From IMG/VR virus record IMGVR_UViG_3300009285_016375, positions 1 to 64,000 of that record: a stretch of 64,000 nucleotides of DNA, one strand, 5' to 3'. Source of the DNA: a virus. The position numbers and the translations under genes were made by a program. Below the pieces are notes generated by a model that was given only the letters and a program-made list of their open reading frames with translations, was not told the DNA's origin and did not search any database. This document shows positions 1-64,000 of this stretch, piece after piece (the stretch's first letter is position 1; each line of letters begins with the position of its first letter).

Positions 1-4
1 TCAT

Positions 5-25
5 CGCTGAGCTTGGTCGTTAGCC
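5..25 (+). repeat. attC right arm (R' core GTTAGCC), cut by the window edge
   Basis: CGCTGAGCTTGGTC-GTTAGCC resembles the right arms of the other sites. GTTAGCC is complementary to GGCTAAC at 359-365. Confidence 0.75.
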
Positions 26-34
26 TGGTCCAGT

Positions 35-286
35 ATGTTCGCGTCACTCAAAGAATGGTGGAAGAAGTGGTTCTGCATCCCGCCGAGGAATGACGAAATC
101 ACCACGATTCCAGGTCTGGGCGTTTTCCTGCCATACAACCCGCAGGAATCGCTGTTCACGCGCGAGTTCATTTGGCCGGTGAAAATCTTCGGGCGCGAGC
201 ACTGGAAGTGGATCATCGGGACTTTAGTGGCCATCATCGTCCCGCTTTCTGGAGCGCTTATTGTCGCGTTCCTCCGACGCCATTGA
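35..286 (+). CDS. small membrane protein, sense-orientation cassette gene
   Basis: The ORF starts 10 nt after an R' core, ends before the next attC, and has a C-terminal hydrophobic helix (WIIGTLVAIIVPLSGALIVAFL). Confidence 0.6.
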   Translation: MFASLKEWWKKWFCIPPRNDEITTIPGLGVFLPYNPQESLFTREFIWPVKIFGREHWKWIIGTLVAIIVPLSGALIVAFLRRH

Positions 287-358
287 CAGTAGGAGCATGA
301 TTCCAGGCAATGAAATCATCATGGTTATTACATACAGTTCGAGAAAATCGTCCATGAT

Positions 359-451
359 GGCTAACAAGGTCACTGGAGCGGACGGCTGGGGGCCGCTCCA
401 GTTTCAGGTTGATTGTCTGCGGCCAGCCGCCGCTCAGTTCTCACGTTCGGC
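359..451 (+). repeat. attC site
   Basis: GGCTAAC...GTTCGGC ends; imperfect inverted repeat CTGGAGCGGACGGCTGG / CCAGCCGCCGCTCAG with extrahelical bases. Confidence 0.85.
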
Positions 452-705
452 TTCTGTGGGCACGCGGCCTCGAATCCGAAAAATGAATGTTCCGTCATGT
501 CCCACCGGCACGCATTTCCGCAGATGATACACTCCTTCATCTCGTCGTTGATACAGCCACGCATCCGGCTGATTGTCGGCCCACCGATTGCCGCACAGTC
601 AGGATGTCGCTGGCCAGAAGCCGAACAAGACGCTGGAGCACAACGGCCCTTGTCCTCTCCGGTTATGGTGTCGCAGGTTGTCGGGAGTTTTGTTTCTTCG
701 TTCAT
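370..705 (-). CDS. hypothetical phage protein (CxxC) with attC-encoded N- and C-termini
   Basis: The ATG lies in the loop of attC 620-750 and overlaps the upstream TGA. The C-terminus is read through attC 359-451. Confidence 0.6.
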   Translation of the reverse strand: MNEETKLPTTCDTITGEDKGRCAPASCSASGQRHPDCAAIGGPTISRMRGCINDEMKECIICGNACRWDMTEHSFFGFEAACPQKPNVRTERRLAADNQPETGAAPSRPLQ

Positions 706-750
706 ACTTTTGGGTTGTTGGCCGGGCCGTGGCTCAGCTTGTCGTTAGGC
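620..750 (+). repeat. attC site
   Basis: GCCGAAC...GTTAGGC; CTGGAGCACAACGGCC / GGCCGTGGCTCAG; closely similar to 2249-2379. Confidence 0.85.
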
Positions 751-944
751 GCACTCGTCTCTTGTGATTCCAGCGCCATCAGCATTTCAGCCGTATGACA
801 CTCGCTCTCGTAGTGCGATCCTGGCATACAGCACTTGCCGGGGAAGCAGCAGCCTTCCGGGCCGAGCGGCGATTCGTCGTCTTGGCAGCGTTCTTCGGGT
901 TCGTCCACGCCGTCGTCCATTTCGATTCCATTTATGATTATCAT
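702..944 (-). CDS. hypothetical Cys-rich phage protein
   Basis: The ORF ends inside an attC loop with an ATGA overlap to the next gene. Confidence 0.55.
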   Translation of the reverse strand: MIIINGIEMDDGVDEPEERCQDDESPLGPEGCCFPGKCCMPGSHYESECHTAEMLMALESQETSAPNDKLSHGPANNPKV

Positions 945-968
945 AGCGTTCTTTGAGTTTGACCGTGC

Positions 969-1060
969 GCCTAACCATGCGCTGCAGCGAACCCGGCCAT
1001 CGCATCACTGTTGCAATCGTGGCGTCTCGTGGGCCGGGTCGCTGATCCGGGTCGTTATGC
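969..1060 (+). repeat. attC site
   Basis: GCCTAAC...GTTATGC; GCTGCAGCGAACCCGGCC / GGCCGGGTCGCTGATC; canonical attC form. Confidence 0.9.
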
Positions 1061-1341
1061 CAAAATACGTTGCAATCTTCTGTGGAGTAGATGACCTGCC
1101 ATCCGAAAAGCTGCCAGGATTGGATGCCTTCGCGCGCTCCAACTGCCGTAGCGCCAGACAACTGTCGCGTGAGGCGATGGCGTTTGACTATAAAGGCTCC
1201 GAAGATGAGTTCTTTCAGCAGGTCCATACCAAACTTGGCCGAACCATCCCCGTGATTGTTCTGACCGTTGAGTCGGCTCGTTGGGCGATGCCAAGTCAGA
1301 GCATTGATGACGCCTTAAAGCGATTCTTTGATGAAGCATAA
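1057..1341 (+). CDS. hypothetical protein, classical sense-orientation integron cassette gene (94 aa)
   Basis: The ATG is inside the R' core (GTT-ATG-C) and the TAA stop is inside the R'' core (GCA-TAA-C), which is textbook cassette geometry. Confidence 0.7.
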   Translation: MPKYVAIFCGVDDLPSEKLPGLDAFARSNCRSARQLSREAMAFDYKGSEDEFFQQVHTKLGRTIPVIVLTVESARWAMPSQSIDDALKRFFDEA

Positions 1342-1427
1342 CAAGTCACTCCAGCGGACGGCGGGGGGCCGCTTCAGGTTGATGGGGTTGCTCAGTGGCC
1401 CGCCGCCGCTGAGTTCTATCGTTCGGC
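1336..1427 (+). repeat. attC site
   Basis: GCATAAC...GTTCGGC; CTCCAGCGGACGGCGGG / CCCGCCGCCGCTGAG. Confidence 0.88.
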
Positions 1428-2050
1428 ATTTCTACGTCGTTGGCGATTTCGTTGCCCCAGACGTGCCAGCCGGGCCGTTTGCGGCGAGCAAAGAGTTCGA
1501 GCCGTGGCCCATCGTCTGTCTGCTCAATGAGCCATTGCCACTCGACAGGTTTCTTGGAGTGCTTCTTTGTCATCGGCAGTTTTATGACCGCTGATGGCAG
1601 ACGTTTCTTGCACGGTGGATTTCCGCGCACCGCGACCAGAAGAAACTCCGCTCCGTTTGAAGTGACCGAGCCGGTGAGCGGAGCAGGGTCGGCCTTGTGC
1701 CAGACCAGAGTTTGCCGGTATCGGAATCCCCAGGCTTCAATCACGCGAAAGGCGTCAGGCAGATATTTATTGGTCGTCCAGAGCCAGAGCCGACAGTCCT
1801 TGTCCGCAAGTTCACTGACTTTAAGCGCGCAGATTTCTTTGACCGTCATTGACGGATACGGAAGCGGCTTGGACGTGATTTCCCCGTGCCAGTTTCCAGA
1901 GTGCGACGAGCCTCGGAATCCATCGTCATATTCCCAAGGCGGGTCTGCGACAATGACCCGAAATGCCGAACAAGGCGCTGGACACGAATGAGAGGGAGCG
2001 CGTTGAGGCTCTGTCTCAAAGTCGAACATCATTGGCGCGCTCCCTCTCAT
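1346..2050 (-). CDS. MT-A70 family adenine methyltransferase
   Basis: VIVADPPW catalytic motif, YPSM, LWLWTTN, HSKKP, RLELFARR..GWHVWGNE. Confidence 0.9.
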   Translation of the reverse strand: MRGSAPMMFDFETEPQRAPSHSCPAPCSAFRVIVADPPWEYDDGFRGSSHSGNWHGEITSKPLPYPSMTVKEICALKVSELADKDCRLWLWTTNKYLPDAFRVIEAWGFRYRQTLVWHKADPAPLTGSVTSNGAEFLLVAVRGNPPCKKRLPSAVIKLPMTKKHSKKPVEWQWLIEQTDDGPRLELFARRKRPGWHVWGNEIANDVEMPNDRTQRRRATEQPHQPEAAPRRPLE

Positions 2051-2071
2051 CGGTCAGCTTTTTCGTTCGGC
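1965..2071 (+). repeat. attC site
   Basis: GCCGAAC...GTTCGGC; ATGAGAGGGAGCGCG / CGCGCTCCCTCTCAT perfect stem. Confidence 0.85.
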
Positions 2072-2322
2072 GAGCGCGCATCCAGCCACTTCTGAGATCG
2101 CGTGCCGATTCCGTCAGGGATGCCGCACTTCTTTGTCTCGGCGATGAAGACATCTGTCGCAAAGCACGAGACGATCACTCGGCTGGCGGCGGCGAGCGCG
2201 TTCCGCAAGTCACGGATCAGTAACCATGTTTCTTCGTCACAGGGGATCGCCGAACAAGACGCCGGAGCACAACGGCCCTTGTCCTCTGCTGTTAGTCTGC
2301 CTTGGATTGTCGAGAGTTTCAT
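2047..2322 (-). CDS. hypothetical phage protein with attC-encoded termini
   Basis: Shares the N-terminal EDKGRCAPASCSA with gene 370-705; ATGA overlap with the methylase. Confidence 0.55.
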   Translation of the reverse strand: MKLSTIQGRLTAEDKGRCAPASCSAIPCDEETWLLIRDLRNALAAASRVIVSCFATDVFIAETKKCGIPDGIGTRSQKWLDARSPNEKADR

Positions 2323-2379
2323 TTCTTCGTTCAGAGTCTTGGTTGTTCGCCGGGCCGTGGCTCAGCTTGGTCGTTAGAC
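2249..2379 (+). repeat. attC site
   Basis: GCCGAAC...GTTAGAC; paralog of 620-750. Confidence 0.85.
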
Positions 2380-2630
2380 GACTTGTTCATCTCGCGTCCA
2401 ACGGGGAATATCGGGCCTTGCCATTGCGCTTTCTCGAACTGCTCGACGTTGAGTCGCACGCCGCCGCTATTCTCCCATGAGTGACCATTCCAGAACGCCG
2501 GGAAGATTGGGGTCCACATGCCGTAGTCCATCCAATACCAGCCTGTTTGTTCGGGCGGGTCGTCTAACCAGGCGCTGGAGCACCACTGCCGCCCCGCGTC
2601 TCCGATTTGTTGCGTTGTTGGTTCACTCAT
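2331..2630 (-). CDS. hypothetical Trp-rich phage protein
   Basis: PPEQTGWYW...WQGPI pattern is common in small phage early proteins; the start lies in an attC loop. Confidence 0.6.
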   Translation of the reverse strand: MSEPTTQQIGDAGRQWCSSAWLDDPPEQTGWYWMDYGMWTPIFPAFWNGHSWENSGGVRLNVEQFEKAQWQGPIFPVGREMNKSSNDQAEPRPGEQPRL

Positions 2631-2689
2631 ATTCTCAGTGCCGGCCACCGTCGCTGCCGGGCGGCAGTGGCTCAGCTTTTTCGTTAGGC
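2562..2689 (+). repeat. attC site
   Basis: GTCTAAC...GTTAGGC; CTGGAGCACCACTGCCGCCC / GGGCGGCAGTGGCTCAG. Confidence 0.85.
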
Positions 2690-2946
2690 GGCACAGGCAC
2701 GATTCGGACTTCGACCTGCATCGCGTCGGGAGTTTCTCCGGTGTAGGTGCACCGGTTTAGTGCCTCGTCTTTCGTCGCGCAGAACGGGCTTGTCATCTCT
2801 CCGTTTGAATAAAGGTTCACCCAATAGGTGCGCTGAAATCCGGGATGGCATAGGTTGCAGGCGATTTCAGGTTCTAACGCCGAACCAGGTCGCTGCACCG
2901 AATCCGCGCCCCGCTTCTCACGCTCAATCGTTGTTGGTTCATTCAT
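2635..2946 (-). CDS. hypothetical phage protein
   Basis: Starts MNEPTT after the DnaB stop; the C-terminus PNEKAEPLPP is attC-derived. Confidence 0.55.
   Translation of the reverse strand: MNEPTTIEREKRGADSVQRPGSALEPEIACNLCHPGFQRTYWVNLYSNGEMTSPFCATKDEALNRCTYTGETPDAMQVEVRIVPVPPNEKAEPLPPGSDGGRH
2879..2915 (+). repeat. attC left half-site (no right arm found)
   Basis: GCCGAAC-CAGGTCGCTGCACCGAA resembles the left arms of the complete sites. Confidence 0.5.
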
Positions 2947-2959
2947 GCGTTTCTTTCGT

Positions 2960-5476
2960 TCATGGATCCTTGTATCTGGGGTCGGGTGCGCAGGCGGGCT
3001 GGCTTCTGGCGACGCTCTCGAAGCGGGTGTAGCTGCGCAGGAAGGTGAGGGCGACGTCGCCGGTGGGGCCATTGCGTTGCTTGGCGAGGGCGAGCTGGAC
3101 GGGGGCGGCCTCCCGCTCGGGCACGCCGGCCTGGACTTCCTCGGTGTCGTCGGCCTTGGGCCTATAGAGCAGGCCCACCACGTCGCTGTCCTGTTCGAGT
3201 GCGCCGGACTCGCGCAGATCGGAGAGGCGCGGTGGGCGGCCTTCCCGTTCCAGGTCGCGATTGAGTTGACTGAGCACCAAGACTGGCGTGTTCAACTCTT
3301 TGGCCAGCGACTTGAGCCCGCGGGAAATCTCGGCCACTTCCTGCTGGCGGTTTTCGGTCTTGGGCGAGCTGCCGCGCAGCAGTTGCAGGTAATCCACAAT
3401 GAGGAGCTTGAGGCCGTGCTGCTGCCAGAGGCGGCGGGCCTTGGCCCGCAGTTGCATGATGGTCAAGTCCGAGGAGTCATCGATGAACAGGGGCGAGACG
3501 GCCAACTGGCCCGCCGCGCCGGTCAGCTTCGGAAAATCGCGCTCCGTAAGGAACCCCTGCCGGAGGTTGCGCAGGTTGACCCGCGCCCGCGAAGCCATCA
3601 TGCGCAAGACCAGCGACTCGGCGGTCATTTCCAGGCTGAACACGCCCACGGGCAGCTTGAGGTCCAGGGCCACGTGCTCGGCAATGTTCATGGCGAGCGC
3701 AGTGTTGTGCGTCACAATGAAATCATCCGTCACGTAAAGGTGGTCGGCGGAATCCAGCAGGAGGCACTGACACTCATCGTTTCCGTCGGGATGAATTTCC
3801 ACGATGCTCTTGTGCACATGGCGCGCATCAAGTCTCAGCTTGGAAAGATGTTTTGCTGAGGTGACTGGCACCACGGACGGGTCCTCAAACCATATTTGGC
3901 ACCGATAATTCACCAGCCCGATCTTTCGTGCTCCGCGGTGGGTGTAGGTCGGAATTCGGCTCGGCCCCTCCACGCAAATGCCCCCGAGCGAACGCACCAG
4001 GTATTTCACGTCCGCCATGAGTCGTTCGCTCGAAGTGCTGAACTCGATGGATGTCCCACCAACACATCCGTCCGTGTCCAAAAGGCCGCGCAGCAGTTCC
4101 AGCCGGTTGGGGATGGACGCATGTAAATACGACCCCGGAATGAATTTGCGTTCCGAGCGCACGTTCAACCCCAGACGCTCGATGGCCGTCATGGTTTCCG
4201 ATCGGTCGTTGTCCCGCTGCCGTCGTTTGATGCGGAGGCTCATTTCGTCAGCCACTACGGCGGTGTCATCGGGTGGAAGCAAGCCCATCAATTTCCGGTG
4301 CAAGTCGGCCTCGGGTTTGGAAAATACAACGCATCCATTAGCCAACGATCCGTCGCCGAGCAACGCCCCGCACAACCACGGGTGCAAGGGCAGGCCATCT
4401 CCCTGCGCAAACTCCACCGGGCGCACGGCCGGAACGACGTGATTTCGGTAGGCGCCGTCCGGACGCCGAATGGTGCGGTGAATTTCCGCGGTGGTTTTCA
4501 CGGAACCTAAAACACCGCGCCGCCGCTCATTTCTGGTTTGCGTGAACCAGAGGTGTTCGTCACAGCAGCGCGTGAATGTTCCGTCGGAGAAAATGACCTT
4601 GCTCACCTTTTTCTGCCCTTGAGGGAACACGCCCACCACTGGGTGCGGCCTGCCATCTGCGCCAATCACCATGGACCCAACAGCGATCTGGGACATGGCT
4701 ACATAGCCTTCCGGCGTGAGCACGCTCACATTCAGAGGTTGCGCCTTGCCCAGGCTCGGGCGGGCCGCGATGACGATCATTTCCCCGGCGTGCAGCCCGC
4801 TGGTGAGCTGGTCGAAATCGGGAAAGCCGGTGGCCAGGCCGGTCAGTGCGCCGCCGCGCGCGTGGGCTTGCTCGATGCTGTCCAGGGCCACGTTGACCAG
4901 GGTGCGAATGGGTCGGGCTGCGCTGGTGCCCCGCTGTTCGCCTACCTGGAGGATTTCGCTTTCGGCGCCGTCCAGGAGTTCCTCGGCGTGGCCGGCGTGT
5001 TCGTAGATGCGGCCCGTGATGCTGGTGCAGGCCCGCAGCAGGCGCCGGAGCAGGTATTTGTCCCAGACGATGTCGATGTAATAGCCGGCGTGGGCGGAGG
5101 AGGGGGCCACGTCCGGCAAAGGGGCCAGGAAAGCCATCCCGCCGACGGCTTCCCACTGCTGCTGGTCCTTCAGGCGCTGGGCCAGGGTGATGAGGTCGAT
5201 TGGGTGGCGCTGGTCGTAGAGGGTTTCCAGGGCAGCGTAGATGGCGCGATGGCGGAGGTCGTAGAAGGCCTCACGGCCCGCGAAGCGCTCGAGGCACAGC
5301 GGCAACACGTCTTGGGGGGCGAGCAGGATGCAGCTCAGCACGGCCTGTTCGGCTTCGAGGCTGTGCGGGGGCAGCCGATCCCTGAGCACACGGGCCCCAT
5401 CGGCTACCAGTTCAGCTAACAAGCTCACCGGAGCGGACCCGGCCCTTGCGTCTTCGTTGCAGTCGTTAGTCTTCAT
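2960..5476 (-). CDS. dnaB: replicative DNA helicase DnaB, intein-containing
   Basis: PPHSLEAEQAVL N-terminus, AARPSLGK/T Walker A split by an intein, FSLEM, IVDYLQL, LSQLNR, DLRESGALEQDSD, KQRNGPTG. Confidence 0.97.
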   Translation of the reverse strand: MKTNDCNEDARAGSAPVSLLAELVADGARVLRDRLPPHSLEAEQAVLSCILLAPQDVLPLCLERFAGREAFYDLRHRAIYAALETLYDQRHPIDLITLAQRLKDQQQWEAVGGMAFLAPLPDVAPSSAHAGYYIDIVWDKYLLRRLLRACTSITGRIYEHAGHAEELLDGAESEILQVGEQRGTSAARPIRTLVNVALDSIEQAHARGGALTGLATGFPDFDQLTSGLHAGEMIVIAARPSLGKAQPLNVSVLTPEGYVAMSQIAVGSMVIGADGRPHPVVGVFPQGQKKVSKVIFSDGTFTRCCDEHLWFTQTRNERRRGVLGSVKTTAEIHRTIRRPDGAYRNHVVPAVRPVEFAQGDGLPLHPWLCGALLGDGSLANGCVVFSKPEADLHRKLMGLLPPDDTAVVADEMSLRIKRRQRDNDRSETMTAIERLGLNVRSERKFIPGSYLHASIPNRLELLRGLLDTDGCVGGTSIEFSTSSERLMADVKYLVRSLGGICVEGPSRIPTYTHRGARKIGLVNYRCQIWFEDPSVVPVTSAKHLSKLRLDARHVHKSIVEIHPDGNDECQCLLLDSADHLYVTDDFIVTHNTALAMNIAEHVALDLKLPVGVFSLEMTAESLVLRMMASRARVNLRNLRQGFLTERDFPKLTGAAGQLAVSPLFIDDSSDLTIMQLRAKARRLWQQHGLKLLIVDYLQLLRGSSPKTENRQQEVAEISRGLKSLAKELNTPVLVLSQLNRDLEREGRPPRLSDLRESGALEQDSDVVGLLYRPKADDTEEVQAGVPEREAAPVQLALAKQRNGPTGDVALTFLRSYTRFESVARSQPACAPDPRYKDP
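3704..4744 (-). mobile_element. intein (347 aa, Ala1, class 3-type WCT signature) with LAGLIDADG homing endonuclease
   Basis: Starts AQPL after GK and ends IVTHN/T. Block B is EHLW and block F is ECQCLLL. LAGLIDADG motifs are GALLGDG and GLLDTDG. Confidence 0.92.
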
Positions 5477-5506
5477 GGGCCGGGTTGCTCAGTTCAGTCG
5501 TTAGAC
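5414..5506 (+). repeat. attC site containing the dnaB start codon
   Basis: AGCTAAC...GTTAGAC; GAGCGGACCCGGCCC / GGGCCGGGTTGCTC. Confidence 0.8.
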
Positions 5507-5835
5507 GACTTCGGATCGTAGCACTCGCACCCGCCTGAGTGCTGCGGCCAGTTGTCGAAAATTCTTCCGTCCATTTCCGGGTTGTGACACGCCCAGCCTT
5601 TTTGCACGCCACAGACGCAGCGGCCTTTGATGCCTGCCGCTTTCTTTTGCTCATCCGTCGGCTGTGGCTCTGTGCCGCAGTGATAGTGGACTGGATGCAG
5701 ATGCTTGCAGTTGCAGCAGCATTGCACGAAGGTCGGGTCGTCTTTCAGTCCGCACCACGTCGCCGACCCGGCGGTTGGAGCTAACGGCCGCCCCGCTTCT
5801 GGCTTCGGTTGAGTCTCGGTTAATTCGGTCGTCAT
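5494..5835 (-). CDS. hypothetical Cys-rich phage protein
   Basis: CCCNCKH...CVC...CECY; ends in an attC right arm; its N-terminus is a degenerate attC left arm near 5762-5795. Confidence 0.6.
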   Translation of the reverse strand: MTTELTETQPKPEAGRPLAPTAGSATWCGLKDDPTFVQCCCNCKHLHPVHYHCGTEPQPTDEQKKAAGIKGRCVCGVQKGWACHNPEMDGRIFDNWPQHSGGCECYDPKSSND

Positions 5836-5861
5836 GTGTCCTTTCTGGCGTCACTGCTACA

Positions 5862-6212
5862 TCAGTTACCCATGACTTGCTTGAGCGCCCAGTATTCAGG
5901 GTTCACGAATCCGGCCACGATGTTGCTGACAGAGCAGCACAGTGCGATGAGCAGACAGAGCGTTCCGACGCCCCAGATTAGCCACGGCAGCGCGATGCTT
6001 CCACAGTTGTCGTTCCAGTCGCCGTCATCCTTGGTTTTATCACGCACGAGCCGGTAGCCCAAGACCATCACGGCAGCGTAGATGCAGAGCGCGATTGCTT
6101 CGGTCGTGCTGGTTATCGGCGCTTGTCGCACCAGCACCGCCCACAGGTGTTCGGCAGTCGTGCCGAGTTTCTCTGCGAGCTTTTCGATGAGTTGCTGTGT
6201 TTGTTCGTTCAT
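5862..6212 (-). CDS. hypothetical two-TM membrane protein
   Basis: LIEKLAEKLGTTAEHLW...two hydrophobic helices...NPEYWAL. Confidence 0.7.
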   Translation of the reverse strand: MNEQTQQLIEKLAEKLGTTAEHLWAVLVRQAPITSTTEAIALCIYAAVMVLGYRLVRDKTKDDGDWNDNCGSIALPWLIWGVGTLCLLIALCCSVSNIVAGFVNPEYWALKQVMGN

Positions 6213-6238
6213 ACATTTATTTCGAGTTCGACCGTGAT

Positions 6239-6331
6239 GCCCAACCATGCGCTGGAGGCAAAGCGGCGGGCGCATCTGGGTTGGCAATCGGACGCCCGCG
6301 TGCGCCGCTTGCCTCAGCTTGGTCGTTCGGC
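6239..6331 (+). repeat. attC site
   Basis: GCCCAAC...GTTCGGC; GCTGGAGGCAAAGCGGCG / CGCCGCTTGCCTCAGC. Confidence 0.88.
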
Positions 6332-6516
6332 GAAAGAGCGCGCCCGCATGTCCTATAGTGCCACGGGTCGGTTTTTATCCGCATCGGACATCTGCCACTT
6401 TTCAGCGCAGCCTTGTAACGATAGTCAGTCGGGACCAGAGTATGTCCTCTGGTGCAGCGCAGACCACAAGTCGCCGAACAATTCGGCGACACCACGTTCA
6501 GTAGTTGCGAGTTGAT

Positions 6517-7320
6517 ATGACCGACATCCCTACGGAACTGAAGGCAATGACCGCAAACATCGGGAAGTGCATCCTGATTTGTCAGGGGATTGAGGTCATG
6601 CTCGCGACGATGATTCTCATAGAGCGCAAGCAACCAAAGAGCGCGGTCGATGAGTTCATCCGCGAGTTTGCGCGTCTCAGGCTTCAGATACTCGGTGCCC
6701 TCAAAAAAGAGCTTCTCAAACTGAAGGTTACGTATGCTGAGTTTGACCATCTCGATGATGTCATTGAGCGAAGAAACTGGCTTGTTCATATGATGAGGTT
6801 GGATTGCGTGGAGAGGCTCGCGAGGCTCACTACAAGCTCCGTCAGGAGATTTTTGACGGAGATGATCGAGAATCCAAAGCCCTTCTCGATACCGTGCGAG
6901 CAACGATTCAGAGTGTTGATAGCTAGTTTTCATACGCCGAACAAGGGCGAACAGCCGCCCGCCTTTCCGTTTCGTGAGGTTTGGATTTTTCATAGGTCTT
7001 TCGTGTCGGCGACAGTCGTGGTCGGCGGCTGTCGCTCAGTTCGGTCGTTAGACCACAGCGACCGCCCACTTCGCATGAGCTTTTCGAGACGCTTGAATGT
7101 TGGACTGCCAGACCTGATAATGACGTGCATGAGGCCAGCGGATGTTTTCACCGCTGCTGTGCCGTATCCGATGATGTCAGCATCCGCAATGGTGTGGTCT
7201 AACAAGGGCGCTGCACCTACCCGCCGCCCCGCTTTCCGTTTCGAGTTTGATTTCATTTCGATTGTCCTTTCTGCGCACCACCGTCGCCGTCGGGCGGCAG
7301 TGGCTCAGCTTTTTCGTTAG
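6517..7320 (+). CDS. putative HEPN-like cassette gene or fragment; the 3' part is probably read-through
   Basis: Helical ORF with ERRNWLVH (RxxxxH) and lower GC. It starts just after a collapsed attC. An antisense ORF (6217-6993) is also open. Confidence 0.4.
   Translation: MTDIPTELKAMTANIGKCILICQGIEVMLATMILIERKQPKSAVDEFIREFARLRLQILGALKKELLKLKVTYAEFDHLDDVIERRNWLVHMMRLDCVERLARLTTSSVRRFLTEMIENPKPFSIPCEQRFRVLIASFHTPNKGEQPPAFPFREVWIFHRSFVSATVVVGGCRSVRSLDHSDRPLRMSFSRRLNVGLPDLIMTCMRPADVFTAAVPYPMMSASAMVWSNKGAAPTRRPAFRFEFDFISIVLSAHHRRRRAAVAQLFR
6936..7053 (+). repeat. attC site
   Basis: GCCGAAC...GTTAGAC; GCGAACAGCCGCC / GGCGGCTGTCGC. Confidence 0.8.
6990..7256 (-). CDS. hypothetical phage protein with attC-encoded termini
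   Basis: ATGA overlaps at both ends, each inside an attC loop. Confidence 0.55.
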   Translation of the reverse strand: MKSNSKRKAGRRVGAAPLLDHTIADADIIGYGTAAVKTSAGLMHVIIRSGSPTFKRLEKLMRSGRSLWSNDRTERQPPTTTVADTKDL

Positions 7321-7322
7321 GA
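7197..7322 (+). repeat. attC site
   Basis: GTCTAAC...GTTAGGA; the right arm is nearly identical to that of 2562-2689. Confidence 0.8.
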
Positions 7323-7564
7323 GACTCCATGCGTTCACGGGTTCTCATTTCCACGGACTTGCGAGTTGCGAACATGGCGAGGCTGTTCATCCGCTCGACA
7401 GCATATTTAGCGGCGGCGGTGGTGTGCGTGGTTGGCGATGCTTCCTCGGCTTGTACCGCACCTTGCTCGAAAAGGTCGGCGGCGTCATCCCAGTCTTTTG
7501 CGGTGAGCCGTCTCCTCACCAGGCGCTGGACACAACCGCCGTTGGCGCGTTCTGTGTTGCTCAT
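7253..7564 (-). CDS. hypothetical phage protein
   Basis: The N-terminus GGCVQRLVRR comes from a degenerate attC left arm at 7513-7545; the C-terminus is PNEKAEPLPP. Confidence 0.55.
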   Translation of the reverse strand: MSNTERANGGCVQRLVRRRLTAKDWDDAADLFEQGAVQAEEASPTTHTTAAAKYAVERMNSLAMFATRKSVEMRTRERMESPNEKAEPLPPDGDGGAQKGQSK

Positions 7565-7829
7565 ACCGCCGCCCCACTCCATCGTGCGACGGATTGCCTG
7601 GGGCCTTGTCCAGGGCTGCCACCGCGCCGGGGCGCCCCACCGGTCTCGCCGCCAATGGCCCGCCATCGCGCGGAAATGGCCCGCCACGGCGTCGCAACGC
7701 CGAGGTGGTTGCTTCCTACCTGCCCGCCCCCTACGATGCGTCCTGGTGGCGCCCAGAGGCCAAGGAATCTCTTTCTACCCAACCTCGGCGCTCTGGTCTC
7801 GGCGCTCTGGTTGTCATAAGTGGTTGGTT

Positions 7830-8513
7830 TCAAGCCGGGCATGGGTTTTGGGGTTGGGCGATCTGGGCCAGCAACTCCCGGCGCTGGCGGCGCCAGGCCA
7901 GGATTTGGTCGCGGTTCTTCTCCGGCAGCTCGCGGGCCTGGGCGTGTTCATGCGGCTGGAGCAGCTTTTCCAAGGCGTCCAGGCGTTGGCGGAGCGCCCA
8001 GAGCCGGGCGGTGGCCGATTCCCTTTCCCCCCCTGGACCCCCCTTATTCTTTTTCTTATTATTTTCCTCTTCCTTTTCCTTTTCCTCTTCCTGTACCCTA
8101 TTGCATAGGGTATTTGAGGGATGGGTATTAAGAGAGGTAGTAAATACCCTATTAAATAGGGTATGGGGTAGGCTAGCGGCGAGGAGGATGCGCACCTCGG
8201 GTTGGGCGGCCAGCAAGCGTAAGATCGGCTTATGGGCGGGACAGGTCTCCGACAGTTGGCCGTATTGAAATTCAATGAAGCCAATGAGCCACCATTTGCC
8301 GTCGGCGAGCCTCTGGACGCGCCCTTGGAAATGGGCCAGGTCTTGGGCGCTGACGGGCCCGCCGATCTGGAAGCTAGCCAACTCGAAATCCGGTTCCCAA
8401 ACGCCGATGGCGTTGCACTTGGCGCAGAGGTAGGCCCAGAAACATTTGAGCCGGCAATCCAGTTTGCGGTGCCATTCTTTGTCCCATTGTTCAGTGGCGG
8501 TGAAGCGCTTCAT
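7830..8513 (-). CDS. putative phage replication initiator
   Basis: KRFTATEQW..EWHRKL...FWAYL...CNAIGVWE N-terminal domain, an EKEKEEE linker, internal palindromic repeats, and a position upstream of dnaB. Confidence 0.7.
   Translation of the reverse strand: MKRFTATEQWDKEWHRKLDCRLKCFWAYLCAKCNAIGVWEPDFELASFQIGGPVSAQDLAHFQGRVQRLADGKWWLIGFIEFQYGQLSETCPAHKPILRLLAAQPEVRILLAASLPHTLFNRVFTTSLNTHPSNTLCNRVQEEEKEKEEENNKKKNKGGPGGERESATARLWALRQRLDALEKLLQPHEHAQARELPEKNRDQILAWRRQRRELLAQIAQPQNPCPA
8040..8170. other. putative replication origin inside the initiator gene
   Basis: Two copies of the palindrome TACCCTAT-N3-ATAGGGTA (8094-8112, 8145-8163) lie next to an AT-rich polypyrimidine tract. Confidence 0.55.
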
Positions 8514-9019
8514 CGAGGCGTGTTCAGCAGTTGCCGGCGCTTCCATTCCGCGATCAGCAGGGCGTCCACCATGCCGGAATGAAGTTTGCGGCAGCGGGGC
8601 GAGGCGCGCAGGTCCAAGGCGGGGAAGAGCCGGGTGGCCACCACAGCGGCGGCGGCCTCGGTGTCGCCTTTGGCCACGTCTGCCAGCATGGCGCCACTCC
8701 AGCGGCGGGGATGCACGATGTCGTAAGGGATGCCCAGGCCCGCCAGCAGGCCCAGCCAGAGGCCAAAGCCTTTGCCAATCGAGAACATGGAGCTGACGCC
8801 CTGGCCGGGCCTGGCTTGGGCAGATTCAATGACGGCCAGGTCCACCGTCGCGCCGAGCAGCCGGCGCATGGCGGGCACATCGTATTCGCGGCGGTGGCCT
8901 TTGCCGGAGGGATGCGGCAGGGTGGGCGTGATCCAGGTGTGCACGAGCTCGCCATCTTCGCCGCCGCCCAACAAGGCCACGCCGCCATCCAGGCCGGGAT
9001 CAATGCCGATGAGTTTCAT
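8510..9019 (-). CDS. RuvC-like Holliday junction resolvase
   Basis: IGIDPGLDGG, AVIES..ARPGQGVSSMFSIG, DALLIA. Confidence 0.88.
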   Translation of the reverse strand: MKLIGIDPGLDGGVALLGGGEDGELVHTWITPTLPHPSGKGHRREYDVPAMRRLLGATVDLAVIESAQARPGQGVSSMFSIGKGFGLWLGLLAGLGIPYDIVHPRRWSGAMLADVAKGDTEAAAAVVATRLFPALDLRASPRCRKLHSGMVDALLIAEWKRRQLLNTPR

Positions 9020-9933
9020 GCATGAACTGATAGTGCTTCAAATGGACTCCCGCTCCGCTCAGCGGGCGGGAGTATCGCGGCGGTCTTGGATAGGCTGTTC
9101 TTTCGCCGTGAAAATTCGGTCCGGTCCGATTCTGGGAATTGTTTTATATTCCATAGTTCGTCTGGAATCAGACCTTGCTGTCCCGGTCTTTGCCCAGAGC
9201 ATTGTTTGACGAACACCGGCACTTGAGCGCCCCGGCACTGGTCCCGGATGCTGCGAATCCAGGCGAGATGGCACGGCCGGGCCTGAAGTCCGCTCTCCCC
9301 TCCGATCACAACCCAGTCCATGTGCCGGCCGATTGGCGTCTCCCAGCTATCCCCGGTCAGCCAACTGCGGTCTAACATGATCGGCCCCAGCAACGGCTCG
9401 CACGATAGCCAGCGGATGTGCGCCGGGATGTGCAGCAATGCGGGGATGCGTTCGTCGGCTCGCTCCTGGTCCTCAACCGACACACCGATCCAGACGTTGG
9501 GGGGCGGGGTGCCGTTCAACCAGTCCACCGCCCAGTGATGGCGGACGTGAACCGCAGAATATACGCGCGCAGGCCATAGCTCCGGGCGCTTCGTCAGCAA
9601 CAGCCAGTCGAGGCGCGGTGTGTCGTGGATCACCGCGAGCAGATCCGCCAGCCACTCAATCGGGACCTCCGGGTCCAGCCAGTCGCACAGGCTGGGGAAC
9701 ACGCGCGGCCGCCGTTCGAGCTGCCCGGCGGATTTGTTCCACCGCCGCGGCTTGCGCCAGTCCCGCGTCCGCCACCGTGGTTTGCCCGGTCCCCAATGGT
9801 CCACATCTTCCAGCAGGTGCCGCTTGTCGCGGGCCTCGGCGTAGCAGTTAAGGCATCCGGGTGAGACTTTCGTGCAGCCGATCCACGGCGACCACGAGTG
9901 GTCACACCACGCGATGCTAGTGTGGTCTCCCAT
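9016..9933 (-). CDS. phage Gp37/Gp68 (DUF5131) family protein
   Basis: TSIAWCDHSWSPWIGCTKVSPGCLNCYA, LLLTKRPE, NVWIGVSVEDQ, SCEPLLGP, WVVIGGESG, VFVKQ. Confidence 0.9.
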   Translation of the reverse strand: MGDHTSIAWCDHSWSPWIGCTKVSPGCLNCYAEARDKRHLLEDVDHWGPGKPRWRTRDWRKPRRWNKSAGQLERRPRVFPSLCDWLDPEVPIEWLADLLAVIHDTPRLDWLLLTKRPELWPARVYSAVHVRHHWAVDWLNGTPPPNVWIGVSVEDQERADERIPALLHIPAHIRWLSCEPLLGPIMLDRSWLTGDSWETPIGRHMDWVVIGGESGLQARPCHLAWIRSIRDQCRGAQVPVFVKQCSGQRPGQQGLIPDELWNIKQFPESDRTEFSRRKNSLSKTAAILPPAERSGSPFEALSVHA

Positions 9934-10116
9934 ATAGTCCTCGCTGTAAGCGTTGGAGTTTTCCTTCCGAAACAAGTTTTGAAGCCATGCACTTGCACGC
10001 TGGTAGTGACTGTCCGGTTTTCACTGCGACTGCATTCAGTCGGCTTCCATTTCCGGTTGAGATGATGGATGATTTCTCCATTGTGCAATCGCCTGCCAAG
10101 CGGCGCGCCCTACGGG

Positions 10117-10410
10117 TCAGCAATCGGCCGGTTTTTGGGGCGCCCAATCCTCGAAGCGGTAGCAGTGGGCTTCGGCCAGGGTCAAGGCCTTCTGCCGCGC
10201 TTTGATGTGCTCGGCGCTCAGGTGTGGGCGCTGCGTTTTCAGCAGCTTGCGGTTGCACTTGATCCAGTGGCGCAGCACGGGGGCCGCGGTTTGGTCCTGG
10301 GCGCGGAGGAGAAAGACTGGTTCGTCCTTCGGAATGAGGTGTTGTTTGCCCGCGGCATCGGTGTAGCCGGGGTCTTGAATGCGTTGGTAGTCAGAACGGG
10401 CGTGAATCAT
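10117..10410 (-). CDS. conserved hypothetical phage protein
   Basis: DEPVFLLRAQD..A..V...W motif; coupled to the upstream gene. Confidence 0.65.
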   Translation of the reverse strand: MIHARSDYQRIQDPGYTDAAGKQHLIPKDEPVFLLRAQDQTAAPVLRHWIKCNRKLLKTQRPHLSAEHIKARQKALTLAEAHCYRFEDWAPQKPADC

Positions 10411-10641
10411 GGGGTGGATTGGGGTTGGGGTTGGGGTGGTGGTTGCGGTAGTGAGGCTGCAAATTCTTGGCGCCATGCTGCGATCTGCCGGGCTTTCTGC
10501 AGGCGGAGCAATGCCTCACACCATGCCTGGCGCGCCACGGCAATCGGGGGCTGATGCTCGGCTTCGACGCGCAGAAAGTCATTCCAGAGCTGCGCTTCCT
10601 CGGAAATCAGTTGTGGCAGGGCGGGGTTCATGCGGGTGTTT

Positions 10642-11322
10642 TCACGGCATGAGGTCGATGGGGTTGGGTTCGGGTGGTGCCGGCGGGGCAGCAAAGCGGG
10701 CGGGTGGACCGCCGTTCAGTTCCGTCAACCGTTTCAGGCCCGCGTCCAAGCGCTCCAGGAATGCGTCCAGCGCTGCCCGCAAGACGGCGATCAGCTTCTC
10801 ATCCCGCTCGATTTCCAGCAACAGGGCCGGGAAACGGCGCCGGTAGGAGAGGAACTGCCAGGCGGCGCGCCCGGTGACCAGCATGGCGCCTTGGACTTGC
10901 AGCACGTAAGCGGCGGGCAGTTGGCCGGCCAGGAGGCAGGCGACGTGGGTGTGGGCGGCCGGGCATTTGATCTCGAGGCCGCTCTGGTCGCCGAGCAAGC
11001 CGTCCGGCGAACAACCGAGCCGGCCGTCATCGGTGGTGACGAAGCCGACCCGGGTGATGGACGTGCTGCGCTCCAATTCGTAAAACGGGATGGCTTCTTC
11101 CTCGAGAATCTGGCCGAGTTCCATGTCGATGGACTGGTAGCCGGGCAACGGGCCGCCCAGCCAGGCTTCGGCGAGTTTGCGGGCCAGGTAACTCCGGGGC
11201 ATTTCCCCGGTGCGGAGTTCGCCCTTGGGCGTGACCAGTTGATCGAACTCGCTGGCGGTGGGGATGCCCGCCCGGGCCCGCAGCCATTCCAGGCTGTTCT
11301 GTTCGCAAGGGACGATTTTCAT
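10642..11322 (-). CDS. YqaJ/lambda-exonuclease family recombination nuclease
   Basis: EQNSLEWLRARAGIPTASE, G..LEEEA, GCSPDGL, GLEIKCP, YVLQVQ. Confidence 0.92.
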   Translation of the reverse strand: MKIVPCEQNSLEWLRARAGIPTASEFDQLVTPKGELRTGEMPRSYLARKLAEAWLGGPLPGYQSIDMELGQILEEEAIPFYELERSTSITRVGFVTTDDGRLGCSPDGLLGDQSGLEIKCPAAHTHVACLLAGQLPAAYVLQVQGAMLVTGRAAWQFLSYRRRFPALLLEIERDEKLIAVLRAALDAFLERLDAGLKRLTELNGGPPARFAAPPAPPEPNPIDLMP

Positions 11323-12104
11323 TTGCCTTGCTGTTCTTTTTTGCGGAGCTGCGCGTCCAGCACCTCGTATTTGCCGGACATGATCTGCTGGTAATGGGTG
11401 CGGGCGGGCAAGCCGTCCACCTGGACGCCGGCAAACCGGAGAAAGCGCACTTCATCCACCCGGTCGTGCAGATCCTGGACGCGCCGGTGCAGTTCCTCGG
11501 CCAGGGCGGCGGAGATGAACTCACCGACGTGGCGCGGGTCATCATCGGCCCGGAGCCGGGTGCGCAGGCCAAAGAAGCGAATGAGCAACTGGCGCTCGGC
11601 CGCCGTGGTGGCGGCGGCGTCGCATTGGGTGGGGCTCATCAAGCTGGTGCCCGGCGAAACGCGGGTGGTATAGCTGCGCGACTCGCTGTGGCCCAGCTCA
11701 TGGATGACGGTGAGCGTGACCGTGACCTGGTTGTTCTCCAGCGCTTGGCCGACGATGGTGGAGAAGCCGTGCTGGAGGAGATGCGGCTCCAGGGCGTCCT
11801 TGATCTCCTGCGGTGAACAGTATTGGAAGGCGAGCTCGCCCGACTTGGTGCGGACCTCGCGGTCGGCGTAGATGGCCGGCATCGTCTTGCGCAGCCTGAA
11901 GTGCGCGCGAAAGAAAGCCGTTTTCGATTCTTCGGCCCGGACCTCGCGACACATGCCGGCGAGCCTCTCGACCACGGCCATGTTTTCCGGGGTGATCCCT
12001 TTCTCCACCACGGCCCTGAGGATGTCCGCCGGGGAAGGGGCCACGGGTGTAGCCAGGGGCTGCAGGGTGATCGGCGCCAGGTCCAGGGTGGTGGGTTCGC
12101 TCAT
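11319..12104 (-). CDS. ERF-like single-strand annealing protein
   Basis: Y...EI..AL.P.L..HGFS, LTVIHELGHSES, Q..AAATTAAERQLL (an ERF GSALTYARRY-like motif); coupled to the exonuclease. Confidence 0.7.
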   Translation of the reverse strand: MSEPTTLDLAPITLQPLATPVAPSPADILRAVVEKGITPENMAVVERLAGMCREVRAEESKTAFFRAHFRLRKTMPAIYADREVRTKSGELAFQYCSPQEIKDALEPHLLQHGFSTIVGQALENNQVTVTLTVIHELGHSESRSYTTRVSPGTSLMSPTQCDAAATTAAERQLLIRFFGLRTRLRADDDPRHVGEFISAALAEELHRRVQDLHDRVDEVRFLRFAGVQVDGLPARTHYQQIMSGKYEVLDAQLRKKEQQGK

Positions 12105-12227
12105 GGGATCAAAAAATGGCTGCTCGGCTGGACGACCGGCTATGATACATGCGCCAAGAGATGGCGGCAGAGGAGCCGGCAGTTGTGTGGAAGCCCAAGA
12201 AACCGAGCAGCCATAAAAATCGAGTCC

Positions 12228-13067
12228 TTACGAAGGCCAGCCGTGCAGAGCCGCCAAGCCCGTGGTTGTCTGGATTTCGCTGACCAGTTCGTGCATCGCG
12301 CTCTTGACCACCAGATCGGGCCGGACCGGCTCGTAACGGAGGGACAACTTGTGCTCGCGGACGGTGTAGCGCAGCCGAACAGTGAGGGCGTAGGGCGGCA
12401 GGCCCTCGAAAGGCGCCACGCCGCAAACCAGTTTGGCGGGAAGCTCCATCTGGCCCTGGCTGATGTTTTCGCCGCCGCGCACGACCACGTCTTCGTCGTA
12501 GTGCAGGCGCACGGCCCCGGTTTGCAGGCGCACCGCGGCACTAAAGCGCGCCTCGGCGTGTCCGTGCAGGGTGTGCACGAGTTCGAGCAACTCCGCTCCG
12601 GGCGGATCCACGAACAAGGCCGCGTTGTCTTCCAAAAAGAGGGCCAGCTCCACCTGGGTGAGCCAGACGTTGGCTTGGCTGAGGAACAATTGCCAGTCCT
12701 TGGTGGGCTTGGGCCGGAAAGTGGCCCGATGCGCGCAGCGCCCCGGCGCAGCGGCGTGGTAATCGAACACGCACAGCATCCGGGAGGAGTCATCGGCCGG
12801 GTGGACAAACAGATGGGTGGTTTCAGGCCGAAGGTGCCGCTGGACGTAGGCGGCGAAGCTCTGCGTGTGGGTGAACTCCGGCGCGGCTTTGACCCACTGC
12901 GGGGGCAAGAGCGCTTCCAAGCTTTGCAACTGATACCCGGCTGGGACCAGCACGGCGGGCAGGCCGTCCTCACCGGGTTTGATGAGTTCGCTGCCTAACG
13001 CTCGGCCAGCGGCCAGTAACACGTCCACTTCCAGTCGAGGGGGAGCGGAGTCATGGGTGGTTTCCAT
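12228..13067 (-). CDS. DUF2303 (YfdQ-like) protein
   Basis: SFAAYV, VFDYH, QVELALFLEDN, PFEG...VRLRY. Confidence 0.8.
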   Translation of the reverse strand: METTHDSAPPRLEVDVLLAAGRALGSELIKPGEDGLPAVLVPAGYQLQSLEALLPPQWVKAAPEFTHTQSFAAYVQRHLRPETTHLFVHPADDSSRMLCVFDYHAAAPGRCAHRATFRPKPTKDWQLFLSQANVWLTQVELALFLEDNAALFVDPPGAELLELVHTLHGHAEARFSAAVRLQTGAVRLHYDEDVVVRGGENISQGQMELPAKLVCGVAPFEGLPPYALTVRLRYTVREHKLSLRYEPVRPDLVVKSAMHELVSEIQTTTGLAALHGWPS

Positions 13068-13096
13068 AGGTTTCGAGTTTGGTTCAGGTTTCGAGT

Positions 13097-13498
13097 TTAT
13101 TGGGAGGCGGCCTGGCGCAAGACCGCCGTGGCCACCGGCTCAACCTCCACGGTGCGGAGCTCCATTCTCAATTGCTGCGGGTGGTCGCGGGAGAGGTTGT
13201 GGTCTGGGTCCACGAAAAAGACCGAGGGTTCAACGGGCAGTTTGGGGGCCGTGAGGCTCAACTCGTCCTCGATCAGCACCAACAGGGCCTGGCCCTTGTT
13301 GGCGGGTTTCACGAAGAGCTTAAGGGTGAGGCTGCCCGGTTTCCCGGTTTCCTCGCAGGCAGCCAGCAGGGCCCGCAGCTCGGTGGAGAGCTCGTGCGCC
13401 AGGTGGCCGCAGCGATGCTCGCTGAGCAGGCGGGTGAAGCCGTTGTCGATCAAGGGCGGCCGAGCCGCTGGGTCGTCGTTGGGAATGGGTTGTTTCAT
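13097..13498 (-). CDS. YfdP-like partner of DUF2303
   Basis: TGKPGSLTLKL.VKP...FFVDPDHNLSRDHPQQ; the usual neighbour of DUF2303. Confidence 0.7.
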   Translation of the reverse strand: MKQPIPNDDPAARPPLIDNGFTRLLSEHRCGHLAHELSTELRALLAACEETGKPGSLTLKLFVKPANKGQALLVLIEDELSLTAPKLPVEPSVFFVDPDHNLSRDHPQQLRMELRTVEVEPVATAVLRQAASQ

Positions 13499-13748
13499 AG
13501 GGATGGTTTTGGATAGGGATGGAGTGCGCCCGAAGCCGGTGCGGCCCAAGGCCATTTTATCGCACCTGCCTTTCCGGCCCGGCATCCGAACCGGCACCGG
13601 CTTGGCGCGGGAAGGAAATAAGGGGATGGCCACCCCCCCGGCCTTGACTCCACCGGGAGCCAGTGGCTTTGCACGGCCTGGCCGGTAGCCGGGGATGAAG
13701 CAGTACTGCCCGCCCGCGGGCGGTGGCCAAATGGTGCGAGGGAATCAT

Positions 13749-13967
13749 TCATAGTGGCAGAATGCGGCTGGTGCCGCAGCGGCAAGTCCAGCGGCGATAG
13801 GAATAGAAAAGCCCGCCCTCAACGGGGTGCGGCACCCAGGGCCGGCCGCACTTGGGGCAAGAGGGGCCCTGCCCCCGGTCCCTCCGGTCAGCGGCTTTCC
13901 AAACCGCGAGCCCGGCGGCGATGATGCTGGCGGCCCACAGCGCAGAGAGGATCAGGATCACGCTCAT
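13749..13967 (-). CDS. small membrane-anchored Zn-ribbon protein
   Basis: N-terminal hydrophobic helix, CPKC...CRC. Confidence 0.5.
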   Translation of the reverse strand: MSVILILSALWAASIIAAGLAVWKAADRRDRGQGPSCPKCGRPWVPHPVEGGLFYSYRRWTCRCGTSRILPL

Positions 13968-14016
13968 TTCTTCCTTTCCAGGTTCAGCGGCCCGTGGGAT
14001 GGCGTCTCAGTGGTAT

Positions 14017-14295
14017 TCATACGGTTGGGCAGCTTGGGGTGTTCAGGCCCGCCCCGTTTCGTTTCTCGGGGTTTCCCTGAGCCGGCCTTGGGCGTTGGCT
14101 GCGCCGGGCATAGGGGCGTGAAGTGTAGAAGCGGGCACGCTCGCTAAGCGACCAGCTTCTGAAGAAGTCTTGAAGCGCCGCAGTCACAATGAGTTCAGAG
14201 GTTTTGTTGGTGCGGATGGCCTCCACTTGGATTTTCTTGCGCAGGGCGCTCGGCACGCGGACGTTTAGTTGGCACTCGTCGTTCACGCGGGCCAT
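14017..14295 (-). CDS. ribbon-helix-helix (Arc-like) regulator
   Basis: QLNVRVPSALRKKIQVEA...TSELIVTAAL. Confidence 0.7.
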   Translation of the reverse strand: MARVNDECQLNVRVPSALRKKIQVEAIRTNKTSELIVTAALQDFFRSWSLSERARFYTSRPYARRSQRPRPAQGNPEKRNGAGLNTPSCPTV

Positions 14296-14372
14296 TCTAG
14301 CTAGCACCACCAGTCTAGCAAGAAAAATGTCTTGCGCCCGCTAGCAACTATGCAAGACTGCCCTTGCTGGAT
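14296..14372. promoter_or_regulatory. divergent promoter/operator region
   Basis: CTAGCA occurs three times (14301, 14315, 14341) and GTCTTGC...GCAAGAC forms an inverted repeat, between two divergent regulators. Confidence 0.55.
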
Positions 14373-14636
14373 ATGAAAAAAGCGACTGTGCAACTGAACG
14401 TGCGAACCTCTCCGGAGGCCCACCAATTCCTGCGGCAAGTGGCCGTGCTGGCGGGGGTGTCGCAGGAAATGATCGTGAACGCCGCCCTCGGGCTGTACTA
14501 CGAACAAAAGAGTGCAACCGTAGCTGAGATTCACCACCGCTGCATTGAAGTGGTGAGGCGGCACAACCTGGAAGTGCCGTCTTTTAAGCATCCCCTTGGT
14601 TTGGCCCAAGGGGAAGAACAGTTGGTAGCGGCGTGA
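14373..14636 (+). CDS. ribbon-helix-helix regulator
   Basis: VQLNVRTSPEAHQFLRQVA...VSQEMIVNAAL. Confidence 0.7.
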   Translation: MKKATVQLNVRTSPEAHQFLRQVAVLAGVSQEMIVNAALGLYYEQKSATVAEIHHRCIEVVRRHNLEVPSFKHPLGLAQGEEQLVAA

Positions 14637-14810
14637 GTTGAGAGCCACGGCTCAGCCCGCGTTCTGAGAGAGAGGAACGCCGCGAGTCGGGAGAGGGGTG
14701 AAATGCGCGCACAATGTGTGGAACCTTCACCGCCATAGGATCATCCGGGTTATTCTCAAGTTATTCACAGGCGGGCCGATTTAACAGCAAATGGGCCGGC
14801 TTAACAGCAA

Positions 14811-15269
14811 ATGACGTCAATGGAAGAGTTTGACCAGTCAGCGAAACGAATTGCTGAGGAGCTAACGGCCTTGCGGCGGCGTTGCGAGGCGCGGTTTATC
14901 GAAGTGAAGCTGGTGGCCTGCCAGATGGCCGTGCCCCACGATGGCTTGGGGCAAACCGCCGACGTGCGCCTGGTGCGCTACGCCAACGCCGTGCGCTTGG
15001 AGGTGCGCCGGGCCGGGCATTGGCGGCCTCTGGAGTATTTCCCCGACGAGATTGATGCCCTGGGCGCCGCCGCCGAGAGCCGGGCGCTGCACAGCGCCTG
15101 CCTGCCGGAGTTGCGGGCGCTGGAACCGTTCACGTTCGAGCTGGTCCAGCGCGGCGCTGAGGCCAGCCCGCAGCCGGCCCAACCCTTCCGCCGGGGCACC
15201 CGCTGGAGCGGCGGGCGGTTGGTGCGCTTGCCGGGCGCCAGCCACAAGGCGTGGTTGACGCCACGCTAA
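14811..15269 (+). CDS. hypothetical protein
   Basis: ATG-started ORF with plausible amino acid composition. Confidence 0.5.
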   Translation: MTSMEEFDQSAKRIAEELTALRRRCEARFIEVKLVACQMAVPHDGLGQTADVRLVRYANAVRLEVRRAGHWRPLEYFPDEIDALGAAAESRALHSACLPELRALEPFTFELVQRGAEASPQPAQPFRRGTRWSGGRLVRLPGASHKAWLTPR

Positions 15270-15549
15270 CCAGCGCTGGCCACGGCCAGGGCAACCGAGG
15301 GTTAGCGTGGACACCCAGCAACGAACTGCTGAACGCGGCGACGGTGGAAGGCGGACGGGAAGGGAGGTTAACGCCGGGCGTGATGGCCACCCTTTGACAA
15401 CGCTTGCAGTTGCTGGATCAGGGCCCGCAGCTGCATTTGGACACTGGGCCACTGCTTGCCTACGCTGTACATGTCATCGACCAACTGACACACGACAGCC
15501 GCAGTGTACAGCGCTTGCAATACCTTTTTTGTCTCGGCAGCGGTCACGG

Positions 15550-15855
15550 CTAGGGCTTGGCCGCGCGCACCGCGGCGCCCACCGCCGCCTCGACCAGCGC
15601 GGTCAAGTTGGTGGTGGCGTTGCTTTCCAGGCTCAGGTTGCCGACCGACGCGCCTTGCGTCTTGTCGGTCTGGCTCGCTTTCCAGGTCGCGAGGGTCGCG
15701 CGGCTCGCGAAGAACGAGAGCCCCGAGGCATGCGTGGTAATCGTGCGGAGCGGTTGTCCGTTTTCATAGGAGAGGTCGGTTTGCGTGGTGCCGAAGCGAG
15801 CGCAACCGATCAGAGTTACGCCCGCCAAGGCGATGAGTGTCAGGTTCAGTTTCAT
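15550..15855 (-). CDS. lipoprotein (possible spanin-like lysis accessory)
   Basis: MKLNLTLIALAGVTLIGC lipobox; coupled to the holin-like gene. Confidence 0.65.
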   Translation of the reverse strand: MKLNLTLIALAGVTLIGCARFGTTQTDLSYENGQPLRTITTHASGLSFFASRATLATWKASQTDKTQGASVGNLSLESNATTNLTALVEAAVGAAVRAAKP

Positions 15856-16193
15856 TTTGGTGTTTCCGGCGGTTTCGGGAATAACTCGTCCGGGAGGAAG
15901 CGTTCCAATTTGCGCAGCACTTTGTCGTGCGCAAACCAAGCGATAAACCACAAGACGGTCCCGGTCAGTATCTCTCTCACCAGCGGGTAGCGGACCTCTG
16001 GGTTGATGGCGCTGGGCGGGCACAGCAGGGGATAGGTAGTAGTGGCCACCAGCAAACCGATGGCGGGGATGAACTGGTTCCGCACCCAGGTAGAGAGCTT
16101 GCAGGCGTAGCCGACGACGACGACGGCCAGGATGGTGAGCAGTTCGGGCGAGGCCGAACTGACTTGCGAAATGAGATCGTTGAGCAGGTCCAT
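15852..16193 (-). CDS. holin-like membrane protein
   Basis: Three short hydrophobic segments and a charged C-terminus; NQFIPAIGLLV resembles holin motifs. Confidence 0.6.
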   Translation of the reverse strand: MDLLNDLISQVSSASPELLTILAVVVVGYACKLSTWVRNQFIPAIGLLVATTTYPLLCPPSAINPEVRYPLVREILTGTVLWFIAWFAHDKVLRKLERFLPDELFPKPPETPK

Positions 16194-16208
16194 CAGAGGA
16201 TGTCAAAA

Positions 16209-16568
16209 CTAAGGTGTTTGGGAAATGGCCGGCGGATAGTTCGGTTTGACAGCCGCGCTCGGCGAGCCCTGCCATTTCACCCAGAGGCCGGCGGCGCCGA
16301 AGAGCAGGGAAAGACAGGTGGCAATGACGGCCGCCTCGCGGCGGATGCCTGTGATTCTCTCTTCGTTGATCTTGCACAGGGTCGTGCCTTGGTCGCGCAG
16401 CCCCGCCAAGTCCTTCTGAATACCGCCTAAAGCCGAGTCGATAGAGTCCAGGCGGCGGTTCAGTTCCGTTGAGTGCGCGGAACAAAACACATCGCGATGG
16501 GCGCGCAGCGCCTCCTGAAAGGCCAGGCTCAGTTCTTCATTGAGCTGGGCGCTCATTGGTTGGTCCAC
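16209..16568 (-). CDS. coiled-coil protein with C-terminal TM helix (lysis module)
   Basis: Heptad pattern followed by VIATCLSLLFGAAGLWV. Confidence 0.55.
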   Translation of the reverse strand: MDQPMSAQLNEELSLAFQEALRAHRDVFCSAHSTELNRRLDSIDSALGGIQKDLAGLRDQGTTLCKINEERITGIRREAAVIATCLSLLFGAAGLWVKWQGSPSAAVKPNYPPAISQTP

Positions 16569-17881
16569 CGAATCAGATCCCCTGGCAGGGTGCGGTTGCC
16601 CGACGCGTCCACCGCGCCGGCCCCGTATGAGTGCATGCGCTGGCCCCAGGGGCCGTCCAGCGCGAGCCAGTTGTCTCGGGCCTGGATGTGCGCGACGTTG
16701 TGCACCTCAAATACAAAGCCGGTCGCCGCCGAAGTGTTGGTGGGCGGCTGTGACCACCCGACAAAGTTCCTGGTGAATTCCAGGTGCTGCACGGGCTCCC
16801 GCGCCCACAGGTAAACGCCATGCGGGGGATAGCGCCCCGGCCCGCGTGGCGCCAGCAAAAACACGTTGTCCTCGAGCACGGCGCGGCCCAGGGTAGCCTG
16901 GTGTGAGTGGGCCGAGCCTCCGAGCACCCACTGCACGGCATTGGCCGCGTTCACGAACCGATTCCGGCGCAGGGACACGGACTCGGTGCGCCAGGAATCC
17001 ACATAGAACCCGAAATCGCAGTTGATGGAAACACAGTCTTCGACGGCCGCGTCTTTGCAACCGAGGGCCGCGAAGGCTTTGGTGGGCGGGTACGTCGAGC
17101 CATCGACCCGGCAGCGAGCGATGACAGCGTCGGTGGCCTGGCGCATGAGGCCATACGACCAGCTCGCGCCCACGAGGATAGCGCAGATGCCCGCCCGGTC
17201 GTCCGTGCGCGGGTCGCACTGTTCGACGACACAATCCTCGATGCGCAGCCCGGTGACATTGGAGCGGGTAATCGGGCAGCCGGCCACCAGCAAAAACGCT
17301 TCGGCGTTGGTCCGGGTGCCGCCATGGATGACGCGGACGCGGCGAATCGCGGCGTAGTCGCCCGACACGGCCACCGCGCAGGTGGAGACCGGGCGCGCCT
17401 CTGGACTAACGGCCAGGTCCACAGTCAAATCCGAGACGATGACAGAGTCGCCCGGGAGGTCTGTCAGCGTGGCCACGGCGATTCGGCCCGGGGCCGGATT
17501 GGGTTGGGGGCGGGCTTCCGGCGTGAGGGCTAAAACGGTTCGGTCCATGCCCTGCCCGATCAAACGCGCCCCTTTGGGCAAATGCCACTCGAGGGGGTGG
17601 CGCCACCATGATTCGCGGTGCCCCCCGCCATACGTGATGAAGGTGGTGGTGCCCACGGCGTTGGTGCCCAGGTAAATGGTCGTGTGTTCCCGCAGCCGCT
17701 TCAGCAGCAAGGCGTCCAACTCGTCCGCAGACGACACCAGAAACGGATCCGCTTTGTAGCCGCCGCCTGTCTTGTGCGTGGCGTTGGTGACCCAATGCAC
17801 GTAGTGGGTGTTGCGCGGGGCCGGCAGGGGGCCCTTGGGGGCCGCCGCGGTCAAGGCGAGCAAGGCAAAAAGTAAACTCAT
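16553..17881 (-). CDS. right-handed beta-helix (pectin-lyase-like) protein with signal peptide
   Basis: LPKGARLIGQGMDRTVL, IEDCVVE, VEDCVSINCDFGFY repeats; N-terminal MSLLFALLALTAAA. Confidence 0.7.
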   Translation of the reverse strand: MSLLFALLALTAAAPKGPLPAPRNTHYVHWVTNATHKTGGGYKADPFLVSSADELDALLLKRLREHTTIYLGTNAVGTTTFITYGGGHRESWWRHPLEWHLPKGARLIGQGMDRTVLALTPEARPQPNPAPGRIAVATLTDLPGDSVIVSDLTVDLAVSPEARPVSTCAVAVSGDYAAIRRVRVIHGGTRTNAEAFLLVAGCPITRSNVTGLRIEDCVVEQCDPRTDDRAGICAILVGASWSYGLMRQATDAVIARCRVDGSTYPPTKAFAALGCKDAAVEDCVSINCDFGFYVDSWRTESVSLRRNRFVNAANAVQWVLGGSAHSHQATLGRAVLEDNVFLLAPRGPGRYPPHGVYLWAREPVQHLEFTRNFVGWSQPPTNTSAATGFVFEVHNVAHIQARDNWLALDGPWGQRMHSYGAGAVDASGNRTLPGDLIRWTNQ

Positions 17882-17908
17882 GGGTAATGGGATGAGGAGT
17901 AGGGCATA

Positions 17909-18304
17909 TCACTGCGTCTGCCGATAGATGCGGGCGCGCTGGGCCGCGTCCGCCTGAAGGTAGCGGCGTCGCACTTCCTCGGCCAGATAGCGCTCGGATT
18001 TCTCGGCATAACCCGCCAGCGCGGCCTCGGCGATGCTCTCGACGTAATCGCGGAACGTCTGTGCCGAGACAGGGGGGCTGGCGTTGGTGCGCGAGATGTT
18101 GCGGGCCTCCCAGGCGCTGCGCAGCCGCTGGAAGTTGACCAACTCAGTGGTCAGCGTCAGTGGCAACGTGGCCGTGATATTGGTCGTGTAATTGGTGGAC
18201 CCAAAGCCGTTGGTGCTCACGATGGCCGTGACGTTGGTTTGCCAAGAGATCTGAGCCAAACAGGCCAGGGGCGCGAATAGAATCAGGACAAGGTATTTTT
18301 TCAT
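17909..18304 (-). CDS. hypothetical protein with signal peptide
   Basis: MKKYLVLILFAPLACLA/Q. Confidence 0.65.
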   Translation of the reverse strand: MKKYLVLILFAPLACLAQISWQTNVTAIVSTNGFGSTNYTTNITATLPLTLTTELVNFQRLRSAWEARNISRTNASPPVSAQTFRDYVESIAEAALAGYAEKSERYLAEEVRRRYLQADAAQRARIYRQTQ

Positions 18305-21300
18305 GGTGCTAACACTTTCATTGCTGTGGTTGAGCCATCGAGGCTATAGAGTGTGACCAAATTCCCGTTGCTATTGACCAACCAAAATCCGCCGGCGCCC
18401 AGCATAGCCGCCGTGGGCAGGAACGTGTTGGATGGGTAATAGGTGCCGGATTGAAATTTGGCGCTCCCGTTGGTGGTGATAGTAGCCACAGCGTTATTGC
18501 CGGGAGAACTCAGTTGGAACAGGGTAGCCGCGCTGTTGCTGACCGACAGCGGGGCCAGGGGGGCCGTCGTCCCGATGCCGACGTTTCCATTAGTCACCAG
18601 CACTCCGCCGGCGAAGGTCCAGTTGGTTCCATCATCCCGCAATCGGATGGTGCCGTTGCCGTCGGCTAGAATGATGTTGTTCGACACACCGCTTGAGACC
18701 GTCGTGTTGGCCCCCAGAATGGTGTTGCCAGAGCCGTGGGCCAAACCTTTGCCCGACCAATAACCCAAAGCAGTGTTGTTGGCGCCCGTGGTGATGTCGT
18801 ACAAAGCCAGGGATCCAATGGCGACATTCCAGTTGCCGCTATAACTCAGATGGAGCGCATCAGTGCCGACCGCGACGTTATAGATGCCATTGGTGTTCTG
18901 AAACATCGTGTCCGCCCCGACGGCCGTGTTTAGCAGGCCGCTGATATTATTGAGCAATGTGTTTTGCCCGACAGCGGTGTTATTGTGACCAGTGGCGTTA
19001 TACCGTAACGCCCAGTTTCCCAGCCCGGTATTGGACACGGCTGCCGGTGAGCCATTGCTGGCGCCATCGGAGCTCCCGGCTCGATAGCCGACATAGAGGT
19101 TTGCCGAGCCAGCATCGTTAATCCCAGCATGGTAGCCCAGGTAGAAATTGTAGGACGCATCATCGAATGTGAGGTAGTCCGTCCCAGCCAAATTGGTCAG
19201 CGTGGCGCTGGCCGGCTGAAACTCGGCTGTGTTGGCGGCGATGACCACGTTGGTGCTCGAATCGTCCAGCGTTATGCCGCTGCCCGCGCTCAGCGATTTC
19301 AGCGTGCGGTTCTGCTGGAGCGGCACGTTCAGCGCCTCGGCGTTCGTCAGCGTGATTTCCGCCAGCGTCACCAAGCGGTTGGCGTCGGAGACGGGTTCCT
19401 CCCAGAGCACGTAATTGGTTTGCCCGAGGTAAAACCGCAGGCCGGGGCCGTATTCCCCGTCGTAGATCGCCTCGATGCGATTGGTCTGGCTGCCCTGGTC
19501 CGGGTCGGATGACTGAAAATCGACATAGTTGGTGATGATCGGCCCAACCAGCCGCTTGTTGCTCAGGTCTTCAACGCTGGCGATGCGACTTATGGGGTTG
19601 GCTCCACCCAGCGTGGGGCCATTGGTGTCCCAGAGGTTGTTGCCGGGCCGGATCACGACCCCGTGCGCTGCGGTCAGAGTGATCTCCTCCTCCACACCCG
19701 CAAACGATTCCCCCTCGAAGACGAGGGTGCCGCTGCTGATCGACGTGACGCGTTTTAAGCCGTTATTACTCGCTTGCGATGAACCGGCCACCCACACAAA
19801 GGTTGCGTTGGTGAACACGACCAGATCGTTGGTGCTGGTATTGTCCACAATGCTATCCCCCAGGAACTCCAGATAGCCCGAGAGCGTGGCGGCCGTGGTG
19901 TTCGTGCGCCCGGCGACCACCGTAAAGGCGTGGGTGTTGGCGTCGGAGGCGAGGTCGAACGCGGTCACTCCGCCCACGTACGCAATGGCGGGACTACCAC
20001 CGGACGATGAGTACAGCGACAAATTGGTAGCCACGCCACTGAGTCGCGAGACCCGCGCGTTACCTACACCATCCACGTAGGCCGTGCTGGCAAACGCGTT
20101 TGTGGACAGGGTCGCCCAGTTTGTCAGGTTCGCCGCCGCCGGCTGATAGGAATTGGTCCAGGGCGCGTTGGTGATGGCCCCCGTTCCGGCCAGGTTCGTC
20201 AGCCAGGTGGCCCCCAATTGATACGAGTTCGTCCAGGGCGCGTTGGTGATCGCCCCCGTTCCCGCCAGGTTGGTGAGGGTGGCGCTGGCCGGCTGAAAGG
20301 CGCCGCCTGTTTCGGTAGCATCTGTGCCCCAGCCCAGGTTGCCGCTGCCGTCGTTGGTTAAAATAGAGGCGGCCCCACCCTGGCCGCTGGGCCAATGGTA
20401 GGACACCCCGCGAATGGTAGTGTTGCTGCCGGAAAGAGTGAGGGCCTGCGCGCTGAGCAAACCATTGCTGCTGATGGTCAGCGCCGCGGGCACGCCGGGC
20501 GAACTCAATTGGAACAGGGTCGCAGCGCTGTTGCTGACCGACAGCGGGGCCAGGGGGGCCGTCGTCCCGATGCCGACGTTGCCTTGTTTAAAAGTCAACA
20601 CATTATACCTTACCCCATTTATGTTTTGTGAAAAGTCATATTGTATGTGATCGCCAGCTGGACGGTTTTGGGTTAGGGTCAAATCATATAAACTGTTTAA
20701 TGACCATTTTTGAGAAGTAGTAGTAGCGCCGTCATCGGTAGTTTTGTAAATATCTAACAACGCCCCCGGCGCTGTCGTCCCGATGCCGACGTTGCCGTTG
20801 GTGGCGACGATGACGGGATTGCCTGCACTGCTCAGCACACGGAACGTATCCGTGGAGGTTGCTCCCTGAAACCTGACGCCGCCCAACACGTCCAGCTCTT
20901 CCACGGGAGTCATGTTTACTCCCAGGTTACCGGCGTTGACCATTGCGTCGCCGTGGACGTGGAGAGTCTCGGATGGCGCATTAGTTCCGATGCCGACGTT
21001 GTAACCGAAGGTGGCATCGCCCGTGGTGCGGTTTATAACGAGATTGGATCCGACCAGGGTGCCGCCCGTGTTGACGACAAAATGCCCATCGTCGGCGCGC
21101 AAGCCCAGGCTCCATTGGCCGGTGCCATCATTGTCGAACGTGATCCGGTTGTCGGTGCCCGAAGGTTGCACTATCGAGACGCCGTTAGACCCGGTCGCAG
21201 TGTAGCCGGCTTCGTTGCCGAACGTCCCGGTGGCGACGGCCACCGAGGCCGCATCCGCCAGATTCGTGAGCGCAGCATGCGCCGGCTGAAAGGAAGCCGC

Positions 21301-22647
21301 GTTGGTAATGGCCCCCGTCCCCGCCAGGTTCGTCAGCCAGGTGGCCCCCAATTGATACGAGTTCGTCCAGGGCGCGTTGGTGATGGCCCCCGTTCCGGCC
21401 AGGTTGGTGAGGGTGGCGCTGGCCGGCTGAAACTCGGCTGTGTTGGCGGCGATGACCACGTTGGTGCTCGAATCGTCCAGCGTTATGCCGCTGCCCGCGC
21501 TCAGCGATTTCAGCGTGCGGTTCTGCTGGAGCGGCACGTTCAGCGCCTCGGCGTTCGTCAGCGTGATTTCCGCCAGCGTCACCAAGCGGTTGGCGTCGGA
21601 GACGGGTTCCTCCCAGAGCACGTAATTGGTTTGCCCGAGGTAAAACCGCAGGCCGGGGCCGTATTCCCCGTCGTAGATCGCCTCGATGCGATTGGTCTGG
21701 CTGCCCTGGTCCGGGTCGGATGACTGGAACTCGATGTAGTTGGTGATGGTGGGGCGGTCCAGAACCTTATGGGTCAGCGTGGCGGCGTTGGTTTGGCGCA
21801 CGACGGAGTTGGGGCCGGTCAGCAGGCGGCCGTTGACATCATAGATGTCATTGCCGGGCTTGACGATCAGGCCTTGGGCGGCGGTGATGGTGAGCAGCAC
21901 GCCTGACTCTTCGGCCAGGACCTGACCGCCGCCGAGGTAGAGTTCAGCGGTGGTGGCCAGCACGACTTCCTTGAGGCCGTTGTTGGTGGCAAAGCTGGAG
22001 CCGGAAATCCAGACGTAGCTGGCGTTGGTGAACACCGACAGGTTGTTGGTGCCGGTGTTGTCCTGAACGATGTCCCCGAGGGTGAGATCGAGTGTGCCGG
22101 TCAAGGTGGGGGGCGCGCTCTGGCCGCCGACGGCTGCGGTAAAAGCGTGCGTGGTGGCGTTGCTGGAGACCTCGAACAGGGTTTTGTCGCCCAAGGTGGC
22201 TTTGATCGAGCTTTTGTTGAGGGGACTATTGAGAATGCGGAGTTCATCCGTGACCCAGAGCTGCGGTATAAACACGCCCTCCACACTGGTGTCGTTGGAA
22301 ACATCAATCAAGCCGACGCCATTGTTGTCGTCGTAGCGGAGGCGCAGGTAGTGGGTGGGGTTGAGGGCGGAGAGCGCCCGGATTTCATTGGTGGCGATGA
22401 GGGTGCCGGCGGTGGCGGTATTGGTGACGAAGAGTCCGGCAAAGTTGGTGCCGGTGAGGGTGGTGATGGCGTTCGTCCAGCGGCCGGACGCGGCGTGATA
22501 GATCAAGGCCTGGCCGTCGGCCGGGCTGGCGAGGCGCACGTCTTGCAGTTGCCGGAGCAAGGGCGGAGCGCTGGCGGCCCCGAGGAGGAGCAGCAAGGCC
22601 AGGACAGCCCACGAGGCACGCCGGAAAGCGGGAGAGGTTGGTTTCAT
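18301..22647 (-). CDS. long repetitive fibre/adhesin-like protein
   Basis: LQDV....PADGQALIY...GRWTN, several GNVGIGTTAP repeats, NTAVG..AL trimeric-adhesin-like repeats and internal duplications. The start is moved to the ATG at 22647. Confidence 0.8.
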   Translation of the reverse strand: MKPTSPAFRRASWAVLALLLLLGAASAPPLLRQLQDVRLASPADGQALIYHAASGRWTNAITTLTGTNFAGLFVTNTATAGTLIATNEIRALSALNPTHYLRLRYDDNNGVGLIDVSNDTSVEGVFIPQLWVTDELRILNSPLNKSSIKATLGDKTLFEVSSNATTHAFTAAVGGQSAPPTLTGTLDLTLGDIVQDNTGTNNLSVFTNASYVWISGSSFATNNGLKEVVLATTAELYLGGGQVLAEESGVLLTITAAQGLIVKPGNDIYDVNGRLLTGPNSVVRQTNAATLTHKVLDRPTITNYIEFQSSDPDQGSQTNRIEAIYDGEYGPGLRFYLGQTNYVLWEEPVSDANRLVTLAEITLTNAEALNVPLQQNRTLKSLSAGSGITLDDSSTNVVIAANTAEFQPASATLTNLAGTGAITNAPWTNSYQLGATWLTNLAGTGAITNAASFQPAHAALTNLADAASVAVATGTFGNEAGYTATGSNGVSIVQPSGTDNRITFDNDGTGQWSLGLRADDGHFVVNTGGTLVGSNLVINRTTGDATFGYNVGIGTNAPSETLHVHGDAMVNAGNLGVNMTPVEELDVLGGVRFQGATSTDTFRVLSSAGNPVIVATNGNVGIGTTAPGALLDIYKTTDDGATTTSQKWSLNSLYDLTLTQNRPAGDHIQYDFSQNINGVRYNVLTFKQGNVGIGTTAPLAPLSVSNSAATLFQLSSPGVPAALTISSNGLLSAQALTLSGSNTTIRGVSYHWPSGQGGAASILTNDGSGNLGWGTDATETGGAFQPASATLTNLAGTGAITNAPWTNSYQLGATWLTNLAGTGAITNAPWTNSYQPAAANLTNWATLSTNAFASTAYVDGVGNARVSRLSGVATNLSLYSSSGGSPAIAYVGGVTAFDLASDANTHAFTVVAGRTNTTAATLSGYLEFLGDSIVDNTSTNDLVVFTNATFVWVAGSSQASNNGLKRVTSISSGTLVFEGESFAGVEEEITLTAAHGVVIRPGNNLWDTNGPTLGGANPISRIASVEDLSNKRLVGPIITNYVDFQSSDPDQGSQTNRIEAIYDGEYGPGLRFYLGQTNYVLWEEPVSDANRLVTLAEITLTNAEALNVPLQQNRTLKSLSAGSGITLDDSSTNVVIAANTAEFQPASATLTNLAGTDYLTFDDASYNFYLGYHAGINDAGSANLYVGYRAGSSDGASNGSPAAVSNTGLGNWALRYNATGHNNTAVGQNTLLNNISGLLNTAVGADTMFQNTNGIYNVAVGTDALHLSYSGNWNVAIGSLALYDITTGANNTALGYWSGKGLAHGSGNTILGANTTVSSGVSNNIILADGNGTIRLRDDGTNWTFAGGVLVTNGNVGIGTTAPLAPLSVSNSAATLFQLSSPGNNAVATITTNGSAKFQSGTYYPSNTFLPTAAMLGAGGFWLVNSNGNLVTLYSLDGSTTAMKVLAP
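19202..19515. repeat. 314-bp direct repeat, copy 1
   Basis: Appears identical by eye to 21413-21726. Confidence 0.9.
21413..21726. repeat. 314-bp direct repeat, copy 2
   Basis: Appears identical by eye to 19202-19515. Confidence 0.9.
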
Positions 22648-22648
22648 G

Positions 22649-23503
22649 CTAGTTGTAGAGGTGCACCAGAAGGCCGTCGGCGTTGTTGCCGGTTTCGAGA
22701 TACCAGTTGGCCAGGTTGTCGCGGCGGGCTTCCGAGATGCCCACGGTATAAGGGCCGGCGCCGGCCAGCACTTTGATGGGCTGCGCGTTCGAGCCCGCCG
22801 TTGGCCCGACGTAGGCATCGGCGACGTTGTCCGTTTGGGCGGCTTTCAGGCCGTAGAAAGCGGCTTCGCGGAACTGGAGATGGGCGGTGACGGTGGCGTT
22901 GCGGGTGTAGTTTTCCAGGGTAACAATGGTGTCGCCAACCCCGGCGGTGATGAGATCAATGGCGGTGCCCGCAATGGCATTGGCGAAACTGGAGGCCAAT
23001 TTGAGTTCGGTAGTGGACTCGATGATGAGGTAGTAGGTGGTGTCTTCGGCCAGGCCGGTGGGCAGGCTGCCCCCATCTGCGGCCACCGTGCAGGCTTGGC
23101 CTGTGACCCAGTTGGATGGAATGGTGCCATCCGTAATGGTGAGAATTTCGCTGGTCTCGTCGGCCGAAAAGTTGTCAGACGCCGCGAGCAGGGCAATGGT
23201 GCCTTTCGGGGCAATCGTCAAATAATCGCTTTCCACGGCCAGGATGACGGCTTCAAAATCTGCCACCGGGGCCAGGCCGTCGGTGATAGAGATGGTGAGG
23301 CGATCTCCGGCTACCAAGTCCGGGACGCTGCCGGAGTAATCGGCAAAGTTCAGCAGGGTGGCGTAGTCGTTGTTGTAAACCCAGTTGAGCAGGCAGGCAT
23401 AGGCCGTCAGGCCGGTGGTGCCGGCGCTGGCCAGCACGCGGGTAAACTGGCGGGGATGGTTCAGGCCGGAGAGGTCCGGGAAACTGGGGTCGCTAGGATT
23501 CAT
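22649..23503 (-). CDS. putative virion structural protein
   Basis: LPTGLAEDTTYY...TELKLASS..NAIAGTAIDL beta module, as seen in phage structural proteins. Confidence 0.6.
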   Translation of the reverse strand: MNPSDPSFPDLSGLNHPRQFTRVLASAGTTGLTAYACLLNWVYNNDYATLLNFADYSGSVPDLVAGDRLTISITDGLAPVADFEAVILAVESDYLTIAPKGTIALLAASDNFSADETSEILTITDGTIPSNWVTGQACTVAADGGSLPTGLAEDTTYYLIIESTTELKLASSFANAIAGTAIDLITAGVGDTIVTLENYTRNATVTAHLQFREAAFYGLKAAQTDNVADAYVGPTAGSNAQPIKVLAGAGPYTVGISEARRDNLANWYLETGNNADGLLVHLYN

Positions 23504-24011
23504 GGTTCAAAGTGTTTGCCTCTTTAAGGGTATTCTCAGAGGCCAGCGGGGCGGGTGGGAGGGGGTGAATGTTCTGTTGGACGTAGGCGACGTCCGCATG
23601 AATATCTGGGAGATTGGAGCGCGGGGTGCCTTTGGGGTTTTTGGAGTGGCCTTGAATCTCGGCCAGCTTAAGTTCCAGCTCGGCTAAAGCGACGTGGGAG
23701 CGGATGGCTTCGTTGAGGGCTGCGGCCCAAGCCAGGTAGTCAGCGGGCTGTTCTCCCGCTCTGGCCAGACGCTGGGAAAGATCGCGCAGCAGCCAGGCGA
23801 TGCGATCATGGGCGTCCAGGGTTTCGGTGGCGATAAAGCCGCGGAAGTTACGGGTGACAAAGGAGCCGAGCAGGCTTTTGCCCTTGAACTTTTCCAGGTC
23901 CAGGGTCACGCCGGCGGCCTTGGCCGCTTTGAGGACTTCTGCATCATCCCAGGTGACCAGCTCGGCCTTGGCGGCGTGGGCGGCGTCGATATGGGTGAAA
24001 TGGTTAGACAT
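23493..24011 (-). CDS. hypothetical helical protein (possible small terminase)
   Basis: Coupled ORF in the TerL-strand block; the function is a positional guess. Confidence 0.5.
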   Translation of the reverse strand: MSNHFTHIDAAHAAKAELVTWDDAEVLKAAKAAGVTLDLEKFKGKSLLGSFVTRNFRGFIATETLDAHDRIAWLLRDLSQRLARAGEQPADYLAWAAALNEAIRSHVALAELELKLAEIQGHSKNPKGTPRSNLPDIHADVAYVQQNIHPLPPAPLASENTLKEANTLNHES

Positions 24012-24369
24012 GGGCGGCGGGGGGGAAAGAGTTCAGAGCCGCGGGCCAGCCGATGTGGTTGGTTCCGGCGGTTTCGTCGTAGGCCCAGCAGTTGGCCGGG
24101 CCGGCGGCTTTGGTGGGCATGTGGCAGTGGCAGCCGAGCGAGCGCAGGCCGCGCCGCAACGGGGTGCCGCAGGTGGCCAGTGGGCGAAAGAAAATGGGGC
24201 AAACCCGACAGGACTGGAGCCGGGCGGCCGTCAATTGAGGATCGAGGCTGGCCCGGGAGCGGGCGTAAGCGGCCAGAAAGGCGCGCCCAGAGCGGGCGCA
24301 GCGGCCGGTGACACAGGCGTGCAGAGCGGCCAGGGAAACGGCGGCGAAGAACTGAAGGCAGCCCTTCAA
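24004..24369 (-). CDS. Cys-rich hypothetical protein
   Basis: RLQSCRVCP...CG...GCHC.MPTKA....C. Confidence 0.55.
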   Translation of the reverse strand: MKGCLQFFAAVSLAALHACVTGRCARSGRAFLAAYARSRASLDPQLTAARLQSCRVCPIFFRPLATCGTPLRRGLRSLGCHCHMPTKAAGPANCWAYDETAGTNHIGWPAALNSFPPAAHV

Positions 24370-24381
24370 GCGTTCCGAATG

Positions 24382-24410
24382 TTGACTAACCTGATCAAGT
24401 TACGCATGAT
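24382..24410 (+). promoter_or_regulatory. sigma70-like promoter with palindromic operator in the spacer
   Basis: TTGACT-N17-CATGAT; TAACCTGATCAAGTTA near-palindrome. Confidence 0.6.
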
Positions 24411-24420
24411 TAGAAACCTT

Positions 24421-25413
24421 ATGGAAAATGGCGCAGAAAGTCAATCGTGGCCGGTGCTGGTGCCGCCCCAGATGTCGCACAAGCGGCTGGTGGCGCGCGG
24501 GCAAAGCCGCGTGAACACGAGATTGATGATGGCCATGCTTGACCGGCCGGTGAGCGGGGTGCGGAAAAACTGGCGGCAGGCGGCGGTCTATTCTCGGGCC
24601 CAGCAGCCCACCGCGGAACAGGTGCGGGAACTGGTGATGTGGGCGCAGCAGGTGAAACAATGGAGCCTGGGCATGCTGTCGGTGATGACGGGCATTCCGC
24701 CCCGGCGCTTGGGCGAGATTCGGAAAGGCGCCGCCGCCACCCTGCTGGAAACGCGGGTGTTATGGCTCTACTGGATGCTGGATCAGGCGCCGCAACTGCT
24801 CTACGACCCGTGGCACCTGGCGACTTGGGGCCGGTATCACGGTTTGGATCTGCCGCGGCGCCGGAATTTTCAGGAGGCGCGGCGGGAAATGCTGGCTTTT
24901 TGCCTGGCGGAAAAGGAGACGGGCCGCCACCCGCACACGCCGATGGGTTTGGCCCGGCGCTTCAACATGTGCCTGGCGAGCGTGCGCCACGCGGCCAAAA
25001 AGGCCGGGCTGCGTTTGGCCGACGGGCGGGCGCGCAGCCACCAGATCAAGGCTGGCCGGCGGCCCGCGTTTCTGGACACGTGCAAACCCTATTTGTACAT
25101 GGACTGGCGCAAAACGTATGCGCAACTGATGAAGGAGTGGGGGGTGAGCCAGACGCAGTTGATAAAAGCGCGGCAGTTTTACCTCAAGCTGTCGATCGAG
25201 AAGCTGCGCGGGCATTTTACGGCGGTGGGCAACGATCCCAAGGTGGTGGACGGGATTTTTGCACCGCGCCGCGGGGGTTGGGGCGGCGGGCGGGTGTTGC
25301 TGTGGGAGTACCGGCACCAGCGGGCGGAAGCGGAAAAAGCGGAAGCGGAAAAGAGCGCCCCGCCCACTGAGTGCACCGGGACAGAGGCCCCCTCGGTCAC
25401 AGCGGCACCGTGA
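24421..25413 (+). CDS. putative DNA-binding regulator (multiple HTH-like segments)
   Basis: WSLGMLSVMTGIPPRRLGEIRKG, TPMGLARRFNMCLASVRHAA, TYAQLMKEWGVSQTQLIKAR; has its own promoter. Confidence 0.6.
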   Translation: MENGAESQSWPVLVPPQMSHKRLVARGQSRVNTRLMMAMLDRPVSGVRKNWRQAAVYSRAQQPTAEQVRELVMWAQQVKQWSLGMLSVMTGIPPRRLGEIRKGAAATLLETRVLWLYWMLDQAPQLLYDPWHLATWGRYHGLDLPRRRNFQEARREMLAFCLAEKETGRHPHTPMGLARRFNMCLASVRHAAKKAGLRLADGRARSHQIKAGRRPAFLDTCKPYLYMDWRKTYAQLMKEWGVSQTQLIKARQFYLKLSIEKLRGHFTAVGNDPKVVDGIFAPRRGGWGGGRVLLWEYRHQRAEAEKAEAEKSAPPTECTGTEAPSVTAAP

Positions 25414-26953
25414 CGATGCCGCCCGATTGCGGCAAGCGGACCAGCAAGGCTTCTTCCAGCTCCGCCCAGCTTTTGGCGGCAATGCAGTAGCGCAAAGCGT
25501 CCAGGCGGTGCTTGAGCGGGTCCGCAGCGGCCAGGCGGCCCTGCCGATTGAGGGCGATGTTGGAGAGGCATTCCCGCAGCAGTTCACAGCGGACATCCAC
25601 GATAATGCGGTCCTCGTGCATCAGCCGGCGGAGGAGCTTCAGGCCGGGCATAACCTTGCCCTTGGGGGCGGCCTCCAGTTCGATGCGGCCCTCACTGTAG
25701 CGGTAGATGGAGCGGGCTTCGAAAGCTTCCAAGCCTTCGCGCGGCGAGAAGGAGGAGGTGTCCGAGTAGTGGTGCCACAAGAGCCGTGTCCCGGCGCGTG
25801 CGGCCAGGGCGTCCATTTTCTCGAGCACCATTTCGGTGAAGTCCTTCAGGGAAATATTTTCCTTCAGGAGGACCAACTCGTCGTGGACTTTGAACAGGTA
25901 AATGGGTTCGTTGGCCGCCGCCGCCGAAATATCGACCGGCTCGATGAAGAGCACGGCCGGGTTGCGCCCGCCGTAGTCCCAGGCCGTGTTTAGCTCGACA
26001 CAGCCGGGTTCGAGCAACAGGTATTCGTCGTCCTGAAAGCGACCGGGATGCGCGTCGTCGGGGATGTTGCCGATGCGGCCGAAGACATGGGCGGCGGGGC
26101 GCCAGACGTCGGCAAAGTAACCGGCGCCGCTGGCCTTGACGTAAAGGCCGTAGTAGTAGCGAGCCAGGAGCACTGGGTCGCTGTAATAGGAGGAGTACAC
26201 GTCGCGGCGGTCTTCAGGGGACAGGAAGGTGTTGTCGTCGATGTTGACGGTGATGACTTCGATTTGGCGGTAGAACTCCTGCAGCGCTTGCCGGGCCTGG
26301 CCCGTGATATGATCGGGGATGGGCTGGTGCGGTTCCTCGAAGAAGAGCTGGTAGAACCAGGAATCTTTGCCTTCGGGAGGGGGGTTGACGTCCGCCAGGA
26401 ACATGTATTGGTCTGGCTGGATCGGGACGCCCGGCGGGGCCCGCAGGCATTGGCGGAGGATGTCGAAGGACTTGCGGCGGGTCAGCACTTCGTCCATTTG
26501 CGTGACCCAGAGGCCGGTGTAACGGCGGCCTTTGAAGCGCTGTTCCACCTCGTCTTCCACGGCCAAAGAATCGAGTTGGATGTAGGCTTTGCCAGCCGGG
26601 CCGAGAATTTCGCAGTATAGCTTTTTGGTGAGCCCTTTCTGGCGGACGCGCTTTTTGTGGTCCTCCACCCACTCGACCAAGCCATCGGCGGCCCATTGGT
26701 CAATGACGCCGCCGTCGCGGGTCAGGTCTTCCCAAGCGCCACCGTCGGCATTGAAGGTGTTGGTGGCCCCCAGGATGGAAAAGGAGGCCGGGCCGATGTC
26801 GCGGCAGTGTTTGAGGACGGCATGGGCGCACCCGATGGTTTTTCCGCATTTTCTCGGCCCGGAGAAGAGGCGGAAACGTTTGCGGGAATTGATGAGGCGG
26901 GCCTGCTTTTCAAATACGTCGAGGTAGTGCGAGCCGTCAGTTCTGAAAGGCAT
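25397..26953 (-). CDS. terL: terminase large subunit
   Basis: Q motif, Walker A GPRKCGKT, LWVTQMDE, DVNP, nuclease AWDYG..NP and HRLDALRY. Confidence 0.88.
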   Translation of the reverse strand: MPFRTDGSHYLDVFEKQARLINSRKRFRLFSGPRKCGKTIGCAHAVLKHCRDIGPASFSILGATNTFNADGGAWEDLTRDGGVIDQWAADGLVEWVEDHKKRVRQKGLTKKLYCEILGPAGKAYIQLDSLAVEDEVEQRFKGRRYTGLWVTQMDEVLTRRKSFDILRQCLRAPPGVPIQPDQYMFLADVNPPPEGKDSWFYQLFFEEPHQPIPDHITGQARQALQEFYRQIEVITVNIDDNTFLSPEDRRDVYSSYYSDPVLLARYYYGLYVKASGAGYFADVWRPAAHVFGRIGNIPDDAHPGRFQDDEYLLLEPGCVELNTAWDYGGRNPAVLFIEPVDISAAAANEPIYLFKVHDELVLLKENISLKDFTEMVLEKMDALAARAGTRLLWHHYSDTSSFSPREGLEAFEARSIYRYSEGRIELEAAPKGKVMPGLKLLRRLMHEDRIIVDVRCELLRECLSNIALNRQGRLAAADPLKHRLDALRYCIAAKSWAELEEALLVRLPQSGGIVTVPL

Positions 26954-26961
26954 TTCTAATC

Positions 26962-26990
26962 TTGACTAACTTGATCATCTTGCTTACCAT
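26962..26990 (+). promoter_or_regulatory. sigma70-like promoter of the head/tail operon
   Basis: TTGACT-N17-TACCAT; shares TTGACTAACYTGATCA with the promoter at 24382. Confidence 0.65.
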
Positions 26991-27018
26991 TCTGCTAAAC
27001 AATACGCAAGAACTTGTT

Positions 27019-27355
27019 TATGCGCAACTCAGAGCGGCACCATGAAATGATGGACTTGGGGACGCGTCACGACGACGACCTGGCTTCCGGCCCCGGCGCC
27101 GGCCCAGCGCCTGAGCCCGAAAGGCCGAGGGTCAGTTACCCGAAGTTTTCGGTGCATGGCGGCGTGAAGGAGGCGATGGAGAAGGAGCTGGGGCCGATGA
27201 AGCGCGGGGACCGGATGATGGCGCTGTGCGACCTGGAGGTGTCCGGGACGAGCGAGAACGAATACGAGGCGAGCCTTGAGTTCAGCGTGTGCGGGCTGAA
27301 AGCGAGCGACGACGTGGCTGAGGGCCAGCCCAAGGCAGAGAAAGGCATGAGGTAG
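27019..27355 (+). CDS. hypothetical (capsid-staple-like) protein
   Basis: First gene of the structural operon; YP...G.....V..T....SLEF pattern. Confidence 0.5.
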
Positions 27356-27425
27356 ATGCTGGCGGTGTGGTCTGTCCTATTGGGCATGGCGATTTTCTCG
27401 CGAACGCGAACGCGAACGCTCAGCG

Positions 27426-29963
27426 ATGACTGCCCGTAAGAAACCCAGTATGGACGAAACGGATTCTCCCCAGCCGCCGCCCCCGGCCGAAGAAGCGCCC
27501 CGGCCGAACGAGTTTTACAAGCGGATCGGGATCAGCCCCGAGACCCTGCGGCCGCTGTTCGAGACCAAGACACCCTCGAAGCGGATCAAGGCGTTGCTGC
27601 ATTTGATCCGCACGCGCCTGGAGGAAACGCGGCGCCGCAACCTGGCTGATGCGGCCACCTGGACGGCGGTGGATTTGGCCGTGGACACGGCCCTGAATTC
27701 GACCACGCCCACGCTGCTGGACAAGCTGCTCAACGGGCGGCTGTGGAAGGAAAGCGAGTTGGTGGACAGCCTGAAGCAGTGGAACATCTCCGAGCAGGAA
27801 GCGTTCGATTACGTGACGGAGGGCAACCAGACGGTGCGCGCCTTAAAGCAGCGCACGTTCTGGAAGGTGAAGCTGCCGTTGGCGGCGTCGATCCTCAAGT
27901 CGCGGGTGTCCCGCCTGTACACGGATCGCGATGTGGTGCCGTGGCTGCCGTATGAGCCGGTGGTCTCGACTGAGGCCAACCGCCTGAAATGTGAGCTGTT
28001 GACGAATTTGGCGGAGCGGTGGGTGGAACAGTTTGCCATCAAAGAGACTTACCGGCAGGCGCAGTTGCAGGCCGGCAAGTACGCGCGGGTGCTGGCGTTT
28101 GTGCAGGAGGCGTGGCACGTGGTGACCGAATACGACGCCGCCGGCAAGCCTGTGACCCTGAAAGAAGGGCTGCGTTACAACACCCCGCCGATCTATCGGC
28201 TGGGCTGGGACCTGGCGCATCCGCTCTACACCCTGAACACGGACACCGGCTGCACCTGGGCGCTCTACTGGCGGCTGGTGCGGGCCGGGGAGGTGATCAA
28301 CAACCCCGATTACTGGAACCGCGACCAGATCAGCTTCGGGTCAGCGTGGTTCGACCCGCTGATTTCCAACAACTATTTCAAAGAGATTTATCCCTGCCAA
28401 GCGACGCTGCCGTGCGACACGGACACGTGGCGGAGCTACCAGAACGACCGGGAAAAAGCGGCCCACCTGTATGACAACAACGAGCATGACGCGGCGCTGT
28501 TTCTGACGAACAAGGTGGCCAAGTTGGTGCCGGCGCAGTGGGGCCTGGGCGATTACCGGGGCGAACTGTGGTTCCGGTTTGTGATGGCGAACGATGACAC
28601 GGTGGTGTTTTCAGAACCGCTGCCGGCCTGCCCGGCGCTGTTCCTGGGCTGGGACGTGGACGAGAGCAAGACGCGCGACCCGAGCTTGGTGCTGGAAGCA
28701 CTGACGCACCAGGATTTCATCAACAACCTGGTCAGCCAGCATCGGCTGACGGTCACGCAGAACCTGATCAAGATCGTCTGGTACGACACGGCCAGCGGCG
28801 TGACCCTGGACACGCTGAAAAAAACCAAGGCGGAAAGCCACGAGTTCGCCCATATCTGCTACCTGCCCTACGACAGCCGCCGGTTTAAGGGGCAGGGGAT
28901 CGACCCGACCAAGATATTCGTGCCGCTGAATTTCGGGTATCAGGACACGACGCAGTTGATTGCCTGCCTGAACACGTATCTCAGCTTGATGGAGCGCATG
29001 ACGGGGATGAGCGCCAACGAGTTTGGGGTGAACGCGCCGCGGGTCACCACAGCTCAGGAAACGCTGCGGGTGGCGGAAAACGCCGGCTCCCGCCTGAATT
29101 ACACCGGGAGCTGGGCGGATGATTTTTTGGACGCGATGAAGCGGCAGTTTCATCGGTTTGCGCTCGCGTTTAGCGACGACGAGTTCACCGCCCACGTGAC
29201 CGATGCCACCGAGGCGAGCTTGCAGACCCTGCGAGCGCTGGGGTTTGAGGTGAAAGATACCGACTCGAACCGCAAGACCGAGGTGCGGGGCAACAAGCGG
29301 TTGTTGGACATCGACGATTTTGTGTCGAGCCGCTCGTTGCAGAACCGGATCAACAACCCGCAGGTGGCCCTGGTCATGTTCCAGGCCATTCAAGCCGTGG
29401 CCCCGTTCTTGATGGACGGGTCGGCGGGGGGCCGGCGGGAAGTGATCGGCCTGTTGAACCGGGCCGCGCAGATGGCCGGAGTGCCCCCGGACTTCAAATT
29501 CAACCTGCCCGAAAGACAGGACGAGGGGCCGCCGGCGCCGGCGGTGAAAGTGACTGAGACGGTGAAGTACGCGGACCTGCCCGAGGACGTGAAGCGGCAA
29601 GTGGAAGCGCAACTGGGTTTGCAGCCTTCCCAACTGCCCAGCCCCGAACAAATGCAGGCAGTGTTGGCGCAGCAAATGGTCCAGGCCGGGGAAGCCATCC
29701 AGCAGGGAGCGGTGCAGAAAGCGGTGCAAGAGGTGGGCCAGGGACTGGAGCCGGTGCTGGCGGCCATCCAGCAGCAACAGACGCAACTGAGCCAATTGGC
29801 CCAGGCGCTGGCGCAAAACCGGGATCAAGACGCCCAAGTGGCGGCCGGGGTGGGAGAGCTCCAGCAAGCGCTGGCGGGGCTAGCGCAGCAACACCAGCAA
29901 CTGCAAGGGCTGCTGGCTGATCAGGCCAGCCAGGCGACGGGCCCGGGTGTTCCCAGCCTATGA
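27426..29963 (+). CDS. portal protein (P22-like, Q-rich C-terminal coiled coil)
   Basis: Size and position; MERMTGMS....G....TTAQE motif; long Q/A-rich tail. Confidence 0.75.
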   Translation: MTARKKPSMDETDSPQPPPPAEEAPRPNEFYKRIGISPETLRPLFETKTPSKRIKALLHLIRTRLEETRRRNLADAATWTAVDLAVDTALNSTTPTLLDKLLNGRLWKESELVDSLKQWNISEQEAFDYVTEGNQTVRALKQRTFWKVKLPLAASILKSRVSRLYTDRDVVPWLPYEPVVSTEANRLKCELLTNLAERWVEQFAIKETYRQAQLQAGKYARVLAFVQEAWHVVTEYDAAGKPVTLKEGLRYNTPPIYRLGWDLAHPLYTLNTDTGCTWALYWRLVRAGEVINNPDYWNRDQISFGSAWFDPLISNNYFKEIYPCQATLPCDTDTWRSYQNDREKAAHLYDNNEHDAALFLTNKVAKLVPAQWGLGDYRGELWFRFVMANDDTVVFSEPLPACPALFLGWDVDESKTRDPSLVLEALTHQDFINNLVSQHRLTVTQNLIKIVWYDTASGVTLDTLKKTKAESHEFAHICYLPYDSRRFKGQGIDPTKIFVPLNFGYQDTTQLIACLNTYLSLMERMTGMSANEFGVNAPRVTTAQETLRVAENAGSRLNYTGSWADDFLDAMKRQFHRFALAFSDDEFTAHVTDATEASLQTLRALGFEVKDTDSNRKTEVRGNKRLLDIDDFVSSRSLQNRINNPQVALVMFQAIQAVAPFLMDGSAGGRREVIGLLNRAAQMAGVPPDFKFNLPERQDEGPPAPAVKVTETVKYADLPEDVKRQVEAQLGLQPSQLPSPEQMQAVLAQQMVQAGEAIQQGAVQKAVQEVGQGLEPVLAAIQQQQTQLSQLAQALAQNRDQDAQVAAGVGELQQALAGLAQQHQQLQGLLADQASQATGPGVPSL

Positions 29964-30259
29964 TTACCGCCGAGCTGGTGCCGTTGCTCGAGCCCGAGCA
30001 ACAAGCGTTGCGCCAATGGTTGGCCAGCCCGCTGTGCGAGGAGTTTTTGCGCAGCGTGCAAGCCGAGATCGACGTGGAGCTGGAGCAGGCGAAAACCGCG
30101 ATGCTGGAGGCCCAGGAGTTTCCCAACATGGCCGCCGAGGCAGGGCCGCATTTGGCCCGGGCCAGCGACTGGCAGAAAGTCGTGCGGATGCTGATGGTTT
30201 GCCGCCGGAGTTACGAGTTTAAGCAGGTGCATATTACACATCAACCCAATCCCGCATGA
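29960..30259 (+). CDS. hypothetical head-module protein
   Basis: Coupled between portal and scaffold. Confidence 0.6.
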   Translation: MITAELVPLLEPEQQALRQWLASPLCEEFLRSVQAEIDVELEQAKTAMLEAQEFPNMAAEAGPHLARASDWQKVVRMLMVCRRSYEFKQVHITHQPNPA

Positions 30260-31653
30260 GTACTGAAACTGAGGGCAACCCAGCCGAGCAGAAAGCAGGA
30301 GCGTTCGCCCGCCGTTATTTGGGCGAACAGGCCGAAGCGGTCCCAACCGAGGCCGCCGCGCCCGAGGCGGCGCCGCCCGCGGCCCCGGTTCCGGATGCTG
30401 GAGCCGGCTCGCCCTCTGATTCAGCCTCGAAGGAGGCTGCCACTGCGAGCGCCGCCCCAGAGAGTGGCGCACCGCCCCAGGGTGAGCCGAAAAAGGTGGT
30501 GACCTACAAGGTGCCGCGCAAGCATCAGGAGGCGCCCCCCCCGGCCGCGCCCGCCGTGGCGACTTTGGATGAGGAAGCGGCCAAGCGGATCGGCCAGGAA
30601 ACAGCCCGCGCCCTGGCCGAAGCGCAGGCCAAGTCCCTGGAGGTGGAATTCGAGGCGGAAGAGCGCGAGACGATCGCCCTCATTCACGTGCTGGAAGAGG
30701 AGAAGGTGTATCCCCAAGGCGCGGCCGACAAGGTGAAAAGGGTGTTGGCCGCCATTGCTGAAAAAGAGTTGGACCCGGACGGCGCGGAGGCCAGAAAGCT
30801 GTGGGAGGGGCTCGGGTTTGGTGTGACCGAACGGGACCTGGCCCGCGCGGAAGGGTTGCGCCGGGAACGGCCTTGGAAAGCGCGGCTGGCCGCGGCCGAA
30901 GAGGGGCGTGAAGCCCTGGAAAAGCAAGTGTTGTCGCTGCGGCTCGACCGTGTGGCGGAACGGGCCGGAGCGGCGGCCGCTCGCCAAGCGGCCAAAGCAC
31001 TGGCGCCGGAGGCCGGCTTGGCCGACCGGAACGGCTTGGACGAAGAAAAACTGGAGGAGTTTGCCCAGAGCGGCGCCACGGGCCAAAAGATTGCCCAGGC
31101 GATAGTCAGCGCGCGGAACTGGGCCGCCGGTGCGCAAGCGACGATAGCGTTGCTGGAGCAGGAAGCCGCCTATACCGGCAAAGGGAAGACCCCGCCCAAG
31201 TGGTTGGTGGAAGAGATCAACGGCTCCGAGCTGATGCACTTCGTGGCCGAAGCCAGCGCCAAGCTGCCGGGGGTCGAAGACGGGGAAGGCCGCGCGTTCG
31301 TGGCCCCGGCTGAGTATGAGAAGCTGCCCGCCGAGGCGCGGGCAGGGCACTGGACGATCACGCTGGACAACGCCATTCCCCTGGGCTTGCAGCGCATTAC
31401 CCAGGGGGCCAAACAAGCCGCGGAAAGGGTGACTCGGGAAAAGCAGACCGACCGGTCTGCTGTGGAAGCCGAGCTGAGAGCTAAACTGGCCAAGGAATGG
31501 GGAGTGGACCCAGCCACCGGCAAGCCGGCCGGGGCGGGGACCATGCGGACGGAAAAGCCGAAAAGCCCGGCGGCCCTGGACCCAGCGGTGGCCGCGGCGG
31601 CGCCGAGTCACACGCAGGTGGCCGCGTTTGAGCGCAGGTTTTTGGGGAGGTGA
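30256..31653 (+). CDS. putative scaffolding protein
   Basis: A/E/P-rich helical protein directly before the capsid gene. Confidence 0.65.
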   Translation: MSTETEGNPAEQKAGAFARRYLGEQAEAVPTEAAAPEAAPPAAPVPDAGAGSPSDSASKEAATASAAPESGAPPQGEPKKVVTYKVPRKHQEAPPPAAPAVATLDEEAAKRIGQETARALAEAQAKSLEVEFEAEERETIALIHVLEEEKVYPQGAADKVKRVLAAIAEKELDPDGAEARKLWEGLGFGVTERDLARAEGLRRERPWKARLAAAEEGREALEKQVLSLRLDRVAERAGAAAARQAAKALAPEAGLADRNGLDEEKLEEFAQSGATGQKIAQAIVSARNWAAGAQATIALLEQEAAYTGKGKTPPKWLVEEINGSELMHFVAEASAKLPGVEDGEGRAFVAPAEYEKLPAEARAGHWTITLDNAIPLGLQRITQGAKQAAERVTREKQTDRSAVEAELRAKLAKEWGVDPATGKPAGAGTMRTEKPKSPAALDPAVAAAAPSHTQVAAFERRFLGR

Positions 31654-31807
31654 GAGCCACCCCTGAGGGTGGGAGAGGGTGGGGGGTGCGCCTATCTGGG
31701 AGATAGGGACGGGGCCGCGGGTGGAGCCAGGTAACAAAACTTGAGCGGCCGCGCTCCGCAGCGGGGGCGGGCGGTGATGTTAATGCGAACAACGACATTG
31801 ACATCTT

Positions 31808-33628
31808 ATGCCCACACCAACCGAAGCGCTGACGACTGAAAATTTCTTCGCGTCTTGCACCCCTGGCATTCGCACGGACTTAGACAAGTCGGGCGTGATG
31901 ACCCTGACCAACATTGAGGTGCCCACCCCGTCCGAACTGGACGGCATCTTCAGTGGGTCCAGCCAACTGGCCACGCTGAGGATTCTGGAGGACCTGTTTC
32001 TCTGGAAGCTGGAAGTGAACGCGATGGGTTACAAGAAGTATGACCTGTTCGACCTGTTCACGGACCTGGCGGTGGACGTGTCCGGCAAGCTGGGCGGGAT
32101 CGAGAAACGGGCCGGGGTGCCGGAGATTGCGCCGTTCATCTACGCCCGGCGCGAGGAGCCCATCAACAACATTTCCTGGAAGCTGGCCAGCGGCTACCGC
32201 AGCAACGCTGCCGGCGCAGTGGATGCGGCGGGCGATTACTGGACGGTCTCAGTGACCAACTCAGAAGGCATCCCGCTGGACGACGATGGCAGCGGCGGCT
32301 CCGATTGGTTCCACGAGAACGAGATTGTCTTTGCCACCACCTTGACCGAGGGCGGGACGGTGGCCCACACGCAGTGGAAGGTGAAACTGTTCGTTTCCAG
32401 CGGCGACAAACTGGTCTTGGAACCCGCCATGCCGACGGCCGCGCCCACTACTGGCTCGTCCGCTGCGCCGGGCGGTTTGTTTGACTGGGGCGTGACCAAC
32501 CCGACCCTGACGCCGCCGGTGACGGGCGATCTGGTGCGGGGCACGAACAACGTGACGCCTTGGGAAAGCTGGTGCTATCAGCCGCCGGGGTTGATTTCCA
32601 ACCAGGTGGACCCGTTCTGGTTCCAGCACAGCCAGGAGAGTTACAAGGTCTCGGAATCCTACCGGAAATGGCAGGAGATGATTGCCCGGAAGAACGTGCT
32701 CTACGACAGCTTCTACAATCTGCCGGAGGCCCAGGGGCGGCGCCAGGCGGCGGACGATTTCAAGCGGCGGGTTGCCAACCAACTGATGTTCGGCTATCCC
32801 AGCAGCAGGGAACAAACCCTGTACAGTTACCGGAACCTGCCCACGGCCACTTTCTATTATCCGGCGACCCTCAACCCCACTTCCGCGACCGACGCGTACG
32901 TGGGCACGGCGGGCGCCACCGAAGTCGTGACCCGGAAGGCCGATGCCGTAGGATTTTATTGGCAACACAAGGCCAGGGGGAGAGTCATCGATCTCCAAGG
33001 CCGGGCCCTGAACATTCCGGCCTTGATCGACCTGCTCTATGGGCTGGTGCGGTATCGCAAGCAGATTGGGATGCCCAACGCGGACACGGTGGAGATCATG
33101 TGCACCAGCGAGTATCATCCGGCCTTCGACAAGGCCATGATGTTGCACTACAAGGACGTGTATAGCGACCAACTGCGCTTTAACGCGGACGCCAGCAAAC
33201 CGCTGCTCAGCAACCTGAACCTGCGGTACGTGGAGTATCCGCTGCGCTACCCGGCCGGGGTGACGCTGCGGCTGGTGTTCCACCCGTTCTTTGATGACCT
33301 GATCTCGCGCATGAAGACCAGCGGCAACGAGAACGCCGGGCGGCAGTTGTGGATGTTGCCCTGGAAATACAACCGGATGGGCATCATCAACACGGTGCGC
33401 AAGACGCGCACGGTGGGCGACATTGAGGAACTGGCCAAGGTGAACCCGTTCTATCAGTGCCAGATTTACGGGCGGAAGACCTACATCGACCTGATGAACA
33501 TGTGCTTCACGGCGCTGAGCACGGCGCCGATGGCGGGCATCATCTTCCAAGGCGTGAGTTCGGCAGTGCCGGAAGCGATCTCCAAGGGCACGGAAGATTA
33601 CGTGCAGGCGTGCTCGCTGATCCCGTAA
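31808..33628 (+). CDS. putative major capsid protein
   Basis: Position after the scaffold, strongly biased codon usage, and ANQLMFG and LRLVFHPFF motifs typical of HK97-fold capsids. Confidence 0.7.
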   Translation: MPTPTEALTTENFFASCTPGIRTDLDKSGVMTLTNIEVPTPSELDGIFSGSSQLATLRILEDLFLWKLEVNAMGYKKYDLFDLFTDLAVDVSGKLGGIEKRAGVPEIAPFIYARREEPINNISWKLASGYRSNAAGAVDAAGDYWTVSVTNSEGIPLDDDGSGGSDWFHENEIVFATTLTEGGTVAHTQWKVKLFVSSGDKLVLEPAMPTAAPTTGSSAAPGGLFDWGVTNPTLTPPVTGDLVRGTNNVTPWESWCYQPPGLISNQVDPFWFQHSQESYKVSESYRKWQEMIARKNVLYDSFYNLPEAQGRRQAADDFKRRVANQLMFGYPSSREQTLYSYRNLPTATFYYPATLNPTSATDAYVGTAGATEVVTRKADAVGFYWQHKARGRVIDLQGRALNIPALIDLLYGLVRYRKQIGMPNADTVEIMCTSEYHPAFDKAMMLHYKDVYSDQLRFNADASKPLLSNLNLRYVEYPLRYPAGVTLRLVFHPFFDDLISRMKTSGNENAGRQLWMLPWKYNRMGIINTVRKTRTVGDIEELAKVNPFYQCQIYGRKTYIDLMNMCFTALSTAPMAGIIFQGVSSAVPEAISKGTEDYVQACSLIP

Positions 33629-33660
33629 GCAATAGCAGATAGCAAATCGCAAACAGAACA

Positions 33661-34434
33661 ATGGAACGAACCATGAAACAAATCTCTCTGACTCTGGCGA
33701 CCCTGGCAGGGGCCTTGACTTTGGCTGGGGGCGCGGCCCGAGAAGTGAACCCGGCGGATACCTTCTCGGTGTATGGGGTGCAGCACGGGTGCGTGAAGAC
33801 CAACATTTGCGTGGTGCCAGGATCGCCGATAGCCAGTGATCCATTGATCAGCACCACCACCTACAGAAAACGGGCGGGGGTGACCTATGCGGCTCTGACC
33901 TGTTACACCAACGATGGGACCGGCGTGCTGAACCTGTACACCAGCGGGCCGCCGGCCAGCATCAGCCTGCTGAACACCAATCTGGCTGGACCGGCCAGTG
34001 TGACCAACCTGATCTTCGGCAGTTCCAACTTCTGCGTGTCCGGGGATCAGGTGCTGATCTACGATGGATGGCTGGATACCTATCATTGGGCCGTGGCGGA
34101 TGTGTGGCATACCAACGGACCTCCGGGCGGCACCAGCTACCGCTGGCTGAAGCTCAAGGCCAATACAGTGCTGACCAACGCCAGCAGCGGTTCGGGCACG
34201 ATGCAACAAGTCAAGCCTGGCCAGAACAGTGGCGCTTGGAAGCTGGGTTTGGTGGGTCAAATCCCGCTCAGCACGGCCTTGAATACTTTCGCGCCCGCCA
34301 GTGGCTATTTGCTCAGTTCCCCGCAGCCGAACCTGCCTTTGGTCCTCTCGGTGACGACCGGGACAGCGGCCCCGCTGTATGCCGATGCGCTCTATACCAA
34401 CCGCATCCGGTATGTGACGGGAGCGTACCGCTAA
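33661..34434 (+). CDS. hypothetical beta-rich protein with signal-peptide-like N-terminus
   Basis: MKQISLTLATLAGALTLAGGAA; TN-rich. Confidence 0.65.
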   Translation: MERTMKQISLTLATLAGALTLAGGAAREVNPADTFSVYGVQHGCVKTNICVVPGSPIASDPLISTTTYRKRAGVTYAALTCYTNDGTGVLNLYTSGPPASISLLNTNLAGPASVTNLIFGSSNFCVSGDQVLIYDGWLDTYHWAVADVWHTNGPPGGTSYRWLKLKANTVLTNASSGSGTMQQVKPGQNSGAWKLGLVGQIPLSTALNTFAPASGYLLSSPQPNLPLVLSVTTGTAAPLYADALYTNRIRYVTGAYR

Positions 34435-34453
34435 CCCCAAGCACCCAGAGGCC

Positions 34454-34942
34454 ATGAGATATTTCGAGAAGCAACTGCCGAACCTGGCGTTTTACTTTGC
34501 CGATGGCAGCCCGCCTGAATACGCAGCCCGCTCGGCGGGGTCCGGGCTGATCGCCTTGGACGAAAGCCAGCAGCCGGAGAAGGTGGCGGAACTGGAGAAG
34601 CTGGCCCGACAACGGGTGGGCGGGATTGTGGCTTTGAGCGCCGAGCAGTTCGACGCCAAAAAAAAAGCCATCAGCTTGCTGACTTTGACCGCGCCCGCCA
34701 CGCCGCCCAAGCTGCGCGCCGTGCGACCCGATCAGAACCCGTTTCTGGACGCGTTGGAGGGCCGTGCCCGGCCTGCGGCGGTGATGGCTACTGCAAAACC
34801 GGTTGCGGCGCGGGAAAGCCCTGCCCAGCCTGCGGCGGCACCGGCCGCGCCCGATAACCCCCAGCCCGCGCGCCAGCGCTACCAACCGCGGGCGGGAACA
34901 TTGAGCAAGGAACGGGCCGAATCGCCCGCGCCGTCCCAGTAA
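34454..34942 (+). CDS. hypothetical protein
   Basis: ORF within the operon. Confidence 0.6.
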   Translation: MRYFEKQLPNLAFYFADGSPPEYAARSAGSGLIALDESQQPEKVAELEKLARQRVGGIVALSAEQFDAKKKAISLLTLTAPATPPKLRAVRPDQNPFLDALEGRARPAAVMATAKPVAARESPAQPAAAPAAPDNPQPARQRYQPRAGTLSKERAESPAPSQ

Positions 34943-34948
34943 CCTCCC

Positions 34949-36550
34949 ATGACCTTTGCCGCGTTCAAGGACGCCCTGCGGGCCGACCTCTGGCCGGAAG
35001 GCGTGCCGGACGAACTGTGGTATGCTGCGGATTTGACGAGTCCCGGCCCCCTGCAGAAGCGGGTGGTGGACGGGTTGTTCGAGCTGCAACGGGTGGTCAG
35101 GCGCTTGCAGCAACACCACCGGGACATTATCCCCTTTTGCGCGACGCTCTTCGAGTGCAGCAGCGGCCTGACCGTGGCCTCAGCCCCGCGCGGCCGGATC
35201 ACGCGCGTGGTGACCCTGGCAGACGACTGCTGCGAAGCCCACTACCATTACACCGACCGCTTGCCGGCGCTGCAGGAATGGTCCGGCGAGTTTGTGGAGC
35301 GCTACGCCCGGCCCAATCGCGAGGCAGATTTGCCCATCGGCGTCGCCTCGGCCAGCGCCGAGCGCGACAAAGACGCCGGGCGGGCGCGTTTCGGTTTTTT
35401 CACCCTTTACCAAGGCCGGCTGTATTTGGGGCCTTGGATTCAGAGCACCGAACGGATCGGGGTGGACTGGGAGGGGTACAAGCGGTCCTGGCTGGAGAGC
35501 GACGAGGTGGACGACGATCCCGAGCTGTTCCGGGCCGTGTGCAATTATGGGTGGTGGGAGTATCTGAAGCGCTGGCCGGAGTATGCCAACACCGACCTGC
35601 GGCAACTGGAGGCGGCTGAGGCGGCGTGGCTGGAAGCGCGGGCCAACCTGATCATCGACGAGAACTTGGAAAGCGTGCCGGACACACCCGAGATGGTGTT
35701 TCCTTCCCGGCGCCGTTTGGCCTGCACCAGTTGCACGGAGGTGTATCCGTGCGACGACCCGACGGCCGGCAGCGAGGCGAGCGACAGCAGCCAAGTGTTT
35801 GCGGTGGTCAGCGATTTTGGGACCGACCTGCCGGAAGACCCGGAGGAAGTGGCGGCTTTGGTGGCGGGCTGGAGCCCGCAGTTCATTGCCACCACTGGCG
35901 ACAACATCCAGGAGGACGCCGGGGAGGGCGATTACGTGGAGTTGGTCAAGCCGCTTTACGGGGCCTACATCACCGGCCATCTGGCCAGCACCCGTTTTTT
36001 CCCGGCGCTGGGCAATCACGATTTGAACGACGCCAGCCTGGCGGATTACCAGGCGTTTTTCACGCTGCCAGGCAACGAGCGCTATTACCAGGTGCGGCGC
36101 GGGTTTGTGGAGTTGTTCATCCTGAACAGCAACAGCAGCGAGCCGGCCGGGCGCAGCAGCACCAGTGCTCAAGCCAAATGGCTGGAAGCCATGGCGGCCC
36201 TGAGTTCGGCGCCGTGGAAGATCGCGCTCTTCCATCACCCGCCGTATAGCTCGGTGGACGGAGCGGCGGTGGCGGCCCTGCAATGGGATTTCAAGAAACT
36301 GGGCCTGGACCTGGTGCTGAGCGGGCACGCCCACGTGTATGAGCGGCTGGTGGTCAATGGGCTGACTTATCTGGTCTGCGGCTTGGGCGGGGCGGCCCTG
36401 ACCAGTTTCGGCACAGTCTCGCCTTACAGCCAATACCGTTACGCCTCCGAGCACGGCGCCCTGAAGATTACGGCTTCCTGCCAGCAACTGCTGATTGAAC
36501 CGACGAACACAGACGGAAATGTCATCGAGACGGTGACGCTGACGAAATGA
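34949..36550 (+). CDS. head-tail-adaptor-like domain fused to a calcineurin-like metallophosphoesterase
   Basis: C-terminal SDFG, TGDNI, LGNHD, FHHPPY, SGHAHVYER. The N-terminus MTFAAFKDALRADL is adaptor-like by position. Confidence 0.8.
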   Translation: MTFAAFKDALRADLWPEGVPDELWYAADLTSPGPLQKRVVDGLFELQRVVRRLQQHHRDIIPFCATLFECSSGLTVASAPRGRITRVVTLADDCCEAHYHYTDRLPALQEWSGEFVERYARPNREADLPIGVASASAERDKDAGRARFGFFTLYQGRLYLGPWIQSTERIGVDWEGYKRSWLESDEVDDDPELFRAVCNYGWWEYLKRWPEYANTDLRQLEAAEAAWLEARANLIIDENLESVPDTPEMVFPSRRRLACTSCTEVYPCDDPTAGSEASDSSQVFAVVSDFGTDLPEDPEEVAALVAGWSPQFIATTGDNIQEDAGEGDYVELVKPLYGAYITGHLASTRFFPALGNHDLNDASLADYQAFFTLPGNERYYQVRRGFVELFILNSNSSEPAGRSSTSAQAKWLEAMAALSSAPWKIALFHHPPYSSVDGAAVAALQWDFKKLGLDLVLSGHAHVYERLVVNGLTYLVCGLGGAALTSFGTVSPYSQYRYASEHGALKITASCQQLLIEPTNTDGNVIETVTLTK

Positions 36551-39114
36551 AATTTCCCATCGAACGGGTAGCGTCTTGCCGGCTGTCAGCCGATGATCCC
36601 AGCAGCACTTGTGACTTGGCGAGCCAGCCGAACACGGGGGAGATAGAGCAATGCTCCGACCCGGCCTTTGCCGCGGCCCACCCGGCGCTGTGCCGGAACT
36701 ACCCGCGGCTGCGGATTCAGCCCAGCCTGGCCACGGTGTTAGTGAATGAGGATGTAGATTTTCAAGCCTTCGTGACCCAAGGGGGCATCGAGCAGGCCCT
36801 GGACGATGACAGCGGAGTGGTCTGGACGCTCTCGGATCAAACGGTGGCGGTGATCGGCGGGCGCAGTGGCAAGGCCACCGGCGTCACCGCGGGCACCGTG
36901 CAGATTTCAGCGGTTTGGCAGAATTTGACGGCTTCCGCGCAGTTGACGGTGTTGGCCGCCGGGGGCGAAGGGGCCGGGTGCCAGGGCAAACACGTGGGGG
37001 TGGTGGTGGTGCTGGATAAGAGCAAATCCATGAGCCAGGGTTTTGGGGGCGGGTTTTCGAGCAAGCTGGCTTACGGCAAGGCCGCGGCCAAGCTGCTGGC
37101 CAACAGCCTGGACTTGACCAAGGACACCATTGGATTGGTCTCGTTCCATGCCACCGCCACGGAGGAACTGGGACTGACCACGGATTTGGCCGCCTTCGAG
37201 ACGGCGGTAAATGGCGTGGCTCAAAGTGAGAACGGCACGTCCCTGTTGAGCGGGGTGCGGGCGGCGGTGGAGATGCTGGAGGCGGCGGGAAACGATTACT
37301 CGGTGGTGGCGCTGATTACGGACGGCAACGACAGCGGCTTGTTCGGAAGCAACAGTGTGCCGGCGGAACTGAGAACGGCGGTGCCCAACACCATGAGCCT
37401 GGCTGTGCTGGGGACGCGGGCCAGCGGGCCGGGATTCCATTTGCTGCGGGACCTGACCATCAACGGCTTTTTCGTGAACGGTTACGCGGAGGGCGGGGTG
37501 GAGAACGGAGCGGATGAGGCGTTCGCGCAGTTGAAGCGGTATTTCTGCGGGTGTGGGGAAACGACCCGGCCGTGTGCGTCTATCTTCATGCCGCGGTTGA
37601 ACTACACTGGTTTTGCCAATTGGGAGGTCACGGGCTTGGTGGATTTGATCGGCGGGTTCGAGCCGTGGACCTTGTTTGATTTTCTGCCCGGCAACGGACT
37701 TTACCCGGACATGGTGGGGAGCCCCAATCCGGGGCAGAGTGGGTTGGGGCGGCTGACTTTGAAAGCGTCCCAGCAACCGACCTTCACTGCGGCTGCCAAT
37801 TACACCCTGACGGTGCGCCTGGCGGGAAACCAGCGGGAAGGAAGCGCGACCCAGGTAAAACTGAAGGTGGGCACATTGCTGGCGGAACAGAGTGTCAATT
37901 TCGCGGCTTCAGACTGGACCCAGGATTTCACCGATCACGAGTATGAATTCGTGGGCGACGGGGCGGCGCACGCGGTGGAGATTTGGCAGTCGAGGGGCTG
38001 TGTCAACCCTGCGTTCGGCAACTTGTTGAAGTCAGTCACGATCCGCAACGCCGACACGGACGCGCTGGTGTTCCACGATGTTTTCAACACGGAAAACTAC
38101 CAGGCCGTGGATTGCGGGGCCGTGGATTGCGGCGGCCACGGTTTCTGGAACGGCTACCGGTGCGTGTATCGCTGCCAGGAAGTGACGGTGCCGACGGCCC
38201 AGCCTGACCCCGCTCCCTTGACGGATAATGAGAGCGAGGCGGCACCGGATTTCTGGACCAGCCAGCAGACCTACACCCGGACGTGTGCCGAAGGGATACT
38301 GGTGACGGGCACCGGCACGGCCAGCAGCAGCCTGAGCCAGGCGCACGCGGACGCCCAAGCTCTGGCGCGCGCCCAAGCGGCGGCCGTGTGCCCAAGCGGG
38401 GAACTGGCCCCCAACGATTTCATGCTGATCCATTTCGAGCGCGGCATGAACTATGGGTCGGAGGATGCCGCCCGCTGGCCCACTACGCGCATCAAAGGGT
38501 TGGGGTTGGTGCCGGTGGGCGCGACCAATGACGTATGGAACCAACCCAGCGTGGATTTGCTGGAAGGGGTGCTGGCGCAAATAGATAATGGGTTCTATTT
38601 GGAGGACAACGGGGGGGCCACTACTTCCAGTTGGATGCCGGTCGAATATTCTTCCTTGCAACATTTGTCCGGGGTCAGCAGCACGCATTATGCCCCGATC
38701 TCGTTGGGCCAGGCCGGGCCGGAGTTTTATCAGCGGACGGAAGTGATGCAGGAGGAGCAATACCGGACCATCCACAATCTGCCGGCGGGCAACTACGATG
38801 TGTATGTGTGGGGCGCGGCCCGGAACGCAGACGGGAAGGACGGCGGGCTGGCCACCACCCAGATGTATGGGGGCCGGTTCAACCTGGAAGTGCTGGATGC
38901 CGACGGAGCGGTGGATACCGATCTGGGCGCCAAGGAACACACCCTGGCCGACCCGGACGTGCTGAGCAATTGGCCGCTGGTGGAAGACCAGGATTACGTG
39001 CGCTGGAGCGTGGCGCCGGTGCCGGCCGGCGGGTCGTTGCGGGTGACGGTCAAACAGCCCAGCGGCGGCGGCTGGCTGGTCATCAGCGGCATCCAGATTC
39101 AGCGTTTTCCATGA
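36547..39114 (+). CDS. Ig-like (Big_2) + vWA domain virion protein
   Basis: VVWTLSDQTVAVI....GKATGVTAGTVQISA; vWA MIDAS VLDKSKSM, GTSL, LITDG. Confidence 0.8.
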   Translation: MKFPIERVASCRLSADDPSSTCDLASQPNTGEIEQCSDPAFAAAHPALCRNYPRLRIQPSLATVLVNEDVDFQAFVTQGGIEQALDDDSGVVWTLSDQTVAVIGGRSGKATGVTAGTVQISAVWQNLTASAQLTVLAAGGEGAGCQGKHVGVVVVLDKSKSMSQGFGGGFSSKLAYGKAAAKLLANSLDLTKDTIGLVSFHATATEELGLTTDLAAFETAVNGVAQSENGTSLLSGVRAAVEMLEAAGNDYSVVALITDGNDSGLFGSNSVPAELRTAVPNTMSLAVLGTRASGPGFHLLRDLTINGFFVNGYAEGGVENGADEAFAQLKRYFCGCGETTRPCASIFMPRLNYTGFANWEVTGLVDLIGGFEPWTLFDFLPGNGLYPDMVGSPNPGQSGLGRLTLKASQQPTFTAAANYTLTVRLAGNQREGSATQVKLKVGTLLAEQSVNFAASDWTQDFTDHEYEFVGDGAAHAVEIWQSRGCVNPAFGNLLKSVTIRNADTDALVFHDVFNTENYQAVDCGAVDCGGHGFWNGYRCVYRCQEVTVPTAQPDPAPLTDNESEAAPDFWTSQQTYTRTCAEGILVTGTGTASSSLSQAHADAQALARAQAAAVCPSGELAPNDFMLIHFERGMNYGSEDAARWPTTRIKGLGLVPVGATNDVWNQPSVDLLEGVLAQIDNGFYLEDNGGATTSSWMPVEYSSLQHLSGVSSTHYAPISLGQAGPEFYQRTEVMQEEQYRTIHNLPAGNYDVYVWGAARNADGKDGGLATTQMYGGRFNLEVLDADGAVDTDLGAKEHTLADPDVLSNWPLVEDQDYVRWSVAPVPAGGSLRVTVKQPSGGGWLVISGIQIQRFP

Positions 39115-41648
39115 AGCTGCGCCTGACAGCCCCCAGCGATGAGACGAGCAGTTTTGGCCTTCAGGCCAGCAAAAGCCAGCAGGCGTTGAGCAAGTTGGGG
39201 GTAGTCTGGGATGAGAGCGCGGAGACCGAACTGAGATTTGGGCACCCGCTGCAAGGCACGGACAAAAAGGCCCGGCGGCTGGTCTGGTGCACGAACTGGG
39301 AAGCGCCGCGGCTGACGGCGGAGGCCAAAGCCAAGCTGGCCCAGGCGGACCTTTTGCTGGTGCCGTCCCACTGGACGGCCACGGTGTTTTCAGCCGCCGG
39401 CCTGGATAATGTGCAGGTGGTGCCGCTGGGGTATGAGCCGGCGGTGTTCTACAGCATCAAAAAGGCCCAGGCCCAGCGGCCCTTTGTCTTTGGCTGCGCC
39501 GGAGACGCCCGGAGCGGGGTGCGGCGCAAGAACCTGGAACAGGTGGTGCGCTGTTTTCAGGCGGCCTTCGGGGAGAGCAAGGAAGTGCGGTTGCACGTCA
39601 AATGCCGGGCGGGCCACCTGGCCAGCCCGCAGCCGAACGTGCTGGTGGATACGGTGCGGATGAGCGAAGCGGAGGTGGGGCACTGGCATCGGGCACTGGA
39701 TTGCTTTGTAAATCTGGCCACGGGCGGTTTTGAACTGCATATCTTGCAGAGCATGGCTTGCGGGGTGCCGGTGGTCAGCCATGCGTTTGGGGGGCACACG
39801 GATTATTTCCACGAGCGGAACGGGCTGGTGGTGGCACACAGCTTGGAGCCGGCGCAAGAGACCTGGGCCGGGTGCGGGTTGTGGGCCACGGTCAAGGATG
39901 AAACGCTGATGGAAGCGATGCGCTGGGCGGCGCGGGAGCGGGCGTATGCCGAAAGCATCGGGTGGAGTGCGGCTTACTGCGTGCTGGAGCTGACGTGGGA
40001 GAAGCACGGGCAACGCCTGGCTGAGCTGCTGGGAGAGCCCGAGGAAGCCGCGCCTGACAGTTTCACCGCGCCGGTGCGGGTGAAGCCAGTGAACACGCCC
40101 GCGAAGCCTGCGAAACCAGTGCGTGTCCGGCTCCTTTACCAGGAATACACACCGGACGCCGACACCCGCGGACGGATCGAATTTGCCAGGACCAGTTGGG
40201 ACCTGGCGGCTGGTTCCGGCGTGACTGTGGAGTTCGTCCCCTTCCGCGTCTCCGACCTGCCCAGGAATGCGGGGGAGGTGGGCGATGACCGGCAATGTCC
40301 GTTCGTGAAGGATGTGTTCAACTACGGCCTCCAGGGTTGCGACGATGATACGGTCATTGCCTATGTCAACGCCGATGTCGCGCTCTGCCAGGACTGGTTC
40401 GAGACGGCCCGGCCGTGGATCGGGCAGTGTGGCTGCTGGTATTCCAACCGGTGGGACGTGAGCCGGTTCGGCCGGGCGGTGACGCCCGAGTGGCTGGCCC
40501 GTAGCCCTGGTGCGGCGGCCACGGTGGGAGCCGATCTCTTCACCTTCACGCCGGAATGGTGGCGTAACCATCGCGACCAGATGCCGGATATGATCCTGGG
40601 GTATGAGGGGTGGGACTTCGCGTTTCAGTGGCTGATGCAGGCATCGGGGTTTGACCCGGCCAAGTCCCGGATGGTGATCTATCACGAAAGGCACTCGTCG
40701 TTCTGGTCCCGTTCCGTGAATCTCTCCAGGCACCCTGCCCAGGTTTACTGCCGCAAGGCTGGCTTGGACTGGGCGACCCAGAGGGGCCTGCTGCACTATG
40801 TCGGAGGGCGTCACGGTTATTTGTTCCGTGGGTTGTCGAATGCGCGCGCCAGGCGGCAACCGAAAGGGTTGCCTAAACTGGCCATCCTGGGCCTGGCCAG
40901 GAATTGCGCCCACACCCTTGTGGGACTGACTCGAAGCCTGAGCCCTTTGCTGGAACGATGGCAGTGTGCTGCGTGGGTCTGTGCTGGGGATAACGACACT
41001 GCCGGAGCACTCGACGCCTGGCAGGAGGAGGCGATGCCCGTCTTTCAAGTGGCCGAACCGCCGGCACGCCACGGCGAGAGCCGATACGGGCGGCTGGCCA
41101 GCCTGCGGAACGCGGTCCTCGACGCCTGGCAGGAGAGCGGGTTCGGTGCCGAGACAGTGCTGTGGCTGGACATGGACGCGGCGAAGATGAGGGATGAGGG
41201 CGGGCTTGCCAGGGTGGCCAAAGCGGAGTGGTCGGGTGTGGCTACGCTGGGCCTGGCTGCCGCCAGCAAGGTGAATGGATACCATTGCGGGCCGGTCCTC
41301 AACCGCTACGGCCGGGACTGGGTGTACTACGACACGTTGGCCCTGGAGACGGTGGATGGGGCGCGCTACCTCTGGCCGGACATATCGCACCCGGCCTCCT
41401 GGTATTCACATGGGACTGTGCCCGCCGGCACGACGTTCCTGGCCTGCACCCCACCCTTGAAGCTGGATGGGTGGCAGGAGGTGAACAGCGCTTTCGGGCC
41501 GGCGACGTTCTACCGGTGGGCGGACATCGAAGGGTTGCGCTACGACGAGCACGCGCAACAGTGCGAACACCAGTCGTTTCACCAGAGCCTTCGGGAGCGG
41601 GGTGGGCGCATCGCCCTGGCAAATGACATCATCTTTCTATACGCGTGA
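39111..41648 (+). CDS. multidomain glycosyltransferase (GT-B/GT4-like plus two GT-A-like domains)
   Basis: VPSHW, RKNLEQVV..F, GGFELHILQSMACGVPVV; YVNADV; LARNC, RLASLRN, LDMD, YYDTLAL, VNSAFG, CEH. Confidence 0.85.
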   Translation: MKLRLTAPSDETSSFGLQASKSQQALSKLGVVWDESAETELRFGHPLQGTDKKARRLVWCTNWEAPRLTAEAKAKLAQADLLLVPSHWTATVFSAAGLDNVQVVPLGYEPAVFYSIKKAQAQRPFVFGCAGDARSGVRRKNLEQVVRCFQAAFGESKEVRLHVKCRAGHLASPQPNVLVDTVRMSEAEVGHWHRALDCFVNLATGGFELHILQSMACGVPVVSHAFGGHTDYFHERNGLVVAHSLEPAQETWAGCGLWATVKDETLMEAMRWAARERAYAESIGWSAAYCVLELTWEKHGQRLAELLGEPEEAAPDSFTAPVRVKPVNTPAKPAKPVRVRLLYQEYTPDADTRGRIEFARTSWDLAAGSGVTVEFVPFRVSDLPRNAGEVGDDRQCPFVKDVFNYGLQGCDDDTVIAYVNADVALCQDWFETARPWIGQCGCWYSNRWDVSRFGRAVTPEWLARSPGAAATVGADLFTFTPEWWRNHRDQMPDMILGYEGWDFAFQWLMQASGFDPAKSRMVIYHERHSSFWSRSVNLSRHPAQVYCRKAGLDWATQRGLLHYVGGRHGYLFRGLSNARARRQPKGLPKLAILGLARNCAHTLVGLTRSLSPLLERWQCAAWVCAGDNDTAGALDAWQEEAMPVFQVAEPPARHGESRYGRLASLRNAVLDAWQESGFGAETVLWLDMDAAKMRDEGGLARVAKAEWSGVATLGLAAASKVNGYHCGPVLNRYGRDWVYYDTLALETVDGARYLWPDISHPASWYSHGTVPAGTTFLACTPPLKLDGWQEVNSAFGPATFYRWADIEGLRYDEHAQQCEHQSFHQSLRERGGRIALANDIIFLYA

Positions 41649-42298
41649 CACCTATGAGATTCGAGCTGGAAGAATGGTCCGGACTGCTGCTCCTGCCCAA
41701 CGACAACCTGGCCACGCCCAAGATCAAGGCGGCGGGGCGGCTGGACTGGGATAGGAACTTTGCAAACATCCCGGAGGTGGCCGCGTTGCAGCCGGGTCAG
41801 GTGGTGTTTGACGTGGGGGCGTTTATAGGCGACACGACGCGACTGTTCCTGAACCTGGGATGTGAGGTGCATGCGTTCGAGCCGCGCCCGGACACATTCG
41901 TCTGCCTGCTGCATAACTGCCCGGAAGCTCACTGTTACAACGTGGCGCTGGGGACCGGTCAAAGGTTTGAGACGGCCACCGCCACCGGGGGCAACCTGGG
42001 AGGCTACCCGTTGCGCGACGGCCTGCGCTACGCGGTGGGGTTGGATGCATTATGCGCCCAGAGGCTGGATTTCCTGAAGATCGACACAGAAGGGATGGAT
42101 GCCGAGGTGCTGAGTGGTGGTATAAAGACTGTCATGGCCTATCATCCAACCATCCACATCGAGTGCAACCCGGCCGCCCTGGCCGGCTTCGGCCGGACCG
42201 AAACCGACCTGATAGGCGTTCTGAAATGTCTTGGCTATACCCGGTTCCAGGAGACTTACCGGTATGGGGATTCGCACTGGGACCTGGTGTGCGTATGA
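41645..42298 (+). CDS. FkbM family methyltransferase
   Basis: VFDVGAFIG, VHAFEP, FLKIDTEGMDAEVL.G. Confidence 0.9.
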   Translation: MTPMRFELEEWSGLLLLPNDNLATPKIKAAGRLDWDRNFANIPEVAALQPGQVVFDVGAFIGDTTRLFLNLGCEVHAFEPRPDTFVCLLHNCPEAHCYNVALGTGQRFETATATGGNLGGYPLRDGLRYAVGLDALCAQRLDFLKIDTEGMDAEVLSGGIKTVMAYHPTIHIECNPAALAGFGRTETDLIGVLKCLGYTRFQETYRYGDSHWDLVCV

Positions 42299-43035
42299 AA
42301 CACATCGACCTCAGGCTGTTCGCTGGCGAAAACGACGTGTTCGAGACGGCTTACCATCAGGTCGTTTCAAAGGTGGATATGTTTGTGGTGGTCGAGTGCC
42401 TGCGCGCTTTCGGGGGGAAGATGTTGGAAGCCCCGTGTTTCACCCACAGCAGCTTGCCGAAGGTGAGGCACATCGTGCTGGATGATGTGCCTGGAACCAA
42501 CCGTCGCGAGAGACAGCATGCTCTCCGGCAGAGCGCCACGGAGTGGATTCCAGGAGGGACCGGCCCGGAGGACATCGTGTGCTTTGGGGACTGCGACGAG
42601 ATCGCCCATGAAGAGACATGGGACAAGGCCGAAGCGATCCTGGCGGAACACCCCGAGGTCACCGTGGCTGGATACCTGGAGGAGCGGCAGTTCTTCGCGA
42701 ACTGGGAGGTGCCGGGCGTGGTGAACCGGCGCCTGAAATTTGTGCGGGGCCGCAAGTTCAACGAGCAGGGGATGCACGCCTTGCGCTGGTCCGAGGACAA
42801 TACTGTGATTGAGCGAGCTGGGTGGCACCTGGCCTACTGTGGTGGGCCGTGGCCCTACGCCGTCAAAGCCGATCGTTACGGCCGAACCCGCCCCAACGAC
42901 GCCCTTCAGACATGGTGGGGGCACGTCCGAAACCGCCGGGCTGTTGACGGTCAAGTGATCAACACGCAGGGCCTATGGCCAACGGCCATTAACGCCCGCC
43001 ACCACCTGACCGAGACGTTGCTGTATTTCCCATGA
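42295..43035 (+). CDS. GT17-like glycosyltransferase
   Basis: VDMFVVVE, RE...R, GDCDEI, AGWHLAY.GG. Confidence 0.75.
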   Translation: MKHIDLRLFAGENDVFETAYHQVVSKVDMFVVVECLRAFGGKMLEAPCFTHSSLPKVRHIVLDDVPGTNRRERQHALRQSATEWIPGGTGPEDIVCFGDCDEIAHEETWDKAEAILAEHPEVTVAGYLEERQFFANWEVPGVVNRRLKFVRGRKFNEQGMHALRWSEDNTVIERAGWHLAYCGGPWPYAVKADRYGRTRPNDALQTWWGHVRNRRAVDGQVINTQGLWPTAINARHHLTETLLYFP

Positions 43036-43096
43036 AGCCGCGCTCTCAGTTCACAACGGTCCGCCCGGTGGGTTTGACGCAGATCGCCGCGAAGTT

Positions 43097-44035
43097 ATGA
43101 TCCCCGCGCTTTCCAGATTTACCGGGCAGGCGGTGCAGACGCTGGGGGTGATGACCGACAATGCGTCGGGCATCGCCTATTGCGGGACCACCAACACCTT
43201 GTTCGTGGTGCGCAACAAGACGGGCGGCGCGCCCCCGCCGGTGCTCTACGAGTATTCGATTGCCGGCGCGCATCTGCGGACCATCACCTTGACCGGGTTC
43301 GATGACGTGGAAGGCATCTGTTGGACCGATGAGAACGATTTCTGCCTGGTGGAAGAGGATAACGCGCATCTCTGCTTGGTGACGATTACCGCCGGGACCA
43401 CCACCTTGGATAAGACGGCTGATGCCACGGTGATTGATACCGGCCTGGGGCCGCTGGGCAATACCGGCCTGGAAGGCGTGACCTACGACCGGACCAACGA
43501 CTGGTTCTATGCGGTCAAGGAAAAGACGCCCATCGCGGTTTATAAGGTGGAGATGGATGGAACGACCACCGCCTTGTTTGACGCGCCGGCCCTGCTGGGG
43601 GGGACTGTCACGGATTTGGCGGGTTGTTACTACGATAATAGCGACGGGCACCTGTATGTGCTGAGCGAGGAATCGAACGTGATTCTGAAGCTGGAATTGG
43701 ACGGGGAAATCCTGGAGAGTTCCACCTTGCCGGCGGCTTTGACTCAGCCGGAGGGGATCACCTTTTCGGAAACCGGCAGACGGCTATGGATCGTGGGCGA
43801 GGCCAATGAACTGCGGATTTGCGCGGCGGCGGGTTCGCCGGTCTTGCCCAGTGAATTCAGCCACTTGGTGCCTGATCCCAATGAAGCCGTTTGGAGCATC
43901 TGGGCCAAGTTTTACGCGCAATCGTTTTTGTGGGAGAAATGGCGGCACTATGCGTTTGGCGGCCAGAACGCCATTACCCCGGAGTTCGAGGCGGATTTGT
44001 GCGAGGCGCGCAACCGGGAACTGGAGGATAGTTGA
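43097..44035 (+). CDS. SdiA-regulated/YjiK-like beta-propeller protein with C-terminal extension
   Basis: ASGIAY, DVEGI, GLEGVTYD, LYVLSEES, QPEGITF...LWIVGEAN. Confidence 0.8.
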   Translation: MIPALSRFTGQAVQTLGVMTDNASGIAYCGTTNTLFVVRNKTGGAPPPVLYEYSIAGAHLRTITLTGFDDVEGICWTDENDFCLVEEDNAHLCLVTITAGTTTLDKTADATVIDTGLGPLGNTGLEGVTYDRTNDWFYAVKEKTPIAVYKVEMDGTTTALFDAPALLGGTVTDLAGCYYDNSDGHLYVLSEESNVILKLELDGEILESSTLPAALTQPEGITFSETGRRLWIVGEANELRICAAAGSPVLPSEFSHLVPDPNEAVWSIWAKFYAQSFLWEKWRHYAFGGQNAITPEFEADLCEARNRELEDS

Positions 44036-44038
44036 AGC

Positions 44039-45142
44039 ATGGCCAGCACCGTGACATTGAGTGAATTGAGAGCCACGCTGCCCACCAGCGACAAGACGGT
44101 TTGTCAAAAGCTGCTGGCGGTGCCGGAGCACATTGACCTGGTGGCGGAGGACGTGGCCTGGATGTTCACGGACGCCGGGGCCCTGTCCAGCGATCTTCAG
44201 GCTATGATCTGCGCCTTGAGTTGCTTTGCGCCACCCGCCCTGCCCGCGCCGGATGTCTGCGCGGACATTTTGCTGGTTGGATCAGTGGTGAGCGGCAACC
44301 ATTACAACAGCGTCCGGTTCCGGGCGGGGGCCATGACCGCCGGCTACAACTGGACCTTGCAACAAAGCCCCGACGCGGCGGCGTGGTCTGACCTGGCCAG
44401 TGGCATCACGACTGGGAGTGAGATCACCTACAAGCATGAGAACCTGGCCAATGGCACGGCGGTTTATTACCAGATGACCGTGAGCAAAACAGGCTGCCCA
44501 GCCATTGACCCGGCGGAAACGAGCGGCACGCCCAGCGGCTGTGACGCGCCGAACGTGACCTTGACCATCACCTCGCCGGCCGCGCGCACGGCGCGATTGA
44601 CGTTGACTGGCCTGCCGGAAACGGGTTGGACGGTGTGGATTTACAGCAGCACCGACCCGCGCCAGTTCGGCAGCCAGGTGGTCCTGGCCACGGTGGGCGA
44701 TTACAGCTACGAAGACAGTAGTTTGAATGAGACGTTGACCTACTATTATCTGGTGCAAGTGCAGGAGCCAAGTGGCGAATGCCCGCCTTTGCCCGGGGTG
44801 CGGGGCAGCGTGCGTCCGATGGCCCCGGCGGTGACGGCCCCGGCGGCTCAATTGAGCGGGCACGTGGTGAGTTGGGCCAACGTGGATGGGGCGGTGAAGT
44901 ACCGGGTGTATCGGAAGGCGACCTACCAGGACAGTTTCGCCTATGTCCACGTGCGGGACGTGGCTGCAGGCAGCGGCGGCGAAAGCAGCTTCAGCATCGT
45001 GGCAGGGGACTGGCCCGCCAACTACCCGTTCTACGGCACGCGCACCCGGAGGAGTTACCATATTTCAGTGGTGAGCGTTAACGCGGCGGGGGCGGAAAGC
45101 CCGCATTCGAGCGCGCCCATCACTTTCCTGGAGGAGGTATAG
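44039..45142 (+). CDS. fibronectin-III-like virion protein
   Basis: LANGTAVYYQMTV, YYYLVQ, SWANVDGAVKYRVYR, VVSVNAAGAES; paralog of the next gene. Confidence 0.7.
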   Translation: MASTVTLSELRATLPTSDKTVCQKLLAVPEHIDLVAEDVAWMFTDAGALSSDLQAMICALSCFAPPALPAPDVCADILLVGSVVSGNHYNSVRFRAGAMTAGYNWTLQQSPDAAAWSDLASGITTGSEITYKHENLANGTAVYYQMTVSKTGCPAIDPAETSGTPSGCDAPNVTLTITSPAARTARLTLTGLPETGWTVWIYSSTDPRQFGSQVVLATVGDYSYEDSSLNETLTYYYLVQVQEPSGECPPLPGVRGSVRPMAPAVTAPAAQLSGHVVSWANVDGAVKYRVYRKATYQDSFAYVHVRDVAAGSGGESSFSIVAGDWPANYPFYGTRTRRSYHISVVSVNAAGAESPHSSAPITFLEEV

Positions 45143-45143
45143 A

Positions 45144-46277
45144 ATGCCCTTGCCCATTGAAGCTTTGCCGGCAGTGTTTGCAGGAACGCAGTTCACCGTG
45201 AATGCCGGGCTGTGCGCCAAGGCCATTCCGAGCGTGATTGCGTTCATGGAAGCGCGGGCGGCCCTGCTGGAGTATCTGGTGCGGGAGAGCGACGGCTTGG
45301 TGTCGGACGAGATGGCCAGGGATTTGCAGGCGCTGACTTGTTTGGATGCCTCCAGCGGCGGCAACGGCGGCAGCACCTGCCCGAACCCGCACCTGGTGGC
45401 GACGGTGACCGCAGCGCCGACACAACTGACGCTGGCGGTGAGCGGAAGCAATCTGAGTGCGGGCTGGGCGTGGTCGCTGTACCGCAAGGGGGAGGAAGCA
45501 GAGGCCTGGCCGGGCAGCCCGCAATACAGCGGCACGACCGCGAGCGCTACCGTGACGCAGGTGGATGCCGGGCTGGCCAATGGAGAAGATTACTTTTACA
45601 AGATGGTGGTGCAAAAGCCTGGGTGCCCGGCTTACACGGTGGAGATGAGCGGCACGCCCGACGCCATTACGGTGAACCCAGCCATCCAGGTGGAAGCACT
45701 GCAAGTGGAGTGCGCTTGGGTGCGGCTGCGGGTCACGACGGGCGGCGGCGGGGTGACCAGCGCCATGCAGGCCGACTTTTACGTGCGCACCCAGACTGAC
45801 GGCGTCTGGAGCGAGTGGGCGCTGGGGCAGGAGAACGTGGGCTCTTCCACGTGTCCCGGCGGGGCCGGGGTGTGTTTCACGGCGGCAATAGACGTGACTG
45901 GGACCTACCAGCAGGTGCAGGCTAAAGCGGTGGTGAAGCAAGGGGCTGCGACCACGGAGGTGTTGGCCACGGCCATGGCGGTGGCGTACCCGCCGGGGCC
46001 GCCGGTGTTGGAACCGCGGGTGGGGGCTTGGCTCGCCTGGTCGGCTAATCCTGGCTGCGGCACGACGGTGGCGTATAGGCTGGAAGTGGCCGGGCTGCCC
46101 ACGGGCGGGCAGTGGGTGGGGGTTTATGCCGGGCCGGCGACGGGATACTACGCGCCCGAGGTGGCGCGAGCCGTGGCGGGCAACTGGGCCGGGCAGTTGG
46201 CGCATTTCCGGGTGAGCGGCCGGAGCGCTCAAGGGGGATTCAGCCTGCCGACAGCGCTGGGGGCTTTCATCATGTAA
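45144..46277 (+). CDS. fibronectin-III-like virion protein (paralog of 44039-45142)
   Basis: Shares LQA..C, LANG..Y.Y.M.V.K.GCP and SGTP motifs with the previous gene. Confidence 0.65.
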   Translation: MPLPIEALPAVFAGTQFTVNAGLCAKAIPSVIAFMEARAALLEYLVRESDGLVSDEMARDLQALTCLDASSGGNGGSTCPNPHLVATVTAAPTQLTLAVSGSNLSAGWAWSLYRKGEEAEAWPGSPQYSGTTASATVTQVDAGLANGEDYFYKMVVQKPGCPAYTVEMSGTPDAITVNPAIQVEALQVECAWVRLRVTTGGGGVTSAMQADFYVRTQTDGVWSEWALGQENVGSSTCPGGAGVCFTAAIDVTGTYQQVQAKAVVKQGAATTEVLATAMAVAYPPGPPVLEPRVGAWLAWSANPGCGTTVAYRLEVAGLPTGGQWVGVYAGPATGYYAPEVARAVAGNWAGQLAHFRVSGRSAQGGFSLPTALGAFIM

Positions 46278-46292
46278 CCTCCCTCTTCCGAT

Positions 46293-48347
46293 ATGAGCGC
46301 ACTCAAACCGATTTCACTCAAACCTTTCACCGGCCTCCTGGACGTGCGGAGCCCGCCCGACCTGATGCCGGCAGGGTCCTGGCGGCGGCGGCTGAACTGG
46401 ATGACGGTGGAGACCCACAAGCTGGGCCGGAGGGACGGCTGGCGGCGGTTCTTGTATTCGGCCAGCGGCTATCACAACGCCGACTGGCACGACCAGTTGC
46501 TGGCGCTGGTGCCGGGGGCGACCCGGGAACCCTGCACGTTGCTCAAGGAACTCGTGACGACTTGGGGCACGCGTTACCTTTTGGCGGGCTCGGCCAGCCG
46601 GCTGTATCAGTTGAACGAGACCACCGGCAACTGGAAGATGCTAGGGCACAGCTTCGGCGCCGGCCACCCGGATCCGGGCAGCTTGCGCTGGCAAGCTGCG
46701 CAGGTGCTGAACACGGTGGTGTTGACCAACAACTGGGACGCGCCGGTCAGTTACACCATCGACGCGGAGCCCGACGCCGACGGCCAAACGGTCTCGGCCC
46801 TGGCCGACTTGGACCTGATCGGCCTGAGCAAAGCGGGGGCCGTGGGTGTGTTCAAGGACATCGTGATTTTCGGCAATGTGATCCTGGAGGGAGGCCGCCA
46901 GGAGAATTTGCTGGTCTGGAGTGATCGTCTGGCGCCGGCCTCGTTTGATCCCTCGAAGGCCGGCACGCTGGCGGACAGCCAGGCGCTGGCTTACGGCGAG
47001 CGCATCGAGCGGATCGAGGAGTTCGGGGATTACGTGCTGGTGTACACCAACCAGCGGATTTGGCGCGGGGCGGCCACCGGAGACCCGGACCAAAGCACCC
47101 TGGCCTTTGTGACGGTGTACGAGTCGCCCGAGAAGGCGCGCGGCTACCGGTGCCTGGCGTATCCTTACACGCTGGTTTCGACCGGAGCCGAGCATTACTA
47201 CTTGGGGCGGGACGGCATCTATCGGGTGACCGGTTTCACGGCGCCGAGCAACCCGCCGGAACGGGTGGGCTGGGCGCACCTGGCCAGCGACCTGATCTTT
47301 CGCAGCGGGGAACTGGATGCGACCAACTGCCACGCGCACGTGGGGGTGTATTGGAGCGCCCGGCAGGAAGTGCAGTTTTTTTGGGCGGTGCCCGGCGCCA
47401 GCACGCCCGGACACGGGCTGGCCTTGGATTTCGGGGATCGCACTGCCCACGAACTGGACTACGGCCTGACCGCGGGCTGCGAGTTTCGGTCGGACAGCCG
47501 CATCTCGTATCGGGACTGGATTCGGCAAAGCTGCGGGTGCGATGTGGCCGCCTTGCCCGCTGGCTTTGCCCTGGAGGGGTTGCCGGCCAGCGACGTGGCC
47601 TGCGACTCGACGCCGGCGGTCTGGTTGACCAGCGCCACCGAAACCCTGGATGGCTTGGCGACCGAGCGGTGGGACACGCTCTCGCCTGAGGCCGGGGCCT
47701 GGGCCGACGGCGAGGAGGTGCTGGGCAAACGGGCGGACCACTTTTGCGCGGGCTGCAATGAGGCGGCGGTGCTGGTGGTGGCCGCCGGCAGCGATTACGC
47801 GCTGAAGCAGTGCGGCGGGGTGTACCAATTCGAGCGGTGCAGCAATGCGGGCAGCGGCAGCGGCACCCTGGATGGAAACGGGCGCTATCAATCGTTTGCC
47901 GGCACGTACGAGAGCGACGGGTATCTGAGTGTGCTGACCTCCGGGCCGCTGGCTTTGGGCGAACCGGGCCTGGAAAAAGCGATCCGCCGCTTCATTCTGG
48001 ACGCCGAGCCGGCCGTGCAAGCCACCCCCTCGGCGGTGTCGTTGCGGATCGGAACCAGTTACTCGCCGTTGGACCCGCTCAACAGCGCCGCCGGCGAGAT
48101 CATTTGGACGCACCCGCGAGCGGTGTTATTGGCCTCAGCCCAGAAACGGACGGCCGCCGAATACCAGGCCAAAGGCACGCGGCCGGGCAGCGGGCTGAAC
48201 TGGCCGCTCTTTGCCAAAGGCAGATACCTGTATTTGGAGCTGAGCATCGGCAGCCTGCAGGAGGCGAATGACCTGCGCAGCAATTTGTTGCCGGGCACGG
48301 GCGGAGCCTGTAATGTGTCGGGAGCCTTGCTCCATGTGGTAAAATGA
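46293..48347 (+). CDS. putative tail nozzle / DNA stabilization protein (podovirus type)
   Basis: FTGL...SPP.LMP.G......N......KLGRRDGW N-terminus, LVWSD, YYLGRDGIYR, KGRYL; lies before the ejection genes. Confidence 0.65.
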   Translation: MSALKPISLKPFTGLLDVRSPPDLMPAGSWRRRLNWMTVETHKLGRRDGWRRFLYSASGYHNADWHDQLLALVPGATREPCTLLKELVTTWGTRYLLAGSASRLYQLNETTGNWKMLGHSFGAGHPDPGSLRWQAAQVLNTVVLTNNWDAPVSYTIDAEPDADGQTVSALADLDLIGLSKAGAVGVFKDIVIFGNVILEGGRQENLLVWSDRLAPASFDPSKAGTLADSQALAYGERIERIEEFGDYVLVYTNQRIWRGAATGDPDQSTLAFVTVYESPEKARGYRCLAYPYTLVSTGAEHYYLGRDGIYRVTGFTAPSNPPERVGWAHLASDLIFRSGELDATNCHAHVGVYWSARQEVQFFWAVPGASTPGHGLALDFGDRTAHELDYGLTAGCEFRSDSRISYRDWIRQSCGCDVAALPAGFALEGLPASDVACDSTPAVWLTSATETLDGLATERWDTLSPEAGAWADGEEVLGKRADHFCAGCNEAAVLVVAAGSDYALKQCGGVYQFERCSNAGSGSGTLDGNGRYQSFAGTYESDGYLSVLTSGPLALGEPGLEKAIRRFILDAEPAVQATPSAVSLRIGTSYSPLDPLNSAAGEIIWTHPRAVLLASAQKRTAAEYQAKGTRPGSGLNWPLFAKGRYLYLELSIGSLQEANDLRSNLLPGTGGACNVSGALLHVVK

Positions 48348-48541
48348 CGACGCCGGGCGGAAACATTCCTGGGGCTGGCAGTGGGCCACTGCGGTTGCCG
48401 CTGCCGCGCCTGCCCTTGCTCCCTTTGCCGGAGAAGCTCAAGCAGATCGCGCCCGAGCTGGCCGAGTGGGAACGAGGGCAGCAAGAGGCCTTCGAGCAAT
48501 ACCGGCGGGAACTGGACGTGTATATGAAAGGACTGAGTTAG
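48344..48541 (+). CDS. small hypothetical protein
   Basis: Coupled on both sides. Confidence 0.55.
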   Translation: MTTPGGNIPGAGSGPLRLPLPRLPLLPLPEKLKQIAPELAEWERGQQEAFEQYRRELDVYMKGLS

Positions 48542-48542
48542 T

Positions 48543-50093
48543 ATGGCTTTAGATCGAGACCCTTACCCGCGGGCGTTTCTGAATGATCGGCCCGCGTTTC
48601 AAACCTATGGCGGGGTGGTAGATGACTTTGCCAGGCAGATGCAGGAGCAAGCCAATCGCACTGGCATGCCGCGCTGGGCTGGAGGCCGGGCGATTGTCCC
48701 CACTGGCGGCTTTGTGGCCCCCGGTTATGAGGCAGCGTTTCGGGCCTTGGGCGGCCAAGGCGCGCGCACTTCCATTGGCGACATCAGACCCATCCGGATC
48801 AGCAAGGACCCCGCCCTCAGCGCCAGCCTGGCCAATGTGATCGGCGATTTGGGCACCGACCAGGCGCTGGGCCGGCAGGAGTTTGATCGGTGGATGGGGC
48901 AGCAAAACAGAACCAACCAGCAGATTCAGGCGGATATTGAGCGGGTCAGCCAGCCGGTGAACCGCTTGTTGAGCGGCGACCTGGGGCGTGAGTTGGCCAC
49001 AGGCCGGGAGAGCTACCGGGGCGCCCTGAGCGGCTTGATCGGGCAGCAGTTCAATACCGTCAGCGGTCTCCGGGATGCTGACCTGGCCAAACGCAGCGCC
49101 TTGATTGAGGGGTTGGAAGGGGACTTGGGCGGAACCAACCAGCGCGGTTTGGATGAGATGCTGGGGAGGATTACCGGGCTGGAAAGCATGTTGGGGTCGA
49201 AGAACCAGGACATCTTGCGGAATGCGCTGGCCCAAAACGCCTACAATGTCAATGACCTGTTCTCGCTGCAAAAAAAGGCCGGCCTGGTGCCGGGCACGGC
49301 GTATTCGGCCCGGGGCGCGCTGGGCGAGGCGGGCCGGCTGGGGGCCGATTTGCGGCTGCGGCTGGGCGACATCGAACGGGAGGATGTGAACCGGTTGGCG
49401 GCCCTGCGGTTGGGTGTATCCGAGAAAGGCCTGGATTTGCGCCGGGGCGATTTGGCCAACATCTACAACCAACGGGCGCCGTTGCTGGCGGGATACTCGG
49501 CTGGGCAGATTTCCGATGCCACCAGCCGGGCCTTGGCGGAGATGGACCTGGAAGGAACGCTGTTCAACGCCGGGAGGGGCGACACGATGGGGGTGCTGAA
49601 CGCGCAACTGGGGGCGGCCAACATTCTGCCCGCGCTGCGCACCAGTGCGTTAAACACCGGCTGGCAAGGCCTCAGCGCCCGGCAAGCACTGGGTGCGGGA
49701 CAACTGGCGAACCTCGGCGCGGCGGGCAATGTGCTGAATAACATTGACTGGCTGGGGTTGGATGATGGGCGGGCGGATTCCCCGTATCTGCCCAGCCGAC
49801 GCAGCTATCCGCAGTTGCCGTTGTGGGCGGAGAATTTTGAGCAGCCCATGAGCGCGGCCTTGCAGCCCAGGCCTGGGTTTGATTACAGCCAGCCTTGGCT
49901 GAACCCGAATGCCTGGGGAGATTACCGGAACCGGACTCCGGCCCAACAGAGGGCCTTTGACACGGCCGGCAATTATTATGAGGAAAGCGGGCCAGCCAAC
50001 TACAATTGGCAGACGTGGAACTCGGATTTCATTGGGCCGAGGCCGGAGTATTACCCGAACGGGGCTCCGGCCCGCGTGATTTCGGACGAGTAG
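48543..50093 (+). CDS. putative ejection (DNA pilot) protein
   Basis: G/A/Q/L-rich helical composition and position. Confidence 0.6.
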   Translation: MALDRDPYPRAFLNDRPAFQTYGGVVDDFARQMQEQANRTGMPRWAGGRAIVPTGGFVAPGYEAAFRALGGQGARTSIGDIRPIRISKDPALSASLANVIGDLGTDQALGRQEFDRWMGQQNRTNQQIQADIERVSQPVNRLLSGDLGRELATGRESYRGALSGLIGQQFNTVSGLRDADLAKRSALIEGLEGDLGGTNQRGLDEMLGRITGLESMLGSKNQDILRNALAQNAYNVNDLFSLQKKAGLVPGTAYSARGALGEAGRLGADLRLRLGDIEREDVNRLAALRLGVSEKGLDLRRGDLANIYNQRAPLLAGYSAGQISDATSRALAEMDLEGTLFNAGRGDTMGVLNAQLGAANILPALRTSALNTGWQGLSARQALGAGQLANLGAAGNVLNNIDWLGLDDGRADSPYLPSRRSYPQLPLWAENFEQPMSAALQPRPGFDYSQPWLNPNAWGDYRNRTPAQQRAFDTAGNYYEESGPANYNWQTWNSDFIGPRPEYYPNGAPARVISDE

Positions 50094-50141
50094 GAAATAT
50101 CAAGGCGAACTGCTCCCGCGGTCCGCCAGGAGATAAATGTT

Positions 50142-51122
50142 ATGGCCATTGCAGGACCTGTGTACGATCAACTGAACGCGAGCAACCAGTGGCGAATAGG
50201 CCGTGGGGAAAACTGGGGCCGCTACGAGACACAACAGGACGCCGCTCAAGCGGCGTGGCTGAACAGTTTGGCCGAGCAAGCCTGGAGCCGCCGGATGCAG
50301 CAGATGAACACGGCCCGGCTCCAGCAGTTGGACCAGCAAGCGCTCTTGAACCAGTCCTGGCAGCGGGCGTTCAACGAGCGGCAACTGGGAGAGCAAGCCC
50401 AAGACCGGAACCGCTATTGGGATGCCCTGACCGGCGCGCAAGCCAGGGAGGACAACGCGGAGCGGACGGCCACGTCCCGGAGTTTGGCAGAGGCCGACCA
50501 GCAGGCGCGAGCGCTGCCCTTGGCCCGGCCTGACCTCATGGCCCGATACCAGAATTTGACTGCCGGTGAATATGACCGGCTGGCGGCCGCGGCCGCCGCC
50601 CAAAACCAGGGCGAGACCGAGGAGTTCCAGGCCGTGGAGAATGCGGCTAAGCTGCTGAACCTGCCCGAACCCACTGCGGAAGAATTGGCTGAAATGGAGG
50701 CTTTGCAGTTGCGGGGCTTCTGGGGGGGCCGGAATGTGCCCGGGGAGCAGCGTGTTTTTAAGCTGGCGGAGAAATACGTCCGGCCCTTGGGCCAGCCAGT
50801 GGCGGCCGATCCAGAATTGGCCCTGAACCAACTGCGCCAAGCCATGACCAGCGAACTGAAGCGGCGCCGGGACGCTGGCACTCTCCTGGCCAAGGGCCTG
50901 CCGAGCGGCGCGCTGACTTTCACGGAGCAGGGATACCGACCGGCCTTCGCGGCGCCAAGGCGGCCGCTCTTGGGCACCAACGCCCCGGCCGCCCGGCCGC
51001 TGCGGCCGCCGGCCACTGGCGTTCCGCCTACTTATCCCAACGAGGCGGCGGCGTGGGCGGCCGGGCACCAACCAGGAGATCGTGTGCGTTTGCCGGGAGT
51101 GGGCTTGGTGGAGTTGGAGTAG
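50142..51122 (+). CDS. putative ejection protein
   Basis: Q/A-rich coiled coil and position. Confidence 0.6.
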   Translation: MAIAGPVYDQLNASNQWRIGRGENWGRYETQQDAAQAAWLNSLAEQAWSRRMQQMNTARLQQLDQQALLNQSWQRAFNERQLGEQAQDRNRYWDALTGAQAREDNAERTATSRSLAEADQQARALPLARPDLMARYQNLTAGEYDRLAAAAAAQNQGETEEFQAVENAAKLLNLPEPTAEELAEMEALQLRGFWGGRNVPGEQRVFKLAEKYVRPLGQPVAADPELALNQLRQAMTSELKRRRDAGTLLAKGLPSGALTFTEQGYRPAFAAPRRPLLGTNAPAARPLRPPATGVPPTYPNEAAAWAAGHQPGDRVRLPGVGLVELE

Positions 51123-51125
51123 CTG

Positions 51126-54100
51126 ATGGGTTACAAGATTATTGAGCCGGAACCTGTTTTGGGTCGTTATCGGGTCATTGAGCCGGAAACGAACCGACCC
51201 CGTTATCGAGTCATCGAGCCGGATCAGCTTATCACGCCAATGGGGACGCCAGAGACCCCAGATGATTACAGCATCCCGGCTGAGGTGGGCAAGGGCATCG
51301 TGCGCGGGCTGGCGCGGGGGGTAGCCGCCGTGCCCAGGTTCGGCGGAGACGTGGCCGATGCGGTGCGCCGGTGGGTGGGATCAAGCCCCGAAGCGCCGGG
51401 GCCATTGGATACAGCCATCGGCGGGAGGAAGAGCGCGCTCAGCCTGCTGGGCGATGTGATTGACGAGACAGTGGCGGAAGCCTTGCCGGCCCGGAAACCG
51501 GAGAGCTTTTGGCTGGGGGTGGTGCCGGAAGCCATCGGGCAGGTGGTGCCAATGGCAGGGGCCGGGCTGGGGGCCGGGCTGGCCCGCAAGGGCGCTGGCC
51601 TGGCGGCGCAAATGAGCGCCGCCACCGCCGCCAGTACGGCCGTGGGTTTCATGGCTGAGTTCGATGACGCGTTCCAACGCGAGACCGAACGGCAACAGAA
51701 AGCCGGCGAGAACGATCCTGATTTGGCTTTTGTCAAGGCGCTGAACTACGGGACCATTGCCGCCGCTTTAGAAGGCAGGTTTGGGGCGGGACGCCTGGCC
51801 CGGAAATGGGTGGAACGGTTTGGCGGGGAGAGCATCAATGAGTTGGCGAAGCGCGGGGTGAGCGGGGGGATGATCGGAAGATTTCTGGGGCGCACGGCGG
51901 GAGACGCCGCCACCCAAGGACTGGAAGAAGCTGCCCAACGGCTGGCTCAGAACGTGATCATTGAAGGTCCTCTGTTACCGCCGGAAAAGTTGATGGAAGG
52001 GATCGGCACGGAGGGCGGGGCAGGCGCCGTGGTGGGAACGCTGTTGGGGTTTCCCGCCAACATACCCCGGCGGGGGCGCATACCGGTGCAGAGGATGCCG
52101 TCACGTTTGCCGCCAGAAAGCCTGGCACCGGGGCACGTGCAGAGCGAAGCACTGGTCGAACTGGGCGTTGGCCCGGCGCCAGATGAGCGCGGACGAATTC
52201 CCATCACGACCGGAAACCAGTATGCCATTCAAAAGCCAAGCCCAGCGGCGCTACCTGTGGGCCAAACACCCCAAGCTGGCGCGCCGGTGGAGCCAGACGA
52301 AGAAACGACGGGGAAGGATACCGGTGGAGTAGCGCCGGTCTGGACGCCGCAGGCTACCGCAGCAGCGCGCCAGGCACTCCGGGGCAACCTGCAAGGCCGC
52401 ACGGTCAATGTGCCGCAGGAACAGTGGGCCGCTCCTTCCGTGCATTTGCAGTATTTGTTTGGGGCCCAGGCTCCTACCTGGAACGATTTGGTGGCCGCTG
52501 GTGTGCTGGAACTCACCGATCCAGCGGCCCCCGCCGCCCCCGGCGATTTGGGGGTGCGCTTGAAAAGAGAGCAGCCAGCCAACGCACCCACAGAACCCGC
52601 ACCCGCCGCTTCACCCAGCCTGAAAGTTTGGAAAGCTGGCCAGACCGGAATCGGTAGAGGTGGAATGCAATATTTCGCGCTTTCAAAAGAGCTTGCGGAC
52701 AAATTCTCAGAAGGGGGCGAGTTTGGGCGACCGGGCGCTGTGGTTACGGAGACTCAATTGCCAGAAGGCTCAATGGTGTTTGATTGGAAGGCGTCAACTC
52801 CAGAAGAGAGAATCGAATTGAAGGCTTCTTCCTGGATTGAGCCAGACGGCTATCCGAACTGGCACTGGTTTGAAAACACTCCCGGCATTCAGGCGAAGCT
52901 CCGAGAGCTTGGATACAATGGGATCAAACTTTCAGAGGGAGAATCCAACGGCCTATCCATAGCCATTTTACCGGAATCCAAACCCGCCGCCCCCGCCGCT
53001 GTGAAGGCAGGCGAACTGCAAGGGGCGGTTCCCCCGGAGGCCCAGCCGCCGGAGTTGATGACGCCGGATTATTCGGCGCCCAGCGTTACACAAGATTTTT
53101 CCCCCGCTCCGGCCCCGGCAACTGCAAATGTAACGCAACTGAGCGACGCGACCATGCGCCCATCTGCCCCGCGCACAGCGGACCCAGGCACAGGGCCAAC
53201 ACCGAGCCAACAGGCCGCGGCGACCGGGGCGGGGGTGATTTTACACAATGAGCAACCTGAAATAGAGCTACAGCTCGATGAACTGGCCCAGTCCATCCCC
53301 TTCGATCCGGCCGCGACCATCGCCGGCCCGGTCTGGCAGGATGTGTCGGGCCAGGATTTCAGCAGCGCGGAATCACAGCGCACCTTACTGGCGGGGGCCC
53401 GGGCCGAGGGCGTGGGCGGAGGCGGCAGCCGCCAAGCCACTCAGCAGTCACACCGCTTGGTAGTTTTGACTAACCGGCAGGACGGTTCGCGCCACGCTGC
53501 CAGCGTTTACGGGTCGCACCGCCGAGTGTTTGCCACAGACCCGGCCACGGGCCAAGGCGTCCCGCTGGATACGTTGCTGCCGAAGTGGCAACCCACGCAC
53601 TGGTTTTATTCGGGCCCGGCGCGCAATAGGTATCGGCTGGCTCTGTCGCCCGCTCACTTCGCGGCGTTGCGGGCTCAAGGCGAGGCGCACCAGCAAAAGC
53701 TGGACAGCTATGAGGCGCCCAGCGAGGTGACTGGACCGGCCGTGCCCAGCGAGGAAGGGGAGGAAGGGGAGGAAGGGGAAGGTTTGCCGGCCAAGCCCAA
53801 GCCCAGTGCGCGGAAACCAATCGCAGAGGAAACAAAGCTGGGGCAGGTAGTGGCCAGCGCGGACTTGACTTTCACCCTGGCCCAGGCAGAGGAATTGCAT
53901 GAGTTGCTGGCCTGGCGCCCTGGGGACAGCGAACAGGATATTCGGGACGCGCTGGCGGACAACGCCACGGCGCGGCCAGTGAAAAACCTGTTGATAGCCG
54001 TGTCCGACAAGTTTTACCGCAATGAATACAAAGCCCTGGCAGCCATCACTGACCCCGCAGCCAAACCCGCAGCCAAAGACGCCTTTGACGCCACCGTGGC

Positions 54101-57100
54101 GGACCGGGCGGGCGGCCTCGTCGCGGGACTATTGGGAGCAACGGATGGCCGACCAGGTTTCGCGTCAGCGCTTGCAGGAGCACTGGCGCCGACCGAAACG
54201 CAACGGCCCACCCCAGAGCGGGCTGCGCCGGGGGCGGATACCAGTCAGCCAGAGGTAGCTCCCGGCACGCCGCAACCGCTCACGGCTCAGGAGACCGCCG
54301 AGGCCGCCCGGCTGGGCGTGCGGGAGGTAACGGTCCAAACTGAGGCGGAGGCGCTGGCTGCCATCAATGGGCAACGCCAAGCTTCCGGGCAGCCAACCCA
54401 AGCAGCCCAGGGCACCGAGGGGGCACTGGCGTTCTACGACCACGGGGTCATTTACTATGTGCGCGGGCAATTGGACGATGACGCCCTGTTTCGCGAGGTG
54501 CGCGCCGAAGAGATCGGACACCACATTCTGTCCGGGCCACAAGCCCAAGAGGTGATCGGGCAGATAGCCGATGATCCGGCCTTCGGTGCCGAGATGGAAG
54601 GCATGGCGCAGAGGTATCCCCGGTTTGAGGGCGAGAGCGAAGGGGCTTACCGGCTGCGTTTGGCCAATGAGCTTTTGGCCCAGTCACGCCGGACGGACCG
54701 GAATCTGTTCCAGCGGTTGCTGGACTGGATTGTCGAGCGCCTGGCGCAATGGCCGGGCATGGGGGAGTGGATCAAGGGCAGCGCGTCCAATCGGCAGGGG
54801 ATTCTCCGGGCCTTGATGCGGCGGGCCGAAGCGGGGTTCAGTGCGGCGGGACCGACGGCGCAGGCGATGGCTGCTACTATCAGCCCGCAACGGCAGGCCG
54901 AGATCATCGCCGCCCAGGCCGAGGCGGACGCGGCCCGCGCGGGGGGCAGGGCCCAGGTGCCTGCGCGGGAAGCCACTTTGTTCCACGCGGCCCAAGTGCT
55001 GCGGCGCGGGGCGGAAGCCACCTTGCAGCTCTGGCGCCAGGCCGTGACCCGGCTGGACACCTTGCGGTATCACAACAAAGAGTATGTCCGGGCCAGGAAA
55101 ACGCTGGAGGCGCTGCGCAGTTTCCTGCAGACCGAGTATCAGAAGCTGAGCCAGGGCGACAGGCTGGTCTTAAACCTGCCAGAAAAGGTGCCGGGGATTC
55201 TGGATGGTGAATTTGTAAATGCGCTGCAAACATTAGGTGTGGGCACGCGCTCAGCAGAGGCGGGAGCCGGCGAGTTCGTGATACCAGCGGATACCGAGGA
55301 GACGGCTGGCCGATTGAGCAGGCCCCCTGGACTCGGGGCGCTGGACGCAAACCGCATCCGGGCCCTACAGGCTGAGGTGCAGACCGAAAACCAGGCCCGC
55401 GGGTATGCCGCCCTGCTGCAGGAACAGGCCCGGTTGCGGGTGTGGCGGCGCTGGGGCACCCAGTTCGATTTGGGCGAGGAGTATCAGCAGGCCTGGGTGA
55501 GCCGGCAACGGGCAGTGGAAGAGCGCATGAAACGGATCCGCCAGGGCAACCCGGAAGCGGCCCGGCGCGGCCAGCAGATGTCTCGGGACCGGATCACGCG
55601 CGGGGAAGTGGGAGAGTTTGACCAGGCCAGCGAAGAAACCTGGCTGTCCCGGTTGGGAGAGTGGCAGGCGCAACAGCGGGCTTACGAGTCCGGCCCGGTG
55701 CGGCGGGCCTTCCGGCAAGGGCTGGAAGGGGCGCGGGCCTTGGCCGATCAATGGCAGACGCGGCTGGCCACGTTTGAGGAGGCGATGGCGGATCCGACTA
55801 TGCCGGAGGACGCCCGGCGCCGGCTGGCCGGGGAGGTGTTGGCCAGTTGGCGGCAGATGCAGGCTGAGCAGCAGCGCTTTGAAAACCTGTATGCCGGGCG
55901 GGCAGGCTTGTTGAAACAGATGCGCCAGCTCGAGGATCAGTTGGCCTCAGCCAAGATCACCCAAGGCGAGGCGGAAGGATTGATCGGCCGGGCCATAGCC
56001 GCCCTGAGCAGCGAAGCCGAGCGCGCTTGGGCGGTGATCCCCACCGGGCTGGAGCGGGTGTTGCTGGACAACGCCGAGGCCATTCGCTTGGCCGCCCGGC
56101 GGTTGGCTAAGTTGCCCGCCTGGCAGGGCACCCGCAACGCGCGGGCGGTGTTCGAGCGCTTGACCGAGCAGGGCCGGATTCTGCGGCAGGAACCCATGGG
56201 CCGGCCGGTGATGACCGGAGAACCTTTGGTGTTCGCCGCTGAGCTGGGGCTCTCCGAGGAGGCTTACACGGCCATGCTGTGGGCGCTCGAACATTCGGAG
56301 AGTTTTCGGGATGCCGTGGAAACGCTGGCCGAACTGGCGGATCAAAAGCTGGCCGAGGTGCCGGTGGTGCCGGTGCAGAGAATTGCCGAGTTGCTGGAGG
56401 CGGGCCAGGCAGAGCAGGCGCAAGCGGCTTTCGAGCAGTTGCGCCGGAAGCTGGGCAATCAAGCGGTGGCCGCCGAAAAGGCCCAGGCGCCCCTGACGCG
56501 CCAGTTGCTGAAACTGGCCGTGCAAGTGCGGGCGTTGGACCTGGGGCGCCAACTGTTCCAGGCTGTGCTGGGCGAGCCGGGCCAGCCTCAGGCGGAACTG
56601 ACCCGCCTGGTGCGGCAGGTGATCGAGCTGACTCTGGATCATCCGCCCATGATCGAGGCCAACGGGGACGGGACGACCTACCACGCCTTTCCCGGGCAGC
56701 CGGCGGTGACGGTGCGGGCGGCCAGTTGGCTGAGCCCAACCAAAACGCAGCGGTCTGTCAGCCAGTGGTATGAGCAGGCCGCAGAGTATTTGGCCGGGTT
56801 CGAGGCGGCGGAACTGGCGCAGGCGGCTAATCCGGGTCAACCGACCGCCGAGCAGCAGGGCTACGATTACGGGGTGGTGCTGGGCTTGCGGGAGGCGCTG
56901 GAACAGCAGGACAGCGACACCAACCATGCCTTGTTGCTGGATGAGGATCGTTACCAGATGTCGCGCTGGCAGGGTTGGAGCCAGAAGTTCAGTTACGGCC
57001 AGCAGATTTGGACCACCATCACCCATGCGGCCGGGCTGGGCCGCGGAGCGCTGCACCGCTGGGCCTTGGCGTTGGGGCGCGGCCAGGCCATCGGTTCGCG

Positions 57101-60100
57101 GTTGCTGAAGCGGGATTTTCGGGGGCGGCACGAGGCGCGCACCGCCGCCTTAGTGAGCCACCCGGAGTGCGAAAACAATCTGGAGCGTTACCAGTTGCTG
57201 GTGATGAACCCGATGGGGCATTTGGGCCGGCAATGGGACAGTCCTTTGAGGGTCGGTTACGCGCTGGACAGCGGTTCGGTGGTGACCCGGGAAGACCTGG
57301 CCTTCCTGCGTTTGACCGAGCGCTTTGGCCAGGCGGTGCGACGGGAGATCACCGAGCAGGAAGCCGGCGAGCCGGGCCAGCGCTATCTGCGCGGGGGCGT
57401 GGAGCGCCAGCAGGGCGGTCAAGTGGTGAGCCGCAGCCTGAGTCTGGGCGTGGGCGACTACGCGCTGGCCCGCGTGCTGAACTGGGGCGGTTTTCTGAAC
57501 GCGCTCCGGGAACTGGCCGCGGCCTATCACGGCCCGGACCACAAGCTGCAAAGCGTGGGGGCGGAGACCAATTTGCGTTTGACTCAGGAACCCGCGGCCC
57601 TGGAAGCGGCGGCCGGCTGGCGGGTGGCGGCCTTTTGGAACGAGCACCTGGCCGATCTGGTGCGGCACGTGAGCGATGCCGGGCGGACCGACAGCGCGGT
57701 GTCCCGGCAGCCGCCTCTGATGCGGGCCGCCCTGGAGTTGCGGCGGCGTTGGGAAGTGGGCGAAACGGGCCGCCCGGCTGATTTGCAGGAACTGGTGGAA
57801 CAGTTGACGGCCGCCTTGCCGGTCAATTTCGATCCGGGTGTGCCGCGCGCCCGCTATGTGCGGGAGCAACTTTTGGCGGAACTGGCCGAGTATGGGCGCG
57901 GGGCGCTGGCGGCCGAGCAGGAAGTGGTGGCAGAAGTGAAGCGGGCCAGCGCCGAGGCGGAGTATGACCCGGTGCGCGTGTTCAAGAGCGAGTTCACCCA
58001 GGAAGCGGCCCGGCTGCGCCTGCCCTCGCGCTGGTATAACTACGGGGCAGTGCGGGAAGGGGAGTTCCATGACCTGGTGGCCCGGGCCTTGAGCGAGCGG
58101 GCCATCCAGTTCCGGGCGGCCTTGGACCGGACCGTGGATGGCATGCAAGCCCTGCGGGCTCAGGCGCGGGACGTGAGCCAGCCGGTGGCCTTTGAGTCTG
58201 CGCAATATCCCGATCTGCACAATTTCAGCCGGGCGTTGGCCAACTTGGAACGGCTCCAAGACCAAATGAAAGCCGCCGGGACCGCGCGGTTTCGGGAGCC
58301 GGGTTTTTGGCAGGAATTGTTTGGGTTCTTCCAGGGCGGGCTGTTGTCCGGGGTGGACGTGGGTTTTGGGAACGTGATTCTGAACGCGGGTTTTGCCGGC
58401 TGGGTGCTGGCGCACTTGCCGGGGCAAACCCGGCGGATGACGCTGGGCCGGGAGCTCGCCGGCTTGTTCCGGGGCGGGCTGGTGCTGGTGAATAATGTGC
58501 TGGAGCATACCGAGACAGGGCGCGCGCTGCGCCGCTTGTGGCCGGCCAGCCTGCGCGGGTTTTTGGCCGAGCAAGGGGCTTTGCTGGAGGAGGTGCAGCG
58601 GCTGGGCTTTTCGCACCGAGAACCGTTTCTGGCCGAGGCGCGGCGTTTGTGGCAACAGGCGCTTGAGTTTCGCGGCACGGAAGAGCAGCAGGAAGCCACG
58701 GCCTGGAGCCAGGCGGGCCGGCGCGTGCGGGCGGTGCTGCGGCTGGGATCAGCCGCCTTGCGCAAGGTGGGAGCCACCGCCTTGGGCGACTTGGCCACCA
58801 ACGCCACTCTGGTCGGGCAGGCCGGCATGGTGGCGGATGCCGTGCGGTCGATGGCCGGGCGTTACCAGGCGCGGGATTTGAGCCAACCCTTTAACGCGGC
58901 TGATCCTCTCTGGCAGGTCAGCGAAGCCGATGTGCCACACGCTTGGACGGCCCAAAGGAGCCAGCGCCTGGCTCTGTTGCGCCTGATTTTCGAGCGGGCC
59001 GACGTGAGTTTAGAGCGGGTGCTGTATCGCTACTCCAAGGCCGCTCAGGCCGCCGCGCGCACGGGCGGGGAAAGCCCCGAAGTCTTCACGCCCGAGGAGC
59101 ACGAGAAACTCAAGTTTGCCCTGCTGGCGTTGCTGAACCAACCCACCAGTGTGAGCCGGCAGTTCAAGGCGCAGTACGACCGGACGTTCAAGTTTTTGGT
59201 GACGTTCCAAGGTTGGGTGGCAAACGCCGCCAATACCTACGCCGAACTGTATCAGCAGACCGGGCGCACCCGGTCGCTGCCGCCGGCCGCGCGGGCCGCC
59301 ACGCATTTGCTGCCGTTGCTGGGCACCACGCTGCTCTTTGCGCTGGTGTTTGGCAGCATCAACCAGTGGTGGCGGCGCAAGGTGAAGAAGCATCTTTACG
59401 GCATTGACACCCAGGTGGCCAGCATTTTGGAACGGGACACTTGGTCCAGCCCCGGCACGGCGTTCCGGGGCGCGGCCGTGGGCACGCTGTCGGCCTTGCC
59501 GATTGCCGGCGATCTGGCGCTGAACTGGCTCAACGCCACCGTGGGCGGGCGGGGGTTTGATCCCGCCTCACGGGTGGTGGGCTTGAACCTGATGAGCAGC
59601 ATATTCTCAGCGTTCCGGGCCGCGGCCGGCCAGCCCTGGCCAGATAAGTGGATGATCCTGACCGATTTCATGGTGCGCCCGCACTTCGGGCTGAGCGGGC
59701 CGCTGCTCTATGCCGGCAGTCCGCGCTACCGCGGGCAGCGGGAGGTCTCGAATGTGCGCCGGTTGATCGAGGACAAGGCCCACACGGTGTTGGGCATCGA
59801 ACGGCGCCGGAGCGGCCAGCGCTGGGCCGGCAGCGATTTATCCCCGACCTACGCGATGCGGATGAAGATGGCCAGCGCGGCGGTGCGGGAGGATTGGGAG
59901 GAGTTCGGGCAGCAAAGCCAGCGGCTGGTGGAGTGGCACCGCCAAGCGGGGGCCGCCGAGCCGGCAAAAGCCGCCTTGCGCGATTTCCAGGCCATGCACC
60001 CGGTGGCGCGCGGGGCCGGACGCAAGCTGGAGGCCGAGGAATTTGCCCGGATCAGCAGCGCCCTGAGCGCCAGCCAGCGCCAGCAGGTGGACCACGCCAG

Positions 60101-60497
60101 GCAGGCCTGGGCGCAAGGCGAGACCCTCTTGGGCGCCGCTCAACCACGCAGCGCCATCCATGAAGCCCGCCCGGCCGGCCGGGCGGGCGGAGGAGGAGGG
60201 GGAACAGGAACGGGCGGGCAGGGCTGGGACGGCGTGAAACGGGTGCCAGCGCTGAGCGGGCAGAGCGGGCGCGGGCGGCGATTTGGACGCTTGGCCAGTC
60301 CCGTGCCGCGGGTGTTATCGACCCGGAGCGCGGTGTCCGTGGCCAGCCGGGTGGGCCGATCCTCCCGGCGTTGGGCGGGCCGGGTGCCGCCGATGAGCCT
60401 GAAATCACCCCGCCTGCGCGCGCCCAAAATGCGGCGTGCGCGCGGGGCGCGGCTGCCGAGATGGCCGCGGGGCACGGGCCGGGTGCGGATTTATTGA
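51126..60497 (+). CDS. giant (3123 aa) ejection / polyvalent protein
   Basis: Uninterrupted ORF; hydrophobic G/A-rich N-terminus with GLEEAAQ, an ART-like insert, an EEIGHH metallopeptidase-like motif, and a helical C-terminus. Confidence 0.75.
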   Translation: MGYKIIEPEPVLGRYRVIEPETNRPRYRVIEPDQLITPMGTPETPDDYSIPAEVGKGIVRGLARGVAAVPRFGGDVADAVRRWVGSSPEAPGPLDTAIGGRKSALSLLGDVIDETVAEALPARKPESFWLGVVPEAIGQVVPMAGAGLGAGLARKGAGLAAQMSAATAASTAVGFMAEFDDAFQRETERQQKAGENDPDLAFVKALNYGTIAAALEGRFGAGRLARKWVERFGGESINELAKRGVSGGMIGRFLGRTAGDAATQGLEEAAQRLAQNVIIEGPLLPPEKLMEGIGTEGGAGAVVGTLLGFPANIPRRGRIPVQRMPSRLPPESLAPGHVQSEALVELGVGPAPDERGRIPITTGNQYAIQKPSPAALPVGQTPQAGAPVEPDEETTGKDTGGVAPVWTPQATAAARQALRGNLQGRTVNVPQEQWAAPSVHLQYLFGAQAPTWNDLVAAGVLELTDPAAPAAPGDLGVRLKREQPANAPTEPAPAASPSLKVWKAGQTGIGRGGMQYFALSKELADKFSEGGEFGRPGAVVTETQLPEGSMVFDWKASTPEERIELKASSWIEPDGYPNWHWFENTPGIQAKLRELGYNGIKLSEGESNGLSIAILPESKPAAPAAVKAGELQGAVPPEAQPPELMTPDYSAPSVTQDFSPAPAPATANVTQLSDATMRPSAPRTADPGTGPTPSQQAAATGAGVILHNEQPEIELQLDELAQSIPFDPAATIAGPVWQDVSGQDFSSAESQRTLLAGARAEGVGGGGSRQATQQSHRLVVLTNRQDGSRHAASVYGSHRRVFATDPATGQGVPLDTLLPKWQPTHWFYSGPARNRYRLALSPAHFAALRAQGEAHQQKLDSYEAPSEVTGPAVPSEEGEEGEEGEGLPAKPKPSARKPIAEETKLGQVVASADLTFTLAQAEELHELLAWRPGDSEQDIRDALADNATARPVKNLLIAVSDKFYRNEYKALAAITDPAAKPAAKDAFDATVADRAGGLVAGLLGATDGRPGFASALAGALAPTETQRPTPERAAPGADTSQPEVAPGTPQPLTAQETAEAARLGVREVTVQTEAEALAAINGQRQASGQPTQAAQGTEGALAFYDHGVIYYVRGQLDDDALFREVRAEEIGHHILSGPQAQEVIGQIADDPAFGAEMEGMAQRYPRFEGESEGAYRLRLANELLAQSRRTDRNLFQRLLDWIVERLAQWPGMGEWIKGSASNRQGILRALMRRAEAGFSAAGPTAQAMAATISPQRQAEIIAAQAEADAARAGGRAQVPAREATLFHAAQVLRRGAEATLQLWRQAVTRLDTLRYHNKEYVRARKTLEALRSFLQTEYQKLSQGDRLVLNLPEKVPGILDGEFVNALQTLGVGTRSAEAGAGEFVIPADTEETAGRLSRPPGLGALDANRIRALQAEVQTENQARGYAALLQEQARLRVWRRWGTQFDLGEEYQQAWVSRQRAVEERMKRIRQGNPEAARRGQQMSRDRITRGEVGEFDQASEETWLSRLGEWQAQQRAYESGPVRRAFRQGLEGARALADQWQTRLATFEEAMADPTMPEDARRRLAGEVLASWRQMQAEQQRFENLYAGRAGLLKQMRQLEDQLASAKITQGEAEGLIGRAIAALSSEAERAWAVIPTGLERVLLDNAEAIRLAARRLAKLPAWQGTRNARAVFERLTEQGRILRQEPMGRPVMTGEPLVFAAELGLSEEAYTAMLWALEHSESFRDAVETLAELADQKLAEVPVVPVQRIAELLEAGQAEQAQAAFEQLRRKLGNQAVAAEKAQAPLTRQLLKLAVQVRALDLGRQLFQAVLGEPGQPQAELTRLVRQVIELTLDHPPMIEANGDGTTYHAFPGQPAVTVRAASWLSPTKTQRSVSQWYEQAAEYLAGFEAAELAQAANPGQPTAEQQGYDYGVVLGLREALEQQDSDTNHALLLDEDRYQMSRWQGWSQKFSYGQQIWTTITHAAGLGRGALHRWALALGRGQAIGSRLLKRDFRGRHEARTAALVSHPECENNLERYQLLVMNPMGHLGRQWDSPLRVGYALDSGSVVTREDLAFLRLTERFGQAVRREITEQEAGEPGQRYLRGGVERQQGGQVVSRSLSLGVGDYALARVLNWGGFLNALRELAAAYHGPDHKLQSVGAETNLRLTQEPAALEAAAGWRVAAFWNEHLADLVRHVSDAGRTDSAVSRQPPLMRAALELRRRWEVGETGRPADLQELVEQLTAALPVNFDPGVPRARYVREQLLAELAEYGRGALAAEQEVVAEVKRASAEAEYDPVRVFKSEFTQEAARLRLPSRWYNYGAVREGEFHDLVARALSERAIQFRAALDRTVDGMQALRAQARDVSQPVAFESAQYPDLHNFSRALANLERLQDQMKAAGTARFREPGFWQELFGFFQGGLLSGVDVGFGNVILNAGFAGWVLAHLPGQTRRMTLGRELAGLFRGGLVLVNNVLEHTETGRALRRLWPASLRGFLAEQGALLEEVQRLGFSHREPFLAEARRLWQQALEFRGTEEQQEATAWSQAGRRVRAVLRLGSAALRKVGATALGDLATNATLVGQAGMVADAVRSMAGRYQARDLSQPFNAADPLWQVSEADVPHAWTAQRSQRLALLRLIFERADVSLERVLYRYSKAAQAAARTGGESPEVFTPEEHEKLKFALLALLNQPTSVSRQFKAQYDRTFKFLVTFQGWVANAANTYAELYQQTGRTRSLPPAARAATHLLPLLGTTLLFALVFGSINQWWRRKVKKHLYGIDTQVASILERDTWSSPGTAFRGAAVGTLSALPIAGDLALNWLNATVGGRGFDPASRVVGLNLMSSIFSAFRAAAGQPWPDKWMILTDFMVRPHFGLSGPLLYAGSPRYRGQREVSNVRRLIEDKAHTVLGIERRRSGQRWAGSDLSPTYAMRMKMASAAVREDWEEFGQQSQRLVEWHRQAGAAEPAKAALRDFQAMHPVARGAGRKLEAEEFARISSALSASQRQQVDHARQAWAQGETLLGAAQPRSAIHEARPAGRAGGGGGGTGTGGQGWDGVKRVPALSGQSGRGRRFGRLASPVPRVLSTRSAVSVASRVGRSSRRWAGRVPPMSLKSPRLRAPKMRRARGARLPRWPRGTGRVRIY

Positions 60498-60542
60498 ATC
60501 CACTCCAGCAGCAGCACGATCAGGAACAGCAGGAGAACAAAC

Positions 60543-60947
60543 TTGTCGAACGACGTCATAGAGGTTCATGGTTCGAGGGTGCAGGTGACGCGTCAGGCGC
60601 TGGCCGCCGCCCTGGCCGAGGAACTGGAACGGGCGCTGGCGGGGTATCGGCCCTGCGCGTTGCTGCCCGCTTTCGTCTGGCGCCGCATTGCCAAGGCGGC
60701 GGTGCGCGCGCTTTTGCAACTGATCACGGAGTTCATTGGCCGCGGCCAGCCCATCGCGCTGCCGGGGTTCGGCTCCTGGCGCTTGATGCGGCGGGCGGCG
60801 CATCTGGGCACCTGCCCGGCGGCTTGGGGGCCGCACGGCCACCCCGCGCAGCGCGCCGAGCGCTATCTGGTGCCAGCCCACACCAAGGTGGTGTGGCGGC
60901 CGGCAGAGCGGCTGCGGCAGCGGTTGTTTCGGGTACAGGTGGAGTGA
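60543..60947 (+). CDS. HU/IHF-like DNA-binding protein
   Basis: GQPIALPGFGSW....RAAHLG...VPAHTKVVWRPAERLR matches the HU/IHF signature. The start codon is uncertain. Confidence 0.7.
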   Translation: MSNDVIEVHGSRVQVTRQALAAALAEELERALAGYRPCALLPAFVWRRIAKAAVRALLQLITEFIGRGQPIALPGFGSWRLMRRAAHLGTCPAAWGPHGHPAQRAERYLVPAHTKVVWRPAERLRQRLFRVQVE

Positions 60948-60975
60948 GAGCGAAACAACAAACAGCGCCCTTCTT

Positions 60976-61300
60976 GCCACAGCATTCGCCAAGTTGTTTG
61001 GTTGCTGCGAGGCGGCGCTCGTGACCGAGCCGAGCCGATGGCAGGCGCCCACAGCAATAAAGTCGCTTGGTTGCTGCGAGCAGTTCGGCGCCAGTAAGGC
61101 GGATGCCGCGCAGCGTCCCCACAGCATTCACCAAGTTGTTTGGTTGCTGCGAGGACGGTTTCCGCTGAAATGTCATGGCCCAGCAGGTCAGCCCACAGCA
61201 TTCGCCAAGTTGTTTGGTTGCTGCGAGGACGGAGCGGGCCTCGTCCACTTCGGGGTTCATTTGCCCACAGCATTCGCCAAGTTGTTTGGTTGCTGCGAGG
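60976..61300 (-). CRISPR. CRISPR mini-array, 5 repeats / 4 spacers
   Basis: Core CCACAGCATTCGCCAAGTTGTTTGGTTGCTGCGAG at 60977, 61049 (32-nt variant), 61119, 61193 and 61265, separated by unique 37-39 nt intervals. The strand is inferred from G-U pairing and the adjacent effector. Confidence 0.92.
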
Positions 61301-61419
61301 GCGGTGCCTGGGCAGGCTGTATCCTCGCGCTTGCAAACCGCGTTCCGCGAGTGCCTGGGCCGGCAAGCGTGCCCAACCAGACTCGCGCTGCGCTTTGTGG
61401 TAGCGCAAAGAATTGATTA
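61301..61419 (-). ncRNA. putative structured leader / tracrRNA-like scaffold
   Basis: Hairpins CGCGAGT...ACTCGCG (with inner TGGGC/GCCCA) and TGCGCT/AGCGCA, plus a short anti-repeat-like segment ATCCTCGCGC. Confidence 0.4.
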
Positions 61420-62661
61420 TCACGGCTCGCGAGCGGTGTCAAGGCTTTCCACCGCACCGGCGCACTCGCAAGCCATCCCAAACTCACGCAGCTTGTTGGC
61501 CAGCATGACCTGCAACTCGTGCCAGGGAAACTCAGGCAGATAACCGCCTTGAGTTTCATCATAGACAACCGTGTTGACGCCTTGGCGCTGAGCGAACTTG
61601 GCCAAGGCTGAGCAGGATTGCTGCATGAAAGATCGGACCCGACGATGATGCTTGGCCACTTGCGCCTGGCGGTATTCTCCCAACCGCGGCGGTTCGCCCA
61701 AGCGGACCTCGTATTTTGAGTCGTCGGAAAGCCGGTCCAACTGCCGGCGATGAGCAGCGATCCAGCGGCGGACGTGATCAGCGTGCAAGCGCCACGGTTC
61801 CCGCCCTTCCACCTCGGCGATCCAGAAAGCATCCGGCGCCCTGCTGAGCACCAGCCGGCGCTGAACCGGGGCCGGGCGCTGCGGTTTGGGCAGCCACGCC
61901 ACCAGCTTGACCATCACGTCGTAGCACTGGCGGGCGCCGCCACCGGCTGCCCGGTCTGGCAAGCCAGGCCGATGGGTGTTGCCAGAGACCCTTTTGCGGT
62001 AGAGGGCCAATTCGCCAGGCACGGCTTGGCCACTGACAATCTGCTCGAAGGCACCCAGTTGGCGGCGGAAGCCTGCCCCACCCCGCAACCGCAAACTGAT
62101 GCGCTCGCCGCCCAAACGCACTGAGACCACGGGCACGCGTTCGGTGTCCGAGAGCCAGCGCGCTTGCCAGGAGGCGTTGTGGGCGGGGTAGGGAACCGGG
62201 TAACGGAACCAGGGCAGGGTGGCGCTGCCCGACCAGATGGTGGCCCAGCGGGCGGAGTTGTATTTCTGTTGGGCCATTCGGGAAACGGCCGCCGCGGCTT
62301 GGCTTTCCATGTCCGGCCGCCGCTCACGAGCGATCTGATAGACGTTCAGCTTGGGGGCGGGCGGGAGCTTGGTCAGGCTGGGTGAGCGCACCACGTCGGC
62401 CTTGGCCAAGGCGGTCAGCACGGTGTTGGCCACTTCGGTGGCTTGAGCCCAGGCCGCGCCCAAGCGGGCGCGGAAGGCCGGCCAGTCCAGGCCGATGGGT
62501 GAAGCCACCGGGAAGGTGACGGCCCGCAGAATGTAGGCATGGCGCCAACAGGTCTGGCACCAAGGCTGGTCCTGATGGCGTTTCCAGCCGGCGGGCACGC
62601 GCTGGCGCCCGGCTTTGGTGGGTTTGGCGGCGGCTTCCCGGCCGCACAGGTGGCATTTCAT
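61420..62661 (-). CDS. nuclease-dead Cas12f/TnpB-family RNA-guided effector with N-terminal CxxC..CxxC
   Basis: Colinear similarity to AsCas12f1 as recalled (SPIGLDWPAF vs KPLDLDWKEF; IWSGSATLPWFR vs ILRGDMSIPSYK; QIVSG vs RILSG; GVNTVVYDE vs GCGTIQMED; WHELQVMLANK..EFGM vs YYDLQQKIIYK..EAGI). The RuvC-I GIDLG motif is absent and the TNB zinc finger and RuvC-III are missing. Confidence 0.8.
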   Translation of the reverse strand: MKCHLCGREAAAKPTKAGRQRVPAGWKRHQDQPWCQTCWRHAYILRAVTFPVASPIGLDWPAFRARLGAAWAQATEVANTVLTALAKADVVRSPSLTKLPPAPKLNVYQIARERRPDMESQAAAAVSRMAQQKYNSARWATIWSGSATLPWFRYPVPYPAHNASWQARWLSDTERVPVVSVRLGGERISLRLRGGAGFRRQLGAFEQIVSGQAVPGELALYRKRVSGNTHRPGLPDRAAGGGARQCYDVMVKLVAWLPKPQRPAPVQRRLVLSRAPDAFWIAEVEGREPWRLHADHVRRWIAAHRRQLDRLSDDSKYEVRLGEPPRLGEYRQAQVAKHHRRVRSFMQQSCSALAKFAQRQGVNTVVYDETQGGYLPEFPWHELQVMLANKLREFGMACECAGAVESLDTAREP

Positions 62662-63602
62662 AGCAGATGTCCGGTGAGTTTCTGCCGGCCTTCTTGGGCC
62701 AGGGGGGCGCGCACGTAATCCAGGCTCTGCCGCGGGCTGGCATGGCCCACTAAAGCAGCAATCTGTTCCGGGCTCAAGCCCGCCGCGCGGCAGTGCTCAA
62801 TAAAGGTGGCCCGCAGATCGTGAATGTTCAGATGCAACAGGCCCAGTTCGGCGCGCAGTGCCCGGAATTGCAGGCGCAAGGCTTTGGCCGGCACGCGCCG
62901 CACCCGTTCCGGGAAGACGAAACGCTCGCCGTTGGCCCCGTTGGCCCGCGGGATGGCTTGCAGGATAACCGCCAGAGGCGGGGCCAATGGAATGACCACG
63001 CGCTGGTGCTGCCGTTTCTTGGTCCAGACCGTGATCGTCCCAGCCTCCAGATCCAGGCTGTCCCATTCCAGGCATTGGACGTCCGAGGGGAAGCGCAAGC
63101 CCGCGTGGACGCAGAGGGCCAAGGCCGCCTGCCAAAATTCCCAGCGTTCCAGCCGCTGCCCGGCTTGGGCGCACTGGCCGGCGGCTTGCTGGGCGCGAGC
63201 GCGATCTATCCGGGCCTGGATGGCGGTGAAGAGGGCCTGCACCTGGGCCCGGCTGTAGGTGCCACGGGGGCGACTTTCGCGCAGGGCATGGGGCAGGGCC
63301 TCCAGGCGCAACTTGCGGAAGCGGGCGGGGTTGCCGTGCAGGAGGCCGGCGTCGCCGAGAAAATCGCACCAGTGTTGCAAGGCGGCCTTGCAGATCTGGC
63401 GGGTGGCCGCTTTCCAGGGCAGGGCGGGGTCCTCCAGGAAAGCGCGCACGCTGGGTTTTGTGATGTCCGAGAGCCGGGACGGCTGGGTGCGAGCCAGATA
63501 CCAGCCGACGTAGTTGGTGTAGATTTGGGCGGTGGAGGCGCGCACGTCGCCTTCCTGTTGCAGGTGGTCGGTCCAGCGTGCTAGGGCGTTCAGGGGTTTC
63601 AT
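62658..63602 (-). CDS. tyrosine recombinase/integrase
   Basis: N-terminal SAM-like domain (STAQIY); catalytic AGLR, K, HDLRATF, LVGH, DY. The start was chosen at MKPLNAL. Confidence 0.92.
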   Translation of the reverse strand: MKPLNALARWTDHLQQEGDVRASTAQIYTNYVGWYLARTQPSRLSDITKPSVRAFLEDPALPWKAATRQICKAALQHWCDFLGDAGLLHGNPARFRKLRLEALPHALRESRPRGTYSRAQVQALFTAIQARIDRARAQQAAGQCAQAGQRLERWEFWQAALALCVHAGLRFPSDVQCLEWDSLDLEAGTITVWTKKRQHQRVVIPLAPPLAVILQAIPRANGANGERFVFPERVRRVPAKALRLQFRALRAELGLLHLNIHDLRATFIEHCRAAGLSPEQIAALVGHASPRQSLDYVRAPLAQEGRQKLTGHLL

Positions 63603-63603
63603 C

Positions 63604-63629
63604 GCGGGTGCTGAGCTGGGTCGTTCGGC
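63604..63629 (+). repeat. attC right half-site or attI-like first core site, abutting the recombinase start
   Basis: GTGCTGAGCTGGGTC-GTTCGGC, with no left arm visible. Confidence 0.6.
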
Positions 63630-63630
63630 G

Positions 63631-63888
63631 TCAGATAATCCTCGCGCAGGCTTCGGACTCCGCGAGTGCGACAGCATCGTCAAGCGAGTCAGGTGCGGGA
63701 AAGACACCTACTCTCAGGAAGTTACCTTCCCGCGCGTACCAGTGTCCGGTTTTGACGGTTTTGCCGTCCGCAGGCTCCCAGCCGGGGAACGTATTGCGAA
63801 TCGCATCACGCGGGGTCATTGCCGCAATGGTCTTGCTTTCTTGCACATGTCCGATCCGGTAGTCTTGCAGTTGCACTATGTATGTCAT
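63631..63888 (-). CDS. hypothetical protein (antisense cassette gene)
   Basis: The ORF fills the interval between the core site at 63623 and the attC at 63907. Confidence 0.55.
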   Translation of the reverse strand: MTYIVQLQDYRIGHVQESKTIAAMTPRDAIRNTFPGWEPADGKTVKTGHWYAREGNFLRVGVFPAPDSLDDAVALAESEACARII

Positions 63889-63906
63889 ATTGTCTTTCCA
63901 TTGCCC

Positions 63907-63994
63907 GCCAAACAAGACACTGGAGCGGACGGCGGGGGGCCGCTTCAGCGAGCGGGGCGTTACGGGCGCCGCCGCTCAGTTCGGGTCGTTCGGC
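63907..63994 (+). repeat. attC site
   Basis: GCCAAAC...GTTCGGC; CTGGAGCGGACGGCG / CGCCGCCGCTCAG; the left arm is nearly identical to that of 1336-1427. Confidence 0.85.
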
Positions 63995-64000
63995 GTCACA

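Follow-up and report, generated by a model that had tools for sequence, protein, structure and literature searches.

A phage array of integron-type gene cassettes with most genes antisense to their attC sites

We analyzed a 64,000-nucleotide stretch of phage DNA (the window; positions 1 to 64,000 of IMG/VR virus record IMGVR_UViG_3300009285_016375). The complete record is 74.5 kb long, is estimated by CheckV to be 98% complete, and carries a Holliday-junction resolvase, an exonuclease, an Erf-like annealing protein, a large terminase and a tail spike. The first ~7.6 kb contain small early genes interspersed with attC sites of the type found in integrons, and a second part of the array begins at the right end of the window. 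In total, about 25 small early genes are organized in this manner. The array has a lower GC content (0.56-0.62) than the rest of the genome (0.62-0.68). The features are listed in Table 1.

Table 1. Coordinates and supporting evidence for features of the array and the neighbouring recombinase. Bits and E values refer to a covariance model built from bacterial attC sites only; D4, D12 and D14 are repeat families identified in the sequence; G003 and G004 are two other viral records with mirrored arrays.
Position	Strand	Feature	Evidence
1..25	+	3' fragment (L'-R') of an attC site cut by the start of the record	Model positions 73-97, E 0.15, truncated at the 5' end; motif GCTGAGCTTGGTCGTTAG
35..286	+	Top-strand (canonical orientation) cassette gene, 83 aa with a C-terminal hydrophobic helix	Codon model favours the + strand by a small margin
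359..451	+	attC site	44.1 bits, E 3.5e-9; fold
370..705	-	111-aa Cys-rich ORF, starts in the loop of site 620-750 and stops in site 359-451	Codon model calls the minus strand
620..750	+	attC site; loop holds the ATGA stop/start overlap at 702-705	43.6 bits, E 4.9e-9
702..944	-	80-aa ORF; tail PNDKLSHGPANNPKV encoded by the R'-L' arm of site 620-750	Codon model calls the minus strand by 0.36, the largest margin
969..1060	+	attC site, about 87% identical by eye to an attC of a Verrucomicrobiales genome (L095:5576-5668)	54.9 bits, E 5.3e-12
1057..1341	+	Top-strand canonical cassette gene, 94 aa; ATG in the R' of the previous site, TAA in R''	
1336..1427	+	attC site	51.4 bits, E 4.2e-11
1346..2050	-	MT-A70 DNA methyltransferase; first 29 aa encoded by attC 1965-2071, last ~27 aa by attC 1336-1427	Pfam PF05063 at 1.1e-27 over residues 30-201; phrog_359 at 6e-52; in-frame starts only at codons 1, 7 and 8, all in the loop
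1965..2071	+	attC site with the ATGA overlap at 2047-2050; 90% identical to the attC nearest intI in G004	52.4 bits
2047..2322	-	91-aa ORF starting in the loop of site 2249-2379	
2249..2379	+	attC site, paralogue of site 620-750	38.4 bits, E 1.1e-7; repeat family D4
2331..2630	-	99-aa ORF; ATG in the loop of site 2562-2689, 4 nt after the upstream stop	
2562..2689	+	attC site	51.3 bits, E 4.5e-11
2635..2946	-	103-aa ORF starting in the half site at 2879; leader MNEPT..EKRG recurs in G004	
2879..2950	+	5' half attC (R''-L''-loop with a start codon), no L'-R'	Repeat family D12; not reported by the model
2960..5476	-	DnaB replicative helicase with a LAGLIDADG intein; ATG in the loop of attC 5414-5506; a core phage gene, not a proper cassette	Pfam DnaB_C 3e-88, DnaB 5e-24, LAGLIDADG_3 4e-7; homologues lie outside the arrays in G003 and G004
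5414..5506	+	attC site	38.0 bits, E 1.4e-7
5494..5835	-	113-aa Cys-rich protein; core conserved in 13 database proteins, leader and tail vary	63-94% identity
5762..5835	+	Degenerate 5' half attC that supplies the start of the 113-aa gene	Repeat family D12; not reported by the model
5862..6212	-	116-aa membrane protein (moron / host-takeover category)	phrog_1486 at 2.2e-12
6239..6331	+	attC site, the best match to the bacterial model	60.6 bits, E 1.7e-13
6470..6490	+	Collapsed site: R'' abuts an R'-like box (GTCGCCGAAC AA TTCGGCGAC); an R''/R' palindrome with the middle missing	
6517..6925	+	Probable top-strand gene; reading frame unclear after about 6790	Codon model ties between strands
6936..7053	+	attC site with the ATGA overlap at 6990-6993	24.2 bits, E 6e-4 (reported as 6936-7045)
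6990..7256	-	88-aa ORF, from loop to loop	
7197..7322	+	attC site with the ATGA overlap at 7253-7256	30.3 bits, E 1.5e-5
7253..7564	-	First gene of the leftward run; ATG in the half site at 7510	
7510..7564	+	5' half attC (R'' TCCTCAC, one base off the complement of the previous R'); last site of the array	Repeat family D14; not reported by the model
62658..63602	-	Tyrosine recombinase in the position and orientation that intI would have; not an IntI	PF00589 at 4e-14; TIGR02249 14 bits against a cut-off of 265; lacks both IntI-specific segments
63611..63629	+	Lone L'-R' right arm close to the recombinase start codon, identical to the right arm of the site at 66,000-66,086 of the record	
63907..63994	+	First complete attC of the second part of the array, which runs on to about 71.2 kb of the record, beyond the window	55.8 bits, E 3.1e-12

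A sequence-only reading of this DNA had proposed 11 complete attC-like sites in one orientation plus half or collapsed sites, each R'' being complementary to the R' of the previous site, with most genes on the opposite strand and four ATGA overlaps within the attC variable regions. These observations were confirmed. To determine whether the sites are genuine attC sites, we built a covariance model from 35 bacterial attC sites only. The model detected all 11 complete sites on the + strand (60.6 to 24.2 bits, E 1.7e-13 to 6e-4), as well as the truncated site at the start of the record. Ten further sites were found between 63.9 and 71.0 kb of the record, also on the + strand, one of them inside the window. 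No match was obtained on the minus strand, and nothing else convincing was found in the 64 kb. The half sites at 2879, 5762 and 7510 were recognized by eye and in the repeat families. The bottom strand of the complete sites folds as a 7-bp R box, an unpaired 6/5-nt spacer, an L stem with two bulged bases on one arm, and a variable loop. Arms pair with their own partner at -20.5 kcal/mol, compared to -13.0 kcal/mol for mismatched partners, and 7 of 7 predicted pairs have compensatory changes in the phage sites.

We next analyzed the relationship between consecutive sites. The complementarity of R'' to the previous R' was exact in the examples given by the sequence-only reading. Over 50 consecutive pairs in five phage records, 74% matched perfectly at variable core positions 4-7, compared to 27% for a site's own R' and 15% for other pairs. 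The match extends 6 nt beyond the core, and 0 of 20,000 random pairings reached the observed value. This is the footprint of integron recombination at G|TT. Note that the rule is strand-symmetric, and the polarity of the sites therefore rests on the bulges and on the covariance model.

The coding strand was assigned with a codon model that has 95-97% strand accuracy on known genes. The model called 21 of 26 cassette bodies minus, although the margins for bodies of 150-280 nt are small and most cassette proteins are orphans. MT-A70, DnaB and the phrog_1486 protein lie on the minus strand. Not every gene is antisense, however: two cassettes (35-286 and 1057-1341) carry top-strand genes, and the region 6332-6935 is ambiguous. 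With the same method, bacterial arrays with this attC type came out as 33 top to 6 bottom. In contrast, the phage records came out, bottom to top, as 15:1 for this phage, and 13:0 (G003), 7:0 (G004), 4:0 (G002) and 8:8 (G001) for four other viral records, or 47 of 56 on the bottom strand overall.

Several genes start and stop inside attC loops, and attC arms would therefore be translated. This is most evident for the MT-A70 methylase, which has no in-frame start between R'' and its DPPW motif. The four ATGA stop/start overlaps are real, and 12 of 12 R' boxes in the window are crossed in one reading frame, although this could partly reflect common descent of the sites. Stop/start coupling inside the loop occurred at 28 of 65 phage sites, compared to 8 of 79 bacterial sites and 6 of 65 sites when the top strand was read as a mirror control. 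Nevertheless, only 6 of 20 junctions are tightly coupled, and DnaB is flanked by half sites.

The same 3' arm motif occurs in at least 120 bacterial contigs, many of them from Planctomycetota or Verrucomicrobiota. All 5 bacterial genomes tested have IntI hits, 3 of them above the cut-off. In contrast, no integron integrase was found in the phage record. Among the four other viral records carrying the mirrored arrays, G003 and G004 are complete genomes with terminal repeats, G002 has an IntI (306.7 bits), and G004 has an IntI-like gene (230.9 bits) in canonical geometry relative to attC; the genes of G002 and G004 lie beside the array. The MT-A70 cassette 1424-2072 matches G001 23331-23970 from attC boundary to attC boundary. 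Only one cassette is shared with another array, at 71% nucleotide identity, and no close relative of this phage was found. The methylase and the 113-aa Cys-rich protein occur in other phages as ordinary genes without the attC-coded leader and tail. Homologues carry different leaders and tails; those of the 113-aa protein carry at least three different attC-type leaders, which crossover at R' alone would not produce.

Taken together, these results are best explained by a genuine integron-type cassette array of the kind called a CALIN, a cluster of attC sites with no integron integrase nearby, located in the early / replication-recombination region of an uncultured, probably temperate phage whose host is likely a member of Planctomycetota or Verrucomicrobiota (probability roughly 0.75). 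In this view, the sites are homologues of the attC sites of the chromosomal integrons of these bacteria, and the cassettes were assembled by IntI-type recombination at G|TT. Unlike in bacterial cassettes, nearly all genes lie on the attC bottom strand, co-directional with the long leftward gene run of the phage. The loop of each attC carries the stop of the upstream gene and the start of the next, such that the L''-R'' arm would be translated as an N-terminal leader and the R'-L' arm of the neighbour as a C-terminal tail. Every R' in the window is crossed in the frame that reads AAC as a codon, and a cassette placed next to any other would thus still end in frame, near the next start. The analysis establishes the identity and polarity of the sites, the recombination footprint, the coding strand and the anatomy of the junctions. 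That recombination still occurs, which in this genome would require a host or co-infecting IntI, that the arms are translated in vivo, and that the locked frame is selected for are inferences from sequence. The absence of IntI from a record estimated as 98% complete means that cassette movement here may be only historical, and the five half or collapsed sites in the window look like decay. The sequence-only reading had further inferred that the phage reformatted its own early genes as shuffleable cassettes that stay translationally coupled in any order. Its interpretation is thus supported in part: the array, the footprint and the antisense genes hold, whereas the reformatting has only indirect support, from the single frame at R' and from the homologues lacking attC-coded ends, and is weakened by the missing IntI, the half or collapsed sites, the few tightly coupled junctions, the position of DnaB, and the two or three canonical top-strand cassettes.

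Clusters of attC sites in phage genomes, some with integron integrases, have been described, including DNA methyltransferase cassettes, and IntI1 recombined phage attC bottom strands in 5 of 6 cases (Qi, Rajabal, Ghaly, Tetu and Gillings 2023, Front Microbiol, PMC9892861). The CALINs in that study have a minimum of two sites, and those highlighted are described as having the layout typical of bacterial arrays; the text does not mention antisense genes or translated attC. In the present phage there are about 25 sites, nearly all genes lie on the bottom strand, starts and stops sit in the loops, and one frame is used at R'. We found no description of this mirrored layout with attC arms inside the genes. 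Bacterial chromosomal integron arrays and CALINs (Cury et al. 2016, PMC4889954), specifically those of Planctomycetota and Verrucomicrobiota, share the attC sequence family and fold, one polarity per array and the R''/previous-R' footprint, but have most genes on the top strand. In 'inverted integrase' integrons such as that of Treponema denticola (reported by Coleman 2004 and Boucher 2007), the integrase gene and the cassette genes also point the same way. There, however, the intI gene is reportedly flipped relative to attI and attC, whereas in G004 and G002 intI keeps its canonical relation to attC polarity and it is the ORFs that are flipped. Promoter-early stem-loops (PeSLs) of T4-type phages (Arbiol et al. 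2010) are repeated stem-loops reported to flank small early genes and thought to allow modular shuffling of a hypervariable early region. PeSLs are reportedly promoter-plus-hairpin units exchanged by homologous recombination, whereas the sites analyzed here are attC homologues with R boxes, bulges and a G|TT footprint.

Alternative explanations were considered. The array could be a fossil, assembled by an integrase in an ancestor (relatives still encode IntI) but no longer mobile, with the attC sites surviving because their loops now act as translational-coupling junctions, or as mRNA hairpins, for the early operon. Consistent with this possibility are the absence of IntI, the half and collapsed sites and the starts and stops in the loops, and no sigma-70-like promoters or terminators were found on the minus strand inside the array. 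However, the complete sites keep the R boxes, spacer and bulges that matter for recombination and not for coupling, and the R''/previous-R' complementarity is still perfect up to 12 nt, suggesting that little decay has happened since the last events. Moreover, the likely hosts carry IntI. We consider this reading unlikely, though it is the strongest of the alternatives.

Somewhat more doubtful is that the conserved attC arms serve as portable short homologies, with genes exchanged between phages by the phage's own Erf/exonuclease system and not by an integrase. The phage encodes an Erf-like annealing protein and a RecE-like exonuclease, and in homologues of the 113-aa protein similarity breaks at both R'' and R', with different attC-type leaders attached to the same core. 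However, homologous exchange between conserved arms explains neither why cassette-specific bases beyond the 7-bp core are complementary between a given R'' and the previous R', nor the conserved bulges and spacer.

It is also improbable that the neighbouring non-IntI tyrosine recombinase is the cassette recombinase, which would make it a second enzyme lineage working on folded attC sites. The gene lies in intI geometry, pointing away from the array with its ATG close to the lone L'-R' arm, which has a GTTCGGC core, and its catalytic residues appear intact by inspection. However, in addition to its failure to match IntI (Table 1), it is an orphan among 5.8 billion proteins, so the association does not recur, and relatives use true IntI. 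It may simply be the lysogeny integrase, or part of the adjacent TnpB-like / repeat module.

Finally, that the array is host chromosomal integron DNA left on the ends of a badly trimmed prophage record is very unlikely: although IMG/VR classes the record as a provirus, and although the arrays lie at both of its ends and the attC type is that of bacterial integrons, both array parts contain phage-type genes (DnaB, MT-A70, phrog_1486, phrog_1314 and the phrog_1297 ATPase) and run co-directionally into the phage recombination genes, the same arrays lie inside two complete terminal-repeat genomes, and gene orientation is the opposite of that in bacterial arrays.

The window is the first 64 kb of a 74,507-bp IMG/VR virus record (G000), which IMG/VR classes as a provirus and CheckV estimates to be 98% complete. 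The record is a real phage. It encodes a Holliday-junction resolvase, an exonuclease and an Erf-like annealing protein on the minus strand, and in addition a large terminase, a tail-spike-like 1505-aa protein and a virion protein. The region carrying the sites continues this leftward gene run and contains a DnaB helicase, an MT-A70 DNA methylase and a phrog_1486 membrane protein, all on the minus strand. The DnaB helicase is interrupted by an intein with a LAGLIDADG homing-endonuclease domain, and the homologue in the related viral record G003 aligns in two blocks that skip it. The GC content of the region (0.56-0.62) is lower than that of the rest of the genome (0.62-0.68). Pfam and PHROGs searches gave nothing for most of the small cassette proteins.

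Features discussed in the text, with their coordinates
Location	Coordinates	Strand	Feature
Window	1-25		Truncated attC site at the start of the record
Window	35-286	+	Ordinary top-strand cassette gene
Window	359-451	+	attC site
Window	969-1060	+	attC site resembling an attC of a Verrucomicrobiales genome
Window	1057-1341	+	Ordinary top-strand cassette gene
Window	1336-1427	+	attC site
Window	1424-2072		MT-A70 cassette
Window	2879		5' half site
Window	2960-5476	-	DnaB helicase with intein
Window	5494-5835	-	Gene for the 113-aa protein
Window	5762		5' half site
Window	6332-6935		Stretch with ambiguous coding strand
Window	6470-6490		R''/R' palindrome without a middle
Window	7510		5' half site
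Window	8094-8163		Two adjacent palindromes
Window	8.5-13.6 kb	-	Holliday-junction resolvase, exonuclease and Erf-like annealing protein
Window	51126-60497	+	Single 3123-aa ORF
Window	60976-63602		Recombinase, 413-aa ORF and direct repeats
Window	63907-63994	+	attC site of the second part of the array
Record	63.9-71.0 kb	+	Second part of the array, ten model hits
Record	64,219		attC site
Record	65,679-65,771 (L001:5679-5771)		attC site of chimeric appearance
Record	73,860-74,507 (L001:13860-14507)		AT-rich end of the record
G001 (viral record)	23331-23970		Match to the MT-A70 cassette
G003 (complete viral genome)	L020:11518-16868		Bottom-strand ORFs of the array
G004 (complete viral genome)	L022:10023-10534		Promoter and two small genes between the first attC and the IntI-like gene
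G005 (viral contig)	L011:8596-11887		Seven GC-rich attC sites

All 11 sites that the sequence-only reading had called complete are present where it had placed them; its observation thus held. The terminal 7-bp boxes R'' (RYYYAAC) and R' (GTTRRRY) are found in inverted orientation at every one of the 11 sites, as GCCTAAC, GTCTAAC, GCATAAC or GCCGAAC with GTTAGGC, GTTAGAC, GTTATGC or GTTCGGC. The pair GCCGAAC/GTTCGGC departs from the consensus at position 4, as it does in the bacterial sites. The bottom (minus) strand folds as a 7-bp R box, an unpaired spacer of 6 and 5 nt, an L stem with two bulged bases on its 3' arm, and a variable loop, with site lengths of 92-131 nt. The first bulged base is C in most sites and G in a few, and the bacterial sites of this type read the same way by eye. 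Arms pair with their own partner at -20.5 kcal/mol on average, compared to -13.0 kcal/mol for arms of other sites, and RNAalifold found compensatory changes in 7 of 7 predicted pairs.

As an independent test, we collected attC sites from bacterial contigs only and aligned 35 of them. In this alignment 94% of cells are paired and 14 pairs covary, and no shuffle reached the observed values. A covariance model built from the alignment found all 11 sites on the + strand, at 60.6 to 24.2 bits (E 1.7e-13 to 6e-4), as well as the truncated site at the start of the record. It found nothing on the minus strand and, apart from one site at the right end of the window (see below), nothing else convincing in 64 kb. 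Failure of the sites in attC models, which had been named beforehand as grounds for rejecting the reading, was therefore not observed with this model. A first, energy-based scan for sites was strand-blind and noisy and was superseded by the covariance model. Rfam contained no matching family, either at gathering or at E-value thresholds. The attC at 969-1060 is about 87% identical by eye to an attC of a Verrucomicrobiales genome. The 5' half sites were seen by eye and among the repeat families of the window.

In integrons, it is established that insertion of circular cassettes at G|TT leaves a footprint in which each R'' is complementary to the R' at the start of the same cassette, which is the R' of the preceding site. 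The complementary pairs listed in the sequence-only reading are exact. Six of 22 consecutive pairs in this record match perfectly over 10 nt or more, compared to 5 of 558 other pairs. Over 50 consecutive pairs in five phage records, R''(i) matches R'(i-1) perfectly at variable core positions 4-7 in 74% of cases, as against 27% for a site's own R' and 15% for unrelated pairs. The match continues into six cassette-specific bases beyond the core (3.24 of 6 against about 1.7), and none of 20,000 random pairings reached the observed sums. Note that this rule is strand-symmetric and does not fix polarity, which rests on the bulges and on the covariance model.

The array is larger than the region first described. 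The same sites, all on the + strand, recur in the last part of the record with ten model hits, one of them inside the window. The record starts in the middle of an attC and ends in AT-rich DNA unlike the rest of the genome, with an AP2/HNH-like reading frame. The ends do not join. The record is therefore cut or permuted, and the two parts probably form one array of about 18 kb. The attC at 65,679-65,771 looks chimeric: its 5' half matches sites 359-451 and 64,219, whereas its 3' half is near-identical to site 1336-1427, which creates a G-G mismatch in the L stem.

At the head of the array, a lone L'-R' arm with a GTTCGGC core lies close to the start codon of a 314-aa tyrosine recombinase at 62658-63602 that points away from the array. 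This is the geometry of intI. However, the enzyme is not an IntI. It matches PF00589 at 4e-14 but scores only 14 bits on TIGR02249 against a cut-off of 265, and it lacks both IntI-specific segments in an alignment with true IntIs. It has no relatives among 5.8 billion proteins. No TIGR02249 match was found in the record. With at least two closely spaced attC sites of one polarity and no IntI nearby, the element is therefore classed as a CALIN and not as a complete integron. Directly downstream of the recombinase, overlapping its stop, lies a 413-aa ORF with N-terminal CxxC pairs and no Pfam hit, followed by about five direct repeats of a ~38-nt unit (GCCCACAGCATTCGCCAAGTTGTTTGGTTGCTGCGAGG).

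To determine where this type of site comes from, we searched for its 3' arm motif. The motif occurs in at least 120 bacterial contigs, many of them from Planctomycetota (Gemmataceae, Fimbriiglobus, Isosphaeraceae, Pirellulaceae) or Verrucomicrobiota. All five genomes tested have integron-integrase hits, three of them above the curated cut-off. Thus, the likely hosts carry both the enzyme and the same kind of site. The same motif led to further IMG/VR records, and the covariance model found one-strand arrays in each of four: G001 (17 sites), G003 (14 sites), G004 (8 sites) and G002 (6 sites), of which G003 and G004 are complete genomes with terminal repeats. G002 encodes a bona fide IntI (306.7 bits) and G004 an IntI-like protein (230.9 bits over the full model length), both in canonical geometry relative to attC polarity. 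In G004, a near-consensus sigma-70 promoter (TTGACA, 17 nt, TACAAT) and two small genes co-directional with intI lie between the first attC and the IntI-like gene. These phages share only distant DnaB similarity with the phage analyzed here. Another viral contig, G005 (31% GC, CheckV 9% complete), has seven GC-rich attC sites with AT-rich cassettes whose ORFs look top-strand, i.e. canonical; it may be host DNA or a different kind of phage array. Searches for close relatives of the phage gave nothing, whether with the recombinase protein, an exact 24-mer of one attC type or the large terminase in IMG/VR, and blastn of positions 1-7800 against GenBank phages returned only short DnaB-motif hits.

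We next analyzed the coding strand of the cassettes. Longest-ORF and GC3-GC1 comparisons could not tell the strand of short cassettes, because both strands are open. We therefore used a codon-usage model trained on 26 long genes of this phage, which called the strand of 150-270-nt fragments of known genes correctly 95-97% of the time. This model called 21 of 26 cassette bodies minus. With sites oriented by the covariance model, the bottom-to-top counts were 15:1 for G000, 13:0 for G003, 7:0 for G004, 4:0 for G002 and 8:8 for G001. In contrast, the same method on bacterial arrays of the same attC type gave 33 top to 6 bottom, the expected canonical result, which serves as the positive control. 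The family matches of MT-A70, DnaB and phrog_1486 likewise lie on the minus strand, and the 113-aa minus-strand protein has 13 homologues at 63-94% identity. A canonical cassette carries a promoterless ORF on the attC top strand that ends before or in R''; in the window only the genes at 35-286 and 1057-1341 fit this description.

The four ATGA stop/start overlaps described in the sequence-only reading are real, and other junctions have the next start 4-8 nt after the stop. All 12 R' boxes in the window are crossed by the open minus-strand frame that reads AAC as a codon, giving tails such as PNDKLSHGPANNPKV and SNDQAEPRPGEQPRL. In the second part of the array, however, the frames differ, and many genes are self-contained, with the stop directly beside R'. 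In G003, which has no tyrosine recombinase, 6 of 14 bottom-strand ORFs end exactly at the TAA inside R' (xCTAAC), mirroring the canonical habit of stopping in R''. MT-A70 has in-frame start codons only at codons 1, 7 and 8, all in the attC loop, and none between R'' (codons 27-29) and the catalytic DPPW motif (codons 36-39). The same holds for its homologues in G001 and in the sequence L006. A functional methylase must therefore be translated through L'' and R''. Across five phage records, 28 of 65 sites have an incoming ORF of at least 50 codons that stops in the loop beside a start leading to at least 50 further codons, and 24 of these are ATGA or GTGA overlaps. The corresponding figures are 8 of 79 for bacterial sites and 6 of 65 when the top strand is read as a mirror control.

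The cassettes show signs of modularity. The MT-A70 cassette matches its counterpart in G001 (71% nucleotide, 65% amino-acid identity) from attC boundary to attC boundary, with unrelated neighbours. A metagenome scan with MT-A70 returned mostly ordinary, non-cassette methylase genes, which served only as the plain-gene comparison; most of these homologues start a few residues before DPPW and lack the leader and tail. Homologues of the 113-aa protein share a core that begins right after the R''-coded 'GSA' and ends at the R'-coded 'PN', but carry different leaders and tails. In seven other viral contigs this gene is a plain gene with no attC nearby, whereas an eighth contig has eight attC sites, all on the strand opposite the match.

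Most likely, the array was built by IntI-type recombination at G|TT from a pool of cassettes whose genes lie on the bottom strand. The nature and polarity of the sites, the footprint, the coding strand and the anatomy of the junctions are shown by the analysis, whereas recombination of the folded bottom strand by an integrase, transcription and translation are inferred from sequence alone. The cassettes are probably read as part of the long leftward gene run. No sigma-70-like promoter or terminator was found on that strand inside the array, although the hosts' promoters may not fit the consensus. In this view, each cassette would carry on the bottom strand first the tail and stop for its upstream neighbour, then its own start, leader and body up to AA|C, and with one frame at the crossover any neighbour would complete any gene. 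The proposal of the sequence-only reading, that the phage has reformatted its own early genes as shuffleable cassettes that stay translationally coupled in any order, is supported only indirectly.

In this genome the enzyme would have to come from the host or from a co-infecting phage; alternatively, the array is now frozen. The different leaders on one conserved core suggest that homologous exchange across the conserved arms also contributes, perhaps through the Erf/exonuclease pair of the phage. Chance or REP-like repeats were rejected in view of the covariance-model matches, and host DNA flanking the prophage in view of the phage-type genes in both parts of the array and the same arrays in two complete phage genomes.

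Integrons and CALINs in phages, methylase cassettes within them, and recombination of phage attC sites by IntI1 have been published (Qi et al. 2023, PMC9892861). That paper does not mention antisense genes or translated attC, and a further search of an incomplete literature collection found no description of such a mirrored layout. What differs here is the orientation of the genes and the inclusion of the recombination site in the coding sequence. A more far-reaching hypothesis, which we regard as tentative and somewhat less likely than not, is that phages of Planctomycetota, Verrucomicrobiota and probably other phyla keep their own mirror-image cassette pool. The attC site would then be a dual-purpose element, both an IntI recombination site and, on the bottom strand, a translation junction supplying the neighbour's tail and stop plus the gene's own start and leader. 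The reading frame would be locked at the AA|C crossover, such that any cassette order yields complete, coupled ORFs, and the mirrored orientation would also keep the phage and host cassette pools from being expressed in each other's arrays.

Integrons are the textbook system for capturing and reshuffling genes in bacteria, and how cassettes arise and whether viruses use the system for themselves are open questions. Here a phage, together with at least four other viral records, two of them complete genomes, carries large arrays whose genes are mostly written backwards relative to bacterial arrays of the same attC type. If confirmed, a DNA recombination site would also act as a protein-coding linker with a fixed reading frame. 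This would explain how hypervariable early regions of phages, with their methylases and host-takeover genes, can be reshuffled without breaking operon expression. It would also reveal a phage-specific cassette pool that standard integron surveys, which assume top-strand ORFs, would mis-annotate, and it would make cassette origin testable, because the same gene families occur both as plain phage genes and as cassettes.

Outside the array, a single 3123-aa ORF lies on the + strand at 51126-60497. Just beyond the end of the array are two adjacent 19-22-nt palindromes (TACCCTATTGCATAGGGTA and TACCCTATTAAATAGGGTA), which are operator-like.

Follow-up and report, generated by a model that had tools for sequence, protein, structure and literature searches.

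A phage-borne, CRISPR-associated Cas12f-fold protein with a truncated RuvC domain and a covarying scaffold RNA

A phage carries on one strand a tyrosine recombinase gene, a gene for a Cas12f-like effector with degenerate catalytic motifs, and a small CRISPR array. This arrangement raises the question of whether the effector guides the recombinase to DNA, silences DNA by binding it, or serves some other purpose. The window, which is the whole stretch of DNA analysed, covers 64,000 nucleotides of the 74.5-kb record IMGVR_UViG_3300009285_016375. The initial annotation described one minus-strand unit in the order tyrosine recombinase, ATGA overlap, 413-aa ORF, leader and array of five repeats and four spacers. 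The ORF list and the repeat coordinates confirm this layout, with the following features.

62658..63602, minus strand: tyrosine recombinase (phage integrase), 314 aa (PF00589, phrog_1)
61420..62661, minus strand: Cas12f-like effector, 413 aa, with a truncated RuvC, dCas12f-like (profile, AF2, Foldseek)
62548..62655, minus strand: putative N-terminal zinc ribbon, CxxC at residues 3-6 and CxxC at residues 35-38 (Cys conservation)
61840..61842, minus strand: Arg274 codon, aligned to the RuvC-I catalytic Asp of Cas12f (HMM alignment)
61555..61560, minus strand: Asp368-Glu369 codons, D368 aligned to the RuvC-II Glu (HMM alignment)
61301..61407, minus strand: predicted guide-RNA scaffold (tracr/omega-like), fused to repeat 1 (covariation, covariance model R2)
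60976..61300, minus strand: CRISPR mini-array, five repeats and four spacers (repeat coordinates, hairpin covariation)

The recombinase stop and the effector ATG share the four nucleotides ATGA at 62658-62661. About 119 nt separate the effector stop (61420) from repeat 1 (61300), and the conserved scaffold makes up about 107 nt of them. The same order of gene, scaffold and repeat was seen again in dozens of independent loci, and the arrangement is therefore beyond chance. Cas1, TniQ, sigma70_r2 and the Cas12f TNB domain were sought in six-frame translation over the full 74.5-kb record and none was found, which agrees with the earlier statement that cas1, Tn7 genes and a sigma factor are absent.

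The 413-aa effector is a Cas12f/TnpB-fold protein. Its AF2 model (pLDDT 92.8) matches AsCas12f (E = 3.9e-17, TM 0.57) and dCas12f 9n9c (E = 1.6e-14) in Foldseek, and a profile of 46 homologs matches Cas12f 9nzq in the PDB (E = 1.6e-8). The WED and REC domains and the RuvC RNase-H core that define the TnpB/Cas12f fold are all present, so that the alignment with Cas12f proposed from the sequence by eye is borne out by the model, the structure search and the profile search. No Pfam family matches the protein.

It is also evident that the RuvC D-E-D triad of the effector is not intact. In the HMM alignment to OsCas12f (GVDMG against lvrtd), the position of the RuvC-I Asp is taken by Arg274. Across the family this column holds R in 112 of 206 members and otherwise S, K, T, Q or H, and the commonest residues include no acidic one. 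D368 aligns with the RuvC-II Glu (MED against ydd), and D is found at this position in 153 of the 206 members and at position 369 in 150. The motifs that had been read as replacing GIDLG and as occupying the RuvC-II position are both there and aligned as claimed (LVLSRAP at 270-276 and VVYDE at 365-369). The third acidic position, RuvC-III, is missing, as the C-terminus lies directly past strand beta-5, and the TNB zinc finger is missing with it. The early stop noted for this protein turns out to be the state of the whole family: the tail past the last strand is at most 58 aa (median 15), and the helix bearing RuvC-III and the TNB finger is missing, in 206 of 206 aligned members. PF07282 (TNB) matches neither the effector nor any frame of the phage record. 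Taken with the altered triad, these features suggest that the effector is probably non-cutting. Other residues are strongly conserved. The additional N-terminal CHLC...CQTC forms a four-Cys ribbon that is kept in 170-180 of the 206 members, the rest being mostly cut at the N-terminus, and Asp368-Asp369, Asp295-His296 and Asp314 are conserved in 150-198 of 206. Judging from this conservation, the Asp and His residues may form an unconventional active site or a metal site.

The leader between the effector and the array had been called structured, and covariation supports a structure. Over 25 aligned loci, pairing is seen in 89% of cells versus 35-39% when the alignment is slid, and compensatory changes occur at 21 of 27 pairs (0/500 shuffles). 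The repeat hairpin covaries as well (9 of 11 pairs over 15 loci; 0/500 shuffles). Folded as a single sequence, the leader does not exceed its shuffles in stability (z = -0.45), so it is covariation that carries the argument for structure. Covariance model R2 matches 61264-61407 on the minus strand at 104 bits, the sole copy in this phage. In nearly all loci with enough flanking sequence, more than 20 of them outside the set from which the model was built, the R2 match lies downstream of the gene on the same strand. Past the scaffold comes an array in some loci and a single guide in others, and the single-guide forms (L013, L014, L015, L017, L021, L024 and L025) are among the closest relatives. 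Scaffold and repeat hairpin together measure about 145 nt, and no Rfam family matches the scaffold. On this comparative evidence, the leader is a conserved, covarying guide-RNA scaffold and not a generic leader.

The array beside the effector is real, and arrays recur in its relatives, where they have 2-10 repeats and start 112-130 nt past the effector stop in many loci. Here the repeats lie at 61264-61300, 61192-61228, 61118-61154, 61048-61080 and 60976-61012. They are 37 nt long, form a hairpin and carry a GGG end, and the fourth (61048-61080) is degenerate with a 3-nt deletion. The four spacers are 35-37 nt each. The proposal to locate targets by searching the spacers against host and virome data yielded no protospacer in the phage record, IMG/VR or GenBank phages. 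Against their own 74.5-kb record the spacers have no self-match longer than 15 nt, their PAM-proximal 24-mers do not occur in IMG/VR, and the array is unmatched in GenBank phages. Similarly, 78 spacers of 14 related arrays compared with all loci gave no genuine inter-phage target. One apparent match, from L029 to L026, was rejected as an identical spacer within an inverted duplicate array, and a 22-nt self-match in L010/L055 falls on a palindrome at the array end that resembles a terminator. When the first guides of 24 loci were compared with their 6-kb surroundings, the sole match of at least 16/20 nt was one of 16/20 in L056. The guides of three single-guide MAGs matched their own whole genomes at chance level only, for example in a conserved coding motif.

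The effector family is large and barely studied. It comprises 884 clusters at 50% identity, whose members come from phages and, in scattered cases, from bacterial MAGs; proteins of this kind have already been glimpsed bioinformatically (Hoffmann 2026; Altae-Tran 2023). It is represented neither in Pfam and PHROGs nor in GenBank phages, where a tblastn search with the effector was also unmatched. The cassette is rare and patchy (2 of 301 Planctomycetota genomes), and its contexts vary, in keeping with mobility: for example, it occupies the interval between the terminase gpA and portal genes in four phages and adjoins RND/MacB efflux genes in MAGs. Among the related loci, which were retrieved with a 12-sequence effector alignment, no family of neighbouring ORFs is conserved, and neither a sigma factor family nor a recurrent transposase family was found beside the relatives. 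In one sub-group, an additional gene of 195-270 aa separates the effector from the array.

We consider, at a probability of roughly 0.55, that the effector is a phage-borne member of a large CRISPR-associated, nuclease-inactivated Cas12f family that works as an RNA-guided DNA binder, that is, as a repressor or roadblock. A single long guide RNA would most likely be made up of scaffold, repeat hairpin and spacer, with the guide part at the 3′ terminus, and would be similar in form to TnpB omega-RNAs and dCas12f guide RNAs. The effector, which retains WED, REC, the bridge helix and the RNase-H core through strand beta-5, would bind this RNA and, by analogy with Cas12f, complementary DNA. Since the RuvC-I Asp and the TNB/RuvC-III tail have been lost, DNA binding is expected to occur without cutting. 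We infer that the outcome would be programmable repression or a roadblock, directed at rival mobile elements or host genes. In this phage, the cassette has probably just come to lie in the lysogeny region and would be co-transcribed with the integrase.

The effector can be compared with several known systems. The C-terminally truncated dCas12f proteins of Hoffmann et al. (Nature 2026, PMC13472631) include 'a distinct cluster' that lies close to CRISPR arrays and in some cases has guides with matches in efflux promoters. Like the Bacteroidota dCas12f (structures 9n9c/9n9m), which on DNA is an asymmetric dimer (10.1101/2025.06.10.658880), the effector has a Cas12f fold that lacks part of RuvC through truncation at the C-terminus, with a covarying scaffold directly downstream, a repeat-like hairpin end and a 3′ guide. 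Some of its relatives adjoin RND efflux genes, as in an Extended Data example (PMC13472631). However, the sequence similarity to dCas12f 9n9c is weak (E = 1.4e-4, WED/REC only), and the effector is about 50 aa longer and has the N-terminal four-Cys ribbon. The operonic ECF sigma-E (rpoE) partner of dCas12f-sigma-E, with its C-terminal docking domain, is missing here. Furthermore, our effector is phage-borne and has true multi-spacer arrays.

The best structural and profile matches are type V-F Cas12f proteins (AsCas12f 8j12, OsCas12f 9nzq and Un1Cas12f1 7c7l), which share the order WED-REC-RuvC, the downstream array and a long structured scaffold. Unlike them, the effector has Arg for the RuvC-I Asp, lacks the TNB zinc finger and RuvC-III, and has no separate anti-repeat tracrRNA, the scaffold being contiguous with repeat 1. 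Silencing without cutting has been described for Cas12m and TldR (PMC10442227; 10.1101/2023.11.30.569447). TldRs, some of which are prophage-encoded (10.1101/2023.11.30.569447), likewise represent a compact RuvC-inactivated TnpB lineage on mobile elements with a 3′-guide RNA and proposed repression. But a TldR lacks a CRISPR array and uses one invariant guide aimed at a host promoter (fliC, oppA), whereas the arrays here are variable and the 6-kb and genome scans revealed no target close by. Cas12m (V-M) and Cas12k (V-K) bind DNA without double-strand cleavage, as the effector would by analogy, and also have arrays without adaptation genes. They are much larger, derive from other TnpB branches and give weaker Foldseek matches (E = 1e-6 to 1e-8). 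In addition, Cas12k works with Tn7-like genes (tnsB/tnsC/tniQ), and TniQ was not found in this phage.

A different use of the same binding activity, which we regard as rather unlikely, is recruitment: the truncated RuvC surface or the zinc ribbon would dock a host or phage partner such as RNA polymerase, a sigma factor, a nuclease or a helicase, and thereby activate transcription or another activity. In dCas12f-sigma-E, the truncated RuvC is a docking surface that the C-terminal domain of sigma binds and complements (10.1101/2025.06.10.658880), so that here, too, recruitment might take the place of simple blocking. The conserved DD pair, the DH pair and the four-Cys ribbon, which have no assigned role, are consistent with such docking, and so is the additional gene between effector and array in the sub-group. 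On the other hand, the phage has no detectable sigma factor, and the neighbouring families are not conserved across loci.

It is improbable that the effector still cleaves, either through a rearranged site (D368/D369 with D295/H296 or D314) or with a partner that restores cleavage in trans, as a compact interference system. The acidic and His residues conserved in 150-198 of 206 members could serve such a site; TnpB clades with rearranged RuvC sites are documented (PMC10691335), and a host protein activates a phage miniature Cas12 (10.1101/2025.01.20.633832). However, most members are basic at the RuvC-I position, and the RuvC-III helix and TNB finger absent from all 206 are not encoded elsewhere in the phage either.

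We then consider whether the effector steers the adjoining recombinase to spacer-matched integration or excision sites. The recombinase ORF spans 349 aa at 62658-63707 on the minus strand from a GTG start, and the 314-aa form from the ATG at 63602 is the version on record in the protein collection. It matches Pfam Phage_integrase PF00589 (E = 5.5e-14, 52.7 bits against a cut-off of 27.1) and the phrog_1 integrase (E = 1.2e-34). The catalytic residues R-K-H-R-H-Y, reported as intact, can all be read in the translation as R (GLR), K (TKK), H-x-x-R (HDLR), H (GHAS) and Y (LDYV). The ATGA overlap and the shared strand would fit a coupled pair. The initial annotation knew of no dead type V or TnpB protein beside a tyrosine recombinase, a statement that is outdated: inactivated TnpBs are reported to have become associated with phage-type tyrosine recombinases three times or more (Altae-Tran et al. 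2023, PMC10691335). Our locus resembles these in that a phage-type integrase lies upstream of an inactivated gene of the TnpB/Cas12f lineage. If the pairing were functional in this phage lineage, an effector carrying guides from the array would steer or license the coupled integrase, which would then be a natural RNA-programmed site-specific recombinase.

The related loci argue against this. In Pfam scans of neighbouring ORFs, no integrase was found among the 62 ORFs nearest to the gene on its upstream side (36 loci with upstream sequence) or among the 67 nearest on its downstream side, and only 2 of the 49 ORFs lying further out, within 5-6 kb, were integrases. A tblastn check of effector-recombinase co-occurrence was negative. 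The association is not a trait of the family, since it was seen solely at this locus among those sampled, in which it differs from the recombinase-associated TnpBs (PMC10691335). No close relatives of the recombinase that might travel with the effector were found in IMG/VR or the protein collection; an iterative HMM seeded with the recombinase recovered itself alone, and that search is powerless. Moreover, PF00589 matches nothing else in the 74.5-kb record, and the phage requires its sole integrase for lysogeny regardless. Four differing spacers are also hard to reconcile with a single integration site. Guided recombination is thus very improbable, and the recombinase looks like an ordinary integrase of a temperate phage, a chance neighbour of the effector. 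Of the two functions first proposed, guided recombination falls, and only the binder or repressor reading survives, because the homologs usually lack a recombinase.

As guided recombination fails, the value of the locus lies in the family rather than in integrase coupling. Each of the natural nuclease-dead RNA-guided proteins (Cas12k, Cas12m, TldR and dCas12f-sigma-E) revealed a new use of DNA targeting, and this family combines small size (about 410 aa) and frequent carriage by phages with multi-spacer arrays and a well-defined scaffold. If its members are programmable repressors, phages would be using CRISPR-interference-like silencing on rivals or hosts, and the family would be a source of natural DNA-binding scaffolds of very small size whose guide design is ready. 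That the locus is instead a decaying relic, a broken Cas12f gene with a leftover array and no function, is the least probable reading of all: one degenerate repeat (61048-80) and the lack of protospacers would fit it, but the ORF is intact, the motifs are conserved alongside a covarying RNA partner, the truncated architecture is kept over hundreds of clusters, and the conservation of sequence across the 884 clusters argues for a selected function and against decay.

The recombinase, effector, leader and array follow one another on the minus strand as the initial annotation had described, and ORF calls, Pfam and PHROGs matches and a repeat search confirmed this layout together with the ATGA overlap. 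The features are:

60976-63707, minus strand: the locus of recombinase, effector, leader and array
62658-63707, minus strand: tyrosine recombinase ORF, 349 aa (the form on record has 314 aa, from the ATG at 63602)
61420-62661, minus strand: effector ORF, 413 aa

The recombinase matches Pfam Phage_integrase (E = 5.5e-14) and phrog_1 (E = 1.2e-34), all six catalytic residues are readable in its translation, and its stop overlaps the effector ATG in the tetranucleotide ATGA. The array begins ~119 nt after the effector ORF, with five ~37-nt repeats at a spacing of 69-74 nt, the fourth degenerate, and four spacers of 35-37 nt. The phage record, a 74,507-bp provirus from IMG/VR with an estimated completeness of 98%, has matches to tail-spike and virion proteins. 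None of Cas1, TniQ, sigma70_r2 or the Cas12f TNB domain was found in six frames of the whole 74,507-bp record, in agreement with the reported absence of cas1, Tn7 genes and a sigma factor.

The effector has no match in Pfam, NCBIfam or PHROGs and a weak Cas12f match in PADLOC (E = 0.0035). A word search found 76 relatives of equal length, all unnamed, and an exhaustive search found 884 clusters at 50% identity (404 with E < 1e-30). Among solved structures, a profile of 46 relatives matches OsCas12f 9nzq (E = 1.6e-8), 9i8y (5.6e-8), AsCas12f (2e-5) and the nuclease-deactivated Cas12f 9n9c (1.4e-4). AlphaFold2 modelled the effector with high confidence (pLDDT 92.8, pTM 0.82). The top Foldseek match of the model is AsCas12f (E = 3.9e-17), followed by OsCas12f and dCas12f 9n9c (1.6e-14), with TnpB, Cas12k, Cas12g and Cas12m at lower ranks; in the ESM Atlas, its neighbours are Cas12f1-like/TnpB clusters. 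Because the profile, structural and ESM Atlas results all point to Cas12f, the proposed Cas12f fold is sound.

We then consider 67 loci of the effector family drawn from viral contigs, genomes and metagenomes; their genomic contexts are known solely through pattern-based locus retrieval, with neighbour genes called by a simple GC3-weighted ORF picker. In many of them, an array with 36-37-nt repeats begins 112-130 nt past the effector stop codon. The repeats fold as a hairpin ending in GGG, with compensatory changes in 9 of 11 stem pairs (89% of cells paired versus 37-44% when slid; the observed value was reached in none of 500 shuffles). The stretch from stop codon to first repeat is also conserved. 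This scaffold comprises a 5-bp hairpin with an ACCRC loop, an AGCGCGA motif pairing with CUCGCG further on, an enclosed hairpin with a ACGCUUGCCG loop, the motifs CGCUCGCGGAACGC and GGGAUAU, and a third hairpin followed by GCCC and the repeat. In an alignment of 25 loci, 21 of 27 pairs show compensatory changes (89% paired versus 35-39% slid; 0 of 500 shuffles). The covariance model derived from that alignment places the scaffold downstream of the gene, on its strand, in nearly every locus with enough flank, including more than 20 loci left out of model building, and finds a single copy in this phage (61264-61407, minus strand). Rfam holds no such family. Arrays are present in about half of the loci; in the remainder, among them several from MAGs and those of the proteins closest to the window's effector, the scaffold is followed by just one repeat hairpin and one guide. 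This continuum matches that described for dCas12f loci (PMC13472631; PMC10691335). In some loci there are two or three complete scaffolds, arrays flanking the gene on both sides or inverted arrays (likewise L016, L046, L040 and L027), and L026 shares one spacer with its relative L029. Duplicate scaffold copies are:

L026: 4322-4465 (plus) and 5732-5875 (minus)
L035: 4546-4689 and 6228-6371
L056: 4152-4295 and 7134-7277

In a sub-group of the family, an extra 195-270-aa gene lies between the effector gene and the scaffold or array. Its product, with no Pfam family and one weak ParB_N match, is a candidate partner protein:

L007: 4279-4959
L010: 3686-4495
L012: 4006-4689
L055: 1152-1961
L056: 6457-7044

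Arg274 of the effector (LVLSRAP) aligns in the profile comparison with the OsCas12f RuvC-I Asp (GVDMG), and Asp368 (VVYDE) with the RuvC-II Glu. Arg occupies the RuvC-I column in 112 of 206 aligned family members, the rest having S, K, T, Q or H; Asp occupies the RuvC-II column in 153 and the next position in 150. The tail after the last strand is at most 58 residues in all 206 members (median 15), and the AlphaFold2 model stops after beta-5 of the RNase-H core; therefore the helix with RuvC-III and the TNB finger are missing throughout the family. A separately encoded RuvC-III/TNB part was not found in the phage. The Arg at the RuvC-I position and the loss of RuvC-III and TNB bear out the earlier dead-nuclease call. 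The most likely mechanism, at a probability of about 0.55, is that the effector would bind DNA under RNA guidance without cleavage, leading to repression or blocking. D368/D369, D295/H296 and D314 are conserved in the family without an assigned role, and two minority readings, the chief rivals of this mechanism, are kept because of them: recruitment of a docked partner is a possible but clearly less probable function, and cryptic nuclease activity is unlikely. The N-terminal CxxC...CxxC is conserved as well. In Fta dCas12f, an asymmetric dimer, the truncated RuvC docks a sigma factor (10.1101/2025.06.10.658880).

Guided recombination by effector and integrase as a functional unit, as initially proposed, is not supported, since no Phage_integrase match occurs among the 62 nearest upstream (36 loci) or 67 nearest downstream ORFs of the family, and the window's integrase is the sole tyrosine recombinase of this phage. 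Another 49 ORFs (230-560 aa) located within 5-6 kb gave two Phage_integrase matches; tblastn with the window's integrase was negative, and this integrase has no close relatives on record. Altae-Tran et al. 2023 (PMC10691335) report at least three cases of inactivated TnpBs beside tyrosine recombinases. In MAG loci the cassette of effector gene, scaffold and array or single guide adjoins RND/MacB efflux or TonB-receptor genes, and the family occurs in 2 of 301 sampled Planctomycetota genomes. Because of these variable contexts and this sparse occurrence, the family is patchy and mobile. The arrangement in the window is most simply read as a mobile effector cassette that inserted next to the integrase this phage already had. 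Four unrelated contigs from phages (L003, L005, L008 and L010) carry the cassette between the gpA-type large terminase and lambda-type portal genes, a gap that looks like a recurrent moron insertion site.

The four window spacers had no match in the phage record itself or GenBank phages, and as exact 24-mers they were absent from IMG/VR. No true protospacer emerged when 78 spacers from relatives were compared across the loci, and three single guides had no convincing target in their own genomes. In the single-guide MAG loci L014 (992-5309), L017 (618-5426) and L013 (7534-10227), the neighbours are RND (AcrB/HlyD) or MacB efflux or TonB-dependent receptor genes, with no guide match within 6 kb. 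These efflux neighbours echo the efflux-promoter targets of Hoffmann et al. 2026 (PMC13472631), who characterise dCas12f-sigma-E and give a single sentence and an Extended Data figure to a distinct dCas12f cluster near CRISPR arrays; its guide RNAs covary and lie upstream of the arrays, and in some cases its guides match efflux-operon promoters. Compared by description only, our family fits that cluster in architecture and partly in context. Altae-Tran et al. (PMC10691335) also describe a Cas12f branch that lost activity along with RuvC-III. We found no paper on phage-borne members or the N-terminal zinc ribbon, and no experimental work on array-associated dCas12f.

A ~90-nt imperfect-palindrome element is present five times in one orientation, its copies being 80-96% identical. 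They are located between small ORFs to either side of the record ends, and the one closest to the integrase gene lies some 200-300 nt upstream of it:

window 363-454, 1340-1427 and 63901-63999
record 64215-64302 and 65671-65790, past the window (6216-6303 and 7672-7791 of L002, this phage's own retrieved stretch)

These copies could be attC-like recombination sites, in which case the integrase would have a substrate unrelated to the effector, or else promoters/terminators or REP-like elements. The gene of an HU/IHF-like DNA-binding protein (60543-60947, plus; PF00216, E = 1.8e-7) runs convergently to the array and stops 29 nt short of its last repeat. Just before it ends a single 3123-aa ORF (51126-60497, plus), probably a giant virion or ejected protein. 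A DnaB-type replicative helicase (2960-5476, minus) is split by a LAGLIDADG domain, probably an intein, and past the window end lies a pair of genes for a MoxR-like AAA ATPase and a DUF2201 metallopeptidase/VWA protein (record 67595-70166, L002 9596-12167, minus).
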